The notes: generated by a model from the letters alone, not told the origin. Positions 1-64,000 are shown, counted from the first letter of the stretch. The stretch is 64,000 nucleotides of DNA from Cytophagales bacterium (GCA_020627945.1 JAHDFW010000001.1:5603-69602), one strand, 5' to 3'. Made by a program: numbers and translations.

Positions 1-1
1 A

Positions 2-2494
2 CTAGAGAGTCAAGAAAAAATTTCTTTTGCTTATCAAAATTTCACGCAGCTAAAAAAGAAAGTAACAAGCTCTTATTCGTCTCAACCTTTACGAAGAGTT
101 TTACAAGATCTTTTTGAAAAGCACGGGTTAAGTTTCAAAGTAATTGGCAGTAAAATAACGTTATATGAACCCCGTAATAGCAAAAATAAGATCACAATTT
201 CAGGAAGTATTTATGATGCATTAACTGGAGAAGCATTGATAGGGTGTGTTGTTTATGAGCCCGCTACTGGACATCAGATAACCTCCAACCAATTTGGATT
301 CTACAGCTTAACATTACCTGCTGGCACACACACCATAATTGTATCTTACCTGGGATACCAAAAATATGCATTCGAAGCCCATTCTAGCGGTAAAAAAAAT
401 GTAGCTCTCAACTCCTCTTCTGAGGAAATAAAAGAAGTCGTAGCCACGGCTAACCAAGGTAACGAAAACATCACTTCCAACGAAATGAGTTCTAACCAAA
501 TCGATGTGGCCAAAGTAAGTAGTATACCCGTATTACTGGGTGAAAAAGATGTAATGAAAATTGCTCAATTACTACCTGGGGTAAAATCCTCAGGTGAGGG
601 GAATTCTGGATTCTATGTAAGAGGAGGAGGTGTGGATCAAAACTTAATTCTATTAGACGATGCGCCTATTTACAACGCTTCACACCTGCTTGGTTTCTTC
701 TCAATAATCAATTCAGACGCCATTAATCACGTGAAATTATATAAAGGTGCTATTCCAGCTAAGTATGGAGGGAGATTATCTTCGGTAATGGATATCCGCA
801 TGAAGGATGGGAACGACCAAAAACCATCAGTAACTGGAGGAATCGGACTTATTGCATCAAAACTGACACTAGAAGCTCCTATTAAAAAAGGTAATGGATC
901 ATTACTTATTGCTGGAAGAAGAACATATGCAGATTTACTACTAAACCTTGCCTCTGAGGGAGCACTTCGCAATTCAGGATTAGCCTTTTATGATTTAAAT
1001 ATGAAGGCCAATTACAAACTAGGAGCTAATGATCGCATATTCCTTTCAGGATACATTGGGAGAGACAAATTAGGTTTTGCTGATATATTTAATTTCGACT
1101 GGGGAAACACTACTACTACCCTAAGGTGGAACCATATCCATAAAAATCAACTGTTCTCCAATACTTCACTCATATACAGCAATTATGACTATCAAATCGA
1201 TGCTGTTGACGAATTTACAGCTAACGAAAGTTCTTTATCTGTACGATCTGGAATAGGAGATTTTCATCTAAAAAGAGATTACGATTATTACCTTAACTCA
1301 AAAAACACGTTATCATTTGGTTTAGGAAGCATTTATCACATCTTTAAACCTGGTCAAGTTGAATTGATAAACACTGGAAAATCATTCAATGAGCATATCG
1401 ATAACAAACACGCCTTAGAGTCATCTCTTTACTTCTACCATTCTTACAATTGGTCCACAAAAACAACCCTAAACTATGGATTACGCTTCAATAATTTCAC
1501 CCAATTTGGACCAGGTGAAATATTTACTTATCACCCTGATGGTTCAATTGCTTCTTCCAATCAATATTCAAAATTCGAAAAAGTAATCAGTTACAATCAA
1601 CTGTCTCCTCGATTATTAATTAATCATAAGTTAAATGCCTCAGCTGCTATTAAAGCTTCATATGCTCGTACCAATCAATATTTACATTTGTTATCAGACC
1701 TAACCAGCAGCACTCCTATCGATGTCTGGCTTCCTAGCAGTAATAATATCAAACCACGCATAGCTGATCAATTCACAATTGGATATTTTAAAAACCTCCA
1801 TAATAATAACATTGAGTGTTCCACAGAAATATACTATCGTTCTAGCCAAAACGACGTCAATTATCGTTCTGATCATCAGGTAATCTTAAATCCTCTTGCT
1901 GAAAATCAATTGCTCTTTGGCGCTGGGAGGGCATATGGAGTAGAGTTTTTGGTAAAAAAAAGAAAGGGGTTACTAACTGGATGGATGGGATATTCCTTAT
2001 CTAAATCCGAACTGCAATTCGATCAAATTAACAACGGCAACTGGTTCAATGCTAAACAGGATAGAACACATGAATTCTCCTTGGTTAGTATGTTTACCCT
2101 ATCGAAACGTGCAAAATTATCTTCTTCGTGGGTTTACCATACGGGAAATGCGGTTACTATGCCAACCTCTAGATACACGATTGGAGGCATTCAAACCATC
2201 GGTTACACCGAACGAAATGGTGGACGTATGCCTGCTTACCATAGATTAGATATCGGGCTTTCATTAGATGGAAAAAACAACACTATCAAAGTAAATCCTC
2301 AAACTGGAAAAGATGAAATAGTTCCCAAAAAAGTACACTCCAATTGGACTTTTTCTATTTACAATATTTACGCGCGAAATAACGCTTATTCGATATACTT
2401 CAGGCCAAAAGCCAACAACTCACAATCCTTTGAAGCGGTTCAAACTAGCCTATTCAGTTTTGTGCCTTCTATTAACTATAATTTCAAGTTCTAA
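2..2494 (+). CDS. TonB-dependent outer-membrane receptor (5' end runs off the window)
   Basis: The reading frame is open from nt 2, so the TTG at 236 in the ORF track is internal. The upstream in-frame peptide ...KITISGSIYDALTGEALIGCVVYEP looks like a CarboxypepD_reg-like beta-sandwich. Plug-like motifs are present (VLLGEKDVMKIAQLLPGV, FYVRGGGVDQNLILLDDAPIYN). A long beta-barrel region ends in the aromatic terminus NYNFKF. Confidence 0.85.
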   Translation, partial: LESQEKISFAYQNFTQLKKKVTSSYSSQPLRRVLQDLFEKHGLSFKVIGSKITLYEPRNSKNKITISGSIYDALTGEALIGCVVYEPATGHQITSNQFGFYSLTLPAGTHTIIVSYLGYQKYAFEAHSSGKKNVALNSSSEEIKEVVATANQGNENITSNEMSSNQIDVAKVSSIPVLLGEKDVMKIAQLLPGVKSSGEGNSGFYVRGGGVDQNLILLDDAPIYNASHLLGFFSIINSDAINHVKLYKGAIPAKYGGRLSSVMDIRMKDGNDQKPSVTGGIGLIASKLTLEAPIKKGNGSLLIAGRRTYADLLLNLASEGALRNSGLAFYDLNMKANYKLGANDRIFLSGYIGRDKLGFADIFNFDWGNTTTTLRWNHIHKNQLFSNTSLIYSNYDYQIDAVDEFTANESSLSVRSGIGDFHLKRDYDYYLNSKNTLSFGLGSIYHIFKPGQVELINTGKSFNEHIDNKHALESSLYFYHSYNWSTKTTLNYGLRFNNFTQFGPGEIFTYHPDGSIASSNQYSKFEKVISYNQLSPRLLINHKLNASAAIKASYARTNQYLHLLSDLTSSTPIDVWLPSSNNIKPRIADQFTIGYFKNLHNNNIECSTEIYYRSSQNDVNYRSDHQVILNPLAENQLLFGAGRAYGVEFLVKKRKGLLTGWMGYSLSKSELQFDQINNGNWFNAKQDRTHEFSLVSMFTLSKRAKLSSSWVYHTGNAVTMPTSRYTIGGIQTIGYTERNGGRMPAYHRLDIGLSLDGKNNTIKVNPQTGKDEIVPKKVHSNWTFSIYNIYARNNAYSIYFRPKANNSQSFEAVQTSLFSFVPSINYNFKF

Positions 2495-2501
2495 ATACTG
2501 C

Positions 2502-3320
2502 GTGCATAAAACGAAATACATATCAAGAATCCTATTCACGTTGTGCCTATTGACGTTGATTTCAGCATGTGAACGTGCTGTTAACCTAAATTTAAAAAAT
2601 GAAGCTTCTCATGTAGTGGTAGAAGCAGAGTTACATCCCGCTGCAGGTGGAAATTACGTTCTTTTACACAGAACCACCAAAGTCCAGGAAGATGCTCAAC
2701 CTGAAGCGATAATGGGAGCTAAAGTTATTATTACCGATCAGAATGAAAATGCTTTTGAGCTAACAGAAATCGAAGCAGGCAAATACCAAAATATAAACAT
2801 AACTCCTCTATCTGGAGAAAAATATAAACTGCAGATTCAAATAAATGGAGAAAGCGAAATTACTGGAGAAACCCAGTTACCCACCGATTATGTGAAAATT
2901 GATTCTCTATCCTACGATTCTAGTTATGGTATTCTTCTAAATCCCGCAATAATTTGCCACCTAATAGACCCTCCTGGTACAACAAATTATTATCGGATTA
3001 GGTACGCGGTTAATGGAAATTTAATGGTTCCAACTTCAGCATATGATATTATAATGAGTTCAGATGAAACTTGGGAAACAGAAAACATGATTGCTATCGA
3101 ATATTTGGAAAATTTATCATCAGGCGATCTAGTCACAATATACCTTATGAATGTAGACTCCTCATATTTCAACTACTACTCCACGCTAACTTCAACAGAC
3201 CGAAACGTAGGAGGAATACTTGGTACTAATCCCGAAAACCCAACTGGTAATCTTGGTGAAAACGTATTTGGTTATTTCGGATCCTATTCACAAGACACTA
3301 TGAGTATTGTTATTCCTTGA
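2502..3320 (+). CDS. DUF4249-family lipoprotein (typical partner of CarboxypepD_reg-type TonB receptors)
   Basis: An in-frame GTG at 2502 lies just after the receptor stop. The lipobox LLTLISAC is present. The C-terminal GYFGSYS motif is typical of DUF4249. The ORF-track start at 2430 would overlap the upstream gene by 65 nt. Confidence 0.7.
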   Translation: MHKTKYISRILFTLCLLTLISACERAVNLNLKNEASHVVVEAELHPAAGGNYVLLHRTTKVQEDAQPEAIMGAKVIITDQNENAFELTEIEAGKYQNINITPLSGEKYKLQIQINGESEITGETQLPTDYVKIDSLSYDSSYGILLNPAIICHLIDPPGTTNYYRIRYAVNGNLMVPTSAYDIIMSSDETWETENMIAIEYLENLSSGDLVTIYLMNVDSSYFNYYSTLTSTDRNVGGILGTNPENPTGNLGENVFGYFGSYSQDTMSIVIP

Positions 3321-3339
3321 TATTAGAACATAACCTGAA

Positions 3340-5232
3340 ATGAAACAGTCATACATATTCACTTCCGTAGTCCTTATTTTTATTTTATGTTCCTATAAAA
3401 TGTTTGGACAAATCACAATAACAGACTCCATATCAAACCAACAGGTGATTCAAACATTACAAGGAGAAGGTGTGGTTATTACTAATCTGCAAATTACCAA
3501 CCCTTTGGATACAGGCAAACTCCCGTCATATGGACTTTTTAATGATCCCTTTGGAAGTTTAGGGATGAACAAAGGATTAATTATGACCAACGGTGCAGCA
3601 GTAAATGCCGTTGGGCCAAACGACGAATTCGGAAAAACTCAAGAGAATGACACAACCGAAGTGTTTGACCCTGACTTAAGAGGGCTTCTTACAGATACCA
3701 CAGTTGAACTTCGTGATATTTGCATAATTGAGTTTGATATTGTCATATCTTCCAACTTACTGATTTTCAACTACATTTTTGGCTCCGATGAGTACCCCGA
3801 GTTTCTTGATTACAATGATGTTTTCGGCTTTTTTATTTCTGGTCCTGGCATAACTGGAGTTAAAAATATTGCAACGGTTCCAGGGAGCACTATCCCAGTT
3901 TCTGTTTCTAACATTAATCACCTTACCAATTCCGAATATTACGTAAACAACGGTAATGGTAGCACTCCATCCGACAATATTGATATTCAATACGATGGAT
4001 ATACGACAACGCTTCAGGCAAAAGCGGATGTTATCCCATGTGAAACCTACCACATTAAACTTGCTATAGCAGATGCTGGATCAGACGATGATGATCAAAC
4101 ATACGATACTGGCGTTTTTCTAGAAGAAAATAGTTTTAGTTCAGGGGTAGCACCAGAGCTTGAAGTTCATTACGAGTTTAACAAGTTTGATCGCGCGATT
4201 GAAGAATGTAATGATGCCTATGTTGTTGTTTCAAGAAATAAACAAAACGTAGACCAGTCCAATAGAATTGTCTATTACTATCAAATTGATGGTAGTGCCG
4301 ATAATGGTGTTGATTACGTAACAATTACTGACAGCATAGTTCTTGAAGCAGGAGAGGAAAAAGATTCAATCCTAATTAGAGCATTGCAGGACAACGTGGA
4401 AGACGATAACGAAAATGTTATTCTAAATTTTTCTAGTGGATGTGATCAAATTCCAAATGAAGACGAAAAAATTATCGTGCCAATCCATGAGTACTACAAT
4501 CACCCCTTAAATGAAGCTTCCAAATGCGGTAACGCTACAGTTGTACTAAATTCAAATCCTAACGGATCGGATAGTATTTCATGGGTTTCCTCTGAATATT
4601 TAAGTTGCACAAATTGTCAGTCGCCAATAGCCAATAACCCTGTAGATACTTTTTTTTGGTTCTATGCAGTAGATAAACAATCGGGTTGCCACAGCTTTGA
4701 TTCAGTAGAGGTTAAAGTTTATGAAACCCTAGCCGATTTTGATTTTCACTACGAACAATGTTACACCACCGTTGACGTGTTTTTTGACGATCAGTCCAAA
4801 AATGCCGATAGTTTATTATGGAATTTTGGAGATGGTTCTTCGTCTAAACTAAAAGACCCCCATCACCAATACACCAGTGCTATTAACCAAACTGAATCTC
4901 AGTTTTTTGATGTTACACTTACAGTAATTAACAATGAATTTCAATGTAAGGACACAGTAGTTAAAACCATTGATATCGAGACTCCTTTAAAATTTCCTAA
5001 TATAATTACACCTAACAACGATTTCGTAAACGACGTCTTAGATATTGTAGGGATCAATGGTAATTGCTGGACTATTATGGTTTACAACCGATGGGGAAAA
5101 TTAGTTTATGAAGAAGAAAATTACGCCAACAATTATAGTCCATCTGACCTACCTGACGGCACTTATTTTTACCGGTTTTTAAACAACAATCAAGATTTTG
5201 AATATAAGGGATATCTGGAAGTATACAGATAA
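3340..5232 (+). CDS. Secreted multidomain protein: choice-of-anchor L domain, Calx-beta-like, PKD-like and T9SS type B (gliding-associated) C-terminal sorting domain
   Basis: It has a signal peptide. Choice-of-anchor-L signatures are present (FGSDEYPEF, FGFFISGPGI, YDGYTT, HIKLAIADAGSDDDDQTYDTGVFLEENSF). A Calx-beta-like stretch is seen (DGSADNGVDYVTITDSIVLEAGEEKDSILIRALQDNVEDDNENV). A PKD-like WNFGDGSS is present. The C-terminus PNIITPNNDFVNDVL...VYNRWGKLVYE...DGTYFY matches the type B sorting domain. Confidence 0.8.
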   Translation: MKQSYIFTSVVLIFILCSYKMFGQITITDSISNQQVIQTLQGEGVVITNLQITNPLDTGKLPSYGLFNDPFGSLGMNKGLIMTNGAAVNAVGPNDEFGKTQENDTTEVFDPDLRGLLTDTTVELRDICIIEFDIVISSNLLIFNYIFGSDEYPEFLDYNDVFGFFISGPGITGVKNIATVPGSTIPVSVSNINHLTNSEYYVNNGNGSTPSDNIDIQYDGYTTTLQAKADVIPCETYHIKLAIADAGSDDDDQTYDTGVFLEENSFSSGVAPELEVHYEFNKFDRAIEECNDAYVVVSRNKQNVDQSNRIVYYYQIDGSADNGVDYVTITDSIVLEAGEEKDSILIRALQDNVEDDNENVILNFSSGCDQIPNEDEKIIVPIHEYYNHPLNEASKCGNATVVLNSNPNGSDSISWVSSEYLSCTNCQSPIANNPVDTFFWFYAVDKQSGCHSFDSVEVKVYETLADFDFHYEQCYTTVDVFFDDQSKNADSLLWNFGDGSSSKLKDPHHQYTSAINQTESQFFDVTLTVINNEFQCKDTVVKTIDIETPLKFPNIITPNNDFVNDVLDIVGINGNCWTIMVYNRWGKLVYEEENYANNYSPSDLPDGTYFYRFLNNNQDFEYKGYLEVYR

Positions 5233-5250
5233 ACCAAAACAGATATTAAT

Positions 5251-6483
5251 ATGCATAGCACTATGAAAAAATCAATTTCGTTTACTGTCCTGCTTTTATG
5301 TACAATGGCCTCTATTTTCGCACAATCTGATGCCTACAAAATAAGATTCAATGAAATTTTCATTCATCACAAGGATGCGAAAAAAAACTGGATAGAGTTA
5401 AAGGCTTCTTCAAAAAAAGATGTTGCGACTGTAGACAGTTTATACCTTTCTACAGATAAAACTAATCCAACAATGTGGCCAGTTCATGTGAAATTTTCGG
5501 ACCATATTGCTATAAATAAGATTAAATACATCACGGTGACTGTAAAATCGGAAATGTTCCCTTTTCCACTTTCAAGTGTAGCCTATGTGCAAGAATTGCC
5601 ATTAAAAACCAGCAACATGCTCTATCTATATATTGCTTCTGGACCAGATTCATTAACCTGCCTAGACTCATTGAAAATAGGAATAGAACAAATCGAAAAA
5701 AATCAATCATTAGTACGCAATCCAAAACGAAGATCGGTTACTACACCTTCAAAAATCATTACTAAAGGAAGTAAAAACCTGACCTTTTCAAACTCCCAAC
5801 CGAAGAAATCATATGCGGTGTACTTCTCAAATGGGCTCGGTATGGCTACAATTAGGACTACGGATAGACCTTACAGTACTCCATTAAAATACTCATGGGG
5901 AATTGGAATAATGCGTGAACGCCAAACCTTATTGAAATACTTCAAACTCCAATACGGTATGAATTTAACTCGTTTAAACTATGGGATAAAATCACATAAA
6001 ATTGATACTCTCACTAAAACTGTCAACGGTGAGGAGCAAATAACCCGCAGAGAGAATACAACAAATGGTTGGAAAAAAAGCAGCCGAATCTCCCTCCCAT
6101 TTGCGTTAATTGGTCGTTTCAACAATAAACTTAGTTTTAAGGCAGGGTCAGCATTAAGCATTGTTGCCTCCAATCGCCAATATTATGTAAGTGATTTAAA
6201 CTATTATCAAGGCAATACAGGTGAACTTTATCTAACCAACCAAATAACTTACGACGAAAAAGGAATTGAACTTTCTTTACCAGGCCTTATGCTAGGGCTG
6301 GATTACCACATAAATGAAAAACACAGGTTGAGCGTGGATTATCTAAAGTACGGAACTGGTATTGATCTTTTTTCCGCAACAGGGAAAAGCAACACGAACT
6401 ACGGATTCTTTGTTACGTATGGATTTCACTTTGCAAAAAGTAAAAAACGAATACCTAAATATCAATTAATAAAGTTGAATTGA
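5251..6483 (+). CDS. Hypothetical secreted protein (lamin-tail-like N-terminal segment, beta-barrel-like C-terminal half)
   Basis: It has a signal peptide; MKKSISFTVLLLCTMASIFAQ from the alternative ATG at 5263. NEIFIHHKDAKKNWIELKA resembles an LTD motif. The C-terminal half has alternating hydrophobic strands ending in FFVTYGFHF. No confident family assignment. Confidence 0.5.
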   Translation: MHSTMKKSISFTVLLLCTMASIFAQSDAYKIRFNEIFIHHKDAKKNWIELKASSKKDVATVDSLYLSTDKTNPTMWPVHVKFSDHIAINKIKYITVTVKSEMFPFPLSSVAYVQELPLKTSNMLYLYIASGPDSLTCLDSLKIGIEQIEKNQSLVRNPKRRSVTTPSKIITKGSKNLTFSNSQPKKSYAVYFSNGLGMATIRTTDRPYSTPLKYSWGIGIMRERQTLLKYFKLQYGMNLTRLNYGIKSHKIDTLTKTVNGEEQITRRENTTNGWKKSSRISLPFALIGRFNNKLSFKAGSALSIVASNRQYYVSDLNYYQGNTGELYLTNQITYDEKGIELSLPGLMLGLDYHINEKHRLSVDYLKYGTGIDLFSATGKSNTNYGFFVTYGFHFAKSKKRIPKYQLIKLN

Positions 6484-6541
6484 TACTTACTAAATCAAGA
6501 ATCAATCTGCGTAATTCATTCTAGATAACCTCATTTACAAA

Positions 6542-6907
6542 TCAATCAAAATGTTTAATCTTGATCTTGATGCCTTTTGACTCTTCCAAAATTTCTACCA
6601 TTTCACGTACATCTTCATCGTCTCGATAGATTTTCCAAACAATATCCAAATTAGGATTCAGAACAACCAGAACATCTATCATATAAACAAACATCTTACT
6701 CGAAGGTGTATTATAGTAATCCACGAAAATTTTCAACTCAGTTTGAGTCGGATTTCCTTTAACATATTCTAAAAGCCATTCCAGTACTGGCTCATAAAAT
6801 TCACGAGCATTATCTGGAATTGATCTTCCCTCAATAAGAAGGTCTCCTTCAGGTGTGAATTTAACTTCAGGTGTTATCTCCGTCGGGGTAATATGTAAAA
6901 GCTTCAT
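6542..6907 (-). CDS. DUF1987 / SiaC-family protein
   Basis: It is 121 aa. The pattern ITPTEITPEVKFTPEGDLLIEGRSIPDNAREFYEPVLEWL...VDYYNTPSSKM matches the SiaC/DUF1987 pattern (TP.V.F...G.L.I.G.S.PEN...FY.P...W, then F.L.YFNTSS.K). Confidence 0.75.
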   Translation of the reverse strand: MKLLHITPTEITPEVKFTPEGDLLIEGRSIPDNAREFYEPVLEWLLEYVKGNPTQTELKIFVDYYNTPSSKMFVYMIDVLVVLNPNLDIVWKIYRDDEDVREMVEILEESKGIKIKIKHFD

Positions 6908-6932
6908 GTCTAATAAAGTTAAGTTTGCTCGG

Positions 6933-6940
6933 CAAAATTA
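6933..6940 (-). promoter_or_regulatory. Candidate Bacteroidota -7 promoter box (TAATTTTG on minus strand)
   Basis: The plus-strand text CAAAATTA is the reverse complement of TAnnTTTG. It lies 26 nt upstream of the ATG at 6907. Confidence 0.35.
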
Positions 6941-6992
6941 ATAAACTAACGTGAGTTATTTACTAACTTAGCTTAGACATCATTAGAATCTC

Positions 6993-7796
6993 ATGATTAT
7001 TTTAGTTTCGCTTATCATTGGAATAGTAATTACTAGCATCATTGTCATAGAAACTTCCCCAAAAGAAACGCCTAAGCAAAAAGAACAAGAACCCATTCTA
7101 GAATCAACAGGTTCCACTCAGGAAAATGAACCTCAACCTGACGATTTTTACAGGAACGCAGAATTTGTAAATAAACATTGCACGAGTTTGAAGGACTTCA
7201 TTATTAACGATGACTTTAACGAATATGATTTAAGAAAGCTGGCTGACCTAAATAAAATAGACTTGCAAATCAATGAAGGCTGGTACCCAATCACAATTGA
7301 ACTTATTCGTGATTTAGACAAACTTGGTTGGAACAAAGAGGTTTCCTGCATTAAGGAAAAATACGCTCGACTTGAATTCTACACAAAAGCTAAATTCGAA
7401 AGTGACATCTACAACCTAATCGAAGACTACGGTGAAAAATCTGAGAGCATTTGTGAGACATGTGGAGAGCCCGGAACGATCATAACTAATCATGGAGCAT
7501 GGATGTACGTGGCTTGTGAAAAACACTACACCATTAATAGAGGAACGATAATAGTTGAACAGGATGGTTTCAAATTTAATGGCAATTTTCACGCATGGGA
7601 CGAATTTAAAAATGCCAGTTTAGAAGAATCTCAATACTATAAGGGACAATTAATTCTAACCTTAGAATACAAAGTGCCTAAACAAGTTTCACCGGGCAGA
7701 ACAGATAATTCACTAATGGTTTTCAGCCATTCAATTGGTTTTGACAACTTAATAGATCATGCACAAAACAGGTTTAAAAACTTGCTTCCAAATTAA
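6993..7796 (+). CDS. Hypothetical membrane-anchored protein with a Cys/His cluster
   Basis: It has an N-terminal TM helix (IILVSLIIGIVITSIIVI), then a charged low-complexity linker, then a globular part with CETCGEPG...ACEKH. No recognised family. Confidence 0.5.
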   Translation: MIILVSLIIGIVITSIIVIETSPKETPKQKEQEPILESTGSTQENEPQPDDFYRNAEFVNKHCTSLKDFIINDDFNEYDLRKLADLNKIDLQINEGWYPITIELIRDLDKLGWNKEVSCIKEKYARLEFYTKAKFESDIYNLIEDYGEKSESICETCGEPGTIITNHGAWMYVACEKHYTINRGTIIVEQDGFKFNGNFHAWDEFKNASLEESQYYKGQLILTLEYKVPKQVSPGRTDNSLMVFSHSIGFDNLIDHAQNRFKNLLPN

Positions 7797-7903
7797 TAGT
7801 TTCACCATTTTCACACTTGTTGTTTAAAATATTTTAACCATATTTATGATTACTTAACTTAATAAACAAACAATCAAATAACACAACACTAACAAACAAC
7901 AAC

Positions 7904-9265
7904 ATGAAACTAAAATTTTTGAAGGTCTCAACCATTTTAATGGTCGGGATAACTGCGTGTTTTTATTCGTGCAATAACAACAGCAATCACGGGCATGATT
8001 CAGGTGGATCAGGTTCGAATGATACGGTAGTAGTATTCGCTACAAACAAAGAACTAGCTTATAGGAATTCGGTAAATAAAGCACCTCATGGTTATAACGG
8101 CCCTACTTATCAACTAAGTCATAATTATCCTACGGCAATGCCATCTTCTGATAAATTAGATGAATGTAAATGGCTAAAAGTAAATGTTGACTTCAAAGCT
8201 AGATCAGGTGATTCTGCCGGAGTTTGGACTAAAGGCTGGACCGAATATGCCAACCACGTCAAAGATTATGTAGTAAACGGCATCAACTTAGACGACACCA
8301 ACTATAGCTATACAACAGACTGGTATAACCTCCCTTGGCTAGCTGTGGACGACTATACTGGACGTGAATTTACGCATGGAGGGCGTTATAGTTTTTCGGT
8401 ACCTCTTACTCAAGTTGATCCACTAGGTAAAGATAGTTCTGATAATTGCTTACCTGTTTGGGGAATTGCAAGTTACAATTGCTTTGGCGGTTACGCTATT
8501 GGACAAATGTGGTCAAGTGATGGAGAAATTCAATTTCAGGCAGATCCTAAATCAAATCAAGTGATTGGAATGCCTTTTCCTGATGGCACAGTAATTCATA
8601 AAATAAACATGATAGGTCACTTAGGAGACGCCCCACCAAGTCACCTTAAAGGAGCTCCTACTTGGAAACTTAACGTTCATACACAAGATCCAAACTGTAA
8701 CACTTTTAGTGGAACCAATGCACGTTCGCTCCAAGATGTTCATTTGTTCGAAATGGATATTATGGTGAAAGATTCACGCGCACCTAATGGTTGGGTATTT
8801 ATTGCTTTGGTATACGATCAATCTCAAAAAGACAATCCAGTAATGTGGGATAAATATACCGTTATGGGAATTCAATATGGAATGGACTCCAAGTCCTACC
8901 CAGCAGTAACTCAAGCAGAAGGTCAACCTGTTTCTCAAACACTACTTAACTCAATCAGTCAAAACTGGACTGTGGGTTGTAATGGACGTTTAGCTACTTT
9001 CCAAGGAACTCCAAATCAAAACTGTATGGGTTGTCACCAAACGGCGTTCTTTCAAAAAGAAACTGGAGATAGAGCTTATCAGCTTTTGGATGGTGTTAAG
9101 TGCTCTGATGGGTCTACGGCAACTTTTCCTAAATATTTTACCGCATGGCAGTATGGTGGAGATTTTCCAGAACCTGAAATTGATAGTACTAAAACCTCGG
9201 TTGGACTAGACTATTCACTAAGAATGTTTGATGCCGTTAATAATTACTATAAGTACAAAAATTAA
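7904..9265 (+). CDS. Lipoprotein with a single CXXCH haem-c attachment motif (possible cytochrome P460-like C-terminal region)
   Basis: It has a lipoprotein signal (ITACFYSC). The CMGCH motif is encoded at 9023-9037. The preceding pattern PFPDGTVIHK...MDIMVKDSRAPNGWVFIALVYD...CMGCHQTAF is reminiscent of the P460 fold signature. Confidence 0.6.
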   Translation: MKLKFLKVSTILMVGITACFYSCNNNSNHGHDSGGSGSNDTVVVFATNKELAYRNSVNKAPHGYNGPTYQLSHNYPTAMPSSDKLDECKWLKVNVDFKARSGDSAGVWTKGWTEYANHVKDYVVNGINLDDTNYSYTTDWYNLPWLAVDDYTGREFTHGGRYSFSVPLTQVDPLGKDSSDNCLPVWGIASYNCFGGYAIGQMWSSDGEIQFQADPKSNQVIGMPFPDGTVIHKINMIGHLGDAPPSHLKGAPTWKLNVHTQDPNCNTFSGTNARSLQDVHLFEMDIMVKDSRAPNGWVFIALVYDQSQKDNPVMWDKYTVMGIQYGMDSKSYPAVTQAEGQPVSQTLLNSISQNWTVGCNGRLATFQGTPNQNCMGCHQTAFFQKETGDRAYQLLDGVKCSDGSTATFPKYFTAWQYGGDFPEPEIDSTKTSVGLDYSLRMFDAVNNYYKYKN

Positions 9266-9290
9266 AAATTATTAGACAACACCTGATTAA

Positions 9291-9323
9291 AAGGATTTCG
9301 ACTGATGTCGGAGTCCTTTTTTT
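9291..9323 (+). terminator. Rho-independent terminator
   Basis: A 12-bp stem pairs AAGGATTTCGAC with GTCGGAGTCCTT (two G-U pairs). The loop is TGAT. A T-run follows. Confidence 0.7.
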
Positions 9324-9341
9324 ATTTTGTATCTTCACAAT

Positions 9342-10823
9342 ATGAACACTAATACTTTCAATTCCATTATCCTTGCTTTCGGTTTGACAATATTCAATCT
9401 GGCAAGTGAAGCCCAAGAATACAAAAGAAACACCTTCGACTACGTAAATTTAGCCTCCGAAAATTTTCCAGAATGCAATGATGATACTTACGAAACCTTA
9501 GACAAGTCTTTACAAGCGATTCAACAAAATCAAAGCAAGTTTGCAGTTTCTAATTCAGAACAAGTTTATAACAGCAACAAAGATTGTTTCGCCGTTTACG
9601 ACGTTTATGGCTATTCTTTATTTAGAAATGGTAAATGGTTCGAAGGACTTCAGATCATCGAAGAGGGAATTAAAAAATTTGGAAGTGTTCCTGAGTTAAT
9701 CAAAAGAAAATCAGATATGAGCCTGGAAATGGCACAGCTGGGCATTGGCCAAAAAAATATAGATGGAAACTCTGTTTATAAAAGCAATTCTGTTGAGTAC
9801 GAAGAAGAACAATTTATACTTGAAAATTATAAATCCGCACTGATTGATTTAGAATACCTAGCGGAAAACTATAATCGCGCAGAGGAAGTGTTTTACATCG
9901 CCAAAATTCATCAGGTGCTTGGTCAGTATGATAAATCCAATGAATGGTTTAACAAGCTTACTCAAGATGAAAAATATAAATACGAAGCTATTTTTAACAT
10001 CGCAGACAATTATATTTCTCAGAACAAACTAAAAGAGGCTGAAACTGAACTTAATAAAGTTTTAAAAGACAATCCAAAATCAGGTGTCATCCTTGAGAAG
10101 TTAGCTGATATTTATAGAAAACAAGGCGAAAAGGATAAAGCGAATGAATTTGAAATGCAAGGGATTTATTACAACAACATTCCTTATTTTTCTGATATAG
10201 AATATTCTGCAGAAAGTTATAAACTACTGATTCTTTTTGGAACCGATGAAGCATCCGCCCAGGAAAAAATCGATAAACTAAATGAGGTTTACAAACAAAA
10301 AGACCCTGCCTACACCACAGATCTTTGTCTTACCATTTTACTATTACATGCTAATCATGGTAATGGTGTCGAAGGCCGTGCAACTGAAATTTTAGAGAGC
10401 ATTGGGAAACCTGCGGTTGAGAAGGTAAACTTGCTTTTTCAACAAGATGTTTCAACGTGTACCATTACGTATCTCGGAGATGTGATGGCATCGGCTAAGG
10501 AAGAAAGCTCTTGGGAACTAATGACTCAATACCTACCCTACATTGCCAATATGCCTATGACATTAATCCCACCAAATTTACCAGAAAAAATGATTAAGTT
10601 TGATGAGCAACGAGGTCTTATAGAAATCTTAAAAGTTGTGAAACCTCTTCTTGACCCATCATCCGAAGAAACTGATGATCCCATGGCCGAACTTGCAGGT
10701 TTTGGTCAATATGTGTACTACTCAGCATTAAAGGATATCAAAAAATCTAAAGTCAAGAAAGTTGCAAAAGAACTCAACTACACCGATAAAGAGTTAAATC
10801 TACTAGAAAAGAAGCTTGAATAA
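9342..10823 (+). CDS. Secreted TPR-repeat protein
   Basis: The ATG at 9342 gives a signal peptide, MNTNTFNSIILAFGLTIFNLASEAQ. TPR-like helical repeats are present (AEEVFYIAKIHQVLGQYDKSNEWFNKL, YEAIFNIADNYISQNKLKEAETELNKVLKDNPKS). The ORF-track start at 9327 lies inside the upstream terminator. Confidence 0.7.
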   Translation: MNTNTFNSIILAFGLTIFNLASEAQEYKRNTFDYVNLASENFPECNDDTYETLDKSLQAIQQNQSKFAVSNSEQVYNSNKDCFAVYDVYGYSLFRNGKWFEGLQIIEEGIKKFGSVPELIKRKSDMSLEMAQLGIGQKNIDGNSVYKSNSVEYEEEQFILENYKSALIDLEYLAENYNRAEEVFYIAKIHQVLGQYDKSNEWFNKLTQDEKYKYEAIFNIADNYISQNKLKEAETELNKVLKDNPKSGVILEKLADIYRKQGEKDKANEFEMQGIYYNNIPYFSDIEYSAESYKLLILFGTDEASAQEKIDKLNEVYKQKDPAYTTDLCLTILLLHANHGNGVEGRATEILESIGKPAVEKVNLLFQQDVSTCTITYLGDVMASAKEESSWELMTQYLPYIANMPMTLIPPNLPEKMIKFDEQRGLIEILKVVKPLLDPSSEETDDPMAELAGFGQYVYYSALKDIKKSKVKKVAKELNYTDKELNLLEKKLE

Positions 10824-10927
10824 GTTATCAAACCTATTTATTGTAAAAAACACAATATTCTTATTGAACCCATCCAATAAATATATTTTTTTTGTAATTT
10901 GTACACCGAAATTAAAAATCTTTAATC

Positions 10928-13381
10928 ATGAAAAAAATTTTTACGTTTATAACCATTTTGATGACCATGTTTGTTTCGAAAGGACAAAATGTGGTAGAAT
11001 TTAGTTATGATTTGCCTTGGGTTGGATATTCCAATGTATTCGATCATCCAAACGATGGAGGAGGTTATCTTTGGGGTAGTGCTTGGGCCGTAGAAGACTT
11101 GCAGAGCATTGTTGATTCTACAGGTAATAGCCTTACACTCTATCCAAACTTTAGTACTTATTCACAAAACCTTACAGATCCATATTGGGTTAACCAAGTG
11201 TCAGGGGAAGGTAACAAAGTGCTTGAAGCATCTACCTATGTTGAATTTGATTCAACATATAATAACATAGACTTACTCTGGATGGGTAACGTAGAAGAGT
11301 TTACGATTGACACCAGTAAATATAAAGTTAATGTGTTCATTAAAGCTTTGGATCCAAGTAACTTTTGGCAAGATGCTCTTCTTGGATCAAAGACGGTACC
11401 TCTTACAGGTACTGGAAATTTTTCATTAAGTGCTTTAGCTTCGGAGCTGCCTTCTGGTTTGGTTATACAAGTAGGGTTCAATGTTATTGGCCTTAACGCT
11501 GATTCGGCTCTTGCAGGTGTTCTTGGAAACGTAAAAATTGCACCTCCTTCCAATGTTATTGAATTTAACACTAGCGAAAATTGGATTGGATATATGAATG
11601 TATTTGAAGTTCCTTCAAATGGTGGAGCTTTTGCATTTGGAACTGCATGGGGAGTTCAAGATTTAAAATCTACTTTTGATACGGTGTATAACTGTGTAAA
11701 ACTGCAGCCAAACTTTAATACTTATGCCAATAATCCAACCGACCCTTATTGGGTAAATCAAACAACTTTGGAAGGTAATAAAGAAATGGAAGCATCTACC
11801 TATTTAGATTTAGACACTTCTTATAATGGACATGGGTTAGTTTTTGAAGGTTATGTACAGCATCTTACTATAGATACTACTCTTTATGATGTTAACTTTT
11901 TTATCAAAGCACTTGATCCGAGTAATTCTTGGCAAGATGCACTCGGTGGTTCCAAAATAATTCCAATCACCAGCACAGGTTATTTCTCTATTAGTGCAAC
12001 TGCAGCAGAAATGGCTCCAGGTCTTGTACTACAAGTTGGCTTCAATGTAATCGGGACCAATGCCAACCCAGCCGATGAAGCAATGCTTGGTTCAGTAGTC
12101 ATTGGTTCAGGCCCAGACACAGTAGCACCTGTTCCACTAGTAGCATCTCTTCCTGGTTTAATGGATATGTGTCCTATTACGCCAATCGCTCCTAAAGCAC
12201 TTGACAAAGGAGATACTATAGTTGCAACCACGATGACCTCTTTCCCAATTAGTGAACTAGGAACTACGGTTGTTACTTGGACGTACACTGATGGTGCTGG
12301 TAATACTAGCATGCAAAATCAAAATGTAACTATATCTGGAGTTACGAAAATGCTTACAGAAAGTGCTTGTGAAAGTTATATGTCTCCATCTGGTAAGACT
12401 TATACGATGTCCAATACTTACATTGACACCCTAATCGTAGATAATGACTGTGATACGATATATACTATTAATCTAACCATTAATAGTCCGTCGGACACCA
12501 TGCTTACAGAAACGGCGTGTGATAGTTTTTCATTTGCAGGTATAACTAGAACTTCTACGGGTATGTATTATGATACATTGATGAACCAAAATGGTTGTGA
12601 CAGTATTGTTACATTAGATTTAACAATCAATAACTCTGCTTCAACTATGCTAACCATTAGTGCTTGTAATAGCTACGATTTTGGTGGACAAACAATAACC
12701 ATGACGGGTATCTATTACGACACCTTAATGACTTCTACAAATTGCGATAGCATTGTAACGTTAGACTTAACAATCACTACGTTTGTTGAAACTAACTTAA
12801 CGGAAACTGCCTGTGACAGTTATGAATTTGGTGGAGAAACATTAACCATGACTGGCATCTACAGAGATACATTATCTACTGGTGGAGGATGTGACAGTAT
12901 AATTATTCTTGATCTTACTATTAATGGTGCGATGGCAGCAATCACGTTAAATGGTGAAACCCTTGTAGCAGACTCTGCTGAGTCATATGAGTGGTTAGAC
13001 TGTAACAACTCGTTTAATATAATAAGTGGTGAAACTGGGATGAGTTATTCTCCGACAACCTCTGGAAGCTACGCAGTCTTAGTTTATAACAATGGTTGTG
13101 CTGATACTTCTGCTTGTACTGAAGTAATGTTTGATGGAATTGAGGATTTCGAAAATAGTGTAAGAATTTACCCTAATCCAACAAATGGTACAATCAACAT
13201 TGATGTGAGTCAAGCAAATAATGCTACTATTCAGGTAATTAATGCGTTTGGTCAGCTTATTATGACTCAAGACAATGTTGCCACACAGCAACAACTAGAA
13301 ATCGAAGGACCTGCAGGAATATACTTCGTAAAGATCAATAGCGAAGATAAAACGGCAACCTTTAAAGTGACGAAGTACTAA
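10928..13381 (+). CDS. T9SS type A cargo, adhesin-like: 2 x ~190-aa unknown module, Ig/HYR-like domain, 4 x Cys repeats and C-terminal sorting domain
   Basis: It has a signal peptide. There is an internal duplication (residues ~20-210 and ~210-400 align). An HYR-like stretch VVTWTYTDGAGN is present. The C-terminus is YPNPTNGTINIDV...GIYFVKINSEDKTATFKVTKY. It is a paralogue of 38568-39872. Confidence 0.85.
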   Translation: MKKIFTFITILMTMFVSKGQNVVEFSYDLPWVGYSNVFDHPNDGGGYLWGSAWAVEDLQSIVDSTGNSLTLYPNFSTYSQNLTDPYWVNQVSGEGNKVLEASTYVEFDSTYNNIDLLWMGNVEEFTIDTSKYKVNVFIKALDPSNFWQDALLGSKTVPLTGTGNFSLSALASELPSGLVIQVGFNVIGLNADSALAGVLGNVKIAPPSNVIEFNTSENWIGYMNVFEVPSNGGAFAFGTAWGVQDLKSTFDTVYNCVKLQPNFNTYANNPTDPYWVNQTTLEGNKEMEASTYLDLDTSYNGHGLVFEGYVQHLTIDTTLYDVNFFIKALDPSNSWQDALGGSKIIPITSTGYFSISATAAEMAPGLVLQVGFNVIGTNANPADEAMLGSVVIGSGPDTVAPVPLVASLPGLMDMCPITPIAPKALDKGDTIVATTMTSFPISELGTTVVTWTYTDGAGNTSMQNQNVTISGVTKMLTESACESYMSPSGKTYTMSNTYIDTLIVDNDCDTIYTINLTINSPSDTMLTETACDSFSFAGITRTSTGMYYDTLMNQNGCDSIVTLDLTINNSASTMLTISACNSYDFGGQTITMTGIYYDTLMTSTNCDSIVTLDLTITTFVETNLTETACDSYEFGGETLTMTGIYRDTLSTGGGCDSIIILDLTINGAMAAITLNGETLVADSAESYEWLDCNNSFNIISGETGMSYSPTTSGSYAVLVYNNGCADTSACTEVMFDGIEDFENSVRIYPNPTNGTINIDVSQANNATIQVINAFGQLIMTQDNVATQQQLEIEGPAGIYFVKINSEDKTATFKVTKY
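12347..12937 (+). repeat. In-frame tandem coding repeat, 4 copies (150, 147, 147, 147 nt)
   Basis: The units start at 12347, 12497, 12644 and 12791. The consensus is TMLTETACDSYxFGGxTxTMTGIYYDTLxxxxGCDSIVTLDLTIN, with two conserved Cys per unit. Confidence 0.85.
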
Positions 13382-13410
13382 CAGCTTCAATAACATCATT
13401 TAATAGAGTA

Positions 13411-13446
13411 AAAACGGAGACTTTGAAAAAGGTGTCCGTTTTTTTC
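13411..13446 (+). terminator. Rho-independent terminator-like hairpin
   Basis: AAAACGGAGAC pairs with GTGTCCGTTTT with one mismatch. A T-run follows. It lies 30 nt after the stop at 13381. Confidence 0.6.
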
Positions 13447-13596
13447 TTTCTACCGTTAGAACAAAGTAAAGTTTATGATTGTATAGAAACCAAGGGAAAT
13501 ACAATCGATTAATTGACATCATAATTGGACAATTATATATTATTAAACTTTATATTAATTATATTTAATGCTTTCAAAACTTCCATCGGTCATTTT

Positions 13597-14130
13597 ATGA
13601 AAGGAATTATCCTAAAATCTTATCTTCAACATGTGGAAAACAGCTATGGTATTGAAGTACTTAATTTGGCAATAGATCGCTGCAAACTGGAAAGCGGAGG
13701 GTTGTACATAAACATGCTTACCTACAACGATGAAGAAATCAATTCTTTAATTACAGAAACTTCTTCAATAGTAAATAAATCTGCTAATCAGGTTGAACAA
13801 GAATTCGGAAACCACTTCTTTAACGACTTACTAAATGAATATGGTAGTTATTTCGAGAAATCCAATATGAAGGATTTTATCCACTATTTAAACAACTATA
13901 TACACCCCGAAATTGATTCGTCCATTGATGGAGCAATAACTCCCAAATTTAAACTGGATGAACGTAACGACTATTTTATTTTAACGTATACCAGTGAAAG
14001 AAAAATGTCCTATTTCGCTTTGGGATTACTTTTGGCTTGTAATAATTATTTTGATAATGAATACGAGATCAAATTGTCTGAGATTAGCGGAAAGAATACT
14101 TATTTTGAATTCCATGTATGTCATCAATAG
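13597..14130 (+). CDS. H-NOX (haem NO/O2-binding) sensor protein
   Basis: The protein starts MKGIILKSYLQHVENSYG at the ATG at 13597. A proximal-His context is present (LNNYIHPEI). The haem-propionate motif YxSxR is intact (LTYTSERKMSYFALGLL). The stop overlaps the downstream kinase start by 13 nt. Confidence 0.85.
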   Translation: MKGIILKSYLQHVENSYGIEVLNLAIDRCKLESGGLYINMLTYNDEEINSLITETSSIVNKSANQVEQEFGNHFFNDLLNEYGSYFEKSNMKDFIHYLNNYIHPEIDSSIDGAITPKFKLDERNDYFILTYTSERKMSYFALGLLLACNNYFDNEYEIKLSEISGKNTYFEFHVCHQ

Positions 14131-16478
14131 AGGAGGAATATAGAAAAGCATATCAGCGAGAAAAAAGATATAGAGAAGCTATAGAGCAAATCTTCCATAA
14201 AAAGATTGAAGAACTAACCGCTCAAAACACACAACTTCTTGGAGAAAACGAGCATTATAAGCAGCTTGAATCATTCGAAGCAAACTTTCCCGAAAATTTC
14301 GATTTGACATCGGAAAACCCTTATCCCATAATAAAACTTGACCTCAATCTTAATGTTGTTTATGCTAACACCTCTGGATATCAAATAATAATTGAATATA
14401 ACGGCAACCCGAATACATTCAATATTTTAACCCCAGACCAATTCAACTTCCTACGAAAAGAGCTTCATTTCAGTAAAAAATTACATCTAAAGAAAAGAAT
14501 CTTCGAGCTAAACATTAATCTTTCCAAGAATTCGGAAATTCTAATATTTGCTACGGATATTACCGAAAAAGCAGAAGTAGAATATAAACTAGCTGAGACT
14601 GAAAACACGTATAAAACACTTTTTAAAACCGCTAATGTAATTGTTTACAAAGTTAACTTAGAAGGGAATTTCACACTCATAAACAACAAAACTATTGAAA
14701 TCGTCGAGTATTCGGAATTGGAGTTGTTAAATATGAATTTCATCAATCTTGTTCATCCGGATTCCAGGCGAACTGTTCTTTTACATTATCTCAAGCTAAT
14801 TAGAAGTCGCACCAAATCAAGTTATTTGGAATTCAGATTACTTACCAAATCTGGAAAATCTATTTGGGTGGGGCAAAGTGTTACTCTAAAATTCATGGGC
14901 AATGAATTCACTGAAGCTATTGCCGTTGCTAGAGATATCACTGAGGTAAAAATCAATGAAATAGCATTAAAAAACAGTGAGGAAAAATATCGTAAGACAA
15001 TAGAAAATTTGCATTTCGGACTAATGGAAGTAGATACCAATGAGCATATCCAAAAAGTAAATAATGCTATGATCGATCTTACGGGGTATACCGAAGAAGA
15101 ACTTATAGGCAAGCAACCCTTCCAGTTCCTTCTAACTGATGAATCCAAAAGAGTAATGGAAGAACAAATTACTAACCGCTCTAAAGGAAATTCGAATGCT
15201 TACGAGGTTCAACTAAAACGTAAAGATGGAGCATTACGTTGGGCTATGATTTCGGGAACACCAATATATGATGAAAATAATATAATGATTGGTTCACTAG
15301 GTATCCATGTGGATATTACCGATCAAAAAGAGACGGTAAGCAATTTAAGAATCGCTGAAAACAAAGCTTTGGAATCTTTAAAATCGAAAGAAATTTTCCT
15401 TGCAAAAATGAGTCATGAACTGCGCACACCTTTGAACGCAATTCTTGGATTCTCCGAAATAATCCAAAACAATTATCCTGATAATGTAGAACTCAAAAAT
15501 CAAATTAACCCAGTTTATACTTCTGCTCAGCATTTGCTGAATTTAGTAAACGATTTATTAGACTTCACTAAGTTGAATCAAAGTAAGATCAAACTGGAAA
15601 AGATAGGATTTGATATTTGCAAACTCTCAAAAGAGGTAGAAAATCTATTCAAACAGCCAGCAAACCAGAAAAACATTCAGTTGATTTTCAATTTACCTGA
15701 GAATTCACCTTTCGTTTCTGGAGACCCTACAAGAATAAGACAGATCATCACCAACCTTGTTAGCAACTCTATTAAATTCACACAAGATGGCTATGTGAAA
15801 TTCCACTTAAGCTACGAATCCAAAGGCGATCAAGTTGTGACAAAAATTATGGTTGAAGACTCAGGAATTGGAATAAAACCAGAAAACTTAGAGCGAATTT
15901 TCAAAGAGTTTGAACAAGAAGACATTGGAACAACAAGAAATTTTGGTGGTACTGGGTTGGGTTTACCTATCGTAAAAGGTTTGGTAGATGCTATGAATGG
16001 TTCAATAAAAATACGAAGTGAGTTTGGCTCAGGAACTACGGTTGAGCTTATCATTCCACTACATAAAGCAACAACTCCAAGCGAGAAAACTGTAAGTGAA
16101 GAAATAAACGACCCAAATCAACTACATGGGCATAAAGTTTTAGTTGTAGACGATCACCCATTTAACTTAATGTTGGCGCAGAATATGTTAGAAGCGTTTA
16201 ACGCAGTGCCGACAGTCGTAAGCAGTGGAATTGAAGCAATAGATCGCATTGAAGAAAATTTCGACGTAGTTTTAATGGATATTGAAATGCCTGAAATGAA
16301 CGGGATTGAAACTACAGAAATTATTAAAAGAACTACTCCTAACCTTCCTGTAATTGCAGTTACCGCGGACCTAGTCGGAGGGCATGCTGCTAAAAAAGAT
16401 TTGTTTTCAGGGTTTCTAGCTAAACCTTATAGTGCTGTTGAATTGTACAACATAATAGCCAAAGTTACCCTACAGTAA
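14118..16478 (+). CDS. Hybrid sensor histidine kinase (coiled-coil, PAS repeats, HisKA, HATPase_c, C-terminal REC)
   Basis: H-box MSHELRTPLNAILGFSE. N-box ITNLVSNSIKFT. G-boxes DSGIGI and GGTGLGLPIVK. The receiver is KVLVVDDHPFN...VLMDIEMPEMNG...IAVTAD...LAKP. PAS-like segments are seen (ARDITE, GIHVDITDQK). Confidence 0.9.
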   Translation: MSSIEEEYRKAYQREKRYREAIEQIFHKKIEELTAQNTQLLGENEHYKQLESFEANFPENFDLTSENPYPIIKLDLNLNVVYANTSGYQIIIEYNGNPNTFNILTPDQFNFLRKELHFSKKLHLKKRIFELNINLSKNSEILIFATDITEKAEVEYKLAETENTYKTLFKTANVIVYKVNLEGNFTLINNKTIEIVEYSELELLNMNFINLVHPDSRRTVLLHYLKLIRSRTKSSYLEFRLLTKSGKSIWVGQSVTLKFMGNEFTEAIAVARDITEVKINEIALKNSEEKYRKTIENLHFGLMEVDTNEHIQKVNNAMIDLTGYTEEELIGKQPFQFLLTDESKRVMEEQITNRSKGNSNAYEVQLKRKDGALRWAMISGTPIYDENNIMIGSLGIHVDITDQKETVSNLRIAENKALESLKSKEIFLAKMSHELRTPLNAILGFSEIIQNNYPDNVELKNQINPVYTSAQHLLNLVNDLLDFTKLNQSKIKLEKIGFDICKLSKEVENLFKQPANQKNIQLIFNLPENSPFVSGDPTRIRQIITNLVSNSIKFTQDGYVKFHLSYESKGDQVVTKIMVEDSGIGIKPENLERIFKEFEQEDIGTTRNFGGTGLGLPIVKGLVDAMNGSIKIRSEFGSGTTVELIIPLHKATTPSEKTVSEEINDPNQLHGHKVLVVDDHPFNLMLAQNMLEAFNAVPTVVSSGIEAIDRIEENFDVVLMDIEMPEMNGIETTEIIKRTTPNLPVIAVTADLVGGHAAKKDLFSGFLAKPYSAVELYNIIAKVTLQ

Positions 16479-16623
16479 CCCCTTCTACAAGTTTCTAATT
16501 TGGACAAATTCTCTAAATGAGAATTAAAGATCCGACAAAAACAGTCCTAGTTATGTCTATTAACACATTTAGACATCTGACATGAAATTTGCACTATTAT
16601 TACTTAAAAATAGGATTAAAAAT

Positions 16624-17067
16624 ATGAGAACAGTAATAATAGATGATGACCCGTTTTTCGCAGAGGTATTGGCACAAAAGCTCCGTTCTTTTGGACTTAG
16701 CACTGTTAAAATAGTTTCTAATTTGGACGAGTTAAAAAGAGCAAAAACTAAACCTGAAGTTTTCTTTATTGACTATCATTTAAAACGAGGGAACTGTAAT
16801 AAGTTGATAAGGTATATTGAAAAACAACACTATTCATCCAGTATTATTGTAATGAGTGCCAATAGCAATGCACCTAAGCTACTTGAATCTAAGAATCGTT
16901 ATTATTTCTTTCCTAAATCGAAATTCAGATACCTCAAGTACCAGATATATGATATCAAAGAAAATATTCTGAGAAGACAAAAGGCACAAAACTACATAAA
17001 GGCCATCTATTTTTCCATCATAATAGCAGTAATCTACTTTTGCTTATATTGGTTAATAAATAGTTAA
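16624..17067 (+). CDS. Single-domain response-regulator receiver with C-terminal transmembrane anchor (REC-TM)
   Basis: The receiver residues are present: MRTVIIDDD, FFIDYHL (phospho-Asp), IVMSA and FFPKS. A basic or coiled segment and a terminal TM helix (AIYFSIIIAVIYFCLYWLI) follow. An alternative ATG lies at 16582. There is no output domain. Confidence 0.7.
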   Translation: MRTVIIDDDPFFAEVLAQKLRSFGLSTVKIVSNLDELKRAKTKPEVFFIDYHLKRGNCNKLIRYIEKQHYSSSIIVMSANSNAPKLLESKNRYYFFPKSKFRYLKYQIYDIKENILRRQKAQNYIKAIYFSIIIAVIYFCLYWLINS

Positions 17068-17076
17068 AGTGAGTTC

Positions 17077-17107
17077 GGGATAAGAATTTTATCTGAGTTC
17101 TTATCCC
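17077..17107. terminator. Hairpin between convergent genes (possible bidirectional terminator)
   Basis: A perfect 10-bp stem pairs GGGATAAGAA with TTCTTATCCC, with an 11-nt loop. It sits between the stop at 17067 (+) and the stop at 17164 (-). Confidence 0.55.
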
Positions 17108-17163
17108 TAACCCACGCTAGTTAACTAATTCCTGCAATTCTGGTTGACATACCAGTCTTATTC

Positions 17164-18366
17164 CTATTCTTCATAAAACATTTGAGAATGCTTTTGATGT
17201 GCTAACCCTAAGCTAATCAGCTTGCTATAACTAACCTCCGAAAGCTTACTCCAAACCGAAGTTTTTCTATACTGATAATCAAACATATAGATTAAACTTG
17301 CATATTTCTGGGCAATAACTTCCCAGGTATAACGTCTCATCGCAATTAATTTAAGCTGCTCTCCAAGGACTAACCGTTGCTTATAGGTGTATTGTTGAAG
17401 AAGGGATTTTAGATGAACGGCGTCCTTGAAGAAAACAGCTATATTTTCAGTGGTGGCTCTATTATATGAAACATCGTATGCAAAAATGGGCAACCCTAAA
17501 TACATGGCTTCTACTAGAGAAGGATTTGTACCTCCTGCACTATGTCCATGTATATATAATTGGCAATTACCTCTTAGTAAATCTAATTCACGCTGGTCAT
17601 AAATTGGATCTAATAAAACAATATTTTGGGAGTTGGAATAATCTAAGAAAAGTGCTTCTCCATACGGGCTTGCCGACCAATTACCGACAACTACAATCGG
17701 CATTTCAGAATGTTTATGAAATGCTTCTAATATCACGTGCACGTTATTTTCTGGCTCAATTCGACAAACCTTAAACGCATAAGGTCGTTTTAAAAAATCA
17801 TACTTTTCAAGATCTTCATTCGTAGGCTGAGTTGACATGACATGATCTGCCCCATATTCGATTAGGTGACTTAGGGTCTTATAATTAATAGCCGTATATT
17901 TTTTTATTGCGATGTTATCCGTAATGTCAGCATCGGAAAACTTAACGGCAAGAAACTCCGAAATTTTAAGGAACTTTTGAATAGGCTTGCTCCATTTCTG
18001 ACGTCTCCATTCCAAACCATCTATATTAATAATTATCTTCTTGGAAGTAAACAGCTTCACCAAGGGCAAGATAATACCCCCAGACACTCCTAATACCAGC
18101 AAAGTGTCCGCATAAAACAAAGCATGCAGGATAGAAAGAATATCATAGAGAATACTTGAAGCACCATTTGCATTTAATGGAAGATGAAACAAGCGTGCAC
18201 CCTTCCAGTACTTTTTTCTTTCTGCTTTAGGATAATATTTATTGCTGCAATAGACGTAAAGGTCGAATTCCAGACTTAACTGATTTACTAAGTGATGAAC
18301 CAATGTCTCAAAACCTCCATATCTTGCAGGTACACCTGCAGTTCCAATAATTGCTACTTTTCTCAT
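17164..18366 (-). CDS. Glycosyltransferase with DUF1972 N-terminal domain (GT4-like)
   Basis: The N-terminus MRKVAIIGTAGVPARYGGFETLVHHL is the DUF1972 signature. The C-terminal GT1/GT4 region contains GGTNPSLVEAMYLGLPIFAYD. Confidence 0.8.
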   Translation of the reverse strand: MRKVAIIGTAGVPARYGGFETLVHHLVNQLSLEFDLYVYCSNKYYPKAERKKYWKGARLFHLPLNANGASSILYDILSILHALFYADTLLVLGVSGGIILPLVKLFTSKKIIINIDGLEWRRQKWSKPIQKFLKISEFLAVKFSDADITDNIAIKKYTAINYKTLSHLIEYGADHVMSTQPTNEDLEKYDFLKRPYAFKVCRIEPENNVHVILEAFHKHSEMPIVVVGNWSASPYGEALFLDYSNSQNIVLLDPIYDQRELDLLRGNCQLYIHGHSAGGTNPSLVEAMYLGLPIFAYDVSYNRATTENIAVFFKDAVHLKSLLQQYTYKQRLVLGEQLKLIAMRRYTWEVIAQKYASLIYMFDYQYRKTSVWSKLSEVSYSKLISLGLAHQKHSQMFYEE

Positions 18367-18478
18367 ATCCCTTTATTATTACTTTAGGCCAATTTTATTC
18401 CAACAAGCATAACTACTGATTATCTGCACTTTACAAAAACAAATCTCTAAATCCATTCTCAAATCGAGACTCATTTAC

Positions 18479-19594
18479 TCAAATCTGCACTGAGCTTCGA
18501 TCAAATACAACACCTAAAATATTTTTACTAAAAGTGGAAAAGTCAAATTCTCCTGAACGCAACTTAGACATAGAAGAAAACCTTCTATACAAAGACTGAT
18601 TTACCATTAGGTTAAAAACTACCTTTTCCAGCTTACTTGAATTTCGACTATCCACACACTGACCAAACAAATTGTCTCCAACGAGTTCTTTAACACCTCC
18701 TACTGGCGGTACAACTACCGGAATTCCATAGCTCATAGCTTCCAAAACTGTCATTCCAAATGTCTCTACCCATTCATCTGGTTTTGATAAATTAAGCACC
18801 ACACTTGCCCGTTTATAAAACCGATGAACATCATTTTGAGCAGGGTAAATAAAAAGGTTCTCGGGAAGATCCTTCCCTGCAAAAAAGAAATCTAACTCAT
18901 TTCGGGATGCATTTAACACCAATTCAAATTTCATATATGGAAACGTAAAGGCTAGATTTACAAACTCATTGACCCCCTTATATCCTTTTAGCGAACACAA
19001 CATTAGCACATAAAAATCTCCTCTTCTAGTAGCTAAATGATTTCTACTTTTATTAAAAAACTCTGGGGAAAGACAGTTATATACTACTTTATTATTCACC
19101 TTTTTTAGCGCTTCATGTTGCAACGCATATTTGGAAACGTAAACTGCCGTGCTCGCACAATAGTTAGCCACTAACTTTAAAAACCATTTAAACATTAGAG
19201 GTCGTATTGATGTTTCATGAATATGATAAACCACCTTCTTATTCATAAACTTTCCAGCGAGCGCCGCTCCAAAAGGAAGCAGCGTATTCACATAAATAAT
19301 TACATCTTCATTTCGATATGAAAAGAGCTTAAAAAACAATTGAAACTGACTAATCAACAAGTTGATGAAAGTAACGAGCTTAAAACGCTCACTTCTTCGA
19401 TAATCAAAATAATTAAGATCAGCTTCTTTTATGTCAGATAAGAAACCTCCATGCCGACTCTTTGAGGTAAACACCTGGACTGGCACTTGCTTATCCAACA
19501 AACTTTTTATCACGTAGGAACCTACTTTAGGGCTACCACTATAATCATCTTTTAAATGTGCAAATAGAACTTTAGGAGTCGATATATTCATCAT
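18479..19594 (-). CDS. Glycosyltransferase family 4
   Basis: The EX7E-type motif region is ETFGMTVLEAMSYGIPVVVPPVGGVKELV. The fold length is GT-B-like. Confidence 0.8.
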   Translation of the reverse strand: MMNISTPKVLFAHLKDDYSGSPKVGSYVIKSLLDKQVPVQVFTSKSRHGGFLSDIKEADLNYFDYRRSERFKLVTFINLLISQFQLFFKLFSYRNEDVIIYVNTLLPFGAALAGKFMNKKVVYHIHETSIRPLMFKWFLKLVANYCASTAVYVSKYALQHEALKKVNNKVVYNCLSPEFFNKSRNHLATRRGDFYVLMLCSLKGYKGVNEFVNLAFTFPYMKFELVLNASRNELDFFFAGKDLPENLFIYPAQNDVHRFYKRASVVLNLSKPDEWVETFGMTVLEAMSYGIPVVVPPVGGVKELVGDNLFGQCVDSRNSSKLEKVVFNLMVNQSLYRRFSSMSKLRSGEFDFSTFSKNILGVVFDRSSVQI

Positions 19595-19615
19595 TTTTTG
19601 ATTTATGCTAAATGG

Positions 19616-20884
19616 TTAAACAATGGGTTGTGGAACTTCAGAACGGAAAAGAGATTGATAAACAGAAGACAACAATTCTCCTCTCACATTCCATTCAAAA
19701 TTTTGAGTAAACAAAGCTTTGGAAGATTTTGAGTAACGTTCAAGCTCCCATCGATTTCTGTATAAACAATTTAAAGAAGTCGAAAACTGATTTATACACC
19801 TATGATATTGACTATAGGGAACTTTTACTCCAACATCGCTGGTAACAAACTCTCCAGGGCCGTAATTGTCAAAACAAAGAATTGGAAGTCCTGCAGACAT
19901 GGCTTCGGCTACGACCATTCCTGCTCCTTCATGGGACGGAAATAAAAAAACATGTGAATTACTGTAAATTTGCTTAAGTTCTTCCCTTTTAACCCATGAT
20001 ATAATTGTAATCGCGTCCTCCAGCTGCATTTCCGAGATAAGTTTACGCAACTTAGGCTCTTCAGGACCTTTACCCACCAACGTTAGATGTGGCCGTTTAC
20101 TACTTCGGCCGTTTACCACACCGTTATAAAACTTAGCAAATGCCTTAATAGTAATATCAAAGCCCTTAAGCGGCACAAATCGCCCTACAGAAAGTACATG
20201 AAACTCAGCTTTCGTAGAAGTGGAAGTGGATGCTGCCATACTATCAGAAGCTACAGATGGCATCCGAATTTCCTTCTCGCCTATGTTATAGATCTTATCC
20301 TTTACAGAGGAATTCATCGTAAGAATGACATCTGAGTTCAATTTGGTAAGCCAAAGTAGCGGACTAATCTTCCATGCATAACACTTAACCATCCACTTAA
20401 GACGATCTTGTATGTACGTTTTCATTCCATAAATCGGAAGAACAAATGCTTTAGGAATTTTCGGATGATGACCTATCGGTCCCCAAACTTTAGGTTTTCG
20501 TAGCAACCAAAGAAATGAAGGAGTCCAATCATTATGAAAGTTTAGATTATGAACAATATCAAACCTAAGATTCGATGATTTAACTTTCGCAATTAAGAAA
20601 AGTTGCCAAAAAAAGTAATAAACTAATGCACCTCTCTCTCCTTTTTTCCAAAACCTCATCCAGTATGGCAAATCAAAATAAACAAAACTCATGGAAGCAT
20701 ATAGCGAACTAGGATGCTCCTTCATATATTTTTCAATATGCTCTCTATTATTTTTGCGGGTTAACAATATTACGTTTTGAAATCTAGCAATCTGTAAAGC
20801 AAAATTCCAACCCATACCATCTTCTGATCCTTTGAATGGATTCATGGCATATGCCGTAGCTAAAACCGTTATTTTATGATTCAT
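19616..20884 (-). CDS. Glycosyltransferase family 4
   Basis: The sequence contains PSHEGAGMVVAEAMSAGLPILCFDNYGPGEFV. The length is GT-B-like. Confidence 0.8.
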   Translation of the reverse strand: MNHKITVLATAYAMNPFKGSEDGMGWNFALQIARFQNVILLTRKNNREHIEKYMKEHPSSLYASMSFVYFDLPYWMRFWKKGERGALVYYFFWQLFLIAKVKSSNLRFDIVHNLNFHNDWTPSFLWLLRKPKVWGPIGHHPKIPKAFVLPIYGMKTYIQDRLKWMVKCYAWKISPLLWLTKLNSDVILTMNSSVKDKIYNIGEKEIRMPSVASDSMAASTSTSTKAEFHVLSVGRFVPLKGFDITIKAFAKFYNGVVNGRSSKRPHLTLVGKGPEEPKLRKLISEMQLEDAITIISWVKREELKQIYSNSHVFLFPSHEGAGMVVAEAMSAGLPILCFDNYGPGEFVTSDVGVKVPYSQYHRCINQFSTSLNCLYRNRWELERYSKSSKALFTQNFEWNVRGELLSSVYQSLFRSEVPQPIV

Positions 20885-20908
20885 TAAATTCTTATTATTG
20901 GTTAATAC

Positions 20909-21625
20909 TTATGCCGCGTTCGACACACTGGCAATCTGTGCACGGTCTTTTATTACCTTGGCTGGCACACCTGCTATCACTGAATAAGCAGGCATAGACT
21001 GAGTCACCACGGCTCCTGCTGCAATCACACAGCCTTCACCTATAGTTACTCCGTCCAAAATGGTAACTTTTGATCCTACCCAACAGTTTCCGCCTATCTT
21101 AATTCCTTTTCTTATGGTCCCCTGATATCTTATTGGTGTCTTTAGGTCACTGAATTGATGATTTTCGGGGTGACAACTGAAATATTGCCCCACAATACAA
21201 TCATTGCCAATTTCTAATCCTCCTGCTCCTCCTAAATAAGCATACTCACCTATACCTACATTGTCCCCAATCTTTATAAATTCTCCAATACTGTTGAATG
21301 ATGTAGAAACGATAAGCCTACAAAAAGCTCCAACACCAACATTATCTCCGATTATAATACCTTTTTTACCGAGCGCACTGAGATGAGTAAACTCCCCTAT
21401 TTTAACCATGTTCCCCATGGTGATTTTTGACTTATGAAATAGCCTAACTCCCCTTTCTAAAAAAATCAGATTGAATTGCTTATTGTAAATCATCATTCTA
21501 ATTCCTCGCAGTAAGCATCGGCTCTGATGCACGGTCAAATTAAAAATCATTGTGATGTCCACGGATGGATCAAATTCAAATTGAGGGTTTCTCAAGCGTA
21601 TTATTCTTTGAATAATTTTCTTCAT
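20909..21625 (-). CDS. Hexapeptide-repeat (LbH) O-acetyltransferase
   Basis: It has repeated [LIV]G-x4 hexapeptides (IGDNVGVGAF, IGDNVGIGEYA, IGNDCIVGQ, IGGNCWVGSKVTILDGVTIGEGCVIAAGAVV). Confidence 0.8.
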   Translation of the reverse strand: MKKIIQRIIRLRNPQFEFDPSVDITMIFNLTVHQSRCLLRGIRMMIYNKQFNLIFLERGVRLFHKSKITMGNMVKIGEFTHLSALGKKGIIIGDNVGVGAFCRLIVSTSFNSIGEFIKIGDNVGIGEYAYLGGAGGLEIGNDCIVGQYFSCHPENHQFSDLKTPIRYQGTIRKGIKIGGNCWVGSKVTILDGVTIGEGCVIAAGAVVTQSMPAYSVIAGVPAKVIKDRAQIASVSNAA

Positions 21626-21670
21626 TGTAATCTTGGTAATAAGGTTGTAGTTAAATTCTTAATGCATTAC

Positions 21671-24409
21671 TTATGCTGCTCTGGAAAACTCTTTCATTAT
21701 AAACTGAAGAGTACGATTCAACTCGATATTTTCCAATGCCACAAAACGTGATTTGCCATATTTTTTGTCAAATTCTCGGAACAAGCTGATGTACCTTTTA
21801 TTTAACTTATCAATAGTGTTTGCGTTCAACTCCTTCTTTCTTCGTTGAATTACAGATGCCGACGCATGTAGAAAAACATTTAATCTCGGCTTAAGAAGAA
21901 TCCTAAATAGTCCTTTGGGCAAAATTTGAGGTAGTACTATATTGGACCTCTTGGAATCGTTTATAAAATCATAGTAATAGCGATCATAAATCACGATATA
22001 CCCAAACATCACGTACTTAAAAAACACGTAGAACTGACCGAAAAAATAGTCGATAAAATAATATGAGAAACGAAATAATGAACCTACAATACTTTGATTA
22101 GTCCCCATTCTTGGCAACCGTTTAGCGGCAAGACTTTCAGCTCTCTCCTTCCCTTTTGTATACGAACTAAGGATGGGTATTAAAGAAGGTCTGTGACGAA
22201 GTACAACTACCTTACGGCGGTACTTTTGAGCCACTTTTACTTTAAGTTTATCAATAACGGTAGATTTGCCCGCACCATCTACTCCACTTACGGTAATAAT
22301 AAATCCAAGGTTGTGTCGAAATTCAATAGCCTTATCTATGACATGCAGAACAAAGTTCACTCCTCGTCTAAACAAATTATTGCGTTTATAAGTATTTATC
22401 CTCTTGGCAACTTTTGCATGCTTAAATTTAGAATAACGACAAAGGCTAGATATACATTCACTCGGCAGCAAATATCTACCCTGAATGTATTTTGCGATTC
22501 TAACTTTTTCGAAAAAATTAAGGCGTCCAAAATAGACTTGGTATTTGTGAGGAACCGAAGCCCCGTTTAGAAGATAAAACAGGAATATATACTCAAAATC
22601 CATTTTCACATCAGGAACCATAATTCCTGCTTTATTTGGTCTTGCTGCAATCAACAGCCTATAAGAATCAAGATAAGTTGTTGTCTTTCGCTTAAAACGG
22701 TGAATTAAGTCTACACTTAAAAAACTTCCATCTCGAAAAAACAACTCCACTTTGGTCATATAAGATAAGGCCTGAACAAAATGCTTTTCAACCGTCGATT
22801 TACTAGTGAGGTAAGCCACCATGGACTGTAAATCCTCCTTACAAACCAACACATCCAAATCAGATGACTCTTTAATGGCCTTAAGTTCGTACTCTGTAAA
22901 CTTAAGTACTGCATAACGTTTATTCTTAATCCGTTCTATAAACGATGAAATTGCTTCCTGACGATTGGATTTATCGGCTTTTATAGATAAAACATCAAGC
23001 AACGCTTCTTCCCAAACCTCGAAAAGCCAGTCTACTTGTGTATGCAGTTTTTCTTGTCTTAAATAAACATTGAGGTAATGACTTATGTTAATAGCTAGGT
23101 AAAGTGATAAATGTAATTGAACATCAATCCCATAAGAGACTATAACTTGGTGTACTTCAGGTAGTGACAATGCACGATTAAGATCATTCTTAATCTTTTT
23201 ATAAGAATCACGTTTAACCAAAATACCAGTCTGAAATACAAAATGAAAAAGATCATACAGCAAAGGCTTCGCTGGATCACCATTTTCCCAATCAACAACT
23301 GCCAATGCTTCTTTATCTATAAAACAATTCCAAGGAGTAAAGTCACCATGAGCAAAAGCCAAAGGAATACTTGCGGTTGTATCAATAGAATCTAAAACCT
23401 GATTTAGCAAAGCATCCAATCTCTTAAACTTTCCAATGACTTGATAATGCTTTCTTACGCTATTCTCAATCCCACACTTTACTAAAAATTTGGTCTCTTG
23501 AATATCTTCATATGATACTTCAATTTCATATAAATTGCGTAACGCTTTAATGTGATATTGACCGAACTCCATACTTCGCTTGGACTTTGGAGATCGTACA
23601 TTTGAGCTACACAATACACTTCTATGGTCCCAAGTAATATTCTTAGGAAGAATCAAATCTTTCAGGTCTTCCTGATTCAGCTCATCTAACATTTTTGCCT
23701 CTTGCTCCACTAACTCAAAAGATTTACCACGAAGTGGAATTTTAAGATAACTCATGGTATTTCGACCATCGTTGAGTTCCACTATTGCCTTACGATCTGG
23801 ATTAGGAGTCCCTAAAAACAAAGAATAAGAACTTGCGTGTAAAGACTTTATAAGCTTATCTAAAGACAGGTTCCCTTTATGATAAATAGTAAAAGTGCCA
23901 TCAGCTAAAAATGTTCTTAAGGGAGTTCTAAAGATATTCCTGAATACAAACTCTTTAATTTTGTCCTTCTTGGTTAACGAACTATAAAAATTCAAAAACG
24001 TAGCTCTTTTTAATGAGACTGGATATACCCATCTTAACGATCCGTCAGGATTGGTCAAATAACGAAAACTAGTAGATTGATAATTCTTCAGCCCCTTTCC
24101 TTTATTAGTTAGATCGATGATGTAATCTACTGAATCCTGTAAAGTTGAAGGTTCTCCACATTCAACTATTAAAGTAATTAACTCACCTTCATTGGCTACT
24201 TGAATTTCATTAACACAAGACAACCAAATCAAACGTATCTTTTCTCTACTAACGTTTTCATTTGAAGTCGAAAAAAACAGTTCCGATAAAAGTTGAAGAT
24301 CATTTTTTGGAATCATATTATTTAGCTTTGATATAAGTTTTATTCTACTCATACAAGAACCAAGAACATACCACATTGACAATTCGACTCTAAATGCACG
24401 TATAGACAC
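21671..24409 (-). CDS. Tri-domain protein: APH/choline-kinase-like phosphotransferase, NTP_transf_5-like nucleotidyltransferase and dTMP-kinase-like P-loop domain
   Basis: FAHGDFTPWNCFIDKEALAVVDWENGD (H354-D356 and DWE) is the kinase catalytic signature. SSDLDVLVCKEDL...LSVDLIHRF (D517-x-D519) is the nucleotidyltransferase-like signature. ITVSGVDGAGKST (around residues 706-716) plus DRYYYD is thymidylate-kinase-like. The start is uncertain: GTG at 24409, or ATG at 24376, 24352 or 24316. Confidence 0.7.
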   Translation of the reverse strand: MSIRAFRVELSMWYVLGSCMSRIKLISKLNNMIPKNDLQLLSELFFSTSNENVSREKIRLIWLSCVNEIQVANEGELITLIVECGEPSTLQDSVDYIIDLTNKGKGLKNYQSTSFRYLTNPDGSLRWVYPVSLKRATFLNFYSSLTKKDKIKEFVFRNIFRTPLRTFLADGTFTIYHKGNLSLDKLIKSLHASSYSLFLGTPNPDRKAIVELNDGRNTMSYLKIPLRGKSFELVEQEAKMLDELNQEDLKDLILPKNITWDHRSVLCSSNVRSPKSKRSMEFGQYHIKALRNLYEIEVSYEDIQETKFLVKCGIENSVRKHYQVIGKFKRLDALLNQVLDSIDTTASIPLAFAHGDFTPWNCFIDKEALAVVDWENGDPAKPLLYDLFHFVFQTGILVKRDSYKKIKNDLNRALSLPEVHQVIVSYGIDVQLHLSLYLAINISHYLNVYLRQEKLHTQVDWLFEVWEEALLDVLSIKADKSNRQEAISSFIERIKNKRYAVLKFTEYELKAIKESSDLDVLVCKEDLQSMVAYLTSKSTVEKHFVQALSYMTKVELFFRDGSFLSVDLIHRFKRKTTTYLDSYRLLIAARPNKAGIMVPDVKMDFEYIFLFYLLNGASVPHKYQVYFGRLNFFEKVRIAKYIQGRYLLPSECISSLCRYSKFKHAKVAKRINTYKRNNLFRRGVNFVLHVIDKAIEFRHNLGFIITVSGVDGAGKSTVIDKLKVKVAQKYRRKVVVLRHRPSLIPILSSYTKGKERAESLAAKRLPRMGTNQSIVGSLFRFSYYFIDYFFGQFYVFFKYVMFGYIVIYDRYYYDFINDSKRSNIVLPQILPKGLFRILLKPRLNVFLHASASVIQRRKKELNANTIDKLNKRYISLFREFDKKYGKSRFVALENIELNRTLQFIMKEFSRAA

Positions 24410-24459
24410 ATTTAGATATTAGTATGCTTTAAAATTTTCTCTATAAGAAACTAGGATTC

Positions 24460-25749
24460 TCAATTAGACACTCGAGCAATTTCTGGAAATCTACCCGAAA
24501 TCGTTAATTGAAGTTTTTGAGAAGATGTGAATACAGGGCTATATTTTATAGTATTCATCCATATAAGAATTTGATAAAAAAGGATCCCAAAATTAGTTTC
24601 ACCAAAAATTCCAAATTCAGTAAATGAATTAATTAAAATGGGGATGTAAATTCCTATAAAAGTCATTCTAACTATGCGATCATCAGACTTTAGATGCGCT
24701 CTTAGGGTAAAAATCATTTGAAAAACAACTATTGCTAAACCGATAAACCCGAGATTCATAAGCACCTGAATAAATGTATTATGTGTCATATGCCCCTCAT
24801 AGGTATGAACACTTTTAAATGCTCCAGTCCAGGAAATTCTCATAAACCCAAATCCGTACCAAGGAGATTTCTCTAATCCTTCGGTTAATAATGCTTTCCA
24901 AAAAGGCAAACGCCCTGTCATACTCAGCACCTCATCCAAGTCTCCTTGCTTTATAAAAATGAAACGAATTATCACTGGAATTGCTAATCCCATTCCAGCA
25001 TAAACCAAAAATTTCAAACTGGACTTACCTAGTTTATTGACAAACAGAAAAACAACTAAAAGCAACCCAATCATCGATGACCTGGAACCAGTCATTATTA
25101 ACGCATATAATATTACAGCGGCAAACAACAAGGTTCTCCATTTATATCTGGATTCGTTCCAGTACACCAATGCACATCCAATCCCCACAACTGCCAACAT
25201 ACCTAGCTCATTTGGGTTCATTAAGATTCCTCCCAATCTCGCAACCTCACCACCGTGAGTTAGACGAAAAAAAGTATCAGGATCAATGTACATACCAATG
25301 ACGAAAATCAGTAACACCCAAAATATCGAATAAAACAAACAGTGACTTATGGAGAGAGGAGTTTCAGCGTGATAAAAATTAAACCTTACAATGGTTTTTA
25401 TAAGGAAATATGCAAACACTAAGCTTTCAAGATCCATAACCAACTGCAACGTGGAATATCCTACGTCGGTAGACCAAAGCAAAGAAACAACTCCCATAAA
25501 TAAATAGGCGCCGTATAAAATTGGTGATAGCGTATTTTGATAGGAGAAATTCTTAAGTAAACCTTTGTTCCCCAAACTTTGATATACTAAAATCAACCAA
25601 CCCAATGTCCCCATTCGAAGAAGAATTTTTAGTACCCGCGTAATCAGAATATTCTCTGAAATAGTGAAAAAACCCACTATTTGCAATAAAAGTATCAGAG
25701 TGAGAAGTCGACCAAATTTGGATCTATTTATTGATGCTTTGCTCTTCAT
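24460..25749 (-). CDS. O-antigen polymerase/ligase family membrane protein (Wzy-like)
   Basis: It has about 10-12 TM helices. A Wzy_C-like loop is present (IMTGSRSSMIGLLLVVF). A large periplasmic loop follows. Confidence 0.75.
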   Translation of the reverse strand: MKSKASINRSKFGRLLTLILLLQIVGFFTISENILITRVLKILLRMGTLGWLILVYQSLGNKGLLKNFSYQNTLSPILYGAYLFMGVVSLLWSTDVGYSTLQLVMDLESLVFAYFLIKTIVRFNFYHAETPLSISHCLFYSIFWVLLIFVIGMYIDPDTFFRLTHGGEVARLGGILMNPNELGMLAVVGIGCALVYWNESRYKWRTLLFAAVILYALIMTGSRSSMIGLLLVVFLFVNKLGKSSLKFLVYAGMGLAIPVIIRFIFIKQGDLDEVLSMTGRLPFWKALLTEGLEKSPWYGFGFMRISWTGAFKSVHTYEGHMTHNTFIQVLMNLGFIGLAIVVFQMIFTLRAHLKSDDRIVRMTFIGIYIPILINSFTEFGIFGETNFGILFYQILIWMNTIKYSPVFTSSQKLQLTISGRFPEIARVSN

Positions 25750-25757
25750 GGATAGTT

Positions 25758-26870
25758 CTATTTCTCATAAACTTGGATTAGAGCTTCTGATATTTTATTC
25801 CAGTCAAACTGCTCAAAAACCATTTCAATGGCATTGGAACCCAAGGTATGGATGGTCTGATTTTCATGTAGTTGTTCAATCTTCAACATGGATTGGCAAA
25901 TGGTCTCTTCATTGTTTTCGATTAGAGGAATTCCCGCCTCATAGTCTCCAATATAATCTGCCATATTACTTGCTTTGCTTACAACACATGGAATTCCCAA
26001 ACTAGCCGCCTCCAATACGGCCCCCGGTAATCCTTCATTTCTGGATGGGTGATAAAACGCATCCATTTCACACAATAGATTATGTTTGTCCAAACCGAAT
26101 TGAGCACCATGAAAATGCACAAAGTTCTCCACACCCAAATCTGTAGCAAGCTTCATTAATTCTGTTAAATCTTTTCCATCTCCAATGATCGAAAGTCGAC
26201 CCGTACCATGATGCTTTTTCTTATACCTAGAGAACCCCTTCATTAAGAGATCAAGACCTTTTGTTTCAATATCTATTCTCCCACAAAACCCCATTATAAG
26301 TGAGCCATTCGTATATAAGTGACGGGTCGTAAAGTTCGAAATTTGCTGTCCATTGGGAATTAATACACTGTCTGTATTATAATTCAAGATCTTAAACGAA
26401 TCTACTTCACTTTGACCTATACAATGAATCGCTTTTGCCCTGTTAATAATAGATGACTCAACCACAGAAAGGTACAATCTCTTCAACCATTTATTCTTTT
26501 GAAGCGCTTTTGAATTATAAGCGCCATGTGGTGTGAAAAGAAATTCAATGCCCGCTTTAGTTAGCAATTCTGCCGCCACAAAAAATTCAGGTATAAATCC
26601 TCCATGAAGATGAAAAACAGCTCTTTCTTTAATCATAAGGATTTGTTTTTTTAATTCCTTATCGATCGTCCATTTCAACTTTGAGGACTGAAACAAAGAA
26701 GTAGCATAGTTTCTCTCAGGATAATTGTGAATCGGGTTTGGTGTAATTCCCCAGACTTGCACATCATAACCTAAACTGAACTGATGAGTAGCTAAGTTGT
26801 GCACTACTTTGTTTACCCCATTCATACGAAAAGGGTTTGCCTTACCTAAGATTAGATGGATAATTTTCAT
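25758..26870 (-). CDS. Glycosyltransferase family 4
   Basis: The sequence contains PSRNEGLPGAVLEAASLGIPCVVSKASNMADYI. The start overlaps the upstream gene stop by 4 nt. Confidence 0.85.
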   Translation of the reverse strand: MKIIHLILGKANPFRMNGVNKVVHNLATHQFSLGYDVQVWGITPNPIHNYPERNYATSLFQSSKLKWTIDKELKKQILMIKERAVFHLHGGFIPEFFVAAELLTKAGIEFLFTPHGAYNSKALQKNKWLKRLYLSVVESSIINRAKAIHCIGQSEVDSFKILNYNTDSVLIPNGQQISNFTTRHLYTNGSLIMGFCGRIDIETKGLDLLMKGFSRYKKKHHGTGRLSIIGDGKDLTELMKLATDLGVENFVHFHGAQFGLDKHNLLCEMDAFYHPSRNEGLPGAVLEAASLGIPCVVSKASNMADYIGDYEAGIPLIENNEETICQSMLKIEQLHENQTIHTLGSNAIEMVFEQFDWNKISEALIQVYEK

Positions 26871-28126
26871 AGATTTTTAACTTTATGATTAATAGAAAAG
26901 AAGAAGTAGCTCTGGAATATCAGCTGATTGGCAATTAGGCCAAGTACAACTCCAGATATTCCAAATTGGATCAATATGGGCTTAGCAAATAGAAGGCTAA
27001 AAACTGCACCCAAAATGTAGGCTATGAAGAGTGGTCTTGTATGCTCTAGGGTTCTTAATAAAAACCTCAAATTAATTCCTACATAAATAAGTACGTATAA
27101 AATTGAGTAACCAACAAATTGATTTCCATAACTCATTAATTCTTTAGAAAAGAAAAATCCTAAAAGCCATTCTCCGTAAAAAGTAAAGAAACACCCTATC
27201 AGAGCAGTCGCAATCGTACCCACCACAACAATTCTTAAAATAAATTTCTTTAACGCTTTCCAACCTGAATCAAAAAGAATCTTGCTTGCGCGAATTGGCG
27301 TATAATTTTCCGCTGCCAAGAAAAGTACATTCAAGACCCCTATTAAATTTTGAATCATTCTAATGGCACCAACAGCGACTGAGCCAAGTACTCCTCCTGC
27401 CACAATTATGAAAAAATTACCTGAGCACCATTGCAAAATAGAAGTCCCCAACAACCATTTTGAATATAACCAATGACGATAAGTTGCTTCTAGAAAAGAA
27501 GGCATATCTACCTTTAATCCAAACCATAATTTCCAGCGATATAAAACCCCTATCCCCTGAAGCCCAACTAGCATTAGAATCACTTGAAAAAGTTCTATTT
27601 TAGAATTAAGAATACCAATTAAACCCAAAGCCAAGAGTTGTCCTCCATATACAATCAAATCTAATTTGGCTGCTTCGAATGAATTACCAGATGCATAACT
27701 CAACTTACGTTGAAACTGTACAGTAAGAAATGTAAAAACAGCTAATTGTAATACAATACCAACTTTAATATCTAGAGTGCCAGGTAAATATTGGTTGCCA
27801 TACACCCAAATAAAAAGCCAAAGCAAAACTGACGTAACGAATACAAATGAGATATGCATTAAGCTCAATTGTTTGATATAATCATGCTTCTGCTTCAATT
27901 CCAGCTTTGGCATAAAGGTATACATTGGTGCTACAATTAAGCTTTCATGCAAACTCCCGAAAAACAATACAATCAGCCAAAGCAATGTAAAATCGCCATA
28001 CAACTCTAATCCCAACTGTTTTACTAAAAAAACTCCTAAAACAAAACTAGTCCCACTTACCAAAGCTTGATCGCCAAGCGTAATCAATTGAGGATATCTT
28101 CTAATATATCTGACTAATTTATACAT
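26867..28126 (-). CDS. Polysaccharide flippase (Wzx-like, MOP superfamily)
   Basis: It is a 419-aa polytopic membrane protein with about 12 TM helices. It begins ...LITLGDQALVSGTSFVLGVFLVKQLG, which is typical of Wzx. It sits inside the polysaccharide operon. Confidence 0.75.
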   Translation of the reverse strand: MYKLVRYIRRYPQLITLGDQALVSGTSFVLGVFLVKQLGLELYGDFTLLWLIVLFFGSLHESLIVAPMYTFMPKLELKQKHDYIKQLSLMHISFVFVTSVLLWLFIWVYGNQYLPGTLDIKVGIVLQLAVFTFLTVQFQRKLSYASGNSFEAAKLDLIVYGGQLLALGLIGILNSKIELFQVILMLVGLQGIGVLYRWKLWFGLKVDMPSFLEATYRHWLYSKWLLGTSILQWCSGNFFIIVAGGVLGSVAVGAIRMIQNLIGVLNVLFLAAENYTPIRASKILFDSGWKALKKFILRIVVVGTIATALIGCFFTFYGEWLLGFFFSKELMSYGNQFVGYSILYVLIYVGINLRFLLRTLEHTRPLFIAYILGAVFSLLFAKPILIQFGISGVVLGLIANQLIFQSYFFFSINHKVKNL

Positions 28127-30398
28127 GATTGAACCTTACTAATTTGGTTAAGCCGTTTATAAGTTTTTTTAACCTGGAATTATTGATATTATATAACCCA
28201 CTTAGGTTAGTACTTTTACTTGTACCATTGAGAACGAGTTTGATATTCGTTATCTTAAACTCTTGAGCAATATAATCTGGATAGGATAAGTATTTGGAAG
28301 GTGTGAAATTCGATCGCACCAAATAAAAACTATGGTCACAGGACTTCATAACCTGCAATACTTCTGGGTTAGACAGCAACATTGGAAGATCAATAATTAC
28401 CAGATCAAAGTTTTGTTTTAGTTCATATAACAAGTGACTCAGTTTTTCCACAAACAAAGAATCTATTTCTGTTCTCCCAGTTAATTGTAATTCATACAGG
28501 CCTGTGCTTTCATTTTTACGTAGTTGTTTCTGCCAATCAAATGTTGAATAACGTATGTCAAAATTTTGGTCTTCTAAATTGCCTTTGATTAAAGGATCAA
28601 CACTCAGAAATAATACAGTCCATCCTGTCCGTAGAAACGATTGACAAAGACCATTTGAAAAATACGTTTTACCTTCTTTTTCCATTCCAGAGGTTATAGC
28701 GATGCTTTGATTTTTCTGAATTCCATTCAACTTACAGAGTGTATTAAACTGATCGAATTGTCTCTGCTTCACTTGGTTATTTTTAGCCCAAGGAAGAACT
28801 CCAAGTACATGTTGTTGCGTATATTTCTCGAGTTCATTACGAGTATCAACCTTGGCCATCAACATAGATTTCAAGAAGACTATACTTACCCCCAGCAGCA
28901 ATCCAATAAAACCGGCCACAATCAACAACAATGATTTTTTAGGAGAAGCTGGGGTAGATGGAATTGTGGCCTGTTGAATTATCCTGTGAAATGCAATATT
29001 AGATGCTTCGGAAATTGCCGCTTCAGTACGTTTCTCGGCCAGAAAATTGAACATCTTTTGGTTTAGCTGAAATTCCCTTTCCAAAATCACCATCTGCTTT
29101 TCTTTCGTAGGTAATCCCTCAAAGGTCTTTTGAGCAAGAACAATCGTCTCTTCAATTTCACCTCGTTTGATACGTAGACTATTTCTGGTATTATGAATAC
29201 TTTCACGTATGTAGTCGGTCAGATCTTTTATTTTTTCATCAATCAATTTAACTTGCTTCTCCTCCTTGGTATACTTCAAAAGCAAGTCTTTCTTTTCGGC
29301 TTGATACATTTTGATCTTCTTAATCAATTCGGTTGAAAGTAAATCATTGAATGCTTCAAAATTTGGAGCTAACTGAAGAAACTCTTTATCCTCATCATCA
29401 ACATACTTAACTAATGAATCTAAGGAGGCCAGATTCATATCTAAGTTGGCTAATTGAATTTTTAGTTGTGCAATCTTGCGGAGTTCTGTTTCAGTTTCTT
29501 GCCGGGTATTAATGATATTATTCTTAAGACGGTAATCCTCTATTTTCCCTTCAGATTCGCGAAGCTTCTTAGAAACTTGCTCCAGTTGCCCATCAATAAA
29601 GTCCACCGTACGACCAGCAGCATTGCTCCTTGTATTGATGTAATCCTCAATATAAATTTTGGTTAAAGTATTTAGTAAATCGGCAGTCTTTTCTGGCACT
29701 TCAGATTTATATGAAACACGAATTACAGGCACATCTTTTTCTACAGCAACTACATCCAATCGACTCGCAACACGCTCCTTAAGGTCTTGAGGATCATTAA
29801 AAATTGTAAGGTATTGATCCTCCAACTGAAAGTTTGGTACGGCGGCAATAATAGAATCAGCTTTAACGACACTAAACTTCCAATTATTAACCACATAATC
29901 TTCCCCAAAAACTCCACTAAAAGCCGCATTATGAAACGTGAAAGGAAATAAAATTGTATAATTCTCATCACTCAGCACATCTATTCGAATCTCCTTATTA
30001 ATCAAAGAACTTGGGATGTTTTCGCTCTTAAATTCAAACGGTTTATTATGATACAACTCTTGAGTTCGAATAACACCAACTCTATAATATGAAGTACCAA
30101 AATCTAATTCTTCTAAAGCTTTTCCAATTAGCAATGATGATTTTAGAAGTTCAACTTCGCCAGCAATCTTATTCACATTAGAAAAGAGATCAAAATCCTT
30201 ATACAAGGTAGCGCTAGATGGTCCCTGACCCAGGTCATCTAGCTTAATTTTAACTGTACTTTCGAATTGCAATGGAGTGTATCTTATTACTCGCAAAGCA
30301 ATTAGTACAGCTATTAAAACACTGGCTAATACTACCAACCACCCACCCCGACGAAATGGTTTAATAATACGCGATATATCCTGCTTTTCTTCTAACAT
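28119..30398 (-). CDS. Polysaccharide co-polymerase / chain-length determinant with degenerate BY-kinase-like C-terminal domain (Wzc/GumC-like)
   Basis: It has an N-terminal TM, then a Wzz-like coiled-coil periplasmic region, then a second TM (LLLIVAGFIGLLLGVSIVFL). The C-terminal P-loop is ITSGMEKEGKT and the Walker B-like motif is LVIIDLPML. There is no C-terminal Tyr cluster. Confidence 0.8.
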   Translation of the reverse strand: MLEEKQDISRIIKPFRRGGWLVVLASVLIAVLIALRVIRYTPLQFESTVKIKLDDLGQGPSSATLYKDFDLFSNVNKIAGEVELLKSSLLIGKALEELDFGTSYYRVGVIRTQELYHNKPFEFKSENIPSSLINKEIRIDVLSDENYTILFPFTFHNAAFSGVFGEDYVVNNWKFSVVKADSIIAAVPNFQLEDQYLTIFNDPQDLKERVASRLDVVAVEKDVPVIRVSYKSEVPEKTADLLNTLTKIYIEDYINTRSNAAGRTVDFIDGQLEQVSKKLRESEGKIEDYRLKNNIINTRQETETELRKIAQLKIQLANLDMNLASLDSLVKYVDDEDKEFLQLAPNFEAFNDLLSTELIKKIKMYQAEKKDLLLKYTKEEKQVKLIDEKIKDLTDYIRESIHNTRNSLRIKRGEIEETIVLAQKTFEGLPTKEKQMVILEREFQLNQKMFNFLAEKRTEAAISEASNIAFHRIIQQATIPSTPASPKKSLLLIVAGFIGLLLGVSIVFLKSMLMAKVDTRNELEKYTQQHVLGVLPWAKNNQVKQRQFDQFNTLCKLNGIQKNQSIAITSGMEKEGKTYFSNGLCQSFLRTGWTVLFLSVDPLIKGNLEDQNFDIRYSTFDWQKQLRKNESTGLYELQLTGRTEIDSLFVEKLSHLLYELKQNFDLVIIDLPMLLSNPEVLQVMKSCDHSFYLVRSNFTPSKYLSYPDYIAQEFKITNIKLVLNGTSKSTNLSGLYNINNSRLKKLINGLTKLVRFNHV

Positions 30399-30403
30399 TC
30401 GGT

Positions 30404-31147
30404 TTATCTATTAATAAGTGAAACAAGAATTGCTATAGCCGTGGCTACACTTGTAAATGGAATAAGAGTCGGTGCTTTTTTATCTATTACTTTTCCTCCT
30501 CTACATGGTATATAAATAACATCATTTGGGTATATCAAAATAGGGGCTCCGCTTTGAATTTTGGTTAAATCAAACGTCATCAAACTATCTCCGCGCCTAA
30601 TAGTGGCTTTCTTCTTATTTGCATAAAATGTAAGTCCTCCACTTTTAGAAAGGGCTTCCATCAAAGTGTTTTTTTCTTTTTCAAGAAGTAGGGTGCCAGG
30701 GTTATTTACCTCGCCTAAAACAGACACTTCCTTGTTCAAAACCTTCACCACAATAATGGGCTCTACTAAGTATTTTGAATAATACCTGGTTAATGTATCT
30801 GCTGCCTCGCGTTCAGTTAGGTGTTCAATCGAAACTCTACCTATCTTTGGGAGCATAATTTGTCCTTTTGAATCCACCATCACCCATTTTCCATATACCT
30901 CATTCGAATTATAAATCCCAAAAAGGGATCCTATGCTCATTTCGTCATTCCCCCAGATACTTACGCTAACCTTGTCATCAACTGAAATTTTATAATTACA
31001 GAATGATGAATCACTTTGCAAAACACTAACGGGAGAATAGTTGCGATTTGCTTCAAATAGGTTTTGAGTTCGACAAGAAAAAAGGCTAAAGGCCAATAAT
31101 AAGATTATCAAACGTAAACTATAGGTCGTTAATTTATCTCGCATCAT
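30404..31147 (-). CDS. Polysaccharide export outer-membrane protein (Wza-like: Poly_export + SLBB)
   Basis: It has a lipoprotein-like signal (LLAFSLFSC). The pattern YKISVDDKVSVSIWGNDE...GQIMLPKIGRVSIEHLTEREA...VSVLGEVNNPG is typical of Poly_export/SLBB domains. Confidence 0.8.
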   Translation of the reverse strand: MMRDKLTTYSLRLIILLLAFSLFSCRTQNLFEANRNYSPVSVLQSDSSFCNYKISVDDKVSVSIWGNDEMSIGSLFGIYNSNEVYGKWVMVDSKGQIMLPKIGRVSIEHLTEREAADTLTRYYSKYLVEPIIVVKVLNKEVSVLGEVNNPGTLLLEKEKNTLMEALSKSGGLTFYANKKKATIRRGDSLMTFDLTKIQSGAPILIYPNDVIYIPCRGGKVIDKKAPTLIPFTSVATAIAILVSLINR

Positions 31148-31150
31148 GAC

Positions 31151-31639
31151 TTACGCAAAAACAATAAGACCCAACAAAACTCCGACTATGCTAAAAAACA
31201 CTATTGCTATCAATAGAGCATTACGATTACGATTACGAAGTTTGCGCTTTAGTAAGTTATTGATTCTATTCATTCGTGAAATCTTATCCGCAATAACCTG
31301 AAGGCCTGCCTCACTCTTCTCTATATAATCGAAAGCACCAAATTTTAAGCTCTTTACAGCAACATCCATCTTTCTCTGCCCTGAAACAAGTAGCACATGA
31401 ATATTTGGATTAAATGCTTTTATTTTTTTCAAGACATCAAGCCCGTTTATTTCCCCATCTAAAAAATAATCCAGTACAATAATATCCGGCATTTTAAATA
31501 GAGCATTAATGCATTCAGCTCCAGTGGTAAATAGTTCAACTCTTTTGTGACCATTATAGAAGAGTTCGTTTTTAATATACTCCTGATAATTTAGGTCGTC
31601 TTCTACAATATAAATTAATGGTGAATTAGCTGTTTTCAT
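31151..31639 (-). CDS. Single-domain receiver with C-terminal transmembrane anchor (REC-TM), first gene of the polysaccharide operon
   Basis: The receiver residues are present: LIYIVEDD, IIVLDYFLDGEINGLDVL (phospho-Asp), VLLVSGQ and DYIEKS. A basic stretch KRKLRNRNRN and a terminal TM helix (ALLIAIVFFSIVGVLLGLIVFA) follow. Its stop lies 3 nt before the wza-like start. Confidence 0.8.
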   Translation of the reverse strand: MKTANSPLIYIVEDDLNYQEYIKNELFYNGHKRVELFTTGAECINALFKMPDIIVLDYFLDGEINGLDVLKKIKAFNPNIHVLLVSGQRKMDVAVKSLKFGAFDYIEKSEAGLQVIADKISRMNRINNLLKRKLRNRNRNALLIAIVFFSIVGVLLGLIVFA

Positions 31640-31648
31640 ATATCATAC

Positions 31649-31708
31649 TTAATGGTTACAGCATCTAATTCAATAAACACACCTAAACCATTAAATACTG
31701 ATTATCAA
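31649..31708 (-). promoter_or_regulatory. Leader/operator-like region of the polysaccharide operon (inverted repeat plus motifs shared with 32652-32699)
   Basis: A 9-bp inverted repeat, TTAATGGTT (31649-31657) and AACCATTAA (31686-31694), ends 9 nt before the ATG. The 10-mers accattaaat (31687-31696) and tgattatcaa (31699-31708) recur upstream of the REC-Hpt genes. Confidence 0.3.
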
Positions 31709-31788
31709 TTCATTACACATCTCAACAACAAAACTTATGTCCAGAAAAGAAACTGTTTTCTCGATTTGAGAAAACAAGGGTGATTGGT

Positions 31789-31841
31789 AATTAAATAAAA
31801 ACTCCAAAGACTCGAAGTGTAAACCTTGTCGTCTTTGGAGT
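31789..31841 (-). terminator. Rho-independent terminator after the Hpt gene
   Basis: A perfect 11-bp stem pairs ACTCCAAAGAC with GTCTTTGGAGT, with a 19-nt loop. On the minus strand it is followed by TTTTATTTAA. Confidence 0.65.
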
Positions 31842-31890
31842 TAATCCTTTTATTAAGTTAACGTGAGTTCGGATTAAGCTATAGTTACAG

Positions 31891-32235
31891 CTATTTAAAT
31901 TTTAGCAATATATCATCAAAAACCGCAATATAAGATTGTTCAATATTTCTTAGCAGGTGATCCATTCCAGCGTCCGATTCATTTTTGCATAAAGCCTGAA
32001 CTTGTGTAAGACTCTTGATCACCTCTTCCATCTGCAATACTTCCGTGGACGGTTTCAACCTGTGTATAGCAGAATGGATCGTATTATAATCTCGTTGTTC
32101 AAATGCTGCTCGAATCTTGTCTATACTTTTGGAAGATTCGGTTACAAACATAAAGGCCATGCGTTTCACAAAGTCACTATTACCTCGCGACATTTCTTCA
32201 AGATTCTCTAAGCTATAAGTTTCTGAGTTATTCAT
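31891..32235 (-). CDS. Histidine phosphotransfer (Hpt) domain protein
   Basis: It is a 114-aa helical protein with the Hpt-like motif HSAIHRLKPSTEVLQMEEV (H-x-x-K). Its start overlaps the upstream REC stop by ATGA. Confidence 0.75.
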   Translation of the reverse strand: MNNSETYSLENLEEMSRGNSDFVKRMAFMFVTESSKSIDKIRAAFEQRDYNTIHSAIHRLKPSTEVLQMEEVIKSLTQVQALCKNESDAGMDHLLRNIEQSYIAVFDDILLKFK

Positions 32236-32633
32236 GCAGCATTTGATGATTGTTGGATTCGTTTAATTGTAGCGATGATCTTATCACTGATCCAGTTAAT
32301 ATTATCTGACTTTAGAAAATAATCTAGACCTCTAAATTTACGATAATCATCTAAAATGCCAATGCGATGATTATCTGAACAAAGTATTACTGGAATATCG
32401 AAAGTTTCTTCAAAAAGACTCACCGCCTCGTGACCATTCAAAATATATTGGTCTCTTCCATTCCATTTAAAATCAAGAATTATTAAGTCTGGGGTTACTT
32501 CCATTTTATGCAATAATTCTAATGAGTGTGAGAATTGAGTCAAATGAATGTCGTGCGGTAATAATGTTTTTTCTAATTGTGACATCAACGAATTGTCTTG
32601 GTCAACGATGTAAATGTTACTGATCTTTTTCAT
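32232..32633 (-). CDS. Stand-alone response-regulator receiver domain protein
   Basis: The receiver residues are present: NIYIVDQD, LIILDFKW (phospho-Asp position), VILCSD and DYFLKS. There is no output domain. Confidence 0.75.
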   Translation of the reverse strand: MKKISNIYIVDQDNSLMSQLEKTLLPHDIHLTQFSHSLELLHKMEVTPDLIILDFKWNGRDQYILNGHEAVSLFEETFDIPVILCSDNHRIGILDDYRKFRGLDYFLKSDNINWISDKIIATIKRIQQSSNAA

Positions 32634-32651
32634 GGCTATAATATTTTATTT

Positions 32652-32699
32652 ACCATTAAATCCAAAATCCAACCAAACAAACTAAGTGTTGATTATCAA
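32652..32699 (-). promoter_or_regulatory. Upstream region of REC-Hpt genes carrying the two 10-mers shared with 31687-31708
   Basis: accattaaat lies at 32652-32661 and tgattatcaa at 32690-32699. The second sits within the perfect palindrome GTTGAT-T-ATCAAC at 32688-32700. Confidence 0.3.
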
Positions 32700-32764
32700 C
32701 TATTTACAATCAAACACCTTTAACAATCATTCTAATAATTGGAATGATTTCTCATATAGAGAAT

Positions 32765-34123
32765 TTAAACCTCTCCCCTCTTAATCATTTTATACAACGT
32801 GGATTTACCTATATCTAGTTTTTCAGCAACTAGTGCCACATCATTATCATACTTTTCTAAATAATGCTGAATTATGCGGTTTGTAAACTCTTTTAAGGTT
32901 ACGTCTTCGCTCATAAAATCACGGATACTACCTGTAGAATTAAAAGTGATGTCAGAAGCCTGTATTTCTTGCTCATCTGATAATACTATTGCCAACTCAA
33001 TCAACGATTTCAGTTCTCGAACATTACCAGGATATGCGTGAGTAAGCAATTTCTGTTTTGCTTCTTCGGATAGGCTTTTAACTTTCTTCTTGTTCTCCTT
33101 GCAAAAACTGTCGATAAAGAATTTTGCCAGAATCAGAATATCTTCCTTACGCTCTCGAAGAGGTGGCATTTTTACAGGTAAGCCCAATAATCTAAAATAC
33201 AAATCTTCTCTAAAGTTTCCATTCCGAACTTCCTCGGCCAAATCTTTATGAGTTGCAACAATTAAGCGCACATCAATTTCTTTGGTTTTATTACTTCCTA
33301 CTGGTGTTACCTCGCGTTCTTGTAAAACTCTTAATAATTTTGCCTGCATGGTAGGGTCCATATCGGCAATCTCGTCTAAAAATAAAGTTCCCTTGTGCGC
33401 TTCTTCGAACTTACCTATTCTCTTAGCAACAGCGCCAGTGAATGCCCCTTTTTCATGACCAAAAAGTTCGCTCTCAACTAAATCTTTTGGTATTGCAGAC
33501 ATATTCACTGCCACTAAGGATTTTTTCTTTCGAGGTGAATTATAATGAATGCATTTAGCGACTAATTCTTTACCCGTGCCCGTTTCGCCAGTAACCGACA
33601 CAGTAATATTATTATCACAGGCCTTATTCATCAGTTTAAATACTGACTTAATCGCCGCACTATTCCCCTTTATAGCATCTTCAAAATCATACTTCTGAAC
33701 AAGTTGTTCTTTCAAATTCTCAACTTGCTCTTTTAACTCCTCATGTTCTCTAATATTTAGTATAGACTTCCATAATCGATCTTTGGTATCATGGTCCTTT
33801 ACTAAATAGTCCTTTACCATATCCTCTTTTAGAAAATCGATGGCAATTTTCACATCATTCTGACCAGAGATAAGAATAATTGGTAATGCTGGATTGGTTT
33901 TTTGCAACTTTTTGAGCAAGTCACCACCATTCATATCAGGAAGTTCATAGTCCAAACAAACAACATCTGGTCGTCGATGCAAGTTGTCTAAGCAGTCTTT
34001 AGCAGTTGTAAATTTTTCAATTACATAATCGGGGTTTAAGGAAAGATGATACTCTAGGATATCTGCGAACCAAACATCATCTTCTACCAAAAATATTAGA
34101 AAGGAATTAGATTTTACCGGCAT
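32765..34123 (-). CDS. Sigma-54-dependent transcriptional activator (REC, AAA+ and Fis-type HTH; NtrC family)
   Basis: The REC domain has FLVEDD and VCLDYELPDMNG. Walker A is GETGTGKELVAKCIH. ESELFGHEKGAFTGA carries an intact GAFTGA loop. The sequence also contains LFLDEIADM and RVLQEREV. The C-terminal HTH is LDIGKSTLYKMIKR. Confidence 0.92.
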   Translation of the reverse strand: MPVKSNSFLIFLVEDDVWFADILEYHLSLNPDYVIEKFTTAKDCLDNLHRRPDVVCLDYELPDMNGGDLLKKLQKTNPALPIILISGQNDVKIAIDFLKEDMVKDYLVKDHDTKDRLWKSILNIREHEELKEQVENLKEQLVQKYDFEDAIKGNSAAIKSVFKLMNKACDNNITVSVTGETGTGKELVAKCIHYNSPRKKKSLVAVNMSAIPKDLVESELFGHEKGAFTGAVAKRIGKFEEAHKGTLFLDEIADMDPTMQAKLLRVLQEREVTPVGSNKTKEIDVRLIVATHKDLAEEVRNGNFREDLYFRLLGLPVKMPPLRERKEDILILAKFFIDSFCKENKKKVKSLSEEAKQKLLTHAYPGNVRELKSLIELAIVLSDEQEIQASDITFNSTGSIRDFMSEDVTLKEFTNRIIQHYLEKYDNDVALVAEKLDIGKSTLYKMIKRGEV

Positions 34124-34278
34124 TAATTATTCTCAATTTGTATCAATATACGAAACACAAATAAAGAAGTTATGTATAAAATGAAATTTGTTGTTTCAAA
34201 CACCTAATAAGTGATTGTTTTTAAATTGATAGTATTTAATATTTATACGTAAGCATCCAAACTGTATGGCATAATTAT

Positions 34279-34312
34279 AAAAAAACGAATACCTCTTCGA
34301 AGTATTCGTTTT
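34279..34312 (-). terminator. Rho-independent terminator after the vWA anti-sigma gene
   Basis: The stem pairs AACGAATAC with GTATTCGTT (34284-34292 and 34302-34310). On the minus strand it is followed by TTTTTTTAT. Confidence 0.65.
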
Positions 34313-34366
34313 GTAAATTACACTGATTTTTAAAGTTGCCTCAACCGAGCTATCCTTGTATTCGAA

Positions 34367-36529
34367 TTACTCCTTCCCACTAATCAATTTTGCTTTCTCC
34401 ACCATTCTGATATACTCGGAGCGATACCCATTTTTATCTTCGCCTTTTGCTTTGTTTGCTAATTCTAAGGCATGTGAATAAGATGACTCTCCTTTATACT
34501 TTGAATCTCTTAGCAGCATTCCAAATTCAGCAACTGAAGTCGCCATAGTGTAATTTAAAGAAGGACTCGATTTAGGGTTGTTTTTTACAACCGCCTGAAT
34601 CAATTTGCTCTTGTCTTCCTTTGGTGGTTTATATCGGAATTTTACCGTAAGAACCTCATTAGAATAAGTTGTGTCATATGTTGGGGTTGGAACGGTATAT
34701 TTTAATTCACTTTGATTTAATGAACCCTCTGTTCCAGTCGGTACCAATTCATACAAAGCAGTAATTGTATGCCCACTTCCTAACTCTCCTGCATCTTTGG
34801 TATCGTCATCGAAATCCTCACGAGCAAGTAAACGGTTTTCATACCCAATTAATCTGTAGCTACTTACTACCAGCGGGTTGAATTCTAATTGAAGCTTCAC
34901 ATCTTTGGCAATGGTTTGTAAAGTCCCTCCCATTTCCGTTACTAGTACTTTCTTTGCTTCAAGTACATTATCAATATAATTGTAGTTTCCGTTTCCGTTA
35001 TCAGCAATTTGCTCCATGGTCCCATCCTGAATATTTCCTGTACCAAATCCCAAAACCGACAAAAAGATTCCAGACTTACGTTTCTCCTCAATTAGTTCGA
35101 TCAGTTCATCTTGATCTGACATACCAACATTAAAATCTCCGTCTGTTGCAAGAATTATACGGTTATTTCCTTTTTTAGAAAAATTCTCTAAAGCTGTTTT
35201 ATAAGCCAATTCAATTCCTTCTCCACCCGCAGTTGAACCTCCTGCTTCCAAACGGTCTAAAGCTTCCATAATTTTTGGCTTATCATTACCAGCCGTAGGC
35301 TCAAGTACCAGACCTGCAGCGCCTGCATAAACTACAATCGAAACTCGATCTTCTTCTCTTAGCTCATTGGTAAGCATTCTAAATCCTTTTTTCAACAGAT
35401 CTAATTTATCTCCGGAACTCATAGACCCAGACACATCAATAAGGAATACTAGATTATTCTTTGGAAGTTGAGCTTTTTCGATGCTTTTTCCTTTAAGACT
35501 TATTTGTACTAACTTATGTTTCTTGTTCCATGGACAATCACCTAATTCAGTTGTTATCGAAAAGGGAATATCATCTTTAGGTTCTGGTAAATCATATTGA
35601 AAATAGTTGATTAGCTCTTCGATCCGAACTGCATCTTTTGGTGGCATTGATCCATCATTTATATGGCGACGCACATTGGTATAAGAGGCTCCATCTACAT
35701 CAATGGAAAAAGTAGAAACAGGTTCACTAAGCACTACTTTGAAATCATTTTCTTTGATTGAATTGTAATCTTCTCCTTTCAAATTTTCATCATATTCAAA
35801 TAAAACATCTGCACCTTTATTGGATTTTCTGACTTTTTCATCCATAGCGAAGTAAGACTCATTTTCCACAATAGCTAAGCCTATGCCTTGAGATGATACG
35901 GACCAAGTTCCTGCTTTTGCTCCGTCTACAGTACCTTGTAAATCATATGAACCGTTAGATGAATACCCATATAATGTTTTATCAGCCATGCCTACCGTTG
36001 TTTCAAATTCATATCGTGAATCTAATGTGTAAGCAACAGTTACCGAATCCATAATAAAATTCGGACTTGAATCCACTAGAGCTATATAAGTCTCCGCTTC
36101 TGCGAGTTGGTCCTCCTTGGAATCAATTTTAGTTTCGGTAGTTAGATCAGACTCTCGCTCTGACTCTTGAACCATCGTAATCTTTTCGACCTTAGTAATT
36201 TCTTGGTTGTTAGGCTCGATGGGTTCCACATATCGAAGTTTACTAAATTGTTCAGGGTTTTCAATTATCTCCAGACTTTCCGAGGCATATTGGGAGTCAG
36301 AGCCTTTATTTATTATTTTATTGCTACTGGTCATTGGCATGTAATTAGGCAATAACACCAGTACTCCAGCTATAATCACTAAAGAAGCTGCGGCCGACCA
36401 ATAAACCCATAATCGGCGGCTCTTTTTCTTATTCAAAGCTGCCTCTATATTTGACCAATTCTCTGGATTTGGTACTTCCAATTCCATTTGGTCGCGGTTG
36501 TCTTTTATATATTGTTCTAAATTTTTCAT
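34367..36529 (-). CDS. Membrane anti-sigma-like protein with extracytoplasmic vWA domain (YfbK-like: vWF_A N-terminal, VWA and DUF3520)
   Basis: It has a short cytoplasmic N-terminus and one TM (LWVYWSAAASLVIIAGVLVLL). The sequence VSTFSIDVDGASYTNVRRHINDGSMPPKDAVRIEELINYFQY is present. The VWA MIDAS motif is VFLIDVSGSMSSGDKL. The DUF3520-like tail is SYRLIGYENR. It lies directly downstream of an ECF sigma gene. Confidence 0.8.
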   Translation of the reverse strand: MKNLEQYIKDNRDQMELEVPNPENWSNIEAALNKKKSRRLWVYWSAAASLVIIAGVLVLLPNYMPMTSSNKIINKGSDSQYASESLEIIENPEQFSKLRYVEPIEPNNQEITKVEKITMVQESERESDLTTETKIDSKEDQLAEAETYIALVDSSPNFIMDSVTVAYTLDSRYEFETTVGMADKTLYGYSSNGSYDLQGTVDGAKAGTWSVSSQGIGLAIVENESYFAMDEKVRKSNKGADVLFEYDENLKGEDYNSIKENDFKVVLSEPVSTFSIDVDGASYTNVRRHINDGSMPPKDAVRIEELINYFQYDLPEPKDDIPFSITTELGDCPWNKKHKLVQISLKGKSIEKAQLPKNNLVFLIDVSGSMSSGDKLDLLKKGFRMLTNELREEDRVSIVVYAGAAGLVLEPTAGNDKPKIMEALDRLEAGGSTAGGEGIELAYKTALENFSKKGNNRIILATDGDFNVGMSDQDELIELIEEKRKSGIFLSVLGFGTGNIQDGTMEQIADNGNGNYNYIDNVLEAKKVLVTEMGGTLQTIAKDVKLQLEFNPLVVSSYRLIGYENRLLAREDFDDDTKDAGELGSGHTITALYELVPTGTEGSLNQSELKYTVPTPTYDTTYSNEVLTVKFRYKPPKEDKSKLIQAVVKNNPKSSPSLNYTMATSVAEFGMLLRDSKYKGESSYSHALELANKAKGEDKNGYRSEYIRMVEKAKLISGKE

Positions 36530-36542
36530 TGTTATCTGTAAG

Positions 36543-37076
36543 CTATGCTACCATTGATTTGGATAAAGAAATACGCAACAGCTGTTTTGCTCTTGCCAAT
36601 TGAGATTTAGACGTCGACTCAGAAATTTTCAATTCTTCTGATATATCTGAGTGATTATAGTCTTCCATTACCTTAAGAATAAACACCATTCGGCACCCAT
36701 CTGGCAATTGCTTAATGCAATCATTAATTACAGCAAAATCAACATTAAGTTGTTCCTCATGATCATTAGAAACTTCTTCAACAGGGTGATCATCAATATT
36801 CTCCCAGGAAACCCTGCTATTTTTCTTAATCTCGTTGACACATTTGTTAATTACAATCCGTTTTATCCATGCAGCAAAGGAGCCTCCTTTAAATTGATCT
36901 ATTTTGCTAAACACGGCAATAAACGCCTCTTGTAATATATCGTTTGCTTTTTCCTGATCTGCCAACATCCTCGAGCAAATGTTGTACATCGCTTTAGAAT
37001 ACCGAAGGTAGAGCTCTTTTTGAGCCTTCGGGTCATTCTTTTTGCACTGTTTGATCAGTAGTTCTTCCAATTGCAC
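36543..37076 (-). CDS. ECF-type RNA polymerase sigma factor (sigma-70 family)
   Basis: Region 2 is DILQEAFIAVFSKIDQFKGGSFAAWIKRIVINKCVNEI. Region 4 is MEDYNHSDISEELKISESTSKSQLARAKQLL. Confidence 0.9.
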   Translation of the reverse strand: MQLEELLIKQCKKNDPKAQKELYLRYSKAMYNICSRMLADQEKANDILQEAFIAVFSKIDQFKGGSFAAWIKRIVINKCVNEIKKNSRVSWENIDDHPVEEVSNDHEEQLNVDFAVINDCIKQLPDGCRMVFILKVMEDYNHSDISEELKISESTSKSQLARAKQLLRISLSKSMVA

Positions 37077-37224
37077 AATCGTATTTCTTTATCGGTTTTA
37101 CATTCTTTACATTAAAAACAACCGACTTACTAAAACGTTGGAATTTTTATTGAATTATTTTTTTTCAATCTCAATTTCTATCTACAGAATATTATTTTGA
37201 AAAAAAATGTAACTATTTCCAAAC

Positions 37225-37785
37225 TTGTTTACTAATATACTAAATGCCCATACAAAGAGTGTATTTAATCTTAGCACATTGAAGAACGAAGAATATTTTA
37301 ACCAACTGGTAAAAGAAAATTTAGATCGCCTGAATCGAATCAGCAGATTCTATATTTCAAACCAAGAAGATCGAAAGGATTTGTTTCAAGAAATCCTTAC
37401 CAACATCTGGAAGAGTCTTGATAACTTCAAAGACAAATCTAGTATTGAAACTTATATATATAGAGTAGCTGTAAATACAGCTCTTAATTTCCGTGGTAAA
37501 GTGCAACGAGAATTTAACGTTTCTCTCGATCCCGCCAATATTCACCTGTCCTCGTTTCAAGAAGATTTGGGTAAGCTCGAAAAGCAAAAGACCGAGGAAC
37601 AATTACAATGGCTAGAAAACCAACTCAACCTATTGTCTATAATCGATCGAACATTAATATCATTAATGTTGGAAGGAATGAGTTCTAAACAAATCGCTGA
37701 TATAATCGGCATTACAGAACCAAACGTAAAAACCAAAATTCATCGTGTAAAGCAAAAGCTAAAAGAGAACAGCCAAAAACTTTAG
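37225..37785 (+). CDS. ECF-type RNA polymerase sigma factor (sigma-70 family)
   Basis: Region 2 is DLFQEILTNIWKSLDNFKDKSSIETYIYRVAVNTALN. Region 4 is LEGMSSKQIADIIGITEPNVKTKIHRVKQKL. The start is uncertain: TTG at 37225, and a later in-frame TTG is possible. Confidence 0.85.
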   Translation: MFTNILNAHTKSVFNLSTLKNEEYFNQLVKENLDRLNRISRFYISNQEDRKDLFQEILTNIWKSLDNFKDKSSIETYIYRVAVNTALNFRGKVQREFNVSLDPANIHLSSFQEDLGKLEKQKTEEQLQWLENQLNLLSIIDRTLISLMLEGMSSKQIADIIGITEPNVKTKIHRVKQKLKENSQKL

Positions 37786-37811
37786 TCAACCACCTTAAAT
37801 GCAAAACGAAA

Positions 37812-38378
37812 ATGAACAATTCAGAAAATAAAATCGATCAAGTAATTCAGCAAGTACTTGATACAGATAAACATTCTAAAAAAATATACAACACTACTAA
37901 GTCAATTTACTACATAGCCATCTCAATTATGGCGTTTAAAATTATTGCCTTTGCCTTGCTTGGGCGGACCGACAGTCTAATTCAAGATTCAATTACATTA
38001 ATCTGTTTGATTGGTATTCTATGGACCTTAAATCGAATTAGAAACTGGTACACTAAGGTAGATTATTCTGCTCCAGTTTTTGAAGTTCTAAATTCGGCAT
38101 TTGAACGTTATAATTTGAAATCTTGGAAAGCGTATTTTCCTGCTACATACAGACTAGAGTGTTCAATACTATATATTTTATGTATCGGTGTATTAATATC
38201 CGTCCCTAAATCACTAACCCATGGGTTTCTAGTGAATTATTCCGCTTTAATAATTGGCATTTATTCTGGCCTTACAATTCTATTAATTCTAGGAATCTAT
38301 ATTTACCTATGGAAATCCAAATACAAATCTCTTTGTAACAATTTAACCGAATTACTAAAAGATCTTGAGTCCTCTTAA
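37812..38378 (+). CDS. Hypothetical polytopic membrane protein (possible cognate anti-sigma/partner of the upstream ECF sigma)
   Basis: It has about four predicted TM helices. It starts 26 nt after the sigma gene stop. No recognisable family. Confidence 0.5.
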   Translation: MNNSENKIDQVIQQVLDTDKHSKKIYNTTKSIYYIAISIMAFKIIAFALLGRTDSLIQDSITLICLIGILWTLNRIRNWYTKVDYSAPVFEVLNSAFERYNLKSWKAYFPATYRLECSILYILCIGVLISVPKSLTHGFLVNYSALIIGIYSGLTILLILGIYIYLWKSKYKSLCNNLTELLKDLESS

Positions 38379-38495
38379 AGGTTGTTTGAACAAACAATTA
38401 TCCAACCATTGACAAAGTATTTACGTCCTTAGAACAATAAGAGTCTAGATTTAGGACATATTTAAGCGTAACATTAAAAATAAAAAGTATTGATT

Positions 38496-38503
38496 TACTT
38501 TTG
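38496..38503 (+). promoter_or_regulatory. Candidate Bacteroidota -7 promoter box TACTTTTG
   Basis: It is an exact match to TAnnTTTG, 65 nt upstream of the ATG at 38568. Confidence 0.35.
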
Positions 38504-38567
38504 GTACTTTTAACAAAAAGCTATAACTTGTCTCTTGAATCTGTTAATAAACTTAAATAAAGTATAT

Positions 38568-39872
38568 ATGAAAAAATTATTTACCTTGATTACCGTGGCT
38601 GCAACAGCAATAACGATGCAGGCGCAAAACGTTGTAGACGTTACCTCCGCAAGTCCAGGTGACTGGAAAGGTTATATGAATGTATTCGATAACCCGAATG
38701 CTGGAGGAGCATTTCTATGGGGGAGTGCTTGGGGAGTTGCAGATATAAAGTCTGAAATTGATTCCATAAATGGAACGGTAGTACTATATCCTAATTTCAA
38801 CAATTATGATAGTACCAATGCTTATTGGACAGATACCGTAACTTTTGAAGGAAACAAACGTTGTGAAGCGTCGACTTACGTGGAGAGCGATTCTCTTTTC
38901 AACAACCAAGATTTAACGTTTGAAGGAAATATCTCCAGTTTCACTATTGATACTTCTAAATACGAAGTAAATCTATTTGTTAAAGCTTTAGATCCAAATA
39001 ATGGTTGGTCAGATGCTCTTGGCGGAGCTTATATTCAACCGGTGACAGGAACTGGAGAATTTTCTATTATGGTAGCTGGTTCTTCATTAGACACTGGTCT
39101 TGTAGTACAGTATGGGTTTAACGTGATTGGATTAAATGCGGATCCTGCTTTGGAATCACAACTAGGAAATGTGGTTGTTGGCATCGTTGTAGATTCTACC
39201 GCTCCAGTACCTGTAGAGGCGAGCTTAATGGCTGTTTCTGATCCTTGTTCAGTAGATACTTTAATGGCTCCAATGGCTGTTTCAAATGCCGGTGATACAA
39301 TAATGGGAACTACTATGAGCACTTTCCCTATTACGGCTACAGAGGTTGTAACTTGGACTTACACGGATTCTATTGGGAATAGTTTCGAACAAAACCAAAG
39401 TGTAGAAATTACTGGTTTAGTATCTACTTTCACAATTAGTGAATTAACCATTACTGCAGATGATTCTACTGTGTCTTACCAATGGATTGACTGTTCTGAT
39501 AATTCTCCAATCTCAGGAGAAACTAATCAAAGTTTCACTGGTACGGCAGGAAATAGCTATGCTGTAATCGTTTCAAGTGGAAACTGTTCTGATACTTCTT
39601 CTTGTGTTACGTTGGCAGCAGGTATTGCAAACAACTTAAACGATCAAATTTCTGTTTACCCTAACCCAACAAATGGTATGGTTAACATTGATTTTGGACA
39701 AATTAACAACGCGTCTGTAGAAGTGTTTAATGCATTTGGGCAAGTGATCATGAGCAGAGATGAAGTTTCTACTAACTTCCAATTTGAGTTAAACGAACGT
39801 GCTGGAATCTACTTCGTGAAGGTAAGAGCTACGGATGGTAGAGTTGGAAACTTTAAAGTTGTAAAACAATAA
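38568..39872 (+). CDS. T9SS type A cargo, adhesin-like paralogue of 10928-13381 (one unknown ~190-aa module, Ig/HYR-like domain and sorting domain)
   Basis: The ATG at 38568 gives the signal peptide MKKLFTLITVAATAITMQAQ. The module aligns with both copies in the larger paralogue (YMNVFDNPNAGGAFLWGSAWGV..., FVKALDPNNGWSDALGG, QYGFNVIGLNADPA). VVTWTYTDSIGN is present. The C-terminus is YPNPTNGMVNIDF...GIYFVKVRATDGRVGNFKVVKQ. Confidence 0.85.
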   Translation: MKKLFTLITVAATAITMQAQNVVDVTSASPGDWKGYMNVFDNPNAGGAFLWGSAWGVADIKSEIDSINGTVVLYPNFNNYDSTNAYWTDTVTFEGNKRCEASTYVESDSLFNNQDLTFEGNISSFTIDTSKYEVNLFVKALDPNNGWSDALGGAYIQPVTGTGEFSIMVAGSSLDTGLVVQYGFNVIGLNADPALESQLGNVVVGIVVDSTAPVPVEASLMAVSDPCSVDTLMAPMAVSNAGDTIMGTTMSTFPITATEVVTWTYTDSIGNSFEQNQSVEITGLVSTFTISELTITADDSTVSYQWIDCSDNSPISGETNQSFTGTAGNSYAVIVSSGNCSDTSSCVTLAAGIANNLNDQISVYPNPTNGMVNIDFGQINNASVEVFNAFGQVIMSRDEVSTNFQFELNERAGIYFVKVRATDGRVGNFKVVKQ

Positions 39873-39907
39873 AATTAACCTTAAGGGTTAAATAACTTAA
39901 ATACAAT

Positions 39908-39946
39908 AAAGTGAAAGTGGGCTCCTTTGGAGTTCACTTTTTTTTT
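39908..39946 (+). terminator. Rho-independent terminator
   Basis: AAAGTGAA pairs with TTCACTTT, with an inner CTCC/GGAG helix. A run of 9 T follows. Confidence 0.65.
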
Positions 39947-40228
39947 ACCCTTCATTGATGCATTTCCAAACGGAACCTCCTCGTATATTTTTTACTTTAC
40001 TTATCTTTTTGCAAAATCTTGCAGCAGAATTGTTAACCTGAGACAATGGTAATTTAATTTCTATTTACTCGTAAATGCAATAGAATCTCTACAACCTAAT
40101 GCCCAAACTCTACATGAATTTCAAAAGCGTTTTAAAATACTTAAAAACCAAGTGGGAGATCGCCGTTTTTAGGAATTCAACTAAACGATCTTAACCCACG
40201 TAGCCTCCATAAATCACCGCCTTTTAAA

Positions 40229-41050
40229 CTAGTCTTTTGAACGATAATAATTATTTTGATGAAAATCGCGAGAAGCCTGGTTGGTACCTTGGATGTCACC
40301 ATTAATCACGATTGTTCCTGAGTTACTTTGAATATTTATGGATCCTGCAAAATCGGAAGCAGGAGCATTCAACGAAACATGAGCTCGATTAGTAAGTACG
40401 ATCAATAACAAAATAAATTTGCGTGCACTGATGCCATTTTTCACTTTGGCTTCTTCATGTTCATTAACAAAAATTACGTTTTGTTGCTTTAGCTGCTCTA
40501 CATACACATGTTCTAAATCAACCAACGGTTCTGAAACCACATGAACAACGATGGCATTTTCTTTTACTAGTAAAGCCGTAAACCCATACTTCTCACTTTT
40601 TCTCTGCTCATTGAACATCTGAAGTTTAATAGGTTCAAACTTTATATTTTCAGTATACAACGACCAGAGTTTGACTATTTCAGATGATTTATCGTAATGT
40701 ACAATTACCTCTTCAACCTCATCCATAGAATCTCTCAACTGAAGTACTTCATAAAGTTCTTCTCGAAAATCATCATACGAAACGTATCCTAAATATTTTA
40801 GTATTAAGTCTATCCTGTTTGGATTCAAACCTATCGTAGATTTATTCTCCTTAACAGAATTAGCTAAATCACGATATCTATTATACAGATATTCTTTAGT
40901 AATTTCTGGATCGTTTAAGGGATCTGATTTTTCAAAAACCTTCTGGGCCAATACCTCGTAATCTCTAGATTCTGCTCGCTTTTTTACACCACCTTTTGCT
41001 TTGAACAGTTCAAACAAATAGTAAGTTTCGAATGTACTGTAGTCTGCCAT
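40229..41050 (-). CDS. Hypothetical cytoplasmic protein downstream of the LytTR regulator
   Basis: The most likely start is the ATG at 41050 (MADYSTFETYY...); the ORF-track start at 41074 is TTG. It has no signal peptide and no recognised motifs. Confidence 0.5.
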   Translation of the reverse strand: MADYSTFETYYLFELFKAKGGVKKRAESRDYEVLAQKVFEKSDPLNDPEITKEYLYNRYRDLANSVKENKSTIGLNPNRIDLILKYLGYVSYDDFREELYEVLQLRDSMDEVEEVIVHYDKSSEIVKLWSLYTENIKFEPIKLQMFNEQRKSEKYGFTALLVKENAIVVHVVSEPLVDLEHVYVEQLKQQNVIFVNEHEEAKVKNGISARKFILLLIVLTNRAHVSLNAPASDFAGSINIQSNSGTIVINGDIQGTNQASRDFHQNNYYRSKD

Positions 41051-41162
41051 AGTACCCCACGTTTTTCCATCCAAAGAAAACCGTTAATTGGTACTTTTCA
41101 TTGACGAATTTCTGAACGAAGGAAATTGCAGGCTGAACAGGCAAAATTATTACTTGAAAATC

Positions 41163-41885
41163 CTAGAAGGTATTCAACTTCGATAAAAACTCTTCTCTAT
41201 AGTGTTTACCAATAGGCAACTTTTGACCAGCAATAAAAACTTGATTATCCTGAATCTTATCCACCCACATCAAATTAACAGCAGTTGACTTATGAATTCT
41301 CACCAAATATTCACAATCAAGCTTACTCAGCAATAATCCCATTGACATGGATTTGTGAATCGGAATTGGATTATTTTTCATGTGTATTTTGCAATAAGAA
41401 CCGTCTGCGTCCAACCACAAGATATGTTCTAATCGAGCTCCAATAAGTTTGGAATCATCTTTAAAAAAAATAGGTTGAGCATTGGTACCCATCAGTTGAA
41501 CTTCTTTGTTGCTATGCAATACAGCAAGTTCTATGGTACTTTTTAAATCATTGAGTTGAAGAGGTTTACTGAGATAACCAAAAGGCTTAGTCTTATACGC
41601 CTGCTGTTTTATTACGTCATGTCTCAAACCAGTAACAAATATTACAGGAATATTATGACGGTGCTGAATTTCTTCAGCTAAGTCTATTCCATTTTCCTTA
41701 TCATTTAGGTCAATATCCATGAGTAACACGTCTGGCTTAACATCTTGAAGTAAAGCTTTCAATTCATTTCCATTTTTAGCTAGACCAGCAACACTAAAGC
41801 CTATCTTTTCAACTTTAATTTGTATATCTTTAGCTACAAGAGCATTATCCTCTACTATAGCAACTTTTAAAAGTTCCATTTTCAT
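41163..41885 (-). CDS. LytTR-family two-component response regulator
   Basis: The REC domain has VAIVEDN, VLLMDIDLNDKENG, IFVTG and LSKP. The C-terminal LytTR-like region is ILWLDADGSYCKIHMKNN...YLVRIHKSTAVNLMWVDKI. Confidence 0.9.
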   Translation of the reverse strand: MKMELLKVAIVEDNALVAKDIQIKVEKIGFSVAGLAKNGNELKALLQDVKPDVLLMDIDLNDKENGIDLAEEIQHRHNIPVIFVTGLRHDVIKQQAYKTKPFGYLSKPLQLNDLKSTIELAVLHSNKEVQLMGTNAQPIFFKDDSKLIGARLEHILWLDADGSYCKIHMKNNPIPIHKSMSMGLLLSKLDCEYLVRIHKSTAVNLMWVDKIQDNQVFIAGQKLPIGKHYREEFLSKLNTF

Positions 41886-41915
41886 CCTATTTTAGTCAGC
41901 TCAATAATTAAAAAA

Positions 41916-43766
41916 ATGAGAATTAATCTTTACACCTTAATATTATTAAACAGTATTTTTATAGTTGTACCTGCCTATTCTCAAGCAACTACCAACAACA
42001 TAAGTAGTGCAGAATTTACTAAAAGTCAAGCGGATAAACAATTAAGGAATGCAAATTTAGATTCCGCCGTTTATTATTACAAGCATGCAATCAAGGCGAT
42101 TAGCCCAAATGACGATCCTTATTTACTGGCAAAAATTCATAATAACATGGGGATTGCGTACACAAAAAAAAGAGAGATTGTTGCTGGAATTGATGAATTT
42201 GAAACAGCCTTGGAAATTTATTCTGAATTAGGAAATGACACTCTTTTGGCTCAAGCATACCTTAATCTTGCTGTGATGTACAAAAAAAGTTCAGCTAACG
42301 ACCAAGCGATGGATTATTTATTGAAATGTATTCAGCTCTCTCAACAGTTAGGACTTCAGAAAGAATTAGGTGCATCGTATAATTCACTAGGTAATATCTA
42401 TTTAGATCTAGGAAACAAATCGCAAGCGCTTAATTACATTAAAAAAGGGTTAGAGCAACGAAAACAAATTGGTCACGACTTTGGAATTGCCGGTAGCTTA
42501 AATAGCCTTTCAATCTACCACGAAGCAACAGGCAATATAGATTCAGCACTTTATTTTGCACATGAAGCCTTAATAATCAAGGAAAGTATTAGTAAGCCAC
42601 TTTACACCTCTTCAACCTATACTCAAATTGGAACATTACATACAAAACTCCGGCAGTTCGACAGTGCAAGGACATATATAAATCATTCAATATTTATTAG
42701 GCAACAACATGGGTCTAAACCTGGTCTTGCAGTCAACTACACCGTACTTGCTAATATTTTTTCTAAGCAGGAACAACTAGACTCCGCAAAATTCTACTTA
42801 AGTCAAGCCTTGGAATTGTTAAACCAAGAAAAAGATTTACAGGAAACACAAGACGTATTTGAATTGCTTTACCTTGTATATGAGGGTCAAGGAAAATACC
42901 AAAAAGCATTCGACGTCCTCAAACAATTGGACCGGGTAAAACAACTCTTATACTCAGAACAGGTTGAGAAACGCACTGTGGACATGGAGGTGAAATATCG
43001 AGTTTCACAAAAAGAGCAAAGAATTAAGCTGCAAAAGGCTGAAATCAAGGTGTTAAACAACCAAATTCTGATCGTTATTTTAATCACAATAATGGTTATC
43101 TTAACTCTAGGAGCATTATTCTATTTCTATAAGCAAGTTCGCGCACAAAGGGACAAAATTGAATCACAACGCAGAAAATTAGATATCCAACATAAGGAAT
43201 TTCAGCACCGAACTAAAAATAATTTTGCAATGCTTTCAGGAATATTTCAAACCATGAAAGAGCAATCTTCCAATAATAATCCAGCAGTAGTAATAGATCA
43301 AATCGATCAAAAATTGCAAGCACTCAATTTAATCAATAACAATTTGGACCAATGGGCAACTCTGAACAATAATCATTTCTTTATGAACTTGTATTTAGAA
43401 GAGTTAACGTACAATACAATGTTGTTTCACTCCATTCAACATCATCAAATTAAATTGGACTTACTTCTTGAGGAAACAGTTTGTTCTTATGATCAAATGA
43501 TGCTATTAGGTCTGGTATTCAATGAAGTTGTAACTAATGCTTTCAAATATGCTTTCCCAAACACAGCACATCCAGCTTTAAAAATTGTTTTGAATCAATC
43601 TGATAACGCGACCAACCTAACGGTAACCGACAATGGTCCTGGGTTTAACTCAAATAAAATAACTGGAAGTGGAAAAGTTCTTATTGGTCATTTAGTGGAT
43701 CAATTGAATGGCGTTTTCTCTTATGAAAATACAAGTACAGGGGTCCAGTTCACATTGCGTTTTTAG
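41916..43766 (+). CDS. Sensor histidine kinase with periplasmic/extracytoplasmic TPR repeats, one TM and a HisKA_2-type kinase core
   Basis: It has a signal peptide and many TPR units (AKIHNNMGIAYTKK, AQAYLNLAVMYKK, GASYNSLGNIYLDLGN). The TM helix is ILIVILITIMVILTLGALFYF. The H-box is EFQHRTKNNFAMLSGIF. The N-box is FNEVVTNAFKYAF. The G-box is VTDNGPGF. Confidence 0.85.
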   Translation: MRINLYTLILLNSIFIVVPAYSQATTNNISSAEFTKSQADKQLRNANLDSAVYYYKHAIKAISPNDDPYLLAKIHNNMGIAYTKKREIVAGIDEFETALEIYSELGNDTLLAQAYLNLAVMYKKSSANDQAMDYLLKCIQLSQQLGLQKELGASYNSLGNIYLDLGNKSQALNYIKKGLEQRKQIGHDFGIAGSLNSLSIYHEATGNIDSALYFAHEALIIKESISKPLYTSSTYTQIGTLHTKLRQFDSARTYINHSIFIRQQHGSKPGLAVNYTVLANIFSKQEQLDSAKFYLSQALELLNQEKDLQETQDVFELLYLVYEGQGKYQKAFDVLKQLDRVKQLLYSEQVEKRTVDMEVKYRVSQKEQRIKLQKAEIKVLNNQILIVILITIMVILTLGALFYFYKQVRAQRDKIESQRRKLDIQHKEFQHRTKNNFAMLSGIFQTMKEQSSNNNPAVVIDQIDQKLQALNLINNNLDQWATLNNNHFFMNLYLEELTYNTMLFHSIQHHQIKLDLLLEETVCSYDQMMLLGLVFNEVVTNAFKYAFPNTAHPALKIVLNQSDNATNLTVTDNGPGFNSNKITGSGKVLIGHLVDQLNGVFSYENTSTGVQFTLRF

Positions 43767-43769
43767 TTA

Positions 43770-43819
43770 ATAAACCACCTTGCAATATCATCCTGTAGAA
43801 TCTTAACAAGGTGGTTTAT
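43770..43819. terminator. Hairpin between convergent genes (possible bidirectional terminator)
   Basis: A perfect 13-bp inverted repeat, ATAAACCACCTTG and CAAGGTGGTTTAT, has a 24-nt loop. Confidence 0.55.
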
Positions 43820-43840
43820 ACTGTTAAACAAAGGTGTACA

Positions 43841-44248
43841 TTAGAGTAAAATTGATACTTCTAAGTCCTGATCTGCATTGAAGGTTTCTGTACGGAAACT
43901 GCCATTATTCTCTGTACCAACTTCCATATGATATTGACCTCTCGGAACATCAAACACAAACTTACCTTCTTCATCCACCTTAACCGTCTCAATAATAGAG
44001 GTTCCGTTGAATAAATTAACGTTTTCTGCTGCAACGGGATTATGGTCCGAGACCACTTGTTTTCCGTTAATCTGAATAATTTGTTCATCATCGTCATTAA
44101 CACCAGGGATTTTCCCGTTTGACTGTGATGTTTTAATTGATAATTCAGCCTTATTTAAAGCCGAAATTGGTTCAGGATTTTTCCCTTGAAAGTCGCAGGA
44201 AGCCATAATTAATAAGCCCAACGCTCCCCATAAAAAATGTTTTTTCAT
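43841..44248 (-). CDS. Small lipoprotein with carboxypeptidase-regulatory-like beta-sandwich
   Basis: It has a lipobox (LLIMASC). The pattern NVNLFNGTSIIETVKVDEEGKFVFDVPRGQYHMEV is typical of CarboxypepD_reg-like folds. Confidence 0.6.
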   Translation of the reverse strand: MKKHFLWGALGLLIMASCDFQGKNPEPISALNKAELSIKTSQSNGKIPGVNDDDEQIIQINGKQVVSDHNPVAAENVNLFNGTSIIETVKVDEEGKFVFDVPRGQYHMEVGTENNGSFRTETFNADQDLEVSILL

Positions 44249-44299
44249 TTTTAAAAAATTTTAAATGATCTTGAAACCGGGCGAAAATCAGGAATAGGT

Positions 44300-44476
44300 A
44301 TCCCATAGGAGTTCTACTCCAATTTCCGACTACACCGGTATGATTTGGGAAGGCATCAGAGCTACGGAAGAACAAGAACTCGCCTTCCAAAAAGGTGTCT
44401 AACGTTAGCTCTGCAGCTTAGAGTCGTACAATTTTTATTTCGTACAACTCTAATACTGCTCGCAAGATGGAGCAGG
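44300..44476. ncRNA. Candidate structured RNA or regulatory leader (unclassified, strand unresolved)
   Basis: The region is intergenic and by eye clearly more GC-rich than its neighbours. Stacked helices are visible: GGAGT/ACTCC (44308-44320); CAGAGCTA/TAGCTCTG (44357-44364 with 44406-44413); GGAAG/CTTCC (44366-44370 with 44384-44388); GAGTCGTAC/GTACAACTC (44421-44450); and CTGCTC/GAGCAG (44456-44475). An alternative pairing, GGAAGG at 44348-44353 with CCTTCC at 44383-44388, is also possible. Confidence 0.3.
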
Positions 44477-44549
44477 AAATTTGGAACTATTCAATGTGAT
44501 TTTTTAGTTTTTATATAATTTCACATTGGACCTAAATCAATTCCCAAAT

Positions 44550-45536
44550 ATGACTATTGAGAACTTCAAACTTTACAGCGGGGTACATTGCGAAACAACT
44601 GCAATAGGTGGACTTTTAGGACAAATCGATGTTGAGTTATCCGAACCACTTATGTTTGGACTTGGTGAAGGTTTAGGTTTTATTTTTTGGAAAATGAAGG
44701 GCATGGAATTCCCTTTTATAGGTGGGAGGGTTAAACCTGATCTGATAATGGAAAACCTTTGCAAAAACTTAGGGCTAAATCTAGAAATCAAAGAGACTAG
44801 TTCAACAAAAAAGGCATGGCAAAATGTTACTTCTAAACTACAGGCTGGTAAAGCTGTTGGATTAAAATTGGACTGCTTTTATTTAGACTATTTCACTAAT
44901 AAAATTCATTTTGCAGGCCATTATGCCACCATATATGGCTATGATAGCGAGCGTGCTTTCCTTAATGACACCTCTCAACAAGGTAAGGCTTGCATTACTA
45001 GTCTTAAGAATCTAGAATTGGCAAGAAATGCTAAAGGACCTATGTCGTCTAAAAACAAATCTTTCACAATATCTAGACAAGATGAGATGACCCCACTTGA
45101 CCAAGCAATACGCAAGGCTATGCACCTAAATGCAACTGACTTCCTTAACCCGCCTATTACAAACTTTGGTTATAAAGGGATCTTAAAAACAAGCGCTCAA
45201 ATAAGGACTTGGTTTGAGACCAGCAACAATCGTGCAGAGGAGTTCGGAACCTGTGCTATGCTTATGGAAAGAGCTGGTACCGGAGGAGCATTATTCCGCA
45301 ATTTATTCAGGGACTATTTATTGGAAGGTGGAGAAATTCTAAAGTCTAAAGAAATAGTTGCTCTGGGCCATGAATATGCAAAAATTGCAACCAAATGGAC
45401 TCAGGTAAGTGAATTACTTGAAAAAGCAGGAAATACTGAAAACAAACAGCACATTGATCGGGCCTCCGAAATTCTAATAGAAATTTCTGAACAAGAAAAA
45501 CAAGCAATGGAAAAATTATATTCTGCTACTTTATAA
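44550..45536 (+). CDS. BtrH_N-like (papain/C39-like fold) plus DUF4872 protein
   Basis: The protein starts at the ATG at 44550. The N-terminus FKLYSGVHCETTAIGGLLGQ...SEPLMFGLGEGLGFIFW matches the BtrH N-terminal domain pattern (HCET...FGLG.GL.F). Confidence 0.7.
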   Translation: MTIENFKLYSGVHCETTAIGGLLGQIDVELSEPLMFGLGEGLGFIFWKMKGMEFPFIGGRVKPDLIMENLCKNLGLNLEIKETSSTKKAWQNVTSKLQAGKAVGLKLDCFYLDYFTNKIHFAGHYATIYGYDSERAFLNDTSQQGKACITSLKNLELARNAKGPMSSKNKSFTISRQDEMTPLDQAIRKAMHLNATDFLNPPITNFGYKGILKTSAQIRTWFETSNNRAEEFGTCAMLMERAGTGGALFRNLFRDYLLEGGEILKSKEIVALGHEYAKIATKWTQVSELLEKAGNTENKQHIDRASEILIEISEQEKQAMEKLYSATL

Positions 45537-45543
45537 GGTAACC

Positions 45544-46875
45544 TTACTTATTCAAACTCTCTAATGCAGTATTGATAGCTTCCATTTGCCCTTCTGATTT
45601 CACAACCTCTTTTGCCTTGGTCAAAATCTTTTTTGCCTTTCCTTTTTTACCCATTTGAACATAGGTAATACCCAGGTTGGTTAACGTAATATCATCTTCT
45701 GGATCAACTTGAAGCGCTTTTTCAAAAGATATTTTAGCTTTATCAAATTGAGCTAAATGCAAATAGGCTGCTCCCGTATTAGAATGGAGTTTCATTTGAT
45801 TCTCAGGATCTTTCTCCTGATCCATTTTTGCTACTTTTTCATAGATCCATACAGCCATTTGTGGACTTTCGGATTGCAGGGCTATATTTCCTAATTCAAA
45901 AGCATAATCAAATTCACCCCTATTCATTAAACTATCACAAACAGTTTCCACCATAGAACCATTTTCTATCATTACTCCTGTAACACCTTTCAAATAATAG
46001 TACTGATACCATGCCTCTGGTTCAGGATCAAATTGATCTAAAATTCTGATTGCCTCACCGTAACTGTTATAGTTCATTAATTGCTCTACTAAACCTAAGA
46101 GACTAGTCTGGTTATTTTTAAGTTTTTCCAGCGTAGACTTAAGAAATTCAGCATTTTTAAATCCTGGAGCTTCATACATAACATCTCCATATTGCACCAC
46201 TTGAGATTCACAGGCCAACCCAATGAAATTCATGTATGTAGAAACGGTATTCTTAGGACATTTTCTCATGCAGGTAACTAATAATTCTAAGGCTTCTTTT
46301 TGCTGTCCTTTCTGATCAAGACAATAAGCAAGATTATTGTAGGGTTCTGGATAGGTAGAATCACTTTTTATAGACTCTTGAGACAGTTTAATAGCCTTAT
46401 CGTAATTCCGATTATTCACCTCAATTAACGACAAGTAATTATTCGCCACTGAATTAGAAGGGTCTAATTTCAATGTTTGATTAAAATAATGCTCTGGAGA
46501 ACGTAAGTTCAGATCTTTAAGATTGTATTGTATGACTCCATACAAATTATTTACATATGGGTTAGTCTCATCATATTTTTTCTGAAGCAATAACTCCAAT
46601 TCGAAAAGCTCCTTTCCTCTAAACTGAAAATACACCTCACGCATTCTATAATACATCTCGTATTCATAAGCCAAATGATTTGAAACAGCCGCGAGATATA
46701 AGTAATCAGGGACATACTCAGCAACACTAGCACCTAATTCACCCGCTGATTTAAAATCGTTTTGCGAAACAGCAGCCCAAAATTTCCCTTCCGCAGCTAA
46801 GGTATCATATTGGGCGTAAAGCGGCACTTGCACAAGAACCAACAACGTAAATAGTATTTTTTTCATAGAGCTCAA
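45544..46875 (-). CDS. Secreted TPR-repeat protein
   Basis: It has a signal peptide (KKILFTLLVLVQVPLYAQ). Multiple TPR units are present (PEPYNNLAYCLDQKGQQKEALELL, HSNTGAAYLHLAQFDKAKISFEKALQVDPED, LTNLGITYVQMGKKGKAKKIL). Confidence 0.75.
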   Translation of the reverse strand: MSSMKKILFTLLVLVQVPLYAQYDTLAAEGKFWAAVSQNDFKSAGELGASVAEYVPDYLYLAAVSNHLAYEYEMYYRMREVYFQFRGKELFELELLLQKKYDETNPYVNNLYGVIQYNLKDLNLRSPEHYFNQTLKLDPSNSVANNYLSLIEVNNRNYDKAIKLSQESIKSDSTYPEPYNNLAYCLDQKGQQKEALELLVTCMRKCPKNTVSTYMNFIGLACESQVVQYGDVMYEAPGFKNAEFLKSTLEKLKNNQTSLLGLVEQLMNYNSYGEAIRILDQFDPEPEAWYQYYYLKGVTGVMIENGSMVETVCDSLMNRGEFDYAFELGNIALQSESPQMAVWIYEKVAKMDQEKDPENQMKLHSNTGAAYLHLAQFDKAKISFEKALQVDPEDDITLTNLGITYVQMGKKGKAKKILTKAKEVVKSEGQMEAINTALESLNK

Positions 46876-47022
46876 ACCTCATTATTTTTCACTGGATAAA
46901 CAAATATAGATTCTCAAATAGTACTCTACTATAAAGTTCTCACAAAATTAAGTAGGGTATTACTGCTAGTTAGTGTTTTCATATATACAAACACTATAAT
47001 ATTAACCTCTTAACGTTAAAAC

Positions 47023-47349
47023 ATGAATTTAGCACCGACAAACATTACTAACTCTAATCTAACTACTACCGTTGGTAATGATATCCGACCAAAAAAGTAT
47101 AGAAACAGTATTGCACCCAATGAAATTCTTCAATCTGTAAGCGTACACGCCTCAGAGCAATATATTTCTATACTTAGTCGGAATATTCTTCCTACTTACA
47201 TCTTATCAGACAGCTCTGGTCGAATAATAATTGCTAAAACGGACAATATAGTTAGTCTAAAAGGGTTAACTAACCATCACTACATACTCAAAATTTACTT
47301 AAAACAACAGCTCAGAAGTATAGTCAACTTAAGCATCTGTCACTATTAG
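47023..47349 (+). CDS. Doubtful small ORF whose C-terminal half resembles a degenerate T9SS type A sorting domain (possible gene remnant)
   Basis: YILSDSSGRIIIAKTDNIVSLKGLTNHHYILKIY follows the pattern i.d..Gr.v......i.l.gL..G.Y.l.i. It has no signal peptide and no upstream passenger domain. A hairpin plus T8 follows at about 47397-47438. Confidence 0.3.
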   Translation: MNLAPTNITNSNLTTTVGNDIRPKKYRNSIAPNEILQSVSVHASEQYISILSRNILPTYILSDSSGRIIIAKTDNIVSLKGLTNHHYILKIYLKQQLRSIVNLSICHY

Positions 47350-47453
47350 GTAATGTTCAATCCTTTTAGTAGGGTTAAATTAAATTCAAACAAAAAGGTC
47401 TGCTCCTTCTTTATAGAAAGGGTCGGACTTTTTTTTATCTGCTAACATTCCAC

Positions 47454-47461
47454 TAATTTTG
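47454..47461 (+). promoter_or_regulatory. Candidate Bacteroidota -7 promoter box TAATTTTG
   Basis: It is an exact TAnnTTTG match, 25 nt upstream of the ATG at 47487. Confidence 0.4.
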
Positions 47462-47486
47462 AATCATCAAAACATTTAGCTTCCCT

Positions 47487-50090
47487 ATGAGAACTTTATT
47501 CATTTGCTTGATTCTGGTCAGTTCAAATCTTCTGGCAAACATTAATAATACTAATCCTGCTCACATAACCCCCTCTTTGCTTCAGCACATGAAAGATCAC
47601 CCAAAAGATCTTCATAGAATTCGAGTAGAGTTTAAGGATAATGTGGATTGCTACGGACTTAATCAGTCGTTTAAGGACAATAAGACTCCTATTTCTGAAC
47701 GTAAGAAAACTGTGATTCGAATGTTAATGCAGCAAGCCAATAAAAGTCAGGCATCCCTACTTGAACTTATAAACGCTTACAAAGATGAAGATGTTAGAGA
47801 AGTTCAATCCTTTTGGGTTACGAACATTGTGGTAATGGAAGCATCAACTTCTTTAATAAATCAAATTAGAAAACTTCCAGAAGTGAACCTAATCGATGCT
47901 GAGTATAACAGAATCCAAATGCATGATCCCATTATTCCATCCACAGAGCGTAATAATAAAACCGCTAACCCTAATGGAATCGAACCTGGCTTAGCCGCAA
48001 TTAACGCTCCTAAACTTTGGGCTATGGGTTATACTGGAAAAGGCACTTTAGTTTATAATTATGATACTGGGGTTTGGCCAACACACCCAGCATATTCTGA
48101 TCGTTTTCTTGCACATAGACTACCACTTTCTCAAAGCTGGATTGGATTTTTTAGCGACGTCCCTAATGGTACTATAAGTGATCATGGAACGCACACTTTA
48201 GGTACAATTGCTGGGTTAGACAGAGCAACTTCTGATACTATTGGCGTAGCGTTCAACGCTTATTGGATTGCCAATGATTATGTAACTTCAACAGTAGAGG
48301 AGTTACCTCCATTGACTAACATGATCGAAGCTTTTGAATGGGCCTTAAACCCAGATGGGGACACGTCAACGGTTCATGATATCCCAGATGTAATTAACAA
48401 TAGTTGGCGATGGCTCGATGATCCAGATACGGTACACTGCGGAGGTTTTGTGGTAAACTTGATGAATGCGATTGAAGCAGCTGGAATTGCAAATATTTTT
48501 TCAGGAGGAAATTCAGGACCCGACAACACTACGGTTAATTCACCTCAACGCATCAATACAAGTGAGGTTAATACTTTTAGCGTAGGAAGTATCAATGGTA
48601 ATGTAGCTTTCCCTCACCCAATTAGTACATTTTCAACTTTAGGACCAACACAATGCGCGGGAACGGGGTCTTTAGCAATACATCCAGAAGTTGTTGCTCC
48701 AGGTCAAAATGTAAGATCTGCTTGGGGAACGGATGAATACAATAGCATTTCAGGAACAAGTATGGCTGCTCCTCACGTTTCTGGTGCTGTTTTACTTCTC
48801 AAGGAAGCATTTCCAGACTTATCGGGTGAAGATTTGTTATGGGCACTTTACAACACCGCCATTGATTTAGGAGATACTGGTGAAGACAATACTTTTGGTA
48901 AAGGAATCATTGACGTGTATGCTGCTTATCAAGAACTTGCTATGTCACATACTCCAAGAGATCCTAATCAAATAAAATATGATCTGGCCATTTCGGAAAT
49001 CACATCCCCTGTGGAATCTGTAGTCAACTGTGATACTGAACATCCAATATCGCTATATATCAAAAACCATGGTGATACAACGGTTACTTCGGCAACTGTA
49101 TATTATTACTTCAAAGACGAAGCAGTAAATTCATTTAACTGGAGCGGCACGTTAAACAGCGGAGACTCTGTTTTGGTAAATCTTCCTGCTATCACTACAA
49201 CCAAACTTGGTGAATTGGAATTAATAACTCAAGTTTCGTCATCCAACAATGAACAGGAGTACGACATTTACAACAATTATCGCCTAATCCATATCAACAG
49301 AATTCCAGAATTTGATATTCCTTTTTCAGAAGATTTTGAGAATGGGTTTGCAAATCATGGATGGGCCTTGGACAACCCAGATAATTCAATCACATGGGAT
49401 ACGGCAACTACCGAAGGTTTAGAAGGTACAATTTCTGCTGCTCTTAAACATTACAGGTACGATCCAGCAGAATTACAACGTGATGGTCTAATAACACCTC
49501 AATTGATTCTTCCAGCCGATGCTAATGTCACATTGGAATTCGATATTTCCTACCAAATGGTCCATGTATCACTTGCTGAAAGGCTTATTGTTTCTATTTC
49601 TTCCGACTGTGGAAATACATATTCAGAAATATTTAACGAAAGCGAAGGGATCAATACTCACGATACGATTAAAGCGGATTTCGTGCCTTGGCACAATGGA
49701 CAATGGGAAACTAAAAGTTTAGACATCTCGGATTTCGCTGGAAACACCATTGTAGTGAAATTTGAAACTGAAAATAAAAGCGGAAACAACTTGTATTTAG
49801 ATAACGTCCTAATTTATAACGGGGATCGCCCATTGGGAATTAATTCAAACCAGAAGAGCAAATTTCAAGTTTACCCTAACCCAACCGAAAATATCTTTAC
49901 TATAAAATTTGAAAGTTTCAATGCCTCGACGTCCGTTCAACTTTTGGATTTATCTGGAAGATTGGTTAGAAAGGTTAACATTTCTTCTACAGCAGAGGAC
50001 ATAGATATTACTGATCTAAATTCAGGAATCTATCTTATTGAAGTACGTCAGGGCGACTGGATCGAAAGACGTAAGATTGTTAAAAAATAA
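47487..50090 (+). CDS. S8 family serine peptidase (subtilase) with T9SS type A C-terminal sorting domain
   Basis: The catalytic triad contexts are YDTGVWPTHP (Asp), DHGTHTLGTIAG (His) and GTSMAAPHVSGAVLLLKE (Ser). The N-terminal propeptide is I9-like. The C-terminus is FQVYPNPTENIFTIKF...SGIYLIEVRQGDWIERRKIVKK. Confidence 0.92.
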   Translation: MRTLFICLILVSSNLLANINNTNPAHITPSLLQHMKDHPKDLHRIRVEFKDNVDCYGLNQSFKDNKTPISERKKTVIRMLMQQANKSQASLLELINAYKDEDVREVQSFWVTNIVVMEASTSLINQIRKLPEVNLIDAEYNRIQMHDPIIPSTERNNKTANPNGIEPGLAAINAPKLWAMGYTGKGTLVYNYDTGVWPTHPAYSDRFLAHRLPLSQSWIGFFSDVPNGTISDHGTHTLGTIAGLDRATSDTIGVAFNAYWIANDYVTSTVEELPPLTNMIEAFEWALNPDGDTSTVHDIPDVINNSWRWLDDPDTVHCGGFVVNLMNAIEAAGIANIFSGGNSGPDNTTVNSPQRINTSEVNTFSVGSINGNVAFPHPISTFSTLGPTQCAGTGSLAIHPEVVAPGQNVRSAWGTDEYNSISGTSMAAPHVSGAVLLLKEAFPDLSGEDLLWALYNTAIDLGDTGEDNTFGKGIIDVYAAYQELAMSHTPRDPNQIKYDLAISEITSPVESVVNCDTEHPISLYIKNHGDTTVTSATVYYYFKDEAVNSFNWSGTLNSGDSVLVNLPAITTTKLGELELITQVSSSNNEQEYDIYNNYRLIHINRIPEFDIPFSEDFENGFANHGWALDNPDNSITWDTATTEGLEGTISAALKHYRYDPAELQRDGLITPQLILPADANVTLEFDISYQMVHVSLAERLIVSISSDCGNTYSEIFNESEGINTHDTIKADFVPWHNGQWETKSLDISDFAGNTIVVKFETENKSGNNLYLDNVLIYNGDRPLGINSNQKSKFQVYPNPTENIFTIKFESFNASTSVQLLDLSGRLVRKVNISSTAEDIDITDLNSGIYLIEVRQGDWIERRKIVKK

Positions 50091-50097
50091 GAAAAGA

Positions 50098-50466
50098 TTA
50101 TTCTCCTGTGAGTCGATCTAGGTTTCGACGATCTCTTTTGGTTGGTCTTCCTTTGATTCCAAGAACTTTGTTTTGCCGATTGAGCAATCGGATTTGTTCT
50201 AATTGTTCCAGAGTATCTGCTTCCGTTAAATCTTCAAGATAATCAGGTACTAACTTGGCTCCTACTCTGGATTTTGGGATACCTTTGACTCTATAATTGA
50301 GCCAAACAGGAACCATTTTGATTGAAATCTCATCCCCAACCTTTACATTTTTACCGGGTTTAGAGACTTCTCCATTCAAGAGAACTTTTTCACCAGAACA
50401 ATCTTTAGAAGCGATAGATCTAGTTTTCTTTAACCTTACACTCCATATGTATTTATCTAGTCTCAC
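50098..50466 (-). CDS. RNA-binding S4 domain protein (Hsp15/HslR-like)
   Basis: MRLDKYIWSVRLKKTRSIASKDCSGEKVLLNGEVSKPGKNVKVGDEISI is a canonical S4 domain. The size (122 aa) is typical of Hsp15. Confidence 0.85.
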   Translation of the reverse strand: MRLDKYIWSVRLKKTRSIASKDCSGEKVLLNGEVSKPGKNVKVGDEISIKMVPVWLNYRVKGIPKSRVGAKLVPDYLEDLTEADTLEQLEQIRLLNRQNKVLGIKGRPTKRDRRNLDRLTGE

Positions 50467-50473
50467 GATGAGA

Positions 50474-51358
50474 TTATATTTGCTCTACTGTGTAACCAGC
50501 TTTTTCTAATAAATTTAATAGACCATCTTCTCCAAACAAGTGAGCAGCCCCAACCATAATAAATTCCATCGGATCATCTTCTAAATACTCCTTGATCATT
50601 GGCATCCAGTTTTCATTACGCTTCTTCAGCAATACATTATATTGTCCTGGATCATCCTCTTTCATTTGAGTAATGATATCTTCAAAGACCTTACTGTCTC
50701 CAGTTTTCCAAGCAGCGGTCATTTCACTAAAATCTGAAGTAGGCTTTTTCATTTCTTTAAGTGAATATTTAACATACTTATTTGGATCATCCATACCCAT
50801 ATTTGCGAGCATATTTAATTGAAATTCTGGTGTTTCAAAATACTCTATTGGTTTAGGATTTTCTTTATCCTCTTTTACCATGTTTTGAAAATATGGGTCA
50901 ACTCCCGATTCGGAAACTCCACTTTTTTGCAATTCCATAACGGAAAAAGTTGTCATTAACATACCCGGTTTCATTTGATCAAGTGCTAACATCGGGAGTC
51001 CATTAGCCTTGGCCAACTTCTTAACCTTCTTGTAATTTTTCTTATTAAGTTCAGTCTTCAAAGTTCTACCATCGGCATACATCATCTCAGACATCATACT
51101 TTGAATTACTTGTGGGTCCTGAACAGCGGTTACATCTGCTTCAAAAACGAGTTTATCACACTTTTCATAGAGTTCTTCATATTTGCCTGGAAGAGGGAAA
51201 TCAGAAGCCTTTAAAATATGTACGGTCCCTCCTAAGTACGAGGTGCGACCATCCTTACTAATTTTCCAAATTGACGTTTTTTGTCCTGATACAAATAAAG
51301 TCTGGGCAATCAAAACAACCATTACCCCTGTTAGCTTCAATACCTTTGATAAACTCAT
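50474..51358 (-). CDS. TraB/GumN family protein
   Basis: It has a signal peptide. The motifs YLGGTVHILKASDFPLP and FIMVGAAHLFGEDGLLNLLEKAGYTVEQ are present. Confidence 0.85.
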   Translation of the reverse strand: MSLSKVLKLTGVMVVLIAQTLFVSGQKTSIWKISKDGRTSYLGGTVHILKASDFPLPGKYEELYEKCDKLVFEADVTAVQDPQVIQSMMSEMMYADGRTLKTELNKKNYKKVKKLAKANGLPMLALDQMKPGMLMTTFSVMELQKSGVSESGVDPYFQNMVKEDKENPKPIEYFETPEFQLNMLANMGMDDPNKYVKYSLKEMKKPTSDFSEMTAAWKTGDSKVFEDIITQMKEDDPGQYNVLLKKRNENWMPMIKEYLEDDPMEFIMVGAAHLFGEDGLLNLLEKAGYTVEQI

Positions 51359-51492
51359 ATTGCTATCTTTATTAATTAAAAAATGAACTTGTCAGCTTCT
51401 TCTACAAATCTAAAGGATATTTAATACATTCGTGGAACTAATTATTCAATAGTTCAGTTTTAAAACCATTAATCACCTTAATATAATCGATA

Positions 51493-52086
51493 ATGTTACA
51501 ACGAATATTTCTTTTAAGTCTGACAATTACCATAACCAGTATGATTGCTAAAAGCCAGGTAGCAAGTGAAGTTTGCGCACTTAATATTGGTACGGAATGT
51601 CCTTCTGCGAAAGTTCAACAAGTGGATGGAACGGTGATAGACCTGAAAGAGTATTGTGCAGATCAACCTACGGTTTTGGTTTTTTATCGTGGAGGCTGGT
51701 GTCCATATTGTACCGACCATTTAGCGGCTCTAAATAGTGTCGAAAATGAAATTAAGGAAATGGGATATAATGTTGTAGCAATAAGTCCCGACGATGTTAA
51801 AACGTATCCTGAGTTTCTGAAAAAAGAAAAATTGAATTACACATTGATCTCTGATTATCAAGATGAGGCTATGAAAGCCTTTGGAGTAGCATTTCACCCT
51901 TCTGAAAAGCGTATTGGGATTTATTCCCGTGTAATGAAAAAACCGGAAGAGAACTTACTTGTTCCCGTTCCGGCTATATTCGTAATCAAGGATGGTGTTA
52001 TCCTTTATCGTTATGTTAATCCTAACTACTCCGTAAGAATTTCGAACGACATGCTTATTGCTGCGTTAAAATCCTTAAAGAAATAG
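51493..52086 (+). CDS. Peroxiredoxin-like / AhpC-TSA family thiol-disulfide oxidoreductase
   Basis: The sequence VLVFYRGGWCPYCTDHLAAL has a CxxC in a thioredoxin-fold context. It has a signal peptide. Confidence 0.8.
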   Translation: MLQRIFLLSLTITITSMIAKSQVASEVCALNIGTECPSAKVQQVDGTVIDLKEYCADQPTVLVFYRGGWCPYCTDHLAALNSVENEIKEMGYNVVAISPDDVKTYPEFLKKEKLNYTLISDYQDEAMKAFGVAFHPSEKRIGIYSRVMKKPEENLLVPVPAIFVIKDGVILYRYVNPNYSVRISNDMLIAALKSLKK

Positions 52087-52092
52087 TAACAG

Positions 52093-52578
52093 CTACTTAA
52101 CTTTAGCAGCTAAAGCATAAAGGTTTTTGCTTGCGGATAATCCACGTGAAGTTATTAGCGTTTTATTTACTTCATAGGCTAGACGGCCCTCTTTTGATAC
52201 TAAATTTATATCGCCATTGGCCGTGCTCTGATCGTCAGTTACAAATAGAGTTTTACCTTTTGCAAAATCCCCTAATTCACTAGACAAATCCGAGTTTTTT
52301 CCAACAAAAACCATATTACAACTAGTCGCTTCGCTTTTATTCGTAAGTTTTACAACCTTGATATTAATGTTACTTCCACCAAAACTTGCAATGGTATTAA
52401 GTACATTAAAAATTTGGTCATTTTTATAAACACCAATCTTTGTAGGACCGTCAGACTTCCACTCAACAAGTTCGGATAACTTATATAATAAGGTACCCTT
52501 AACGTTGTCGTTTTGAGCAAACGATGTTACTACAAAACCCATGCACAACAGTCCGGTTAATATTGATTTTAATTTCAT
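52093..52578 (-). CDS. YfiR-family (DUF4154) periplasmic protein
   Basis: It has a signal peptide. The pattern VKGTLLYKLSELVEWKSDG...CNMVFVGKNS...KTLFVTDDQSTANGDINLVSKEGRLAYEVNKTLITSRGLSASKNLYALAAKV follows the YfiR/DUF4154 consensus layout. Confidence 0.7.
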   Translation of the reverse strand: MKLKSILTGLLCMGFVVTSFAQNDNVKGTLLYKLSELVEWKSDGPTKIGVYKNDQIFNVLNTIASFGGSNINIKVVKLTNKSEATSCNMVFVGKNSDLSSELGDFAKGKTLFVTDDQSTANGDINLVSKEGRLAYEVNKTLITSRGLSASKNLYALAAKVK

Positions 52579-52651
52579 CTTAAATTATTTTTTTACCCAA
52601 ATTAATATGATCTAAAATCATGCCAATTCGAATTGGTTATAAAACGGAATA

Positions 52652-53785
52652 TTACATTCCAAGAGCGAGCTGAAAGCTCAATACATTGTCTGCAGGATTA
52701 GTTCCTTTGCTGTTTACAATCTCATAACCAACTTTAAACGACATTGTGTTAGAGAAGTTATAGTTTGCACCAATGTAAATTCTAGCTCGGTCATCATCAA
52801 GGTTTCCAGAATCAAGATTGATAAAATCATAACGTAAAACTGGCTCAATACGATCAGTTACTAGGTAAGAAAACAAAATTGTAGCTCCATTTCTGTTAAT
52901 AGTAGTATCTCCAGCTTGCATATTAGCCATGTTGTACTCTCCCCAGATACTCATACGCTCTGTATTATATACTGCGTCAAATGCACCAATGAACAGATTT
53001 TGTTGTCCGTCTGCAGTGTACTTTCCATTATAAACACCAGCTCCAAACTCTAATCCTGAAATAGCGGCACCAAGACGTCCACCAACGGCTTTATCTCTAG
53101 CGTTTTTATCTTGCATATTCCCTCTCAATCCACGAATTCCAGAACCTTCATTTCCTTCCAGTCCGTTTACAACAAATGCAGAATAGAACACATCTAGTTC
53201 TTCACTTGCCGCAACTTTACCACGAGCCTGAATACCTACTTCACCCCATGCTGAAGGAGTAATCTCACGGTTAATATAAGGTCTTGAAATTGCCTTGTTA
53301 ATATATTCAGGATACAAGTACTCGTTAAACGTATTAATTGGTGTTAAGAATTTACCAGTACGGATTACAAATGCGTCATTAAACTTGTAATCAAGCTGTG
53401 CATAACGTGCGTCAATATCTTTTCCACCATGCTCATATTCCAACTGAATTTCAGCTACAACATTGCTTCCGATGTTTGAACCTAAAAGAACGTTGTAATA
53501 GTGATTATCGAAAGAACTAGGCTTACCATCTTTCTGATAGTGAAAAAATTCGTTGGTTGTATATCCGTGAATTACACTCTCAGATTGGTTCTCACTCAAA
53601 CGATATCCAAATCCACCTACATCTCCTCTTCCTACGCTTTTAAGATCCAACATGGATTCTAGGTCCATTTGCAACAAATCTTTAAGCTCATTCTCATCTT
53701 GTGCTTGAGCAGACACACAAAACGCTGCTGGAATTAGCGCAGTAATAAGCGCTCGTTTCCCTAAATTGTATAAGTTACGTTTCAT
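52652..53785 (-). CDS. Putative outer-membrane beta-barrel porin
   Basis: It has a signal peptide (ALIPAAFCVSAQAQ). Alternating amphipathic strands with Gly/Tyr/Asn-rich turns run throughout. The family was not resolved by eye. Confidence 0.6.
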   Translation of the reverse strand: MKRNLYNLGKRALITALIPAAFCVSAQAQDENELKDLLQMDLESMLDLKSVGRGDVGGFGYRLSENQSESVIHGYTTNEFFHYQKDGKPSSFDNHYYNVLLGSNIGSNVVAEIQLEYEHGGKDIDARYAQLDYKFNDAFVIRTGKFLTPINTFNEYLYPEYINKAISRPYINREITPSAWGEVGIQARGKVAASEELDVFYSAFVVNGLEGNEGSGIRGLRGNMQDKNARDKAVGGRLGAAISGLEFGAGVYNGKYTADGQQNLFIGAFDAVYNTERMSIWGEYNMANMQAGDTTINRNGATILFSYLVTDRIEPVLRYDFINLDSGNLDDDRARIYIGANYNFSNTMSFKVGYEIVNSKGTNPADNVLSFQLALGM

Positions 53786-53868
53786 AATTATTTATGGTTG
53801 TTTATATTTTATTACATGTTCGTATGAGATTGACTCTCGCCAATCTTCCAAATCCTATTTGAACGATT

Positions 53869-55743
53869 CTATTCCGTCCTAAAGAAGTCTACTGCTTTTT
53901 TGAGTTGGTCCACCTGACCATTTAAATCCTCTGCAAAATGTTCGATTTTACCTGATAGTGAGGCATTTTGTTGTACCACCTTGTTCAACTCCTGAATGGA
54001 ACCATTAATTTGGTTTGCTCCATTTTGTTGTTCTCCACTAGAAATAGCAATATCATTAACAAGTGAAGCTGTTTTAACTATTTCGGGAACAATTTCTGAA
54101 AGAAGTCGTTCTGATTTCTGCGCTAATTGTAAACTTCCTGCAGAAGCTTCATCAATTGCTGTAGCAGCCTCTCGGCTCCGTTCAGAGAGTCTACGAATTT
54201 CTGCTGCAACAACCGCAAACCCTTTTCCATGTTCCCCTGCACGTGCTGCCTCAACAGCAGCGTTTAATGCCAATAAATTTGTCTGACGTGCAATGTCTCC
54301 AATGATCGAAATCTTTTCTGTAATAGTGCGTATTGAATCTAATGAATTAGAAACGAACTCGCTATTTTCACTAAGTGTATTAGATGCAGTTTTTGCTATT
54401 TTTCCTGTTTCAATAGCGTTTTGTGCATTTTGGTCAATATTAGCCATCATCTCTTCCATCGAAGCAGATAATTGCTCGGCCGAACTAGCTTGAGATGTAG
54501 CTCCCGTAGCTACTAGATTAGACGAGCTCTTAAGTTCATTACTTGAATTCCAAACGCCATTAGAGGCCTGCTGGACACTTACAATGGTGTTTTTAAGTTT
54601 GGCAGACATTTGATTCATAGCACCTAGCACTGAATCTTCTTCTGCCTTTGCATTCATATTGAAGGTAAGGTTACCTTGTGAAATTTCCCTTGCCATAGTC
54701 AACACTTCTATCGGCTCTCCCCCCATTTGACGTAATATTCTACGTGCAATCCAAATACCTAAAAATAACGAAATTACAAAAGTAACCAAGGTAATAATTG
54801 TACTCCATATGAACGAATAAAGAGCTTCGCTCATTAGGTTAGATGCTTTATCTTGAATAGCCTCCAAAATAGATTCATCAACTTCCTTCAACTGCTCAAT
54901 TTTATTATTCATTATTTCATTAGCCGTTGCAGCCGAAATTCCATAACCACCAACAAGTGCCGTATCCAACAATTTTGTCCTCATATCTACCACTTGCGCC
55001 TCATAATCAGAATTCAGTATTTCATCGAGCATTGCAGCATGTGCATCGTCACTATATTCTCTAAAAATCTTTTGATATATTGCCTGTTCGCTAATTCTAA
55101 AAAGATAATCATCGTAAGCTGCTCCAGTAAGGTTATTAGAAATACAGCCACTCAGCATTCCATACTGTTCCAAACTAACAGCTTCTTTACTTCGTAAGAA
55201 ATTAACATAGGAAATCACTAGAGCCGTTACTTCAGCATCGGTACTAAGTTTTGACGAATAACCGATTAGATCTAGCATCTCCAATTGCAAATCAGAATAA
55301 AATGCCACTGCTTGCTCTTTAGAATAAGCAAACCCTTGAATTTGCTCACGAGTCTCTTTCAAAAAGCTTTGATCTGATCTAAATTTCGTAAGAAGTTGAT
55401 TGAATTCATCACCATAAACCTCATGGTCAATGGAGTTAATATATTGAATAGCTAAACTGTCTAAAGAATCTACTTGAATCTGTTGTGAAGCAAGTTGGTC
55501 TCCAAATAACATCCCACCCGAAGAAATAAATAGGTTGGTGGTAGCCCTTTCCTGTTGTAAACTGTGCGATATCGCACTTACTTTACTTGAAATATTCATC
55601 AAATCATCCAATTTTGTCATCGAACGATACTTCTGAACGTTATCAGTAATGTTTAAAATAGAATACACCAATGTACACAACATCGGCAGCAAAAGTATCA
55701 GCAATAACTGCTGATTTAACTTAAGTTTATCAAGTATATTCAT
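53869..55743 (-). CDS. Methyl-accepting chemotaxis-type receptor with periplasmic NIT (nitrate/nitrite-sensing-type) domain and HAMP
   Basis: The order is TM1, then a NIT-like segment ([23 protein letters not shown]), then TM2 ([22 protein letters not shown]), then HAMP. The MCP hairpin tip is [43 protein letters not shown]. Confidence 0.88.
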
Positions 55744-55944
55744 AGCTGTTCTCTACGTACAAATACAACCGCTTCTCACACTGTTGTATCAAGCACCAAA
55801 CTAAACTTAGAGAAAATAACTGTAGAATCTAATGAAGCAAACTTATATTTCGATGAAATTTAAACTTTAATCGTTTAAACAAATTATTACAATAGTAATC
55901 TACATTAGGTATACTAACGTTTACAAATTGTATAACATCAAAGG

Positions 55945-56493
55945 CTAGTACCTAAGTCCAGCAAATTTCTTTATTTCGGCGAAATCTAAATGATCATCAA
56001 GATGCTTACCATAATGAGCTTTCTCCACGTTAAAATCTTCGTCTATTAGAAAGTCTGCAGCGATGGTATATTTGGAGGCATCGTTATCTTCTGGGAGATT
56101 TAATTCTGCAGTTTCTTTCCTAACCTTACTAAAACTTGAATACAATATAGTACTAGCTACTTTCAGAAAAGATGATTCTACACCGTATTGTGTGTACACC
56201 TTCTTTTCAGGGTCTCCAATCAATGGCCATGGACTTATTCCTTGATGAAACGCACTTTTTGCTAGTTTATCGGAAGAACTTTCAAACATAAAAACAATTT
56301 GTAACCCTGATTTCTTAAGCCTGAGGTTGTTCGCCATAAGTTTATGGACTCTCCTATTACAAAACGGACAATTTACATTTCTATAAAAACTAAGTAAAAT
56401 CTTACTTCCCTTGATATCCGAAAGCTTAAAATCATTACCATAAATATCCTTCATGGTAAAATCTATTGCAGATTGTCCTTTTGTTAATTTCAT
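55945..56493 (-). CDS. Redoxin / AhpC-TSA-like thioredoxin-fold protein
   Basis: The sequence ILLSFYRNVNCPFCNRRVHKL has a CxxC motif in a peroxiredoxin-like context. Confidence 0.75.
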   Translation of the reverse strand: MKLTKGQSAIDFTMKDIYGNDFKLSDIKGSKILLSFYRNVNCPFCNRRVHKLMANNLRLKKSGLQIVFMFESSSDKLAKSAFHQGISPWPLIGDPEKKVYTQYGVESSFLKVASTILYSSFSKVRKETAELNLPEDNDASKYTIAADFLIDEDFNVEKAHYGKHLDDHLDFAEIKKFAGLRY

Positions 56494-56599
56494 AATGACT
56501 TGAAGTTTAGTTAATAAAAACTAGCAGGACTTAAACAGTAGCTTACTACCTACAAGTTCAATTAAAATGAAATAACATCACAAAACAGCTTTTTAACTT

Positions 56600-57505
56600 C
56601 TAGTTTAACCCCATTTTAGAGCTAAAAAACCTCTTGATTACTGGATATAACAAGACTGTAACTAATATAATTGCACCTCCAATATAGAATTGAGTGCTCA
56701 TTGTTTCATCTTCAGGAAAAAATAGGAACGCCAATAAAATTCCATATACGGGTTCCAAATTGATCGTTAGATTTACGGTAAAGGCCGAAATTCTCTTCAT
56801 AATCTCCACTGAAGCTGAATAAGCATAAACCGTACATACTAGAGCAAGGATAAGCAACCAAAGCCAATCATAACCTTGCAACGTGAAATTCACAGCTTCC
56901 TCGGGAAATGCCCAAAATTTAAATACTGGCAATACCAGAAAGGTACCTATAAATGCACCAATCATTTCAAACAAAGTAATGGTGTTTTCATGTACCTTAT
57001 TATGGTTTACTAGGTTATAATTAAGAACGGAAAAAAGTGCTGAAAAAAATGCAGATGCTATTGCCATAAACAAACCAAGTGCAACATTAAAATCAGACGA
57101 AAAGATAACATACAATCCGCCTATAACCGCTAATCCAAAAAATACATCCACGAAACTAAACTTCTTCTCCGTTAGAATAGGCTCTAAAAAGGAAGTCCAT
57201 AATGTAGTTGTTGACATGCCGACCAAACAAATGGATACATTTGACACCTTGGCTGCTCCAAAAAACAAAATCCAGTGTACCGCAACAATAATCCCGATTC
57301 CAATCAATTTGATCAGGGTGGAACGAGATGCTATGATAGACTGCTTATTACTAATAAACATCACACCTCCTAAAACTATAGCAGTAATAGCGGTACGATA
57401 AGTTACTGTCTCTACAGCAGGGATACTAATTAACTTCCCAAGAATAGCTGTAAAGCCAAATATTAATACGAGAAAGTGAAGTTTAAGAAGATCTTTAATT
57501 TGCAT
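56600..57505 (-). CDS. EamA/DMT-family transporter
   Basis: It has about ten TM helices arranged as two EamA-like halves. It is 301 aa. Confidence 0.85.
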   Translation of the reverse strand: MQIKDLLKLHFLVLIFGFTAILGKLISIPAVETVTYRTAITAIVLGGVMFISNKQSIIASRSTLIKLIGIGIIVAVHWILFFGAAKVSNVSICLVGMSTTTLWTSFLEPILTEKKFSFVDVFFGLAVIGGLYVIFSSDFNVALGLFMAIASAFFSALFSVLNYNLVNHNKVHENTITLFEMIGAFIGTFLVLPVFKFWAFPEEAVNFTLQGYDWLWLLILALVCTVYAYSASVEIMKRISAFTVNLTINLEPVYGILLAFLFFPEDETMSTQFYIGGAIILVTVLLYPVIKRFFSSKMGLN

Positions 57506-58584
57506 CAGCGCGGAACATATTTATAAAGGAAGATTCCTATGAAAACATAGACAATGGTTGGAAATGCTGCAGCCAGAGCAGGATGCATATCTCCTACTTG
57601 AGCCAAATTCCGACTCATTATCACAAATATTATGTACAAAAAAGCGAGTAAAAATCCCATCACAATTTGAAAGCCTACTCCTTGCCTTGCTTTACGTGCG
57701 GACATTATAGCTCCTATCAGCGACAATACTATAATCGCAAATGGATACATAAGTCGCTCATATTTTTCAATTTGATATGTTTCCACATCATCTGCTCCCC
57801 GATCAATTCTTTCGTTTATATAATCCTCTAATTCGGGCAATGTCAGTGTCTCTGCTAAACGATAGGTACTCTCAAAATCCTTGGGGAATAGATTTAAAAT
57901 AGTATCTAACCCACGACGTTTGTCATACGTTTCTTCATCTCCATCAAAAGTTCTTACATGGTATCGATCGATAACCCACTTAGAGCTATCCTCATTCCAC
58001 TTAATTTTGTTAGCGTTTAACTTCCACACCAATTCATTTTCTTCGAAATGCTCGAGAGAGAATTTATATCCAGTTCGAATATCATTATTGTAGCTCTCCA
58101 TATAAATATAATCTCCAGGACCTATTTTCATATGAAAGTCTCGATCTCTAAACCTAAATGGGTTCTTCAAATACTGAATTTCGAATGCTACTCTAGTTTT
58201 ATTAGCCTTTGGAACAATGTATGCAATTAATAGTAAAGTAATGGACGACAGCAGAATCGCTCCTATTAAATAGGGTACTAGAAGTCGTTTAAAACTAATC
58301 CCGCCCGCCAACATGGCAATAATCTCGGTATGAGAAGCTAGTCTGGATGTTACAAAGACCACTGCAATAAACACAGTAATTGGACTCAATAAATTGGCAT
58401 AATAGGGTATCAAATTGAGATAATAGTCAAATAAAATCTCGGACATCGAAACATTATTCTTGATTAAATCTTCACTATTCTCAGTAAAATCGACCACACA
58501 AATGATAGCCATCAGGATTATTACAACAAAGAAATAAGTCTTGAGGAACTTTTTAATAATATACCAATCCAGAATCTTTAGCAC
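57505..58584 (-). CDS. LptF/LptG-family (YjgP/YjgQ) permease
   Basis: The N-terminus MLKILDWYIIKKFLKTYFFVVI is typical of this family. It has six TM helices with a central periplasmic beta-jellyroll region. Confidence 0.85.
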   Translation of the reverse strand: MLKILDWYIIKKFLKTYFFVVIILMAIICVVDFTENSEDLIKNNVSMSEILFDYYLNLIPYYANLLSPITVFIAVVFVTSRLASHTEIIAMLAGGISFKRLLVPYLIGAILLSSITLLLIAYIVPKANKTRVAFEIQYLKNPFRFRDRDFHMKIGPGDYIYMESYNNDIRTGYKFSLEHFEENELVWKLNANKIKWNEDSSKWVIDRYHVRTFDGDEETYDKRRGLDTILNLFPKDFESTYRLAETLTLPELEDYINERIDRGADDVETYQIEKYERLMYPFAIIVLSLIGAIMSARKARQGVGFQIVMGFLLAFLYIIFVIMSRNLAQVGDMHPALAAAFPTIVYVFIGIFLYKYVPR

Positions 58585-58604
58585 TGCTTTCTAAATTAAT
58601 TTAA

Positions 58605-59735
58605 CTAAAGTCTCGTTTTTACTTTTTGCACCATTTTAGTTTTCCACTCAGCAAAATCACCCTCAAGGATATGTTTTCTAGCTTCACCTACTAACCAAAG
58701 ATAAAAACTTAAGTTATGAATACTTGCTATTTGTGAAGCTAACCTCTCCTTACTAACCATAAGGTGCCTTAAATAAGCTTTGGAGTAGAAACCACTAATC
58801 TCCGAGTTTATTGTAGAATCTATTGGGGAAAAATCTTTCTTCCACTTTTCATTTTTAATATTCAGGATTCCCTCGGCTGTAAAAAGCATCCCATTTCTAG
58901 CATTACGGGTAGGCATTACACAATCAAACATATCAACGCCAAGAGCAATGCATTCCAAAATGTTTTCTGGAGTACCAACACCCATAAGGTATCTTGGTTT
59001 ATCTTTTGGAAGGATATTGCAAACCAAATCGGTCATCTCATACATATCCTCATGTGGTTCACCTACCGATAAACCTCCAATTGCGTTTCCTTCGCGCTCA
59101 AATGAGGCAATAGTTTCAGCAGATTGGACTCTTAAATCTTTATAAACACTTCCTTGAACAATAGGAAATAAGGTTTGAGCATACCCATAATGTGGATCAG
59201 TCGTATCAAATCGATCGCAGCATCTTTTTAACCATCTATGAGTCATTTCCATGGACCTTTTTGCATAATCATAATCGCATGGATAAGGGGTACATTCATC
59301 AAAAGCCATGATAATATCAGCTCCTATCTTACGCTGAATATCCATCACCCCTTCTGGAGTAAAGTAATGTTTCGAACCATCGATATGAGATTTGAACGTT
59401 ACTCCTTCTTCCTTTATTTTTCTGGTTCCAGAAAGAGAGTACACTTGATAACCCCCACTATCAGTTAGGATTGGTTTATCCCATCCATTGAATTTATGCA
59501 GACCACCTGCTTGTTCCAAAATTTCTAACCCTGGACGCAAATACAAGTGATACGTATTACCCAATATTATCTGCGCTTTTATATCGTTGGTAAGCTCTCT
59601 TTGATGCACAGCTTTAACCGTACCGGCCGTACCAACGGGCATAAATATTGGCGTTAAAATTTCACCATGATCCGTTGTTACTTTCCCAGCTCTAGCCTTG
59701 CTTTTTGGATCTTCTGTATGCAGCTCAAATTTCAT
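58605..59735 (-). CDS. tgt: tRNA-guanosine(34) transglycosylase
   Basis: It shows the diagnostic Tgt motifs: MKFELHTEDPKSKARAGKVTTDHGEILTPIFMPVGTAGTVK, LGNTYHL, TDSGGYQV, LFPIVQGS, GLSVGEP and MGVGTP, plus the Zn site CVMPTRNARNG. The ATG at 59735 is preferred over the TTG at 59744. Confidence 0.95.
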   Translation of the reverse strand: MKFELHTEDPKSKARAGKVTTDHGEILTPIFMPVGTAGTVKAVHQRELTNDIKAQIILGNTYHLYLRPGLEILEQAGGLHKFNGWDKPILTDSGGYQVYSLSGTRKIKEEGVTFKSHIDGSKHYFTPEGVMDIQRKIGADIIMAFDECTPYPCDYDYAKRSMEMTHRWLKRCCDRFDTTDPHYGYAQTLFPIVQGSVYKDLRVQSAETIASFEREGNAIGGLSVGEPHEDMYEMTDLVCNILPKDKPRYLMGVGTPENILECIALGVDMFDCVMPTRNARNGMLFTAEGILNIKNEKWKKDFSPIDSTINSEISGFYSKAYLRHLMVSKERLASQIASIHNLSFYLWLVGEARKHILEGDFAEWKTKMVQKVKTRL

Positions 59736-59741
59736 AGTGCG

Positions 59742-59749
59742 CAAAAGTA
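59742..59749 (-). promoter_or_regulatory. Candidate -7 promoter box (TACTTTTG on minus strand) almost abutting the tgt start
   Basis: The plus-strand text CAAAAGTA is the reverse complement of TAnnTTTG. It lies only 6 nt upstream of the ATG at 59735. That spacing would imply a leaderless or near-leaderless mRNA, or it could be a chance match. Confidence 0.25.
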
Positions 59750-59854
59750 CGGAATTTTAAGTGAAGTACTTTAATGTTTATGGAGCACAATACGCGGAAG
59801 TAAAATAATTAATGAAGTAACTCGTTAGGTAAGCACTTATTCGAATTGTTGTTT

Positions 59855-60748
59855 ATGAATCGCTCAAAATCATCCTTAATATGCTTCTTATTCTTCGGAA
59901 GTCTTTACTCTTCCTATGGACAATCATCCGAAATCGTTAAATATTGGACTTCTAGCATAGTACAGGAAACCAGCCCGTATCCTACCCTTGATTCAAGACA
60001 AGAATATGAAACAGTATTGCCTGAATACGCGTTTTTGTTCAATCAAAATCCAACTAATCCATTTAGTAATGTACATTACTATCCGACCAATTTCTCTAAT
60101 AGACTCCAAGCCAGAATAAATCTAGGCAGGATTTGGGAAAAACCAGTTGCAACAAAAGTCTTTAAGGCGAAACAAACACAATTTACCGTTGGCGTGGTTG
60201 AAAACCCTAGGTTCGTACATATTTCTTGTAATTCATGTGTGGTTACCTATCCCGAACACAATATGAATATCGATTCCACCAGTCAAGTTTGGCAAACCAT
60301 TTCTGTTAGAAGAAGGGGTATTGCCTTAGGGTTAGACAAAACTTATTCCACTAATAAAAATCGTAGATTTAGTGGTTTTATTGGATTAGGTCTTCACACT
60401 GGCTTTTTCATTAATAATACGGCTAAATATAATCTTACTACTTGGGCAGGAACATCCAACTTCTTTTATGGCAATAACTGGCAACGCTTTCAACGAACCA
60501 CATATGTCGCTAACTCCTATTATGCGCATCTAATGATTCCTATTGGAGTAAATTGGCTGCTCTCCAAAAAGAGTACAAGCTGGTTTAACAGAACCAGCAT
60601 CACTCTTACAAAGCATGGTGGAATTGGATTTGAAAAAATCCCTGGAATTCCTTTAAAAACGTTCACTCAAGACTATTTAAGGTTTCAAATTAACTACAGA
60701 ATAGGCAAATCGAGTGTTAAAGCAGACGCACCCACCTACATCATATAA
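59855..60748 (+). CDS. Hypothetical secreted protein (beta-barrel-like)
   Basis: The ATG at 59855 gives the signal peptide MNRSKSSLICFLFFGSLYSSYGQ. The composition is Gly/aromatic-rich with alternating strands. No family recognised. Confidence 0.5.
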   Translation: MNRSKSSLICFLFFGSLYSSYGQSSEIVKYWTSSIVQETSPYPTLDSRQEYETVLPEYAFLFNQNPTNPFSNVHYYPTNFSNRLQARINLGRIWEKPVATKVFKAKQTQFTVGVVENPRFVHISCNSCVVTYPEHNMNIDSTSQVWQTISVRRRGIALGLDKTYSTNKNRRFSGFIGLGLHTGFFINNTAKYNLTTWAGTSNFFYGNNWQRFQRTTYVANSYYAHLMIPIGVNWLLSKKSTSWFNRTSITLTKHGGIGFEKIPGIPLKTFTQDYLRFQINYRIGKSSVKADAPTYII

Positions 60749-60790
60749 ATAAAAATCATTATTTTTGTCTTATAACGAACGACAACTATA

Positions 60791-61531
60791 ATGAAAAATC
60801 TATTTCAATTCTTGCTTTTTGGTACCTTGATAGGAGCGATGTATTCTTGTCAACAACCACTATATATTCCGAATACGCACAATACTCCTGTGCTAACCAA
60901 ACAGGGCGATCTAGATATCAACTTCACAACTGGAAGCAATGGATGGGATTTACAAGCTGCTGGTGCAGTTACCAATGAGATAGGTGTAATGCTAAACACC
61001 AGTGTTGCTGATCGAACTAATGATAGCTCAAGAAATTACAATAAGCATTCTTTCATAGAATTAGGAGTTGGATACACGGCTTTACTTAATAAAAAAACAT
61101 ACGAGGAAGGGCAAAAACAGTATATTTTCTCAGTGTTTGGAGGAGCTGGATTTGGAAGTGCTTCTGGATTATACGAAATCAATGGAATAACCAACGTCAA
61201 CAATGGAAAGTACTTTAGACCTTTTATTCAACCAGCTGTTGGAATGGCCGGTGATCATTTTGACATGTTCTTTTCAATGAGAGCTTGCAGAGCACAATTC
61301 TCTGAAATCGTAGTTAACGGCTTTCCTGTAGAATTCACGAACTCAAACCGAGACAATAATACATACCTAGAACCTGTCTTAACCATGCGAATGGGTGGAC
61401 CTTTGGTTAAATTCGTTTGGCAAATGGGTGCTTCAGTTGGCCATTATCCTCCTGGAACAGCAGCCTTTAGAAATAGACCCGTAATATTTATTATTGGATT
61501 AAACTTCAATAAAAACTTTGCAGGCCAGTAG
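60791..61531 (+). CDS. Hypothetical lipoprotein / outer-membrane beta-barrel-like protein
   Basis: It has a lipobox (LIGAMYSC). Gly-rich alternating strands are present (FGGAGFGSASGLYE, IIGLNFNKNF). Confidence 0.5.
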   Translation: MKNLFQFLLFGTLIGAMYSCQQPLYIPNTHNTPVLTKQGDLDINFTTGSNGWDLQAAGAVTNEIGVMLNTSVADRTNDSSRNYNKHSFIELGVGYTALLNKKTYEEGQKQYIFSVFGGAGFGSASGLYEINGITNVNNGKYFRPFIQPAVGMAGDHFDMFFSMRACRAQFSEIVVNGFPVEFTNSNRDNNTYLEPVLTMRMGGPLVKFVWQMGASVGHYPPGTAAFRNRPVIFIIGLNFNKNFAGQ

Positions 61532-61534
61532 TGC

Positions 61535-62293
61535 TTAGGGGTTTGTGACTTTGGTAACTACGAACATCCCATTTGCATAATTATTAGCTAGCGAAACCAT
61601 ATAAGGTCCTTCAGTAGCAACGGTTCTTTTTGCCACGATATCGATATCATCTGCGCCCGTAAAAAGTTCGGCAACCTCTCCTTTAATATGAACTGTTGAA
61701 GTTGCTCCTTCGGTAATAATTAATTCTGTATTCGAAATGTCATGTGAAGTAGTCCTGAAGGCTTCATTTCCACCTACATGATAAGAAATGGACATGGTAG
61801 TATCTCCCTGAACCAAAACACCATCAAATCTGTAGAAGATATAATTTCCCCAACCTGCCCAAAAAAGTCCATTATTGGTTGCTAAATCTCCCTTTTGAGC
61901 GCTAGAGTTATTGTCTTCTTGTGGTACTCCTATTGCAAACTCAATTTGGTCATAATCCCCAACTGGAATATCTTCAATCGTGAAATTATGGGTAGAAGCA
62001 TCACTTTGGTCTATCAGATGATAAGAATCCGTTTCGGTAAATACCAATGCTCCGTCTTTATAAAACTTAAAGTTAGATAACATCATCTTCAAACTTCCAA
62101 TCTCAAAAGTATCTCCCAATGCTGTAGTTCCTTGAGTTGCTCCAAGGTCTAACATCTGACCGTTCAGTTGATTTTCAATTTGGAACGTAACTATTCCATT
62201 ATTCGGCTGAGGATCCTTACCACCACAACCAATTATAAAAACACTTATTGCCAGTATTAATAAACCATTAAAAACCTTGCTAAACATATTCAT
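61535..62293 (-). CDS. MbnP-family protein (putative copper-binding periplasmic lipoprotein)
   Basis: It has a lipobox (FIIGCGG). The sequence FEIGSLKMMLSNFKFYKDG...HLIDQS...GLFWAGWGNYIFYRFDG resembles the MbnP family pattern. It sits immediately downstream of a di-haem peroxidase-like gene, as in MbnH-MbnP pairs. Confidence 0.65.
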   Translation of the reverse strand: MNMFSKVFNGLLILAISVFIIGCGGKDPQPNNGIVTFQIENQLNGQMLDLGATQGTTALGDTFEIGSLKMMLSNFKFYKDGALVFTETDSYHLIDQSDASTHNFTIEDIPVGDYDQIEFAIGVPQEDNNSSAQKGDLATNNGLFWAGWGNYIFYRFDGVLVQGDTTMSISYHVGGNEAFRTTSHDISNTELIITEGATSTVHIKGEVAELFTGADDIDIVAKRTVATEGPYMVSLANNYANGMFVVTKVTNP

Positions 62294-62299
62294 AAATTA

Positions 62300-63391
62300 T
62301 TAAAAAGGATCTGCAAAATCTGGGTTATTCAGATAAGTTGAATCCGTTAGGGTTTTGAGAAAGGCTACAATCGCATTCTTCTCTTTATTTGATAACAAAA
62401 GTGACTGTCCATCCGGTTCATTTGTCCCTCCTTGGATTAATGGATCCACATTTTCATGAGCAAAAATTCCTGTCTGATTGTAATGGTCTAAGACCTCTTC
62501 TAGAGTTTCAAACCTACCATCGTGCATATAAGGTCCAGTAACCGCGATGTTTCTTAAGGACACCACTTTAAATTTACCACGATCCGAAGCCATACCAGTT
62601 AATAATTCTACTCCTTTATCTTCTCCTATGATTGAATCTACCCCGTTATTAATAAGGTCATTATTAGTGAAATTGAACCCTAAGTGACAATCAGCACAGT
62701 TACCTCCTCGAATTTGTCCTGGTTCTGGATGAGTAGCAAACAGTTCATATCCTAGTTTTTCTTCGTCAGTAAATTCCACCTCGTTTCTTAAATACTGGTC
62801 GAAGCGAGAGTTCGAAGAAATTAAAGTTCTTTCAAACTGTGCTATGGCCATGCCTATTAATTCAGGTGTAATTGTATCTATCTCAAAAGCAGCTTTAAAC
62901 TTTTCAGGATAGATTTCCGAATCCATAAGTTCATTCACCAATTCATCCATGGATTGATTTAACTCTATTGGATCCTGGATCGGTTCTAATGCTTGTTCCT
63001 CTAACGTTTTCGTACGGCCATCCCAGAAAAAGTGTTTGTCCCAAGCAAGATTCACTAAAGACATGGAACTACGCGTTCCATTAACACCATCAATCCCAAC
63101 ACTTGTCTTTTTACCATCTGCAAATCCAAGTGCTTGATTATGACAACTTGCACAAGACATCGTATTATCACCTGAAAGAATCGGATCATAGAAGAGCATT
63201 CTTCCCAATTCAATTCCCTGAACCGTCAATGGATTGTCATCAAAAGGAGCAATTGCCCCAAAATTAGGAATCGACGGTTCATTTAATGTTACCTCTATTG
63301 GCTTTTGATCAATTGGAACCACAGGTACATCAACTGTACATGCCATTCCTAATATCACCAAGAACAAGGATAAAATATATACCTTTCTCAT
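62300..63391 (-). CDS. Di-haem cytochrome c peroxidase family protein (MbnH/MauG-like)
   Basis: The ATG at 63391 gives a lipoprotein-type signal (LVILGMAC). There are two CXXCH motifs (SCASCHNQALGFADG and NCADCHLG). A PYMHDG motif is present. Confidence 0.85.
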   Translation of the reverse strand: MRKVYILSLFLVILGMACTVDVPVVPIDQKPIEVTLNEPSIPNFGAIAPFDDNPLTVQGIELGRMLFYDPILSGDNTMSCASCHNQALGFADGKKTSVGIDGVNGTRSSMSLVNLAWDKHFFWDGRTKTLEEQALEPIQDPIELNQSMDELVNELMDSEIYPEKFKAAFEIDTITPELIGMAIAQFERTLISSNSRFDQYLRNEVEFTDEEKLGYELFATHPEPGQIRGGNCADCHLGFNFTNNDLINNGVDSIIGEDKGVELLTGMASDRGKFKVVSLRNIAVTGPYMHDGRFETLEEVLDHYNQTGIFAHENVDPLIQGGTNEPDGQSLLLSNKEKNAIVAFLKTLTDSTYLNNPDFADPF

Positions 63392-63558
63392 AACTAGAAC
63401 AATACAACGATCAAATACGTTAACAATTGTAAAACAAATTACGCATAAAAAACGTTGCCTACACTTATATAAGTGCACAAATTATCATATTTTAGCTAAA
63501 AATCAGACGGGTTTAAAATTATTACTAAGCAAATCATTGCTAAATTAATTTTTTCTAT

Positions 63559-63566
63559 TACTTTTG
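63559..63566 (+). promoter_or_regulatory. Candidate Bacteroidota -7 promoter box TACTTTTG
   Basis: It is an exact TAnnTTTG match, 32 nt upstream of the rpsT ATG. Confidence 0.4.
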
Positions 63567-63597
63567 CAGTCCGTTTGAAAAATTTAGAAAACAGAAA

Positions 63598-63849
63598 ATG
63601 GCAAATCATAAGTCAGCATTAAAGAGAGTAAGAAGCGACGCTAAGAAAAGATTGAGAAATCGCTACCAACTTACAACAACTCGTACGTTCATTAAGAAAC
63701 TTCGTTCTACAAGTGATAAGAATGAAGCACAGGAGTTGTTCAAGACAGTAACAGGTATGATTGATAAGTTAGCTAAGAGAGGAATTATCCACAAGAACAA
63801 AGCTGCTAACAACAAATCTAAATTAGCTGCTCACGTAGCATCTCTATAA
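63598..63849 (+). CDS. rpsT: 30S ribosomal protein S20
   Basis: The sequence MANHKSALKRVRSDAKKRLRNRYQ...KAANNKSKLAAHVASL is present. It is 83 aa and highly basic. Confidence 0.95.
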   Translation: MANHKSALKRVRSDAKKRLRNRYQLTTTRTFIKKLRSTSDKNEAQELFKTVTGMIDKLAKRGIIHKNKAANNKSKLAAHVASL

Positions 63850-63907
63850 TTTTACTCCAATAGAGTAGAGTTTTCGACTGCAAGGTCGAATCAATTATAT
63901 AAAACAC

Positions 63908-63940
63908 AGCCGTTCCGATGAAAATCGGGATGGCTTTTTT
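63908..63940 (+). terminator. Rho-independent terminator-like hairpin after rpsT
   Basis: AGCCGTTCCGAT pairs with ATCGGGATGGCT (two mismatches), with a GAA loop. TTTTTT follows. Confidence 0.55.
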
Positions 63941-64000
63941 AGTTTGTGGTCAGTGCTATTATCATTACTATCGCATTTCTTCATAGTTAGCATTAAAAAA

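Follow-up and report, generated by a model that had tools for sequence, protein, structure and literature searches.

To our knowledge, signalling across the envelope of Gram-negative bacteria is understood for few routes, i.e. from a TBDR to an anti-sigma factor, through RcsF, and from YfiB via YfiR to YfiN. In the last of these, the N-terminal segment of YfiB binds YfiR, on a surface that also binds YfiN (PMC4655355). Malone et al. (2012; PMC3375315) had noted, in silico, further outputs connected to the YfiR/YfiN core, namely HK, GGDEF-EAL and MCP. Literature searches on DUF4154, on YfiR with MCPs and on YfiR with TBDRs returned no work on the module other than that in silico remark. The trio NF053590/NF053591/NF053592 (a TOL_0244-family TBDR, a TOL_0243-family YfiR-like protein and a YfiR-like-associated sensor kinase) is catalogued, and no experimental study of it was found in the searchable literature.

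We analysed a 64,000-nt stretch of DNA (the window) from a Cytophagales-like MAG of an algae metagenome (88.6% complete), in which genes for a chemoreceptor (MCP), a porin and a YfiR-like protein (DUF4154) form a triad. The locus and its relatives showed a further tight pairing of YfiR-like proteins, with porins of ordinary appearance. With a probability of roughly 0.6, the triad is a sensory input module that spans the envelope; it would be the porin-type variant of systems built from an outer-membrane protein, a YfiR-like protein and an inner-membrane transducer.

The three genes and their products

Three minus-strand ORFs were confirmed in the window in the order MCP, porin and DUF4154, separated by gaps of 83 and 73 nt. 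Neither gap contained a terminator-like hairpin, and one (52090..52112, minus strand) overlapped the stop codon of the DUF4154 gene; a hairpin at the 3′ end of the triad and none between its genes is weak evidence for a single transcription unit. An octamer 95 nt upstream of the MCP start, TAAGTTTG (55838..55845, minus strand), matched exactly the Bacteroidota −7 promoter consensus TAnnTTTG, and there was no exact match in the two gaps. This candidate was noted by eye, directly from the sequence, because a sigma-70 promoter scan performed no better than on shuffles and Bacteroidota promoters differ; it is weak evidence for a promoter of the MCP gene. Among sequencing runs that contain the locus there were DNA runs from the algae metagenome and no RNA runs.

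The chemoreceptor (53869..55743, minus strand; 624 aa) comprised TM1 (aa 9–27), a NIT domain (aa 59–297, 54853..55569, minus strand; PF08376, E 5.8e-31, 109 bits against a cut-off of 24.9), TM2 (aa 315–333), a HAMP-like linker and an MCP signalling domain (aa ~448–620, 53884..54402, minus strand; MCPsignal PF00015, E 1.2e-27) with a canonical hairpin tip. The NIT domain was assigned to the periplasm because hydrophobic segments flank it, and the protein belongs to the transmembrane class of MCPs, having the conserved hairpin tip, a pair of TM segments and a ligand-binding domain in the periplasm. No HAMP match appeared in Pfam at E ≤ 0.01; as the segment next to TM2 aligned with HAMP regions, both of paralogues and of Tar/Tsr-type models, a HAMP is likely, without profile confirmation. 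CHASE8, GGDEF, NF007423 and NF053592 gave no match in this transducer.

The porin (52652..53785, minus strand; 377 aa) is distantly OprO/P- or Porin_4-like. Its sole Pfam match was a weak one to DUF2490, with no match to PF07396 or PF13609 at E ≤ 0.01; some of its homologues, and those weakly, matched Porin_O_P (PF07396) or Porin_4 (PF13609). Since searches of PDB sequences with a profile of 80 porin homologues found nothing, and with the DUF4154 protein nothing useful, a fold search was needed. The AF2 model of the porin (pLDDT 88) was a 16-stranded barrel, and its best Foldseek matches in the PDB were to OmpT/OmpU, Omp32, OmpC/F, PorB and DcaP (TM 0.55–0.71), i.e. to both general and anion-selective 16-stranded porins. 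Neither Plug nor TonB_dep_Rec matched the protein, and there was no OmpA-like gene in the operon.

The DUF4154 protein (52093..52578, minus strand; 161 aa with a signal peptide; PF13689, E 1.3e-17) gave an AF2 model (pLDDT 85.7) whose top 15 PDB fold matches were all YfiR (TM 0.63–0.73), the substrate-binding proteins 3LKV, 3LFT and 8WGL ranking after them. Its best NCBIfam match was NF053591 (52.4 bits, below the cut-off of 125); the true YfiR equivalog NF053586 scored 16.6 bits against a cut-off of 85. Thus the gene order, the NIT domain with its canonical tip, the beta-barrel and the YfiR-like third protein described in an earlier note on this DNA all held, and of its NIT-HAMP-MCP label NIT and MCP were supported by Pfam and HAMP by alignment. 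Also as claimed there, che genes were absent from the 64 kb: home-made HMMs for CheA, CheW, CheR, CheB and CheD gave no matches on the window's contig. The genome had further been called T9SS/gliding-type. T9SS cargo domains were found in the window, but the best score against the GldM model was 25.7 bits, short of its cut-off of 180, so T9SS cargo is claimed here and gliding is not.

The YfiR fold raises the question of a switch as in Pseudomonas, where DUF4154 would repress the receptor until misfolding under redox stress, or outer-membrane stress, removed it, and the porin would have no ligand role. The YfiR mechanism is established (PMC3375315, PMC4655355), the fold is confirmed here, and two AhpC/TSA-type redoxin (peroxiredoxin) genes flank the triad. 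However, the mature protein, like its Bacteroidota relatives, has a single cysteine (residue 87), so both disulfide pairs of YfiR are absent and redox control through them was rejected. The redoxin genes were not conserved at the orthologous locus on metagenome contig L045 (see below), for which reason a functional role for them was rejected too, and at the outer membrane the partner is a porin instead of a peptidoglycan-binding lipoprotein. Such a switch is therefore very unlikely.

Conservation of the porin–DUF4154 pair and of an N-terminal tag

Among 40 genomes of the same order only weak porin homologues (~30% identity) were found, and the sole other genome of the genus had no close one; conservation was therefore sought in metagenome and GTDB contigs. 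An orthologous NIT-MCP/porin/DUF4154 triad in the same gene order was present on the unrelated contig L045, with identities of 62% and 43%, the MCP being 43% identical over its full length, and with different flanks. Porin and DUF4154 genes were adjacent, in that order, in 34 of 48 related loci; the 34 belonged to Bacteroidota, Planctomycetota, “Deltaproteobacteria” and Sericytochromatia, and their gaps were mostly 0–24 nt. The conserved core is thus the porin-then-DUF4154 pair.

Beside these 34 pairs the transducer was an MCP in 14 loci and a SiaA-like HAMP-PP2C (NF038263, 205–237 bits) in 10, in varied gene orders and several phyla. In Ekhidna the pair lay inside a full che cluster, CheW-MCP-porin-DUF4154-MCP-ParA-CheW-CheB-CheA, and in one locus a DUF4154-PP2C fusion directly followed the porin. 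With ~7 MCPs in ~3,300 genes of the present genome, chance would place far fewer than one MCP in the 68 flanking positions; the pair adjoins MCPs far more often than by chance. DUF4154 also occurs naturally fused to transducers of the HK or PP2C kind, which shows that it serves such proteins as their periplasmic input.

These counts also bear on whether an ordinary MCP might merely lie upstream of a conserved pair that has a purpose of its own, such as porin regulation or envelope homeostasis, with no signalling through the receptor. Ten of the 34 pairs had no recognisable adjacent transducer, in several Cyclobacteriaceae the next gene encoded an M20 peptidase, and the gaps in the window are wider than the porin–DUF4154 gap of most relatives. 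Against this stand the MCP or PP2C neighbours in 24 of 34 loci, the triad kept at 43–62% identity between different flanks, the pair embedded among che genes in Ekhidna, the DUF4154–transducer fusions, and a second NIT-MCP and DUF4154 pair in the same genome (contig C28). A coincidental neighbourhood is accordingly improbable, and these observations argue for the envelope-spanning input module.

The porin carries an acidic N-terminal tag, predicted to be periplasmic (aa 33–50, ELKDLLQMDLESMLDLKS; 53636..53689, minus strand), followed by a family-invariant GxFGxxL. A tag of the type [IL]SLEELLxMDLE was conserved through much of the porin family; the window's porin had a degenerate form, ELKDLLQMDLESMLDL, and relatives had ISLEELLEMDLEK. 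TBDRs encoded upstream of DUF4154 genes carried the same motif (MSLEELMNIEV). In the present genome a regular expression for the core of the tag matched two of 2545 ORFs, the window's porin and a DUF4154-linked TBDR, both adjacent to DUF4154 genes; in 21 other genomes it was found in 8–9 of the nine TBDRs directly upstream of DUF4154, as against one of ~480 other ORFs. The expression had been written after examples were seen, and the set of 21 relatives was fetched afterwards. Because porins and TBDRs that partner DUF4154 share this small tag, it is the tag and not the barrel that is pointed to as the signalling element, and as a short peptide it is directly testable for binding. It cannot be the sole link, since a large Ekhidna-type porin clade lacks the LEELL motif and still keeps its DUF4154 neighbour.

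Tentatively, the acidic tag (consensus ~MSLEELLxhDh) might mark outer-membrane barrels of two unrelated architectures, TBDRs with 22 strands and porins with 16, as belonging with YfiR-like proteins, so that tag, YfiR-like protein and transducer would form a general route of signalling from the outer to the inner membrane. In non-flagellated Bacteroidota and other phyla this route might feed chemosensory arrays and SiaA-like PP2C phosphatases, and a plain diffusion porin could act on behalf of a chemoreceptor, either sensing or reporting the state of the outer membrane. This generalisation is possible rather than probable.

The barrel and the NIT domain could instead serve a solute-sensing relay, in which the porin would admit a particular small anion (e.g. 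nitrate, nitrite or phosphate) and either NIT would bind it directly or DUF4154, a half periplasmic-binding-protein fold, would bind and present it, as maltose-binding protein does to Tar. The NIT profile match is solid, some porin homologues match the phosphate-selective Porin_O_P, and the fold matches of the porin include the anion-selective Omp32. The fold of YfiR is similar to the N-lobe of type I binding proteins (PMC4655355), in keeping with the substrate-binding-protein matches of the model, and the third NIT-MCP of the genome is followed by an Alginate_exp-type barrel gene. However, a NIT sensor was present in two of 35 porin–DUF4154 loci, the window included; this census of NIT-type triads (the window and L045) rests on porin-centred loci, a homologue search with the NIT region having returned the query itself as sole match. 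The window's NIT domain is divergent (109 bits, against 193 for a paralogue on contig C12), its porin itself reaches no Pfam porin model, no genes for assimilating or respiring nitrate or nitrite adjoined the triad, and the tag common to porin and TBDRs is left unexplained. The NIT domain of chemoreceptor PA4520 bound neither nitrate nor nitrite, and no NIT-mediated nitrate taxis was found in two pseudomonads (PMC6381276). The suggestion of nitrate or nitrite sensing in the earlier note is thus unsupported, and a solute relay is unlikely.

Chemosensory clusters elsewhere in the genome

Two che clusters, which supply CheA/CheW and CheR/CheB genes, were found on other contigs of the genome, C28 and C13. 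The order in the former was CheA-CheW-DUF4154-NIT-MCP-MCP-CheR-HK-CheD-CheB-PP2C-RR, the RR being CheY-like, and its NIT-MCP was the closest paralogue of the window's MCP (52% identity in the cytoplasmic part, 37% across the whole protein). The signalling domains of the genome's seven MCPs, i.e. that of the window and six others, aligned without gaps, and the seven appear to be of the same length class. The CheA of C28 rather than that of C13 is most likely the partner of the window's MCP, an assignment for which paralogue similarity is the sole basis. A copy resembling the NF053590/NF053591/NF053592 trio was also found, on contig C167.

With chemotaxis-type kinase clusters present on other contigs, the receptor is an orphan within the 64 kb only, and for the genome it is not. 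The earlier note had held it to be an orphan with an unknown downstream partner and had named a che cluster pairing with it elsewhere as grounds for giving that up; a genome search for Che homologues supplied one, containing the closest paralogue and a DUF4154 gene of its own. The analysis corrects both “orphan MCP” and “nitrate sensor”, annotations that readily suggest themselves.

Proposed mechanism and comparison with known systems

In the envelope-spanning module that we propose, the 16-stranded porin would expose its short acidic tag in the periplasm, and the secreted YfiR-fold protein would link this tag with the NIT domain on the periplasmic side of the receptor, by shuttling between the two or bridging them. 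The receptor's signalling state would follow that of the porin or the outer membrane, regulation presumably running in that direction. The periplasmic domains of the partner transducers are unrelated (NIT, ~170-aa 4HB-like, YfiN-type or unrecognised), which is awkward for a specific interface between DUF4154 and the sensor. The receptor, having no kinase of its own, would join arrays of CheA and CheW encoded elsewhere, most likely in the C28 cluster. Since no FlhA gene was found in the genome, the output is probably not flagellar, and regulation through phosphatases and partner switching, or control of surface behaviour, is more likely; in a genome that is 88.6% complete, flagellar genes may still have escaped detection.

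The locus would tie a YfiR-like input to CheA/CheW pathways and to PP2C phosphatases of the partner-switch kind in a bacterium that bears T9SS and in which no flagellar export genes were detected. The porin/YfiR-like pair, recurring beside chemoreceptors and phosphatases, looks like an unstudied route from the outer membrane to inner-membrane sensors.

Among described proteins and systems, OprO/OprP-type porins (PF07396) share the predicted 16-stranded barrel, but the window's porin does not match their profile. In SiaABCD, a membrane PP2C partner switch of P. aeruginosa, the resemblance lies in the SiaA-like HAMP-PP2C transducers found beside other pairs, in the SiaC-family gene preceding the Reichenbachiella pair and in the PP2C gene near the end of the C28 cluster; the window's transducer is an MCP and not SiaA, and none of SiaB, SiaC and SiaD was identified next to it. 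As in binding-protein-dependent chemoreception (MBP-Tar, RBP/GBP-Trg and DppA-Tap of E. coli), a soluble binding-protein-like periplasmic protein is here proposed to modulate a transmembrane MCP. In contrast to those proteins, DUF4154 is half a binding-protein fold with no demonstrated ligand, and it is genetically coupled to a porin, which has no counterpart there.

YfiBNR (TpbB/DgcN; HmsCDE in Yersinia; P. aeruginosa, E. coli) likewise encodes a secreted YfiR-fold protein with an inner-membrane transducer and an outer-membrane partner. The transducer there is a CHASE8/PAS-HAMP-GGDEF cyclase and here a NIT-MCP; the outer-membrane partner is an OmpA/Pal-like peptidoglycan-binding lipoprotein there and a 16-stranded porin here; the two conserved cysteine pairs of YfiR are missing here; and the output is c-di-GMP synthesis there and, we infer, CheA/CheW in trans here. 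Thus, of the YfiBNR-like tripartite module first suggested for this locus, a functional unit related to YfiR systems stands, supported by the triad, the pair, the second NIT-MCP/DUF4154 pair and the shared tag, and the porin as YfiB equivalent does not, as it is not an OmpA-like lipoprotein.

The NF053590–NF053592 trio differs in that the porin here has no plug or TBDR domains, the sensor is not of the NF053592 type, and all scores in the window are below the curated cut-offs. It resembles the triad in having a barrel gene directly upstream of DUF4154 with a membrane transducer adjacent, in the MSLEELM-type N-terminal tag on the barrel (degenerate in the window's porin), and in that the window's DUF4154 scores 52 bits with NF053591 as against 17 with NF053586. 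We read the triad as a porin-type variant of this catalogued outer-membrane-protein/YfiR-like/transducer module, feeding a non-flagellar chemosensory pathway.

The receptor, porin and YfiR-like genes

Three co-directional genes with short gaps (83 and 73 nt) were confirmed on the minus strand of the window. They encoded a NIT-MCP receptor (53869–55743, 624 aa, Pfam NIT and MCPsignal), a porin (52652–53785, 377 aa, recognized by its homologues and predicted barrel) and a DUF4154/YfiR-like protein (52093–52578, 161 aa, PF13689, E 1.3e-17). Residues 59–297 of the receptor matched Pfam NIT PF08376 with E 5.8e-31 and 109 bits (cut-off 24.9), and MCPsignal PF00015 was found at E 1.2e-27 (Pfam). Flanking hydrophobic segments (residues 9–27 and 315–333) indicated that the NIT domain was periplasmic, and the canonical signalling hairpin tip was seen, both as the earlier note had proposed. 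That note had also read the receptor as NIT-HAMP-MCP: the NIT and MCP parts stood, and no HAMP was reported by Pfam at E ≤ 0.01, yet the segment after TM2 could be aligned with HAMP regions, both in paralogues and in NCBIfam models of the Tar/Tsr type.

The porin had no Pfam family of its own in a Pfam search; among its 115 homologues, several matched Porin_O_P (PF07396) or Porin_4 (PF13609), and the nearest named relatives were Cytophagales (Cyclobacteriaceae, Reichenbachiella, Ekhidna). Modelled with AlphaFold from 80 homologues (pLDDT 88.1), the protein was predicted to be a 16-stranded barrel, which bore out the porin assignment; the best PDB matches of the barrel were OmpT/OmpU, Omp32, OmpC/OmpF, PorB and DcaP (TM 0.55–0.71). 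For the model of the DUF4154 protein (pLDDT 85.7), the top 15 PDB matches were all YfiR crystal structures, in line with its assignment.

No che gene was detected on the contig of the window with home-made HMMs, in agreement with their reported absence from the 64 kb. T9SS cargo domains (Por_Secre_tail twice, CHU_C once) and T9SS cargo proteins at 3340–5232, 10928–13381 and 47487–50090 supported the T9SS part of the claim of a T9SS/gliding-type genome. The window also encoded a GNVR/Wzz chain-length determinant (28119–30398) and a 720-aa vWF_A/VWA/YfbK_C protein (34367–36529, minus strand). The reads holding the locus came from an algae metagenome.

Conservation of the porin–DUF4154 pair and a common tag

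Contexts of porin homologues were compared for seven proteins and 45 loci from GTDB species genomes, the loci being annotated with HMMs from this genome's own proteins and spot-checked by Pfam and NCBIfam. A DUF4154 gene lay immediately 3′ of the porin gene in 34 of 48 loci, with gaps mostly of 0–24 nt; three of the remaining loci stopped at a contig edge and two had a nearby DUF4154 gene in another arrangement. Such pairs occurred in Bacteroidota (Cytophagales, Bacteroidales), Planctomycetota (Pirellulales, Sedimentisphaerales), “Deltaproteobacteria” and Sericytochromatia. An MCP adjoined the pair in 14 loci, which cannot be due to chance since MCPs made up ~0.2% of this genome's genes. A SiaA-like HAMP-PP2C phosphatase adjoined it in 10 loci (NF038263, 205–237 bits), one of them with a DUF4154-PP2C fusion directly behind the porin, and ten pairs had no recognisable transducer neighbour. 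The Ekhidna pair was inside CheW-MCP-porin-DUF4154-MCP-ParA-CheW-CheB-CheA. In a Reichenbachiella MAG (L046, 2882–7210), a SiaC-family (PF09345) gene stood immediately 5′ of porin–DUF4154–MCP, connecting the cassette with partner switching of the SiaABCD type.

The entire triad was also conserved: an unrelated metagenome contig (L045) carried NIT-MCP–porin–DUF4154 in identical order among different flanking genes (porin 62% and MCP 43% identical to those of the window). On a DUF4154 tree the window copy grouped with that of L045 and then with the copies of the porin's next-closest relatives, indicating that the pair was inherited as a unit. Coincidental adjacency of the triad genes is thus unlikely, given the conservation of the pair across loci and the general association of DUF4154 with transducers. 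AhpC/TSA-family thiol peroxidase/redoxin genes, one with a signal-peptide-like N-terminus, lay on both sides of the window triad (51493–52086, plus strand; 55945–56493, minus strand). A redox switch of the YfiR type is unlikely, because the mature DUF4154 protein had a single cysteine and the flanking peroxiredoxin genes were not kept beside the L045 triad. Sensing of nitrate or nitrite by the NIT domain, as suggested earlier, was not supported: NIT accompanied the pair solely in the window and L045, the window domain was divergent, and neither anion was bound by the only NIT chemoreceptor domain with a published test (PMC6381276).

Past the signal peptide, many porins of the family carried a short acidic tag, “[IL]SLEELLEMDLEK..”, and after it an invariant GxFGxxL. 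The tag was “DIFDMDLDELMEVDI” in planctomycete porins and a degenerate “ELKDLLQMDLESMLDL” in the window porin. The strict core pattern was matched by 31 of 80 family members and a relaxed one by 42; further members had looser LxxLL-type acidic segments, and the Ekhidna-type clade had an acidic “DDDFDATVEED” stretch only, without the tag. TonB-dependent receptors (TBDRs) encoded directly 5′ of DUF4154 genes had the same motif in the same place, e.g. “FSLADLMNIEV” in this genome (contig C167) and “MSLEELMQIQI” and “MSLDELMDIQV” in others. The core pattern occurred in 2 of 2545 ORFs of this genome, namely the C167 TBDR and the window porin. In a later test set, which drew 51 DUF4154 loci from 21 further genomes in the order, “MS[LI]E[ED]L[LM]” was present in 8–9 of the 9 TBDRs directly 5′ of DUF4154, and the strict pattern in a single unrelated ORF among 491. 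Because the N-terminal segment of YfiB, the outer-membrane partner in YfiBNR, binds YfiR on a surface that also binds YfiN (PMC4655355), the tag is a natural candidate for a docking peptide.

DUF4154 and chemosensory genes elsewhere in the genome

DUF4154 can be described as a general accessory of membrane transducers. Besides the window copy (NIT-MCP–porin–DUF4154, contig C201), six further genes were found, giving seven in this genome: within a che cluster beside a NIT-MCP (C28); in TBDR–DUF4154–CHASE8/HAMP kinase–RR–RR/PAS kinase (C167); in DUF4154–TPR protein–SiaA-like PP2C (C11); before a HAMP/GAF protein (C26); fused to a histidine kinase and followed by an RR-PP2C (C172); and alone with a PP2C nearby (C76). 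Fusions to a kinase or PP2C recurred in relatives, “Rosetta-stone” evidence that DUF4154 provides the periplasmic input to a transducer. N-terminal periplasmic DUF4154 was fused to histidine kinases or PP2C in L027 (C172, 10904–13120), L077 (10222–12144, behind a porin of the family studied) and L127–L130. A recurrent module without an outer-membrane partner comprised DUF4154, a ~395-aa protein and a ~610-aa membrane PP2C (L025, 2953–6447; also L114, L118, L123, L135, L142 and L144, representing several families within the order). For the single module checked, that of C11, the ~395-aa protein had TPR repeats and the PP2C was SiaA-like.

The receptor had been called an orphan, a description overturned by a whole-genome search, which gave three CheW domains, seven MCPs and che clusters on C28 and C13. 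The C28 cluster (13.5 kb) read CheA–CheW–DUF4154–NIT-MCP–HAMP-MCP–CheR–HK–CheD–CheB–PP2C (SpoIIE)–single-domain response regulator. Its CheA gene was interrupted by the contig end, and its NIT-MCP ORF spanned an N stretch (L012, ~7805–8100), so that the apparent 730-aa length and C-terminal tail were unreliable. The C13 cluster (L013, 3–4633) read CheB–CheA–unknown protein (196 aa)–CheR, directly followed by a BLUF blue-light sensor gene (4223–4633), a hint that a Che-like pathway takes light as an input here, where no flagellar export gene was detected. No gap was needed to align the signalling domains of the seven MCPs, which thus appear to share one length class. Closest to the window MCP was the in-cluster NIT-MCP of C28 (52% identity in the cytoplasmic part; 37% collinear identity over the entire protein, including the NIT domain). 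FlhA (PF00771) was not found in this 88.6%-complete genome, and the pathway of the window receptor is therefore probably not flagellar. About 36 PP2C (SpoIIE) proteins in 3.9 Mb (home-made HMM) suggest a very large partner-switch network; one of them (C11; L025, 4675–6447) and one of a relative (L070) were checked and scored as SiaA-like membrane phosphatases.

A third NIT-MCP, the strongest NIT match of the genome (193 bits), preceded a 446-aa Alginate_exp-type outer-membrane barrel on C12 (L029, 8910–12134), a second pairing of NIT chemoreceptor and outer-membrane channel, without DUF4154. On C185 (17029–21854), a distant porin paralogue (388 aa, E 1.8e-10 to the family HMM) was divergent to an adjoining CheR/CheB-methylesterase pair without a receiver domain.

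Proposed mechanism and known systems

Genes, folds, conservation, tag and che clusters were observed; the contacts and sign of regulation we infer as follows. The YfiR-like protein would have the periplasmic tag of the porin and the NIT domain of the receptor as alternative or simultaneous partners, and the chemoreceptor would be under control of the porin state or outer-membrane state. It is also possible that DUF4154 presents a ligand to the receptor in the style of a binding protein. As to kinase choice and output, the receptor would presumably act via a CheA/CheW pair whose genes lie elsewhere, C28 being the likeliest place, and would pass its signal to a CheY-like regulator and a PP2C phosphatase, not to a flagellar motor. 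Weak points of this mechanism are the heterogeneous partner sensors (NIT in the window, ~170-residue 4HB-like in Cytophagales, YfiN-type in two distant loci), the tagless Ekhidna clade and the pairs lacking a transducer neighbour.

A literature search found no DUF4154 papers beyond the YfiR structures. The general YfiR-MCP theme is already recorded: Malone et al. (2012) described in silico a YfiR/YfiN core also wired to kinase, GGDEF-EAL and MCP outputs (PMC3375315). A TBDR/YfiR-like/kinase trio is catalogued in NCBIfam (NF053590/NF053591/NF053592), which the C167 trio resembled with scores under the cut-offs. The window triad differed from that trio in having no TBDR and in scoring under the cut-offs. 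It differed from YfiBNR in having no YfiN-type cyclase, YfiB or cysteine pairs, so that of the YfiBNR-like module proposed earlier the likeness was retained and the membership was not. Nevertheless, the triad would work like both systems, and the most apt description is a YfiR-like module that has a porin as its partner and a NIT chemoreceptor for a transducer. New here are the porin partner and a tag spanning two barrel families, both directly testable.
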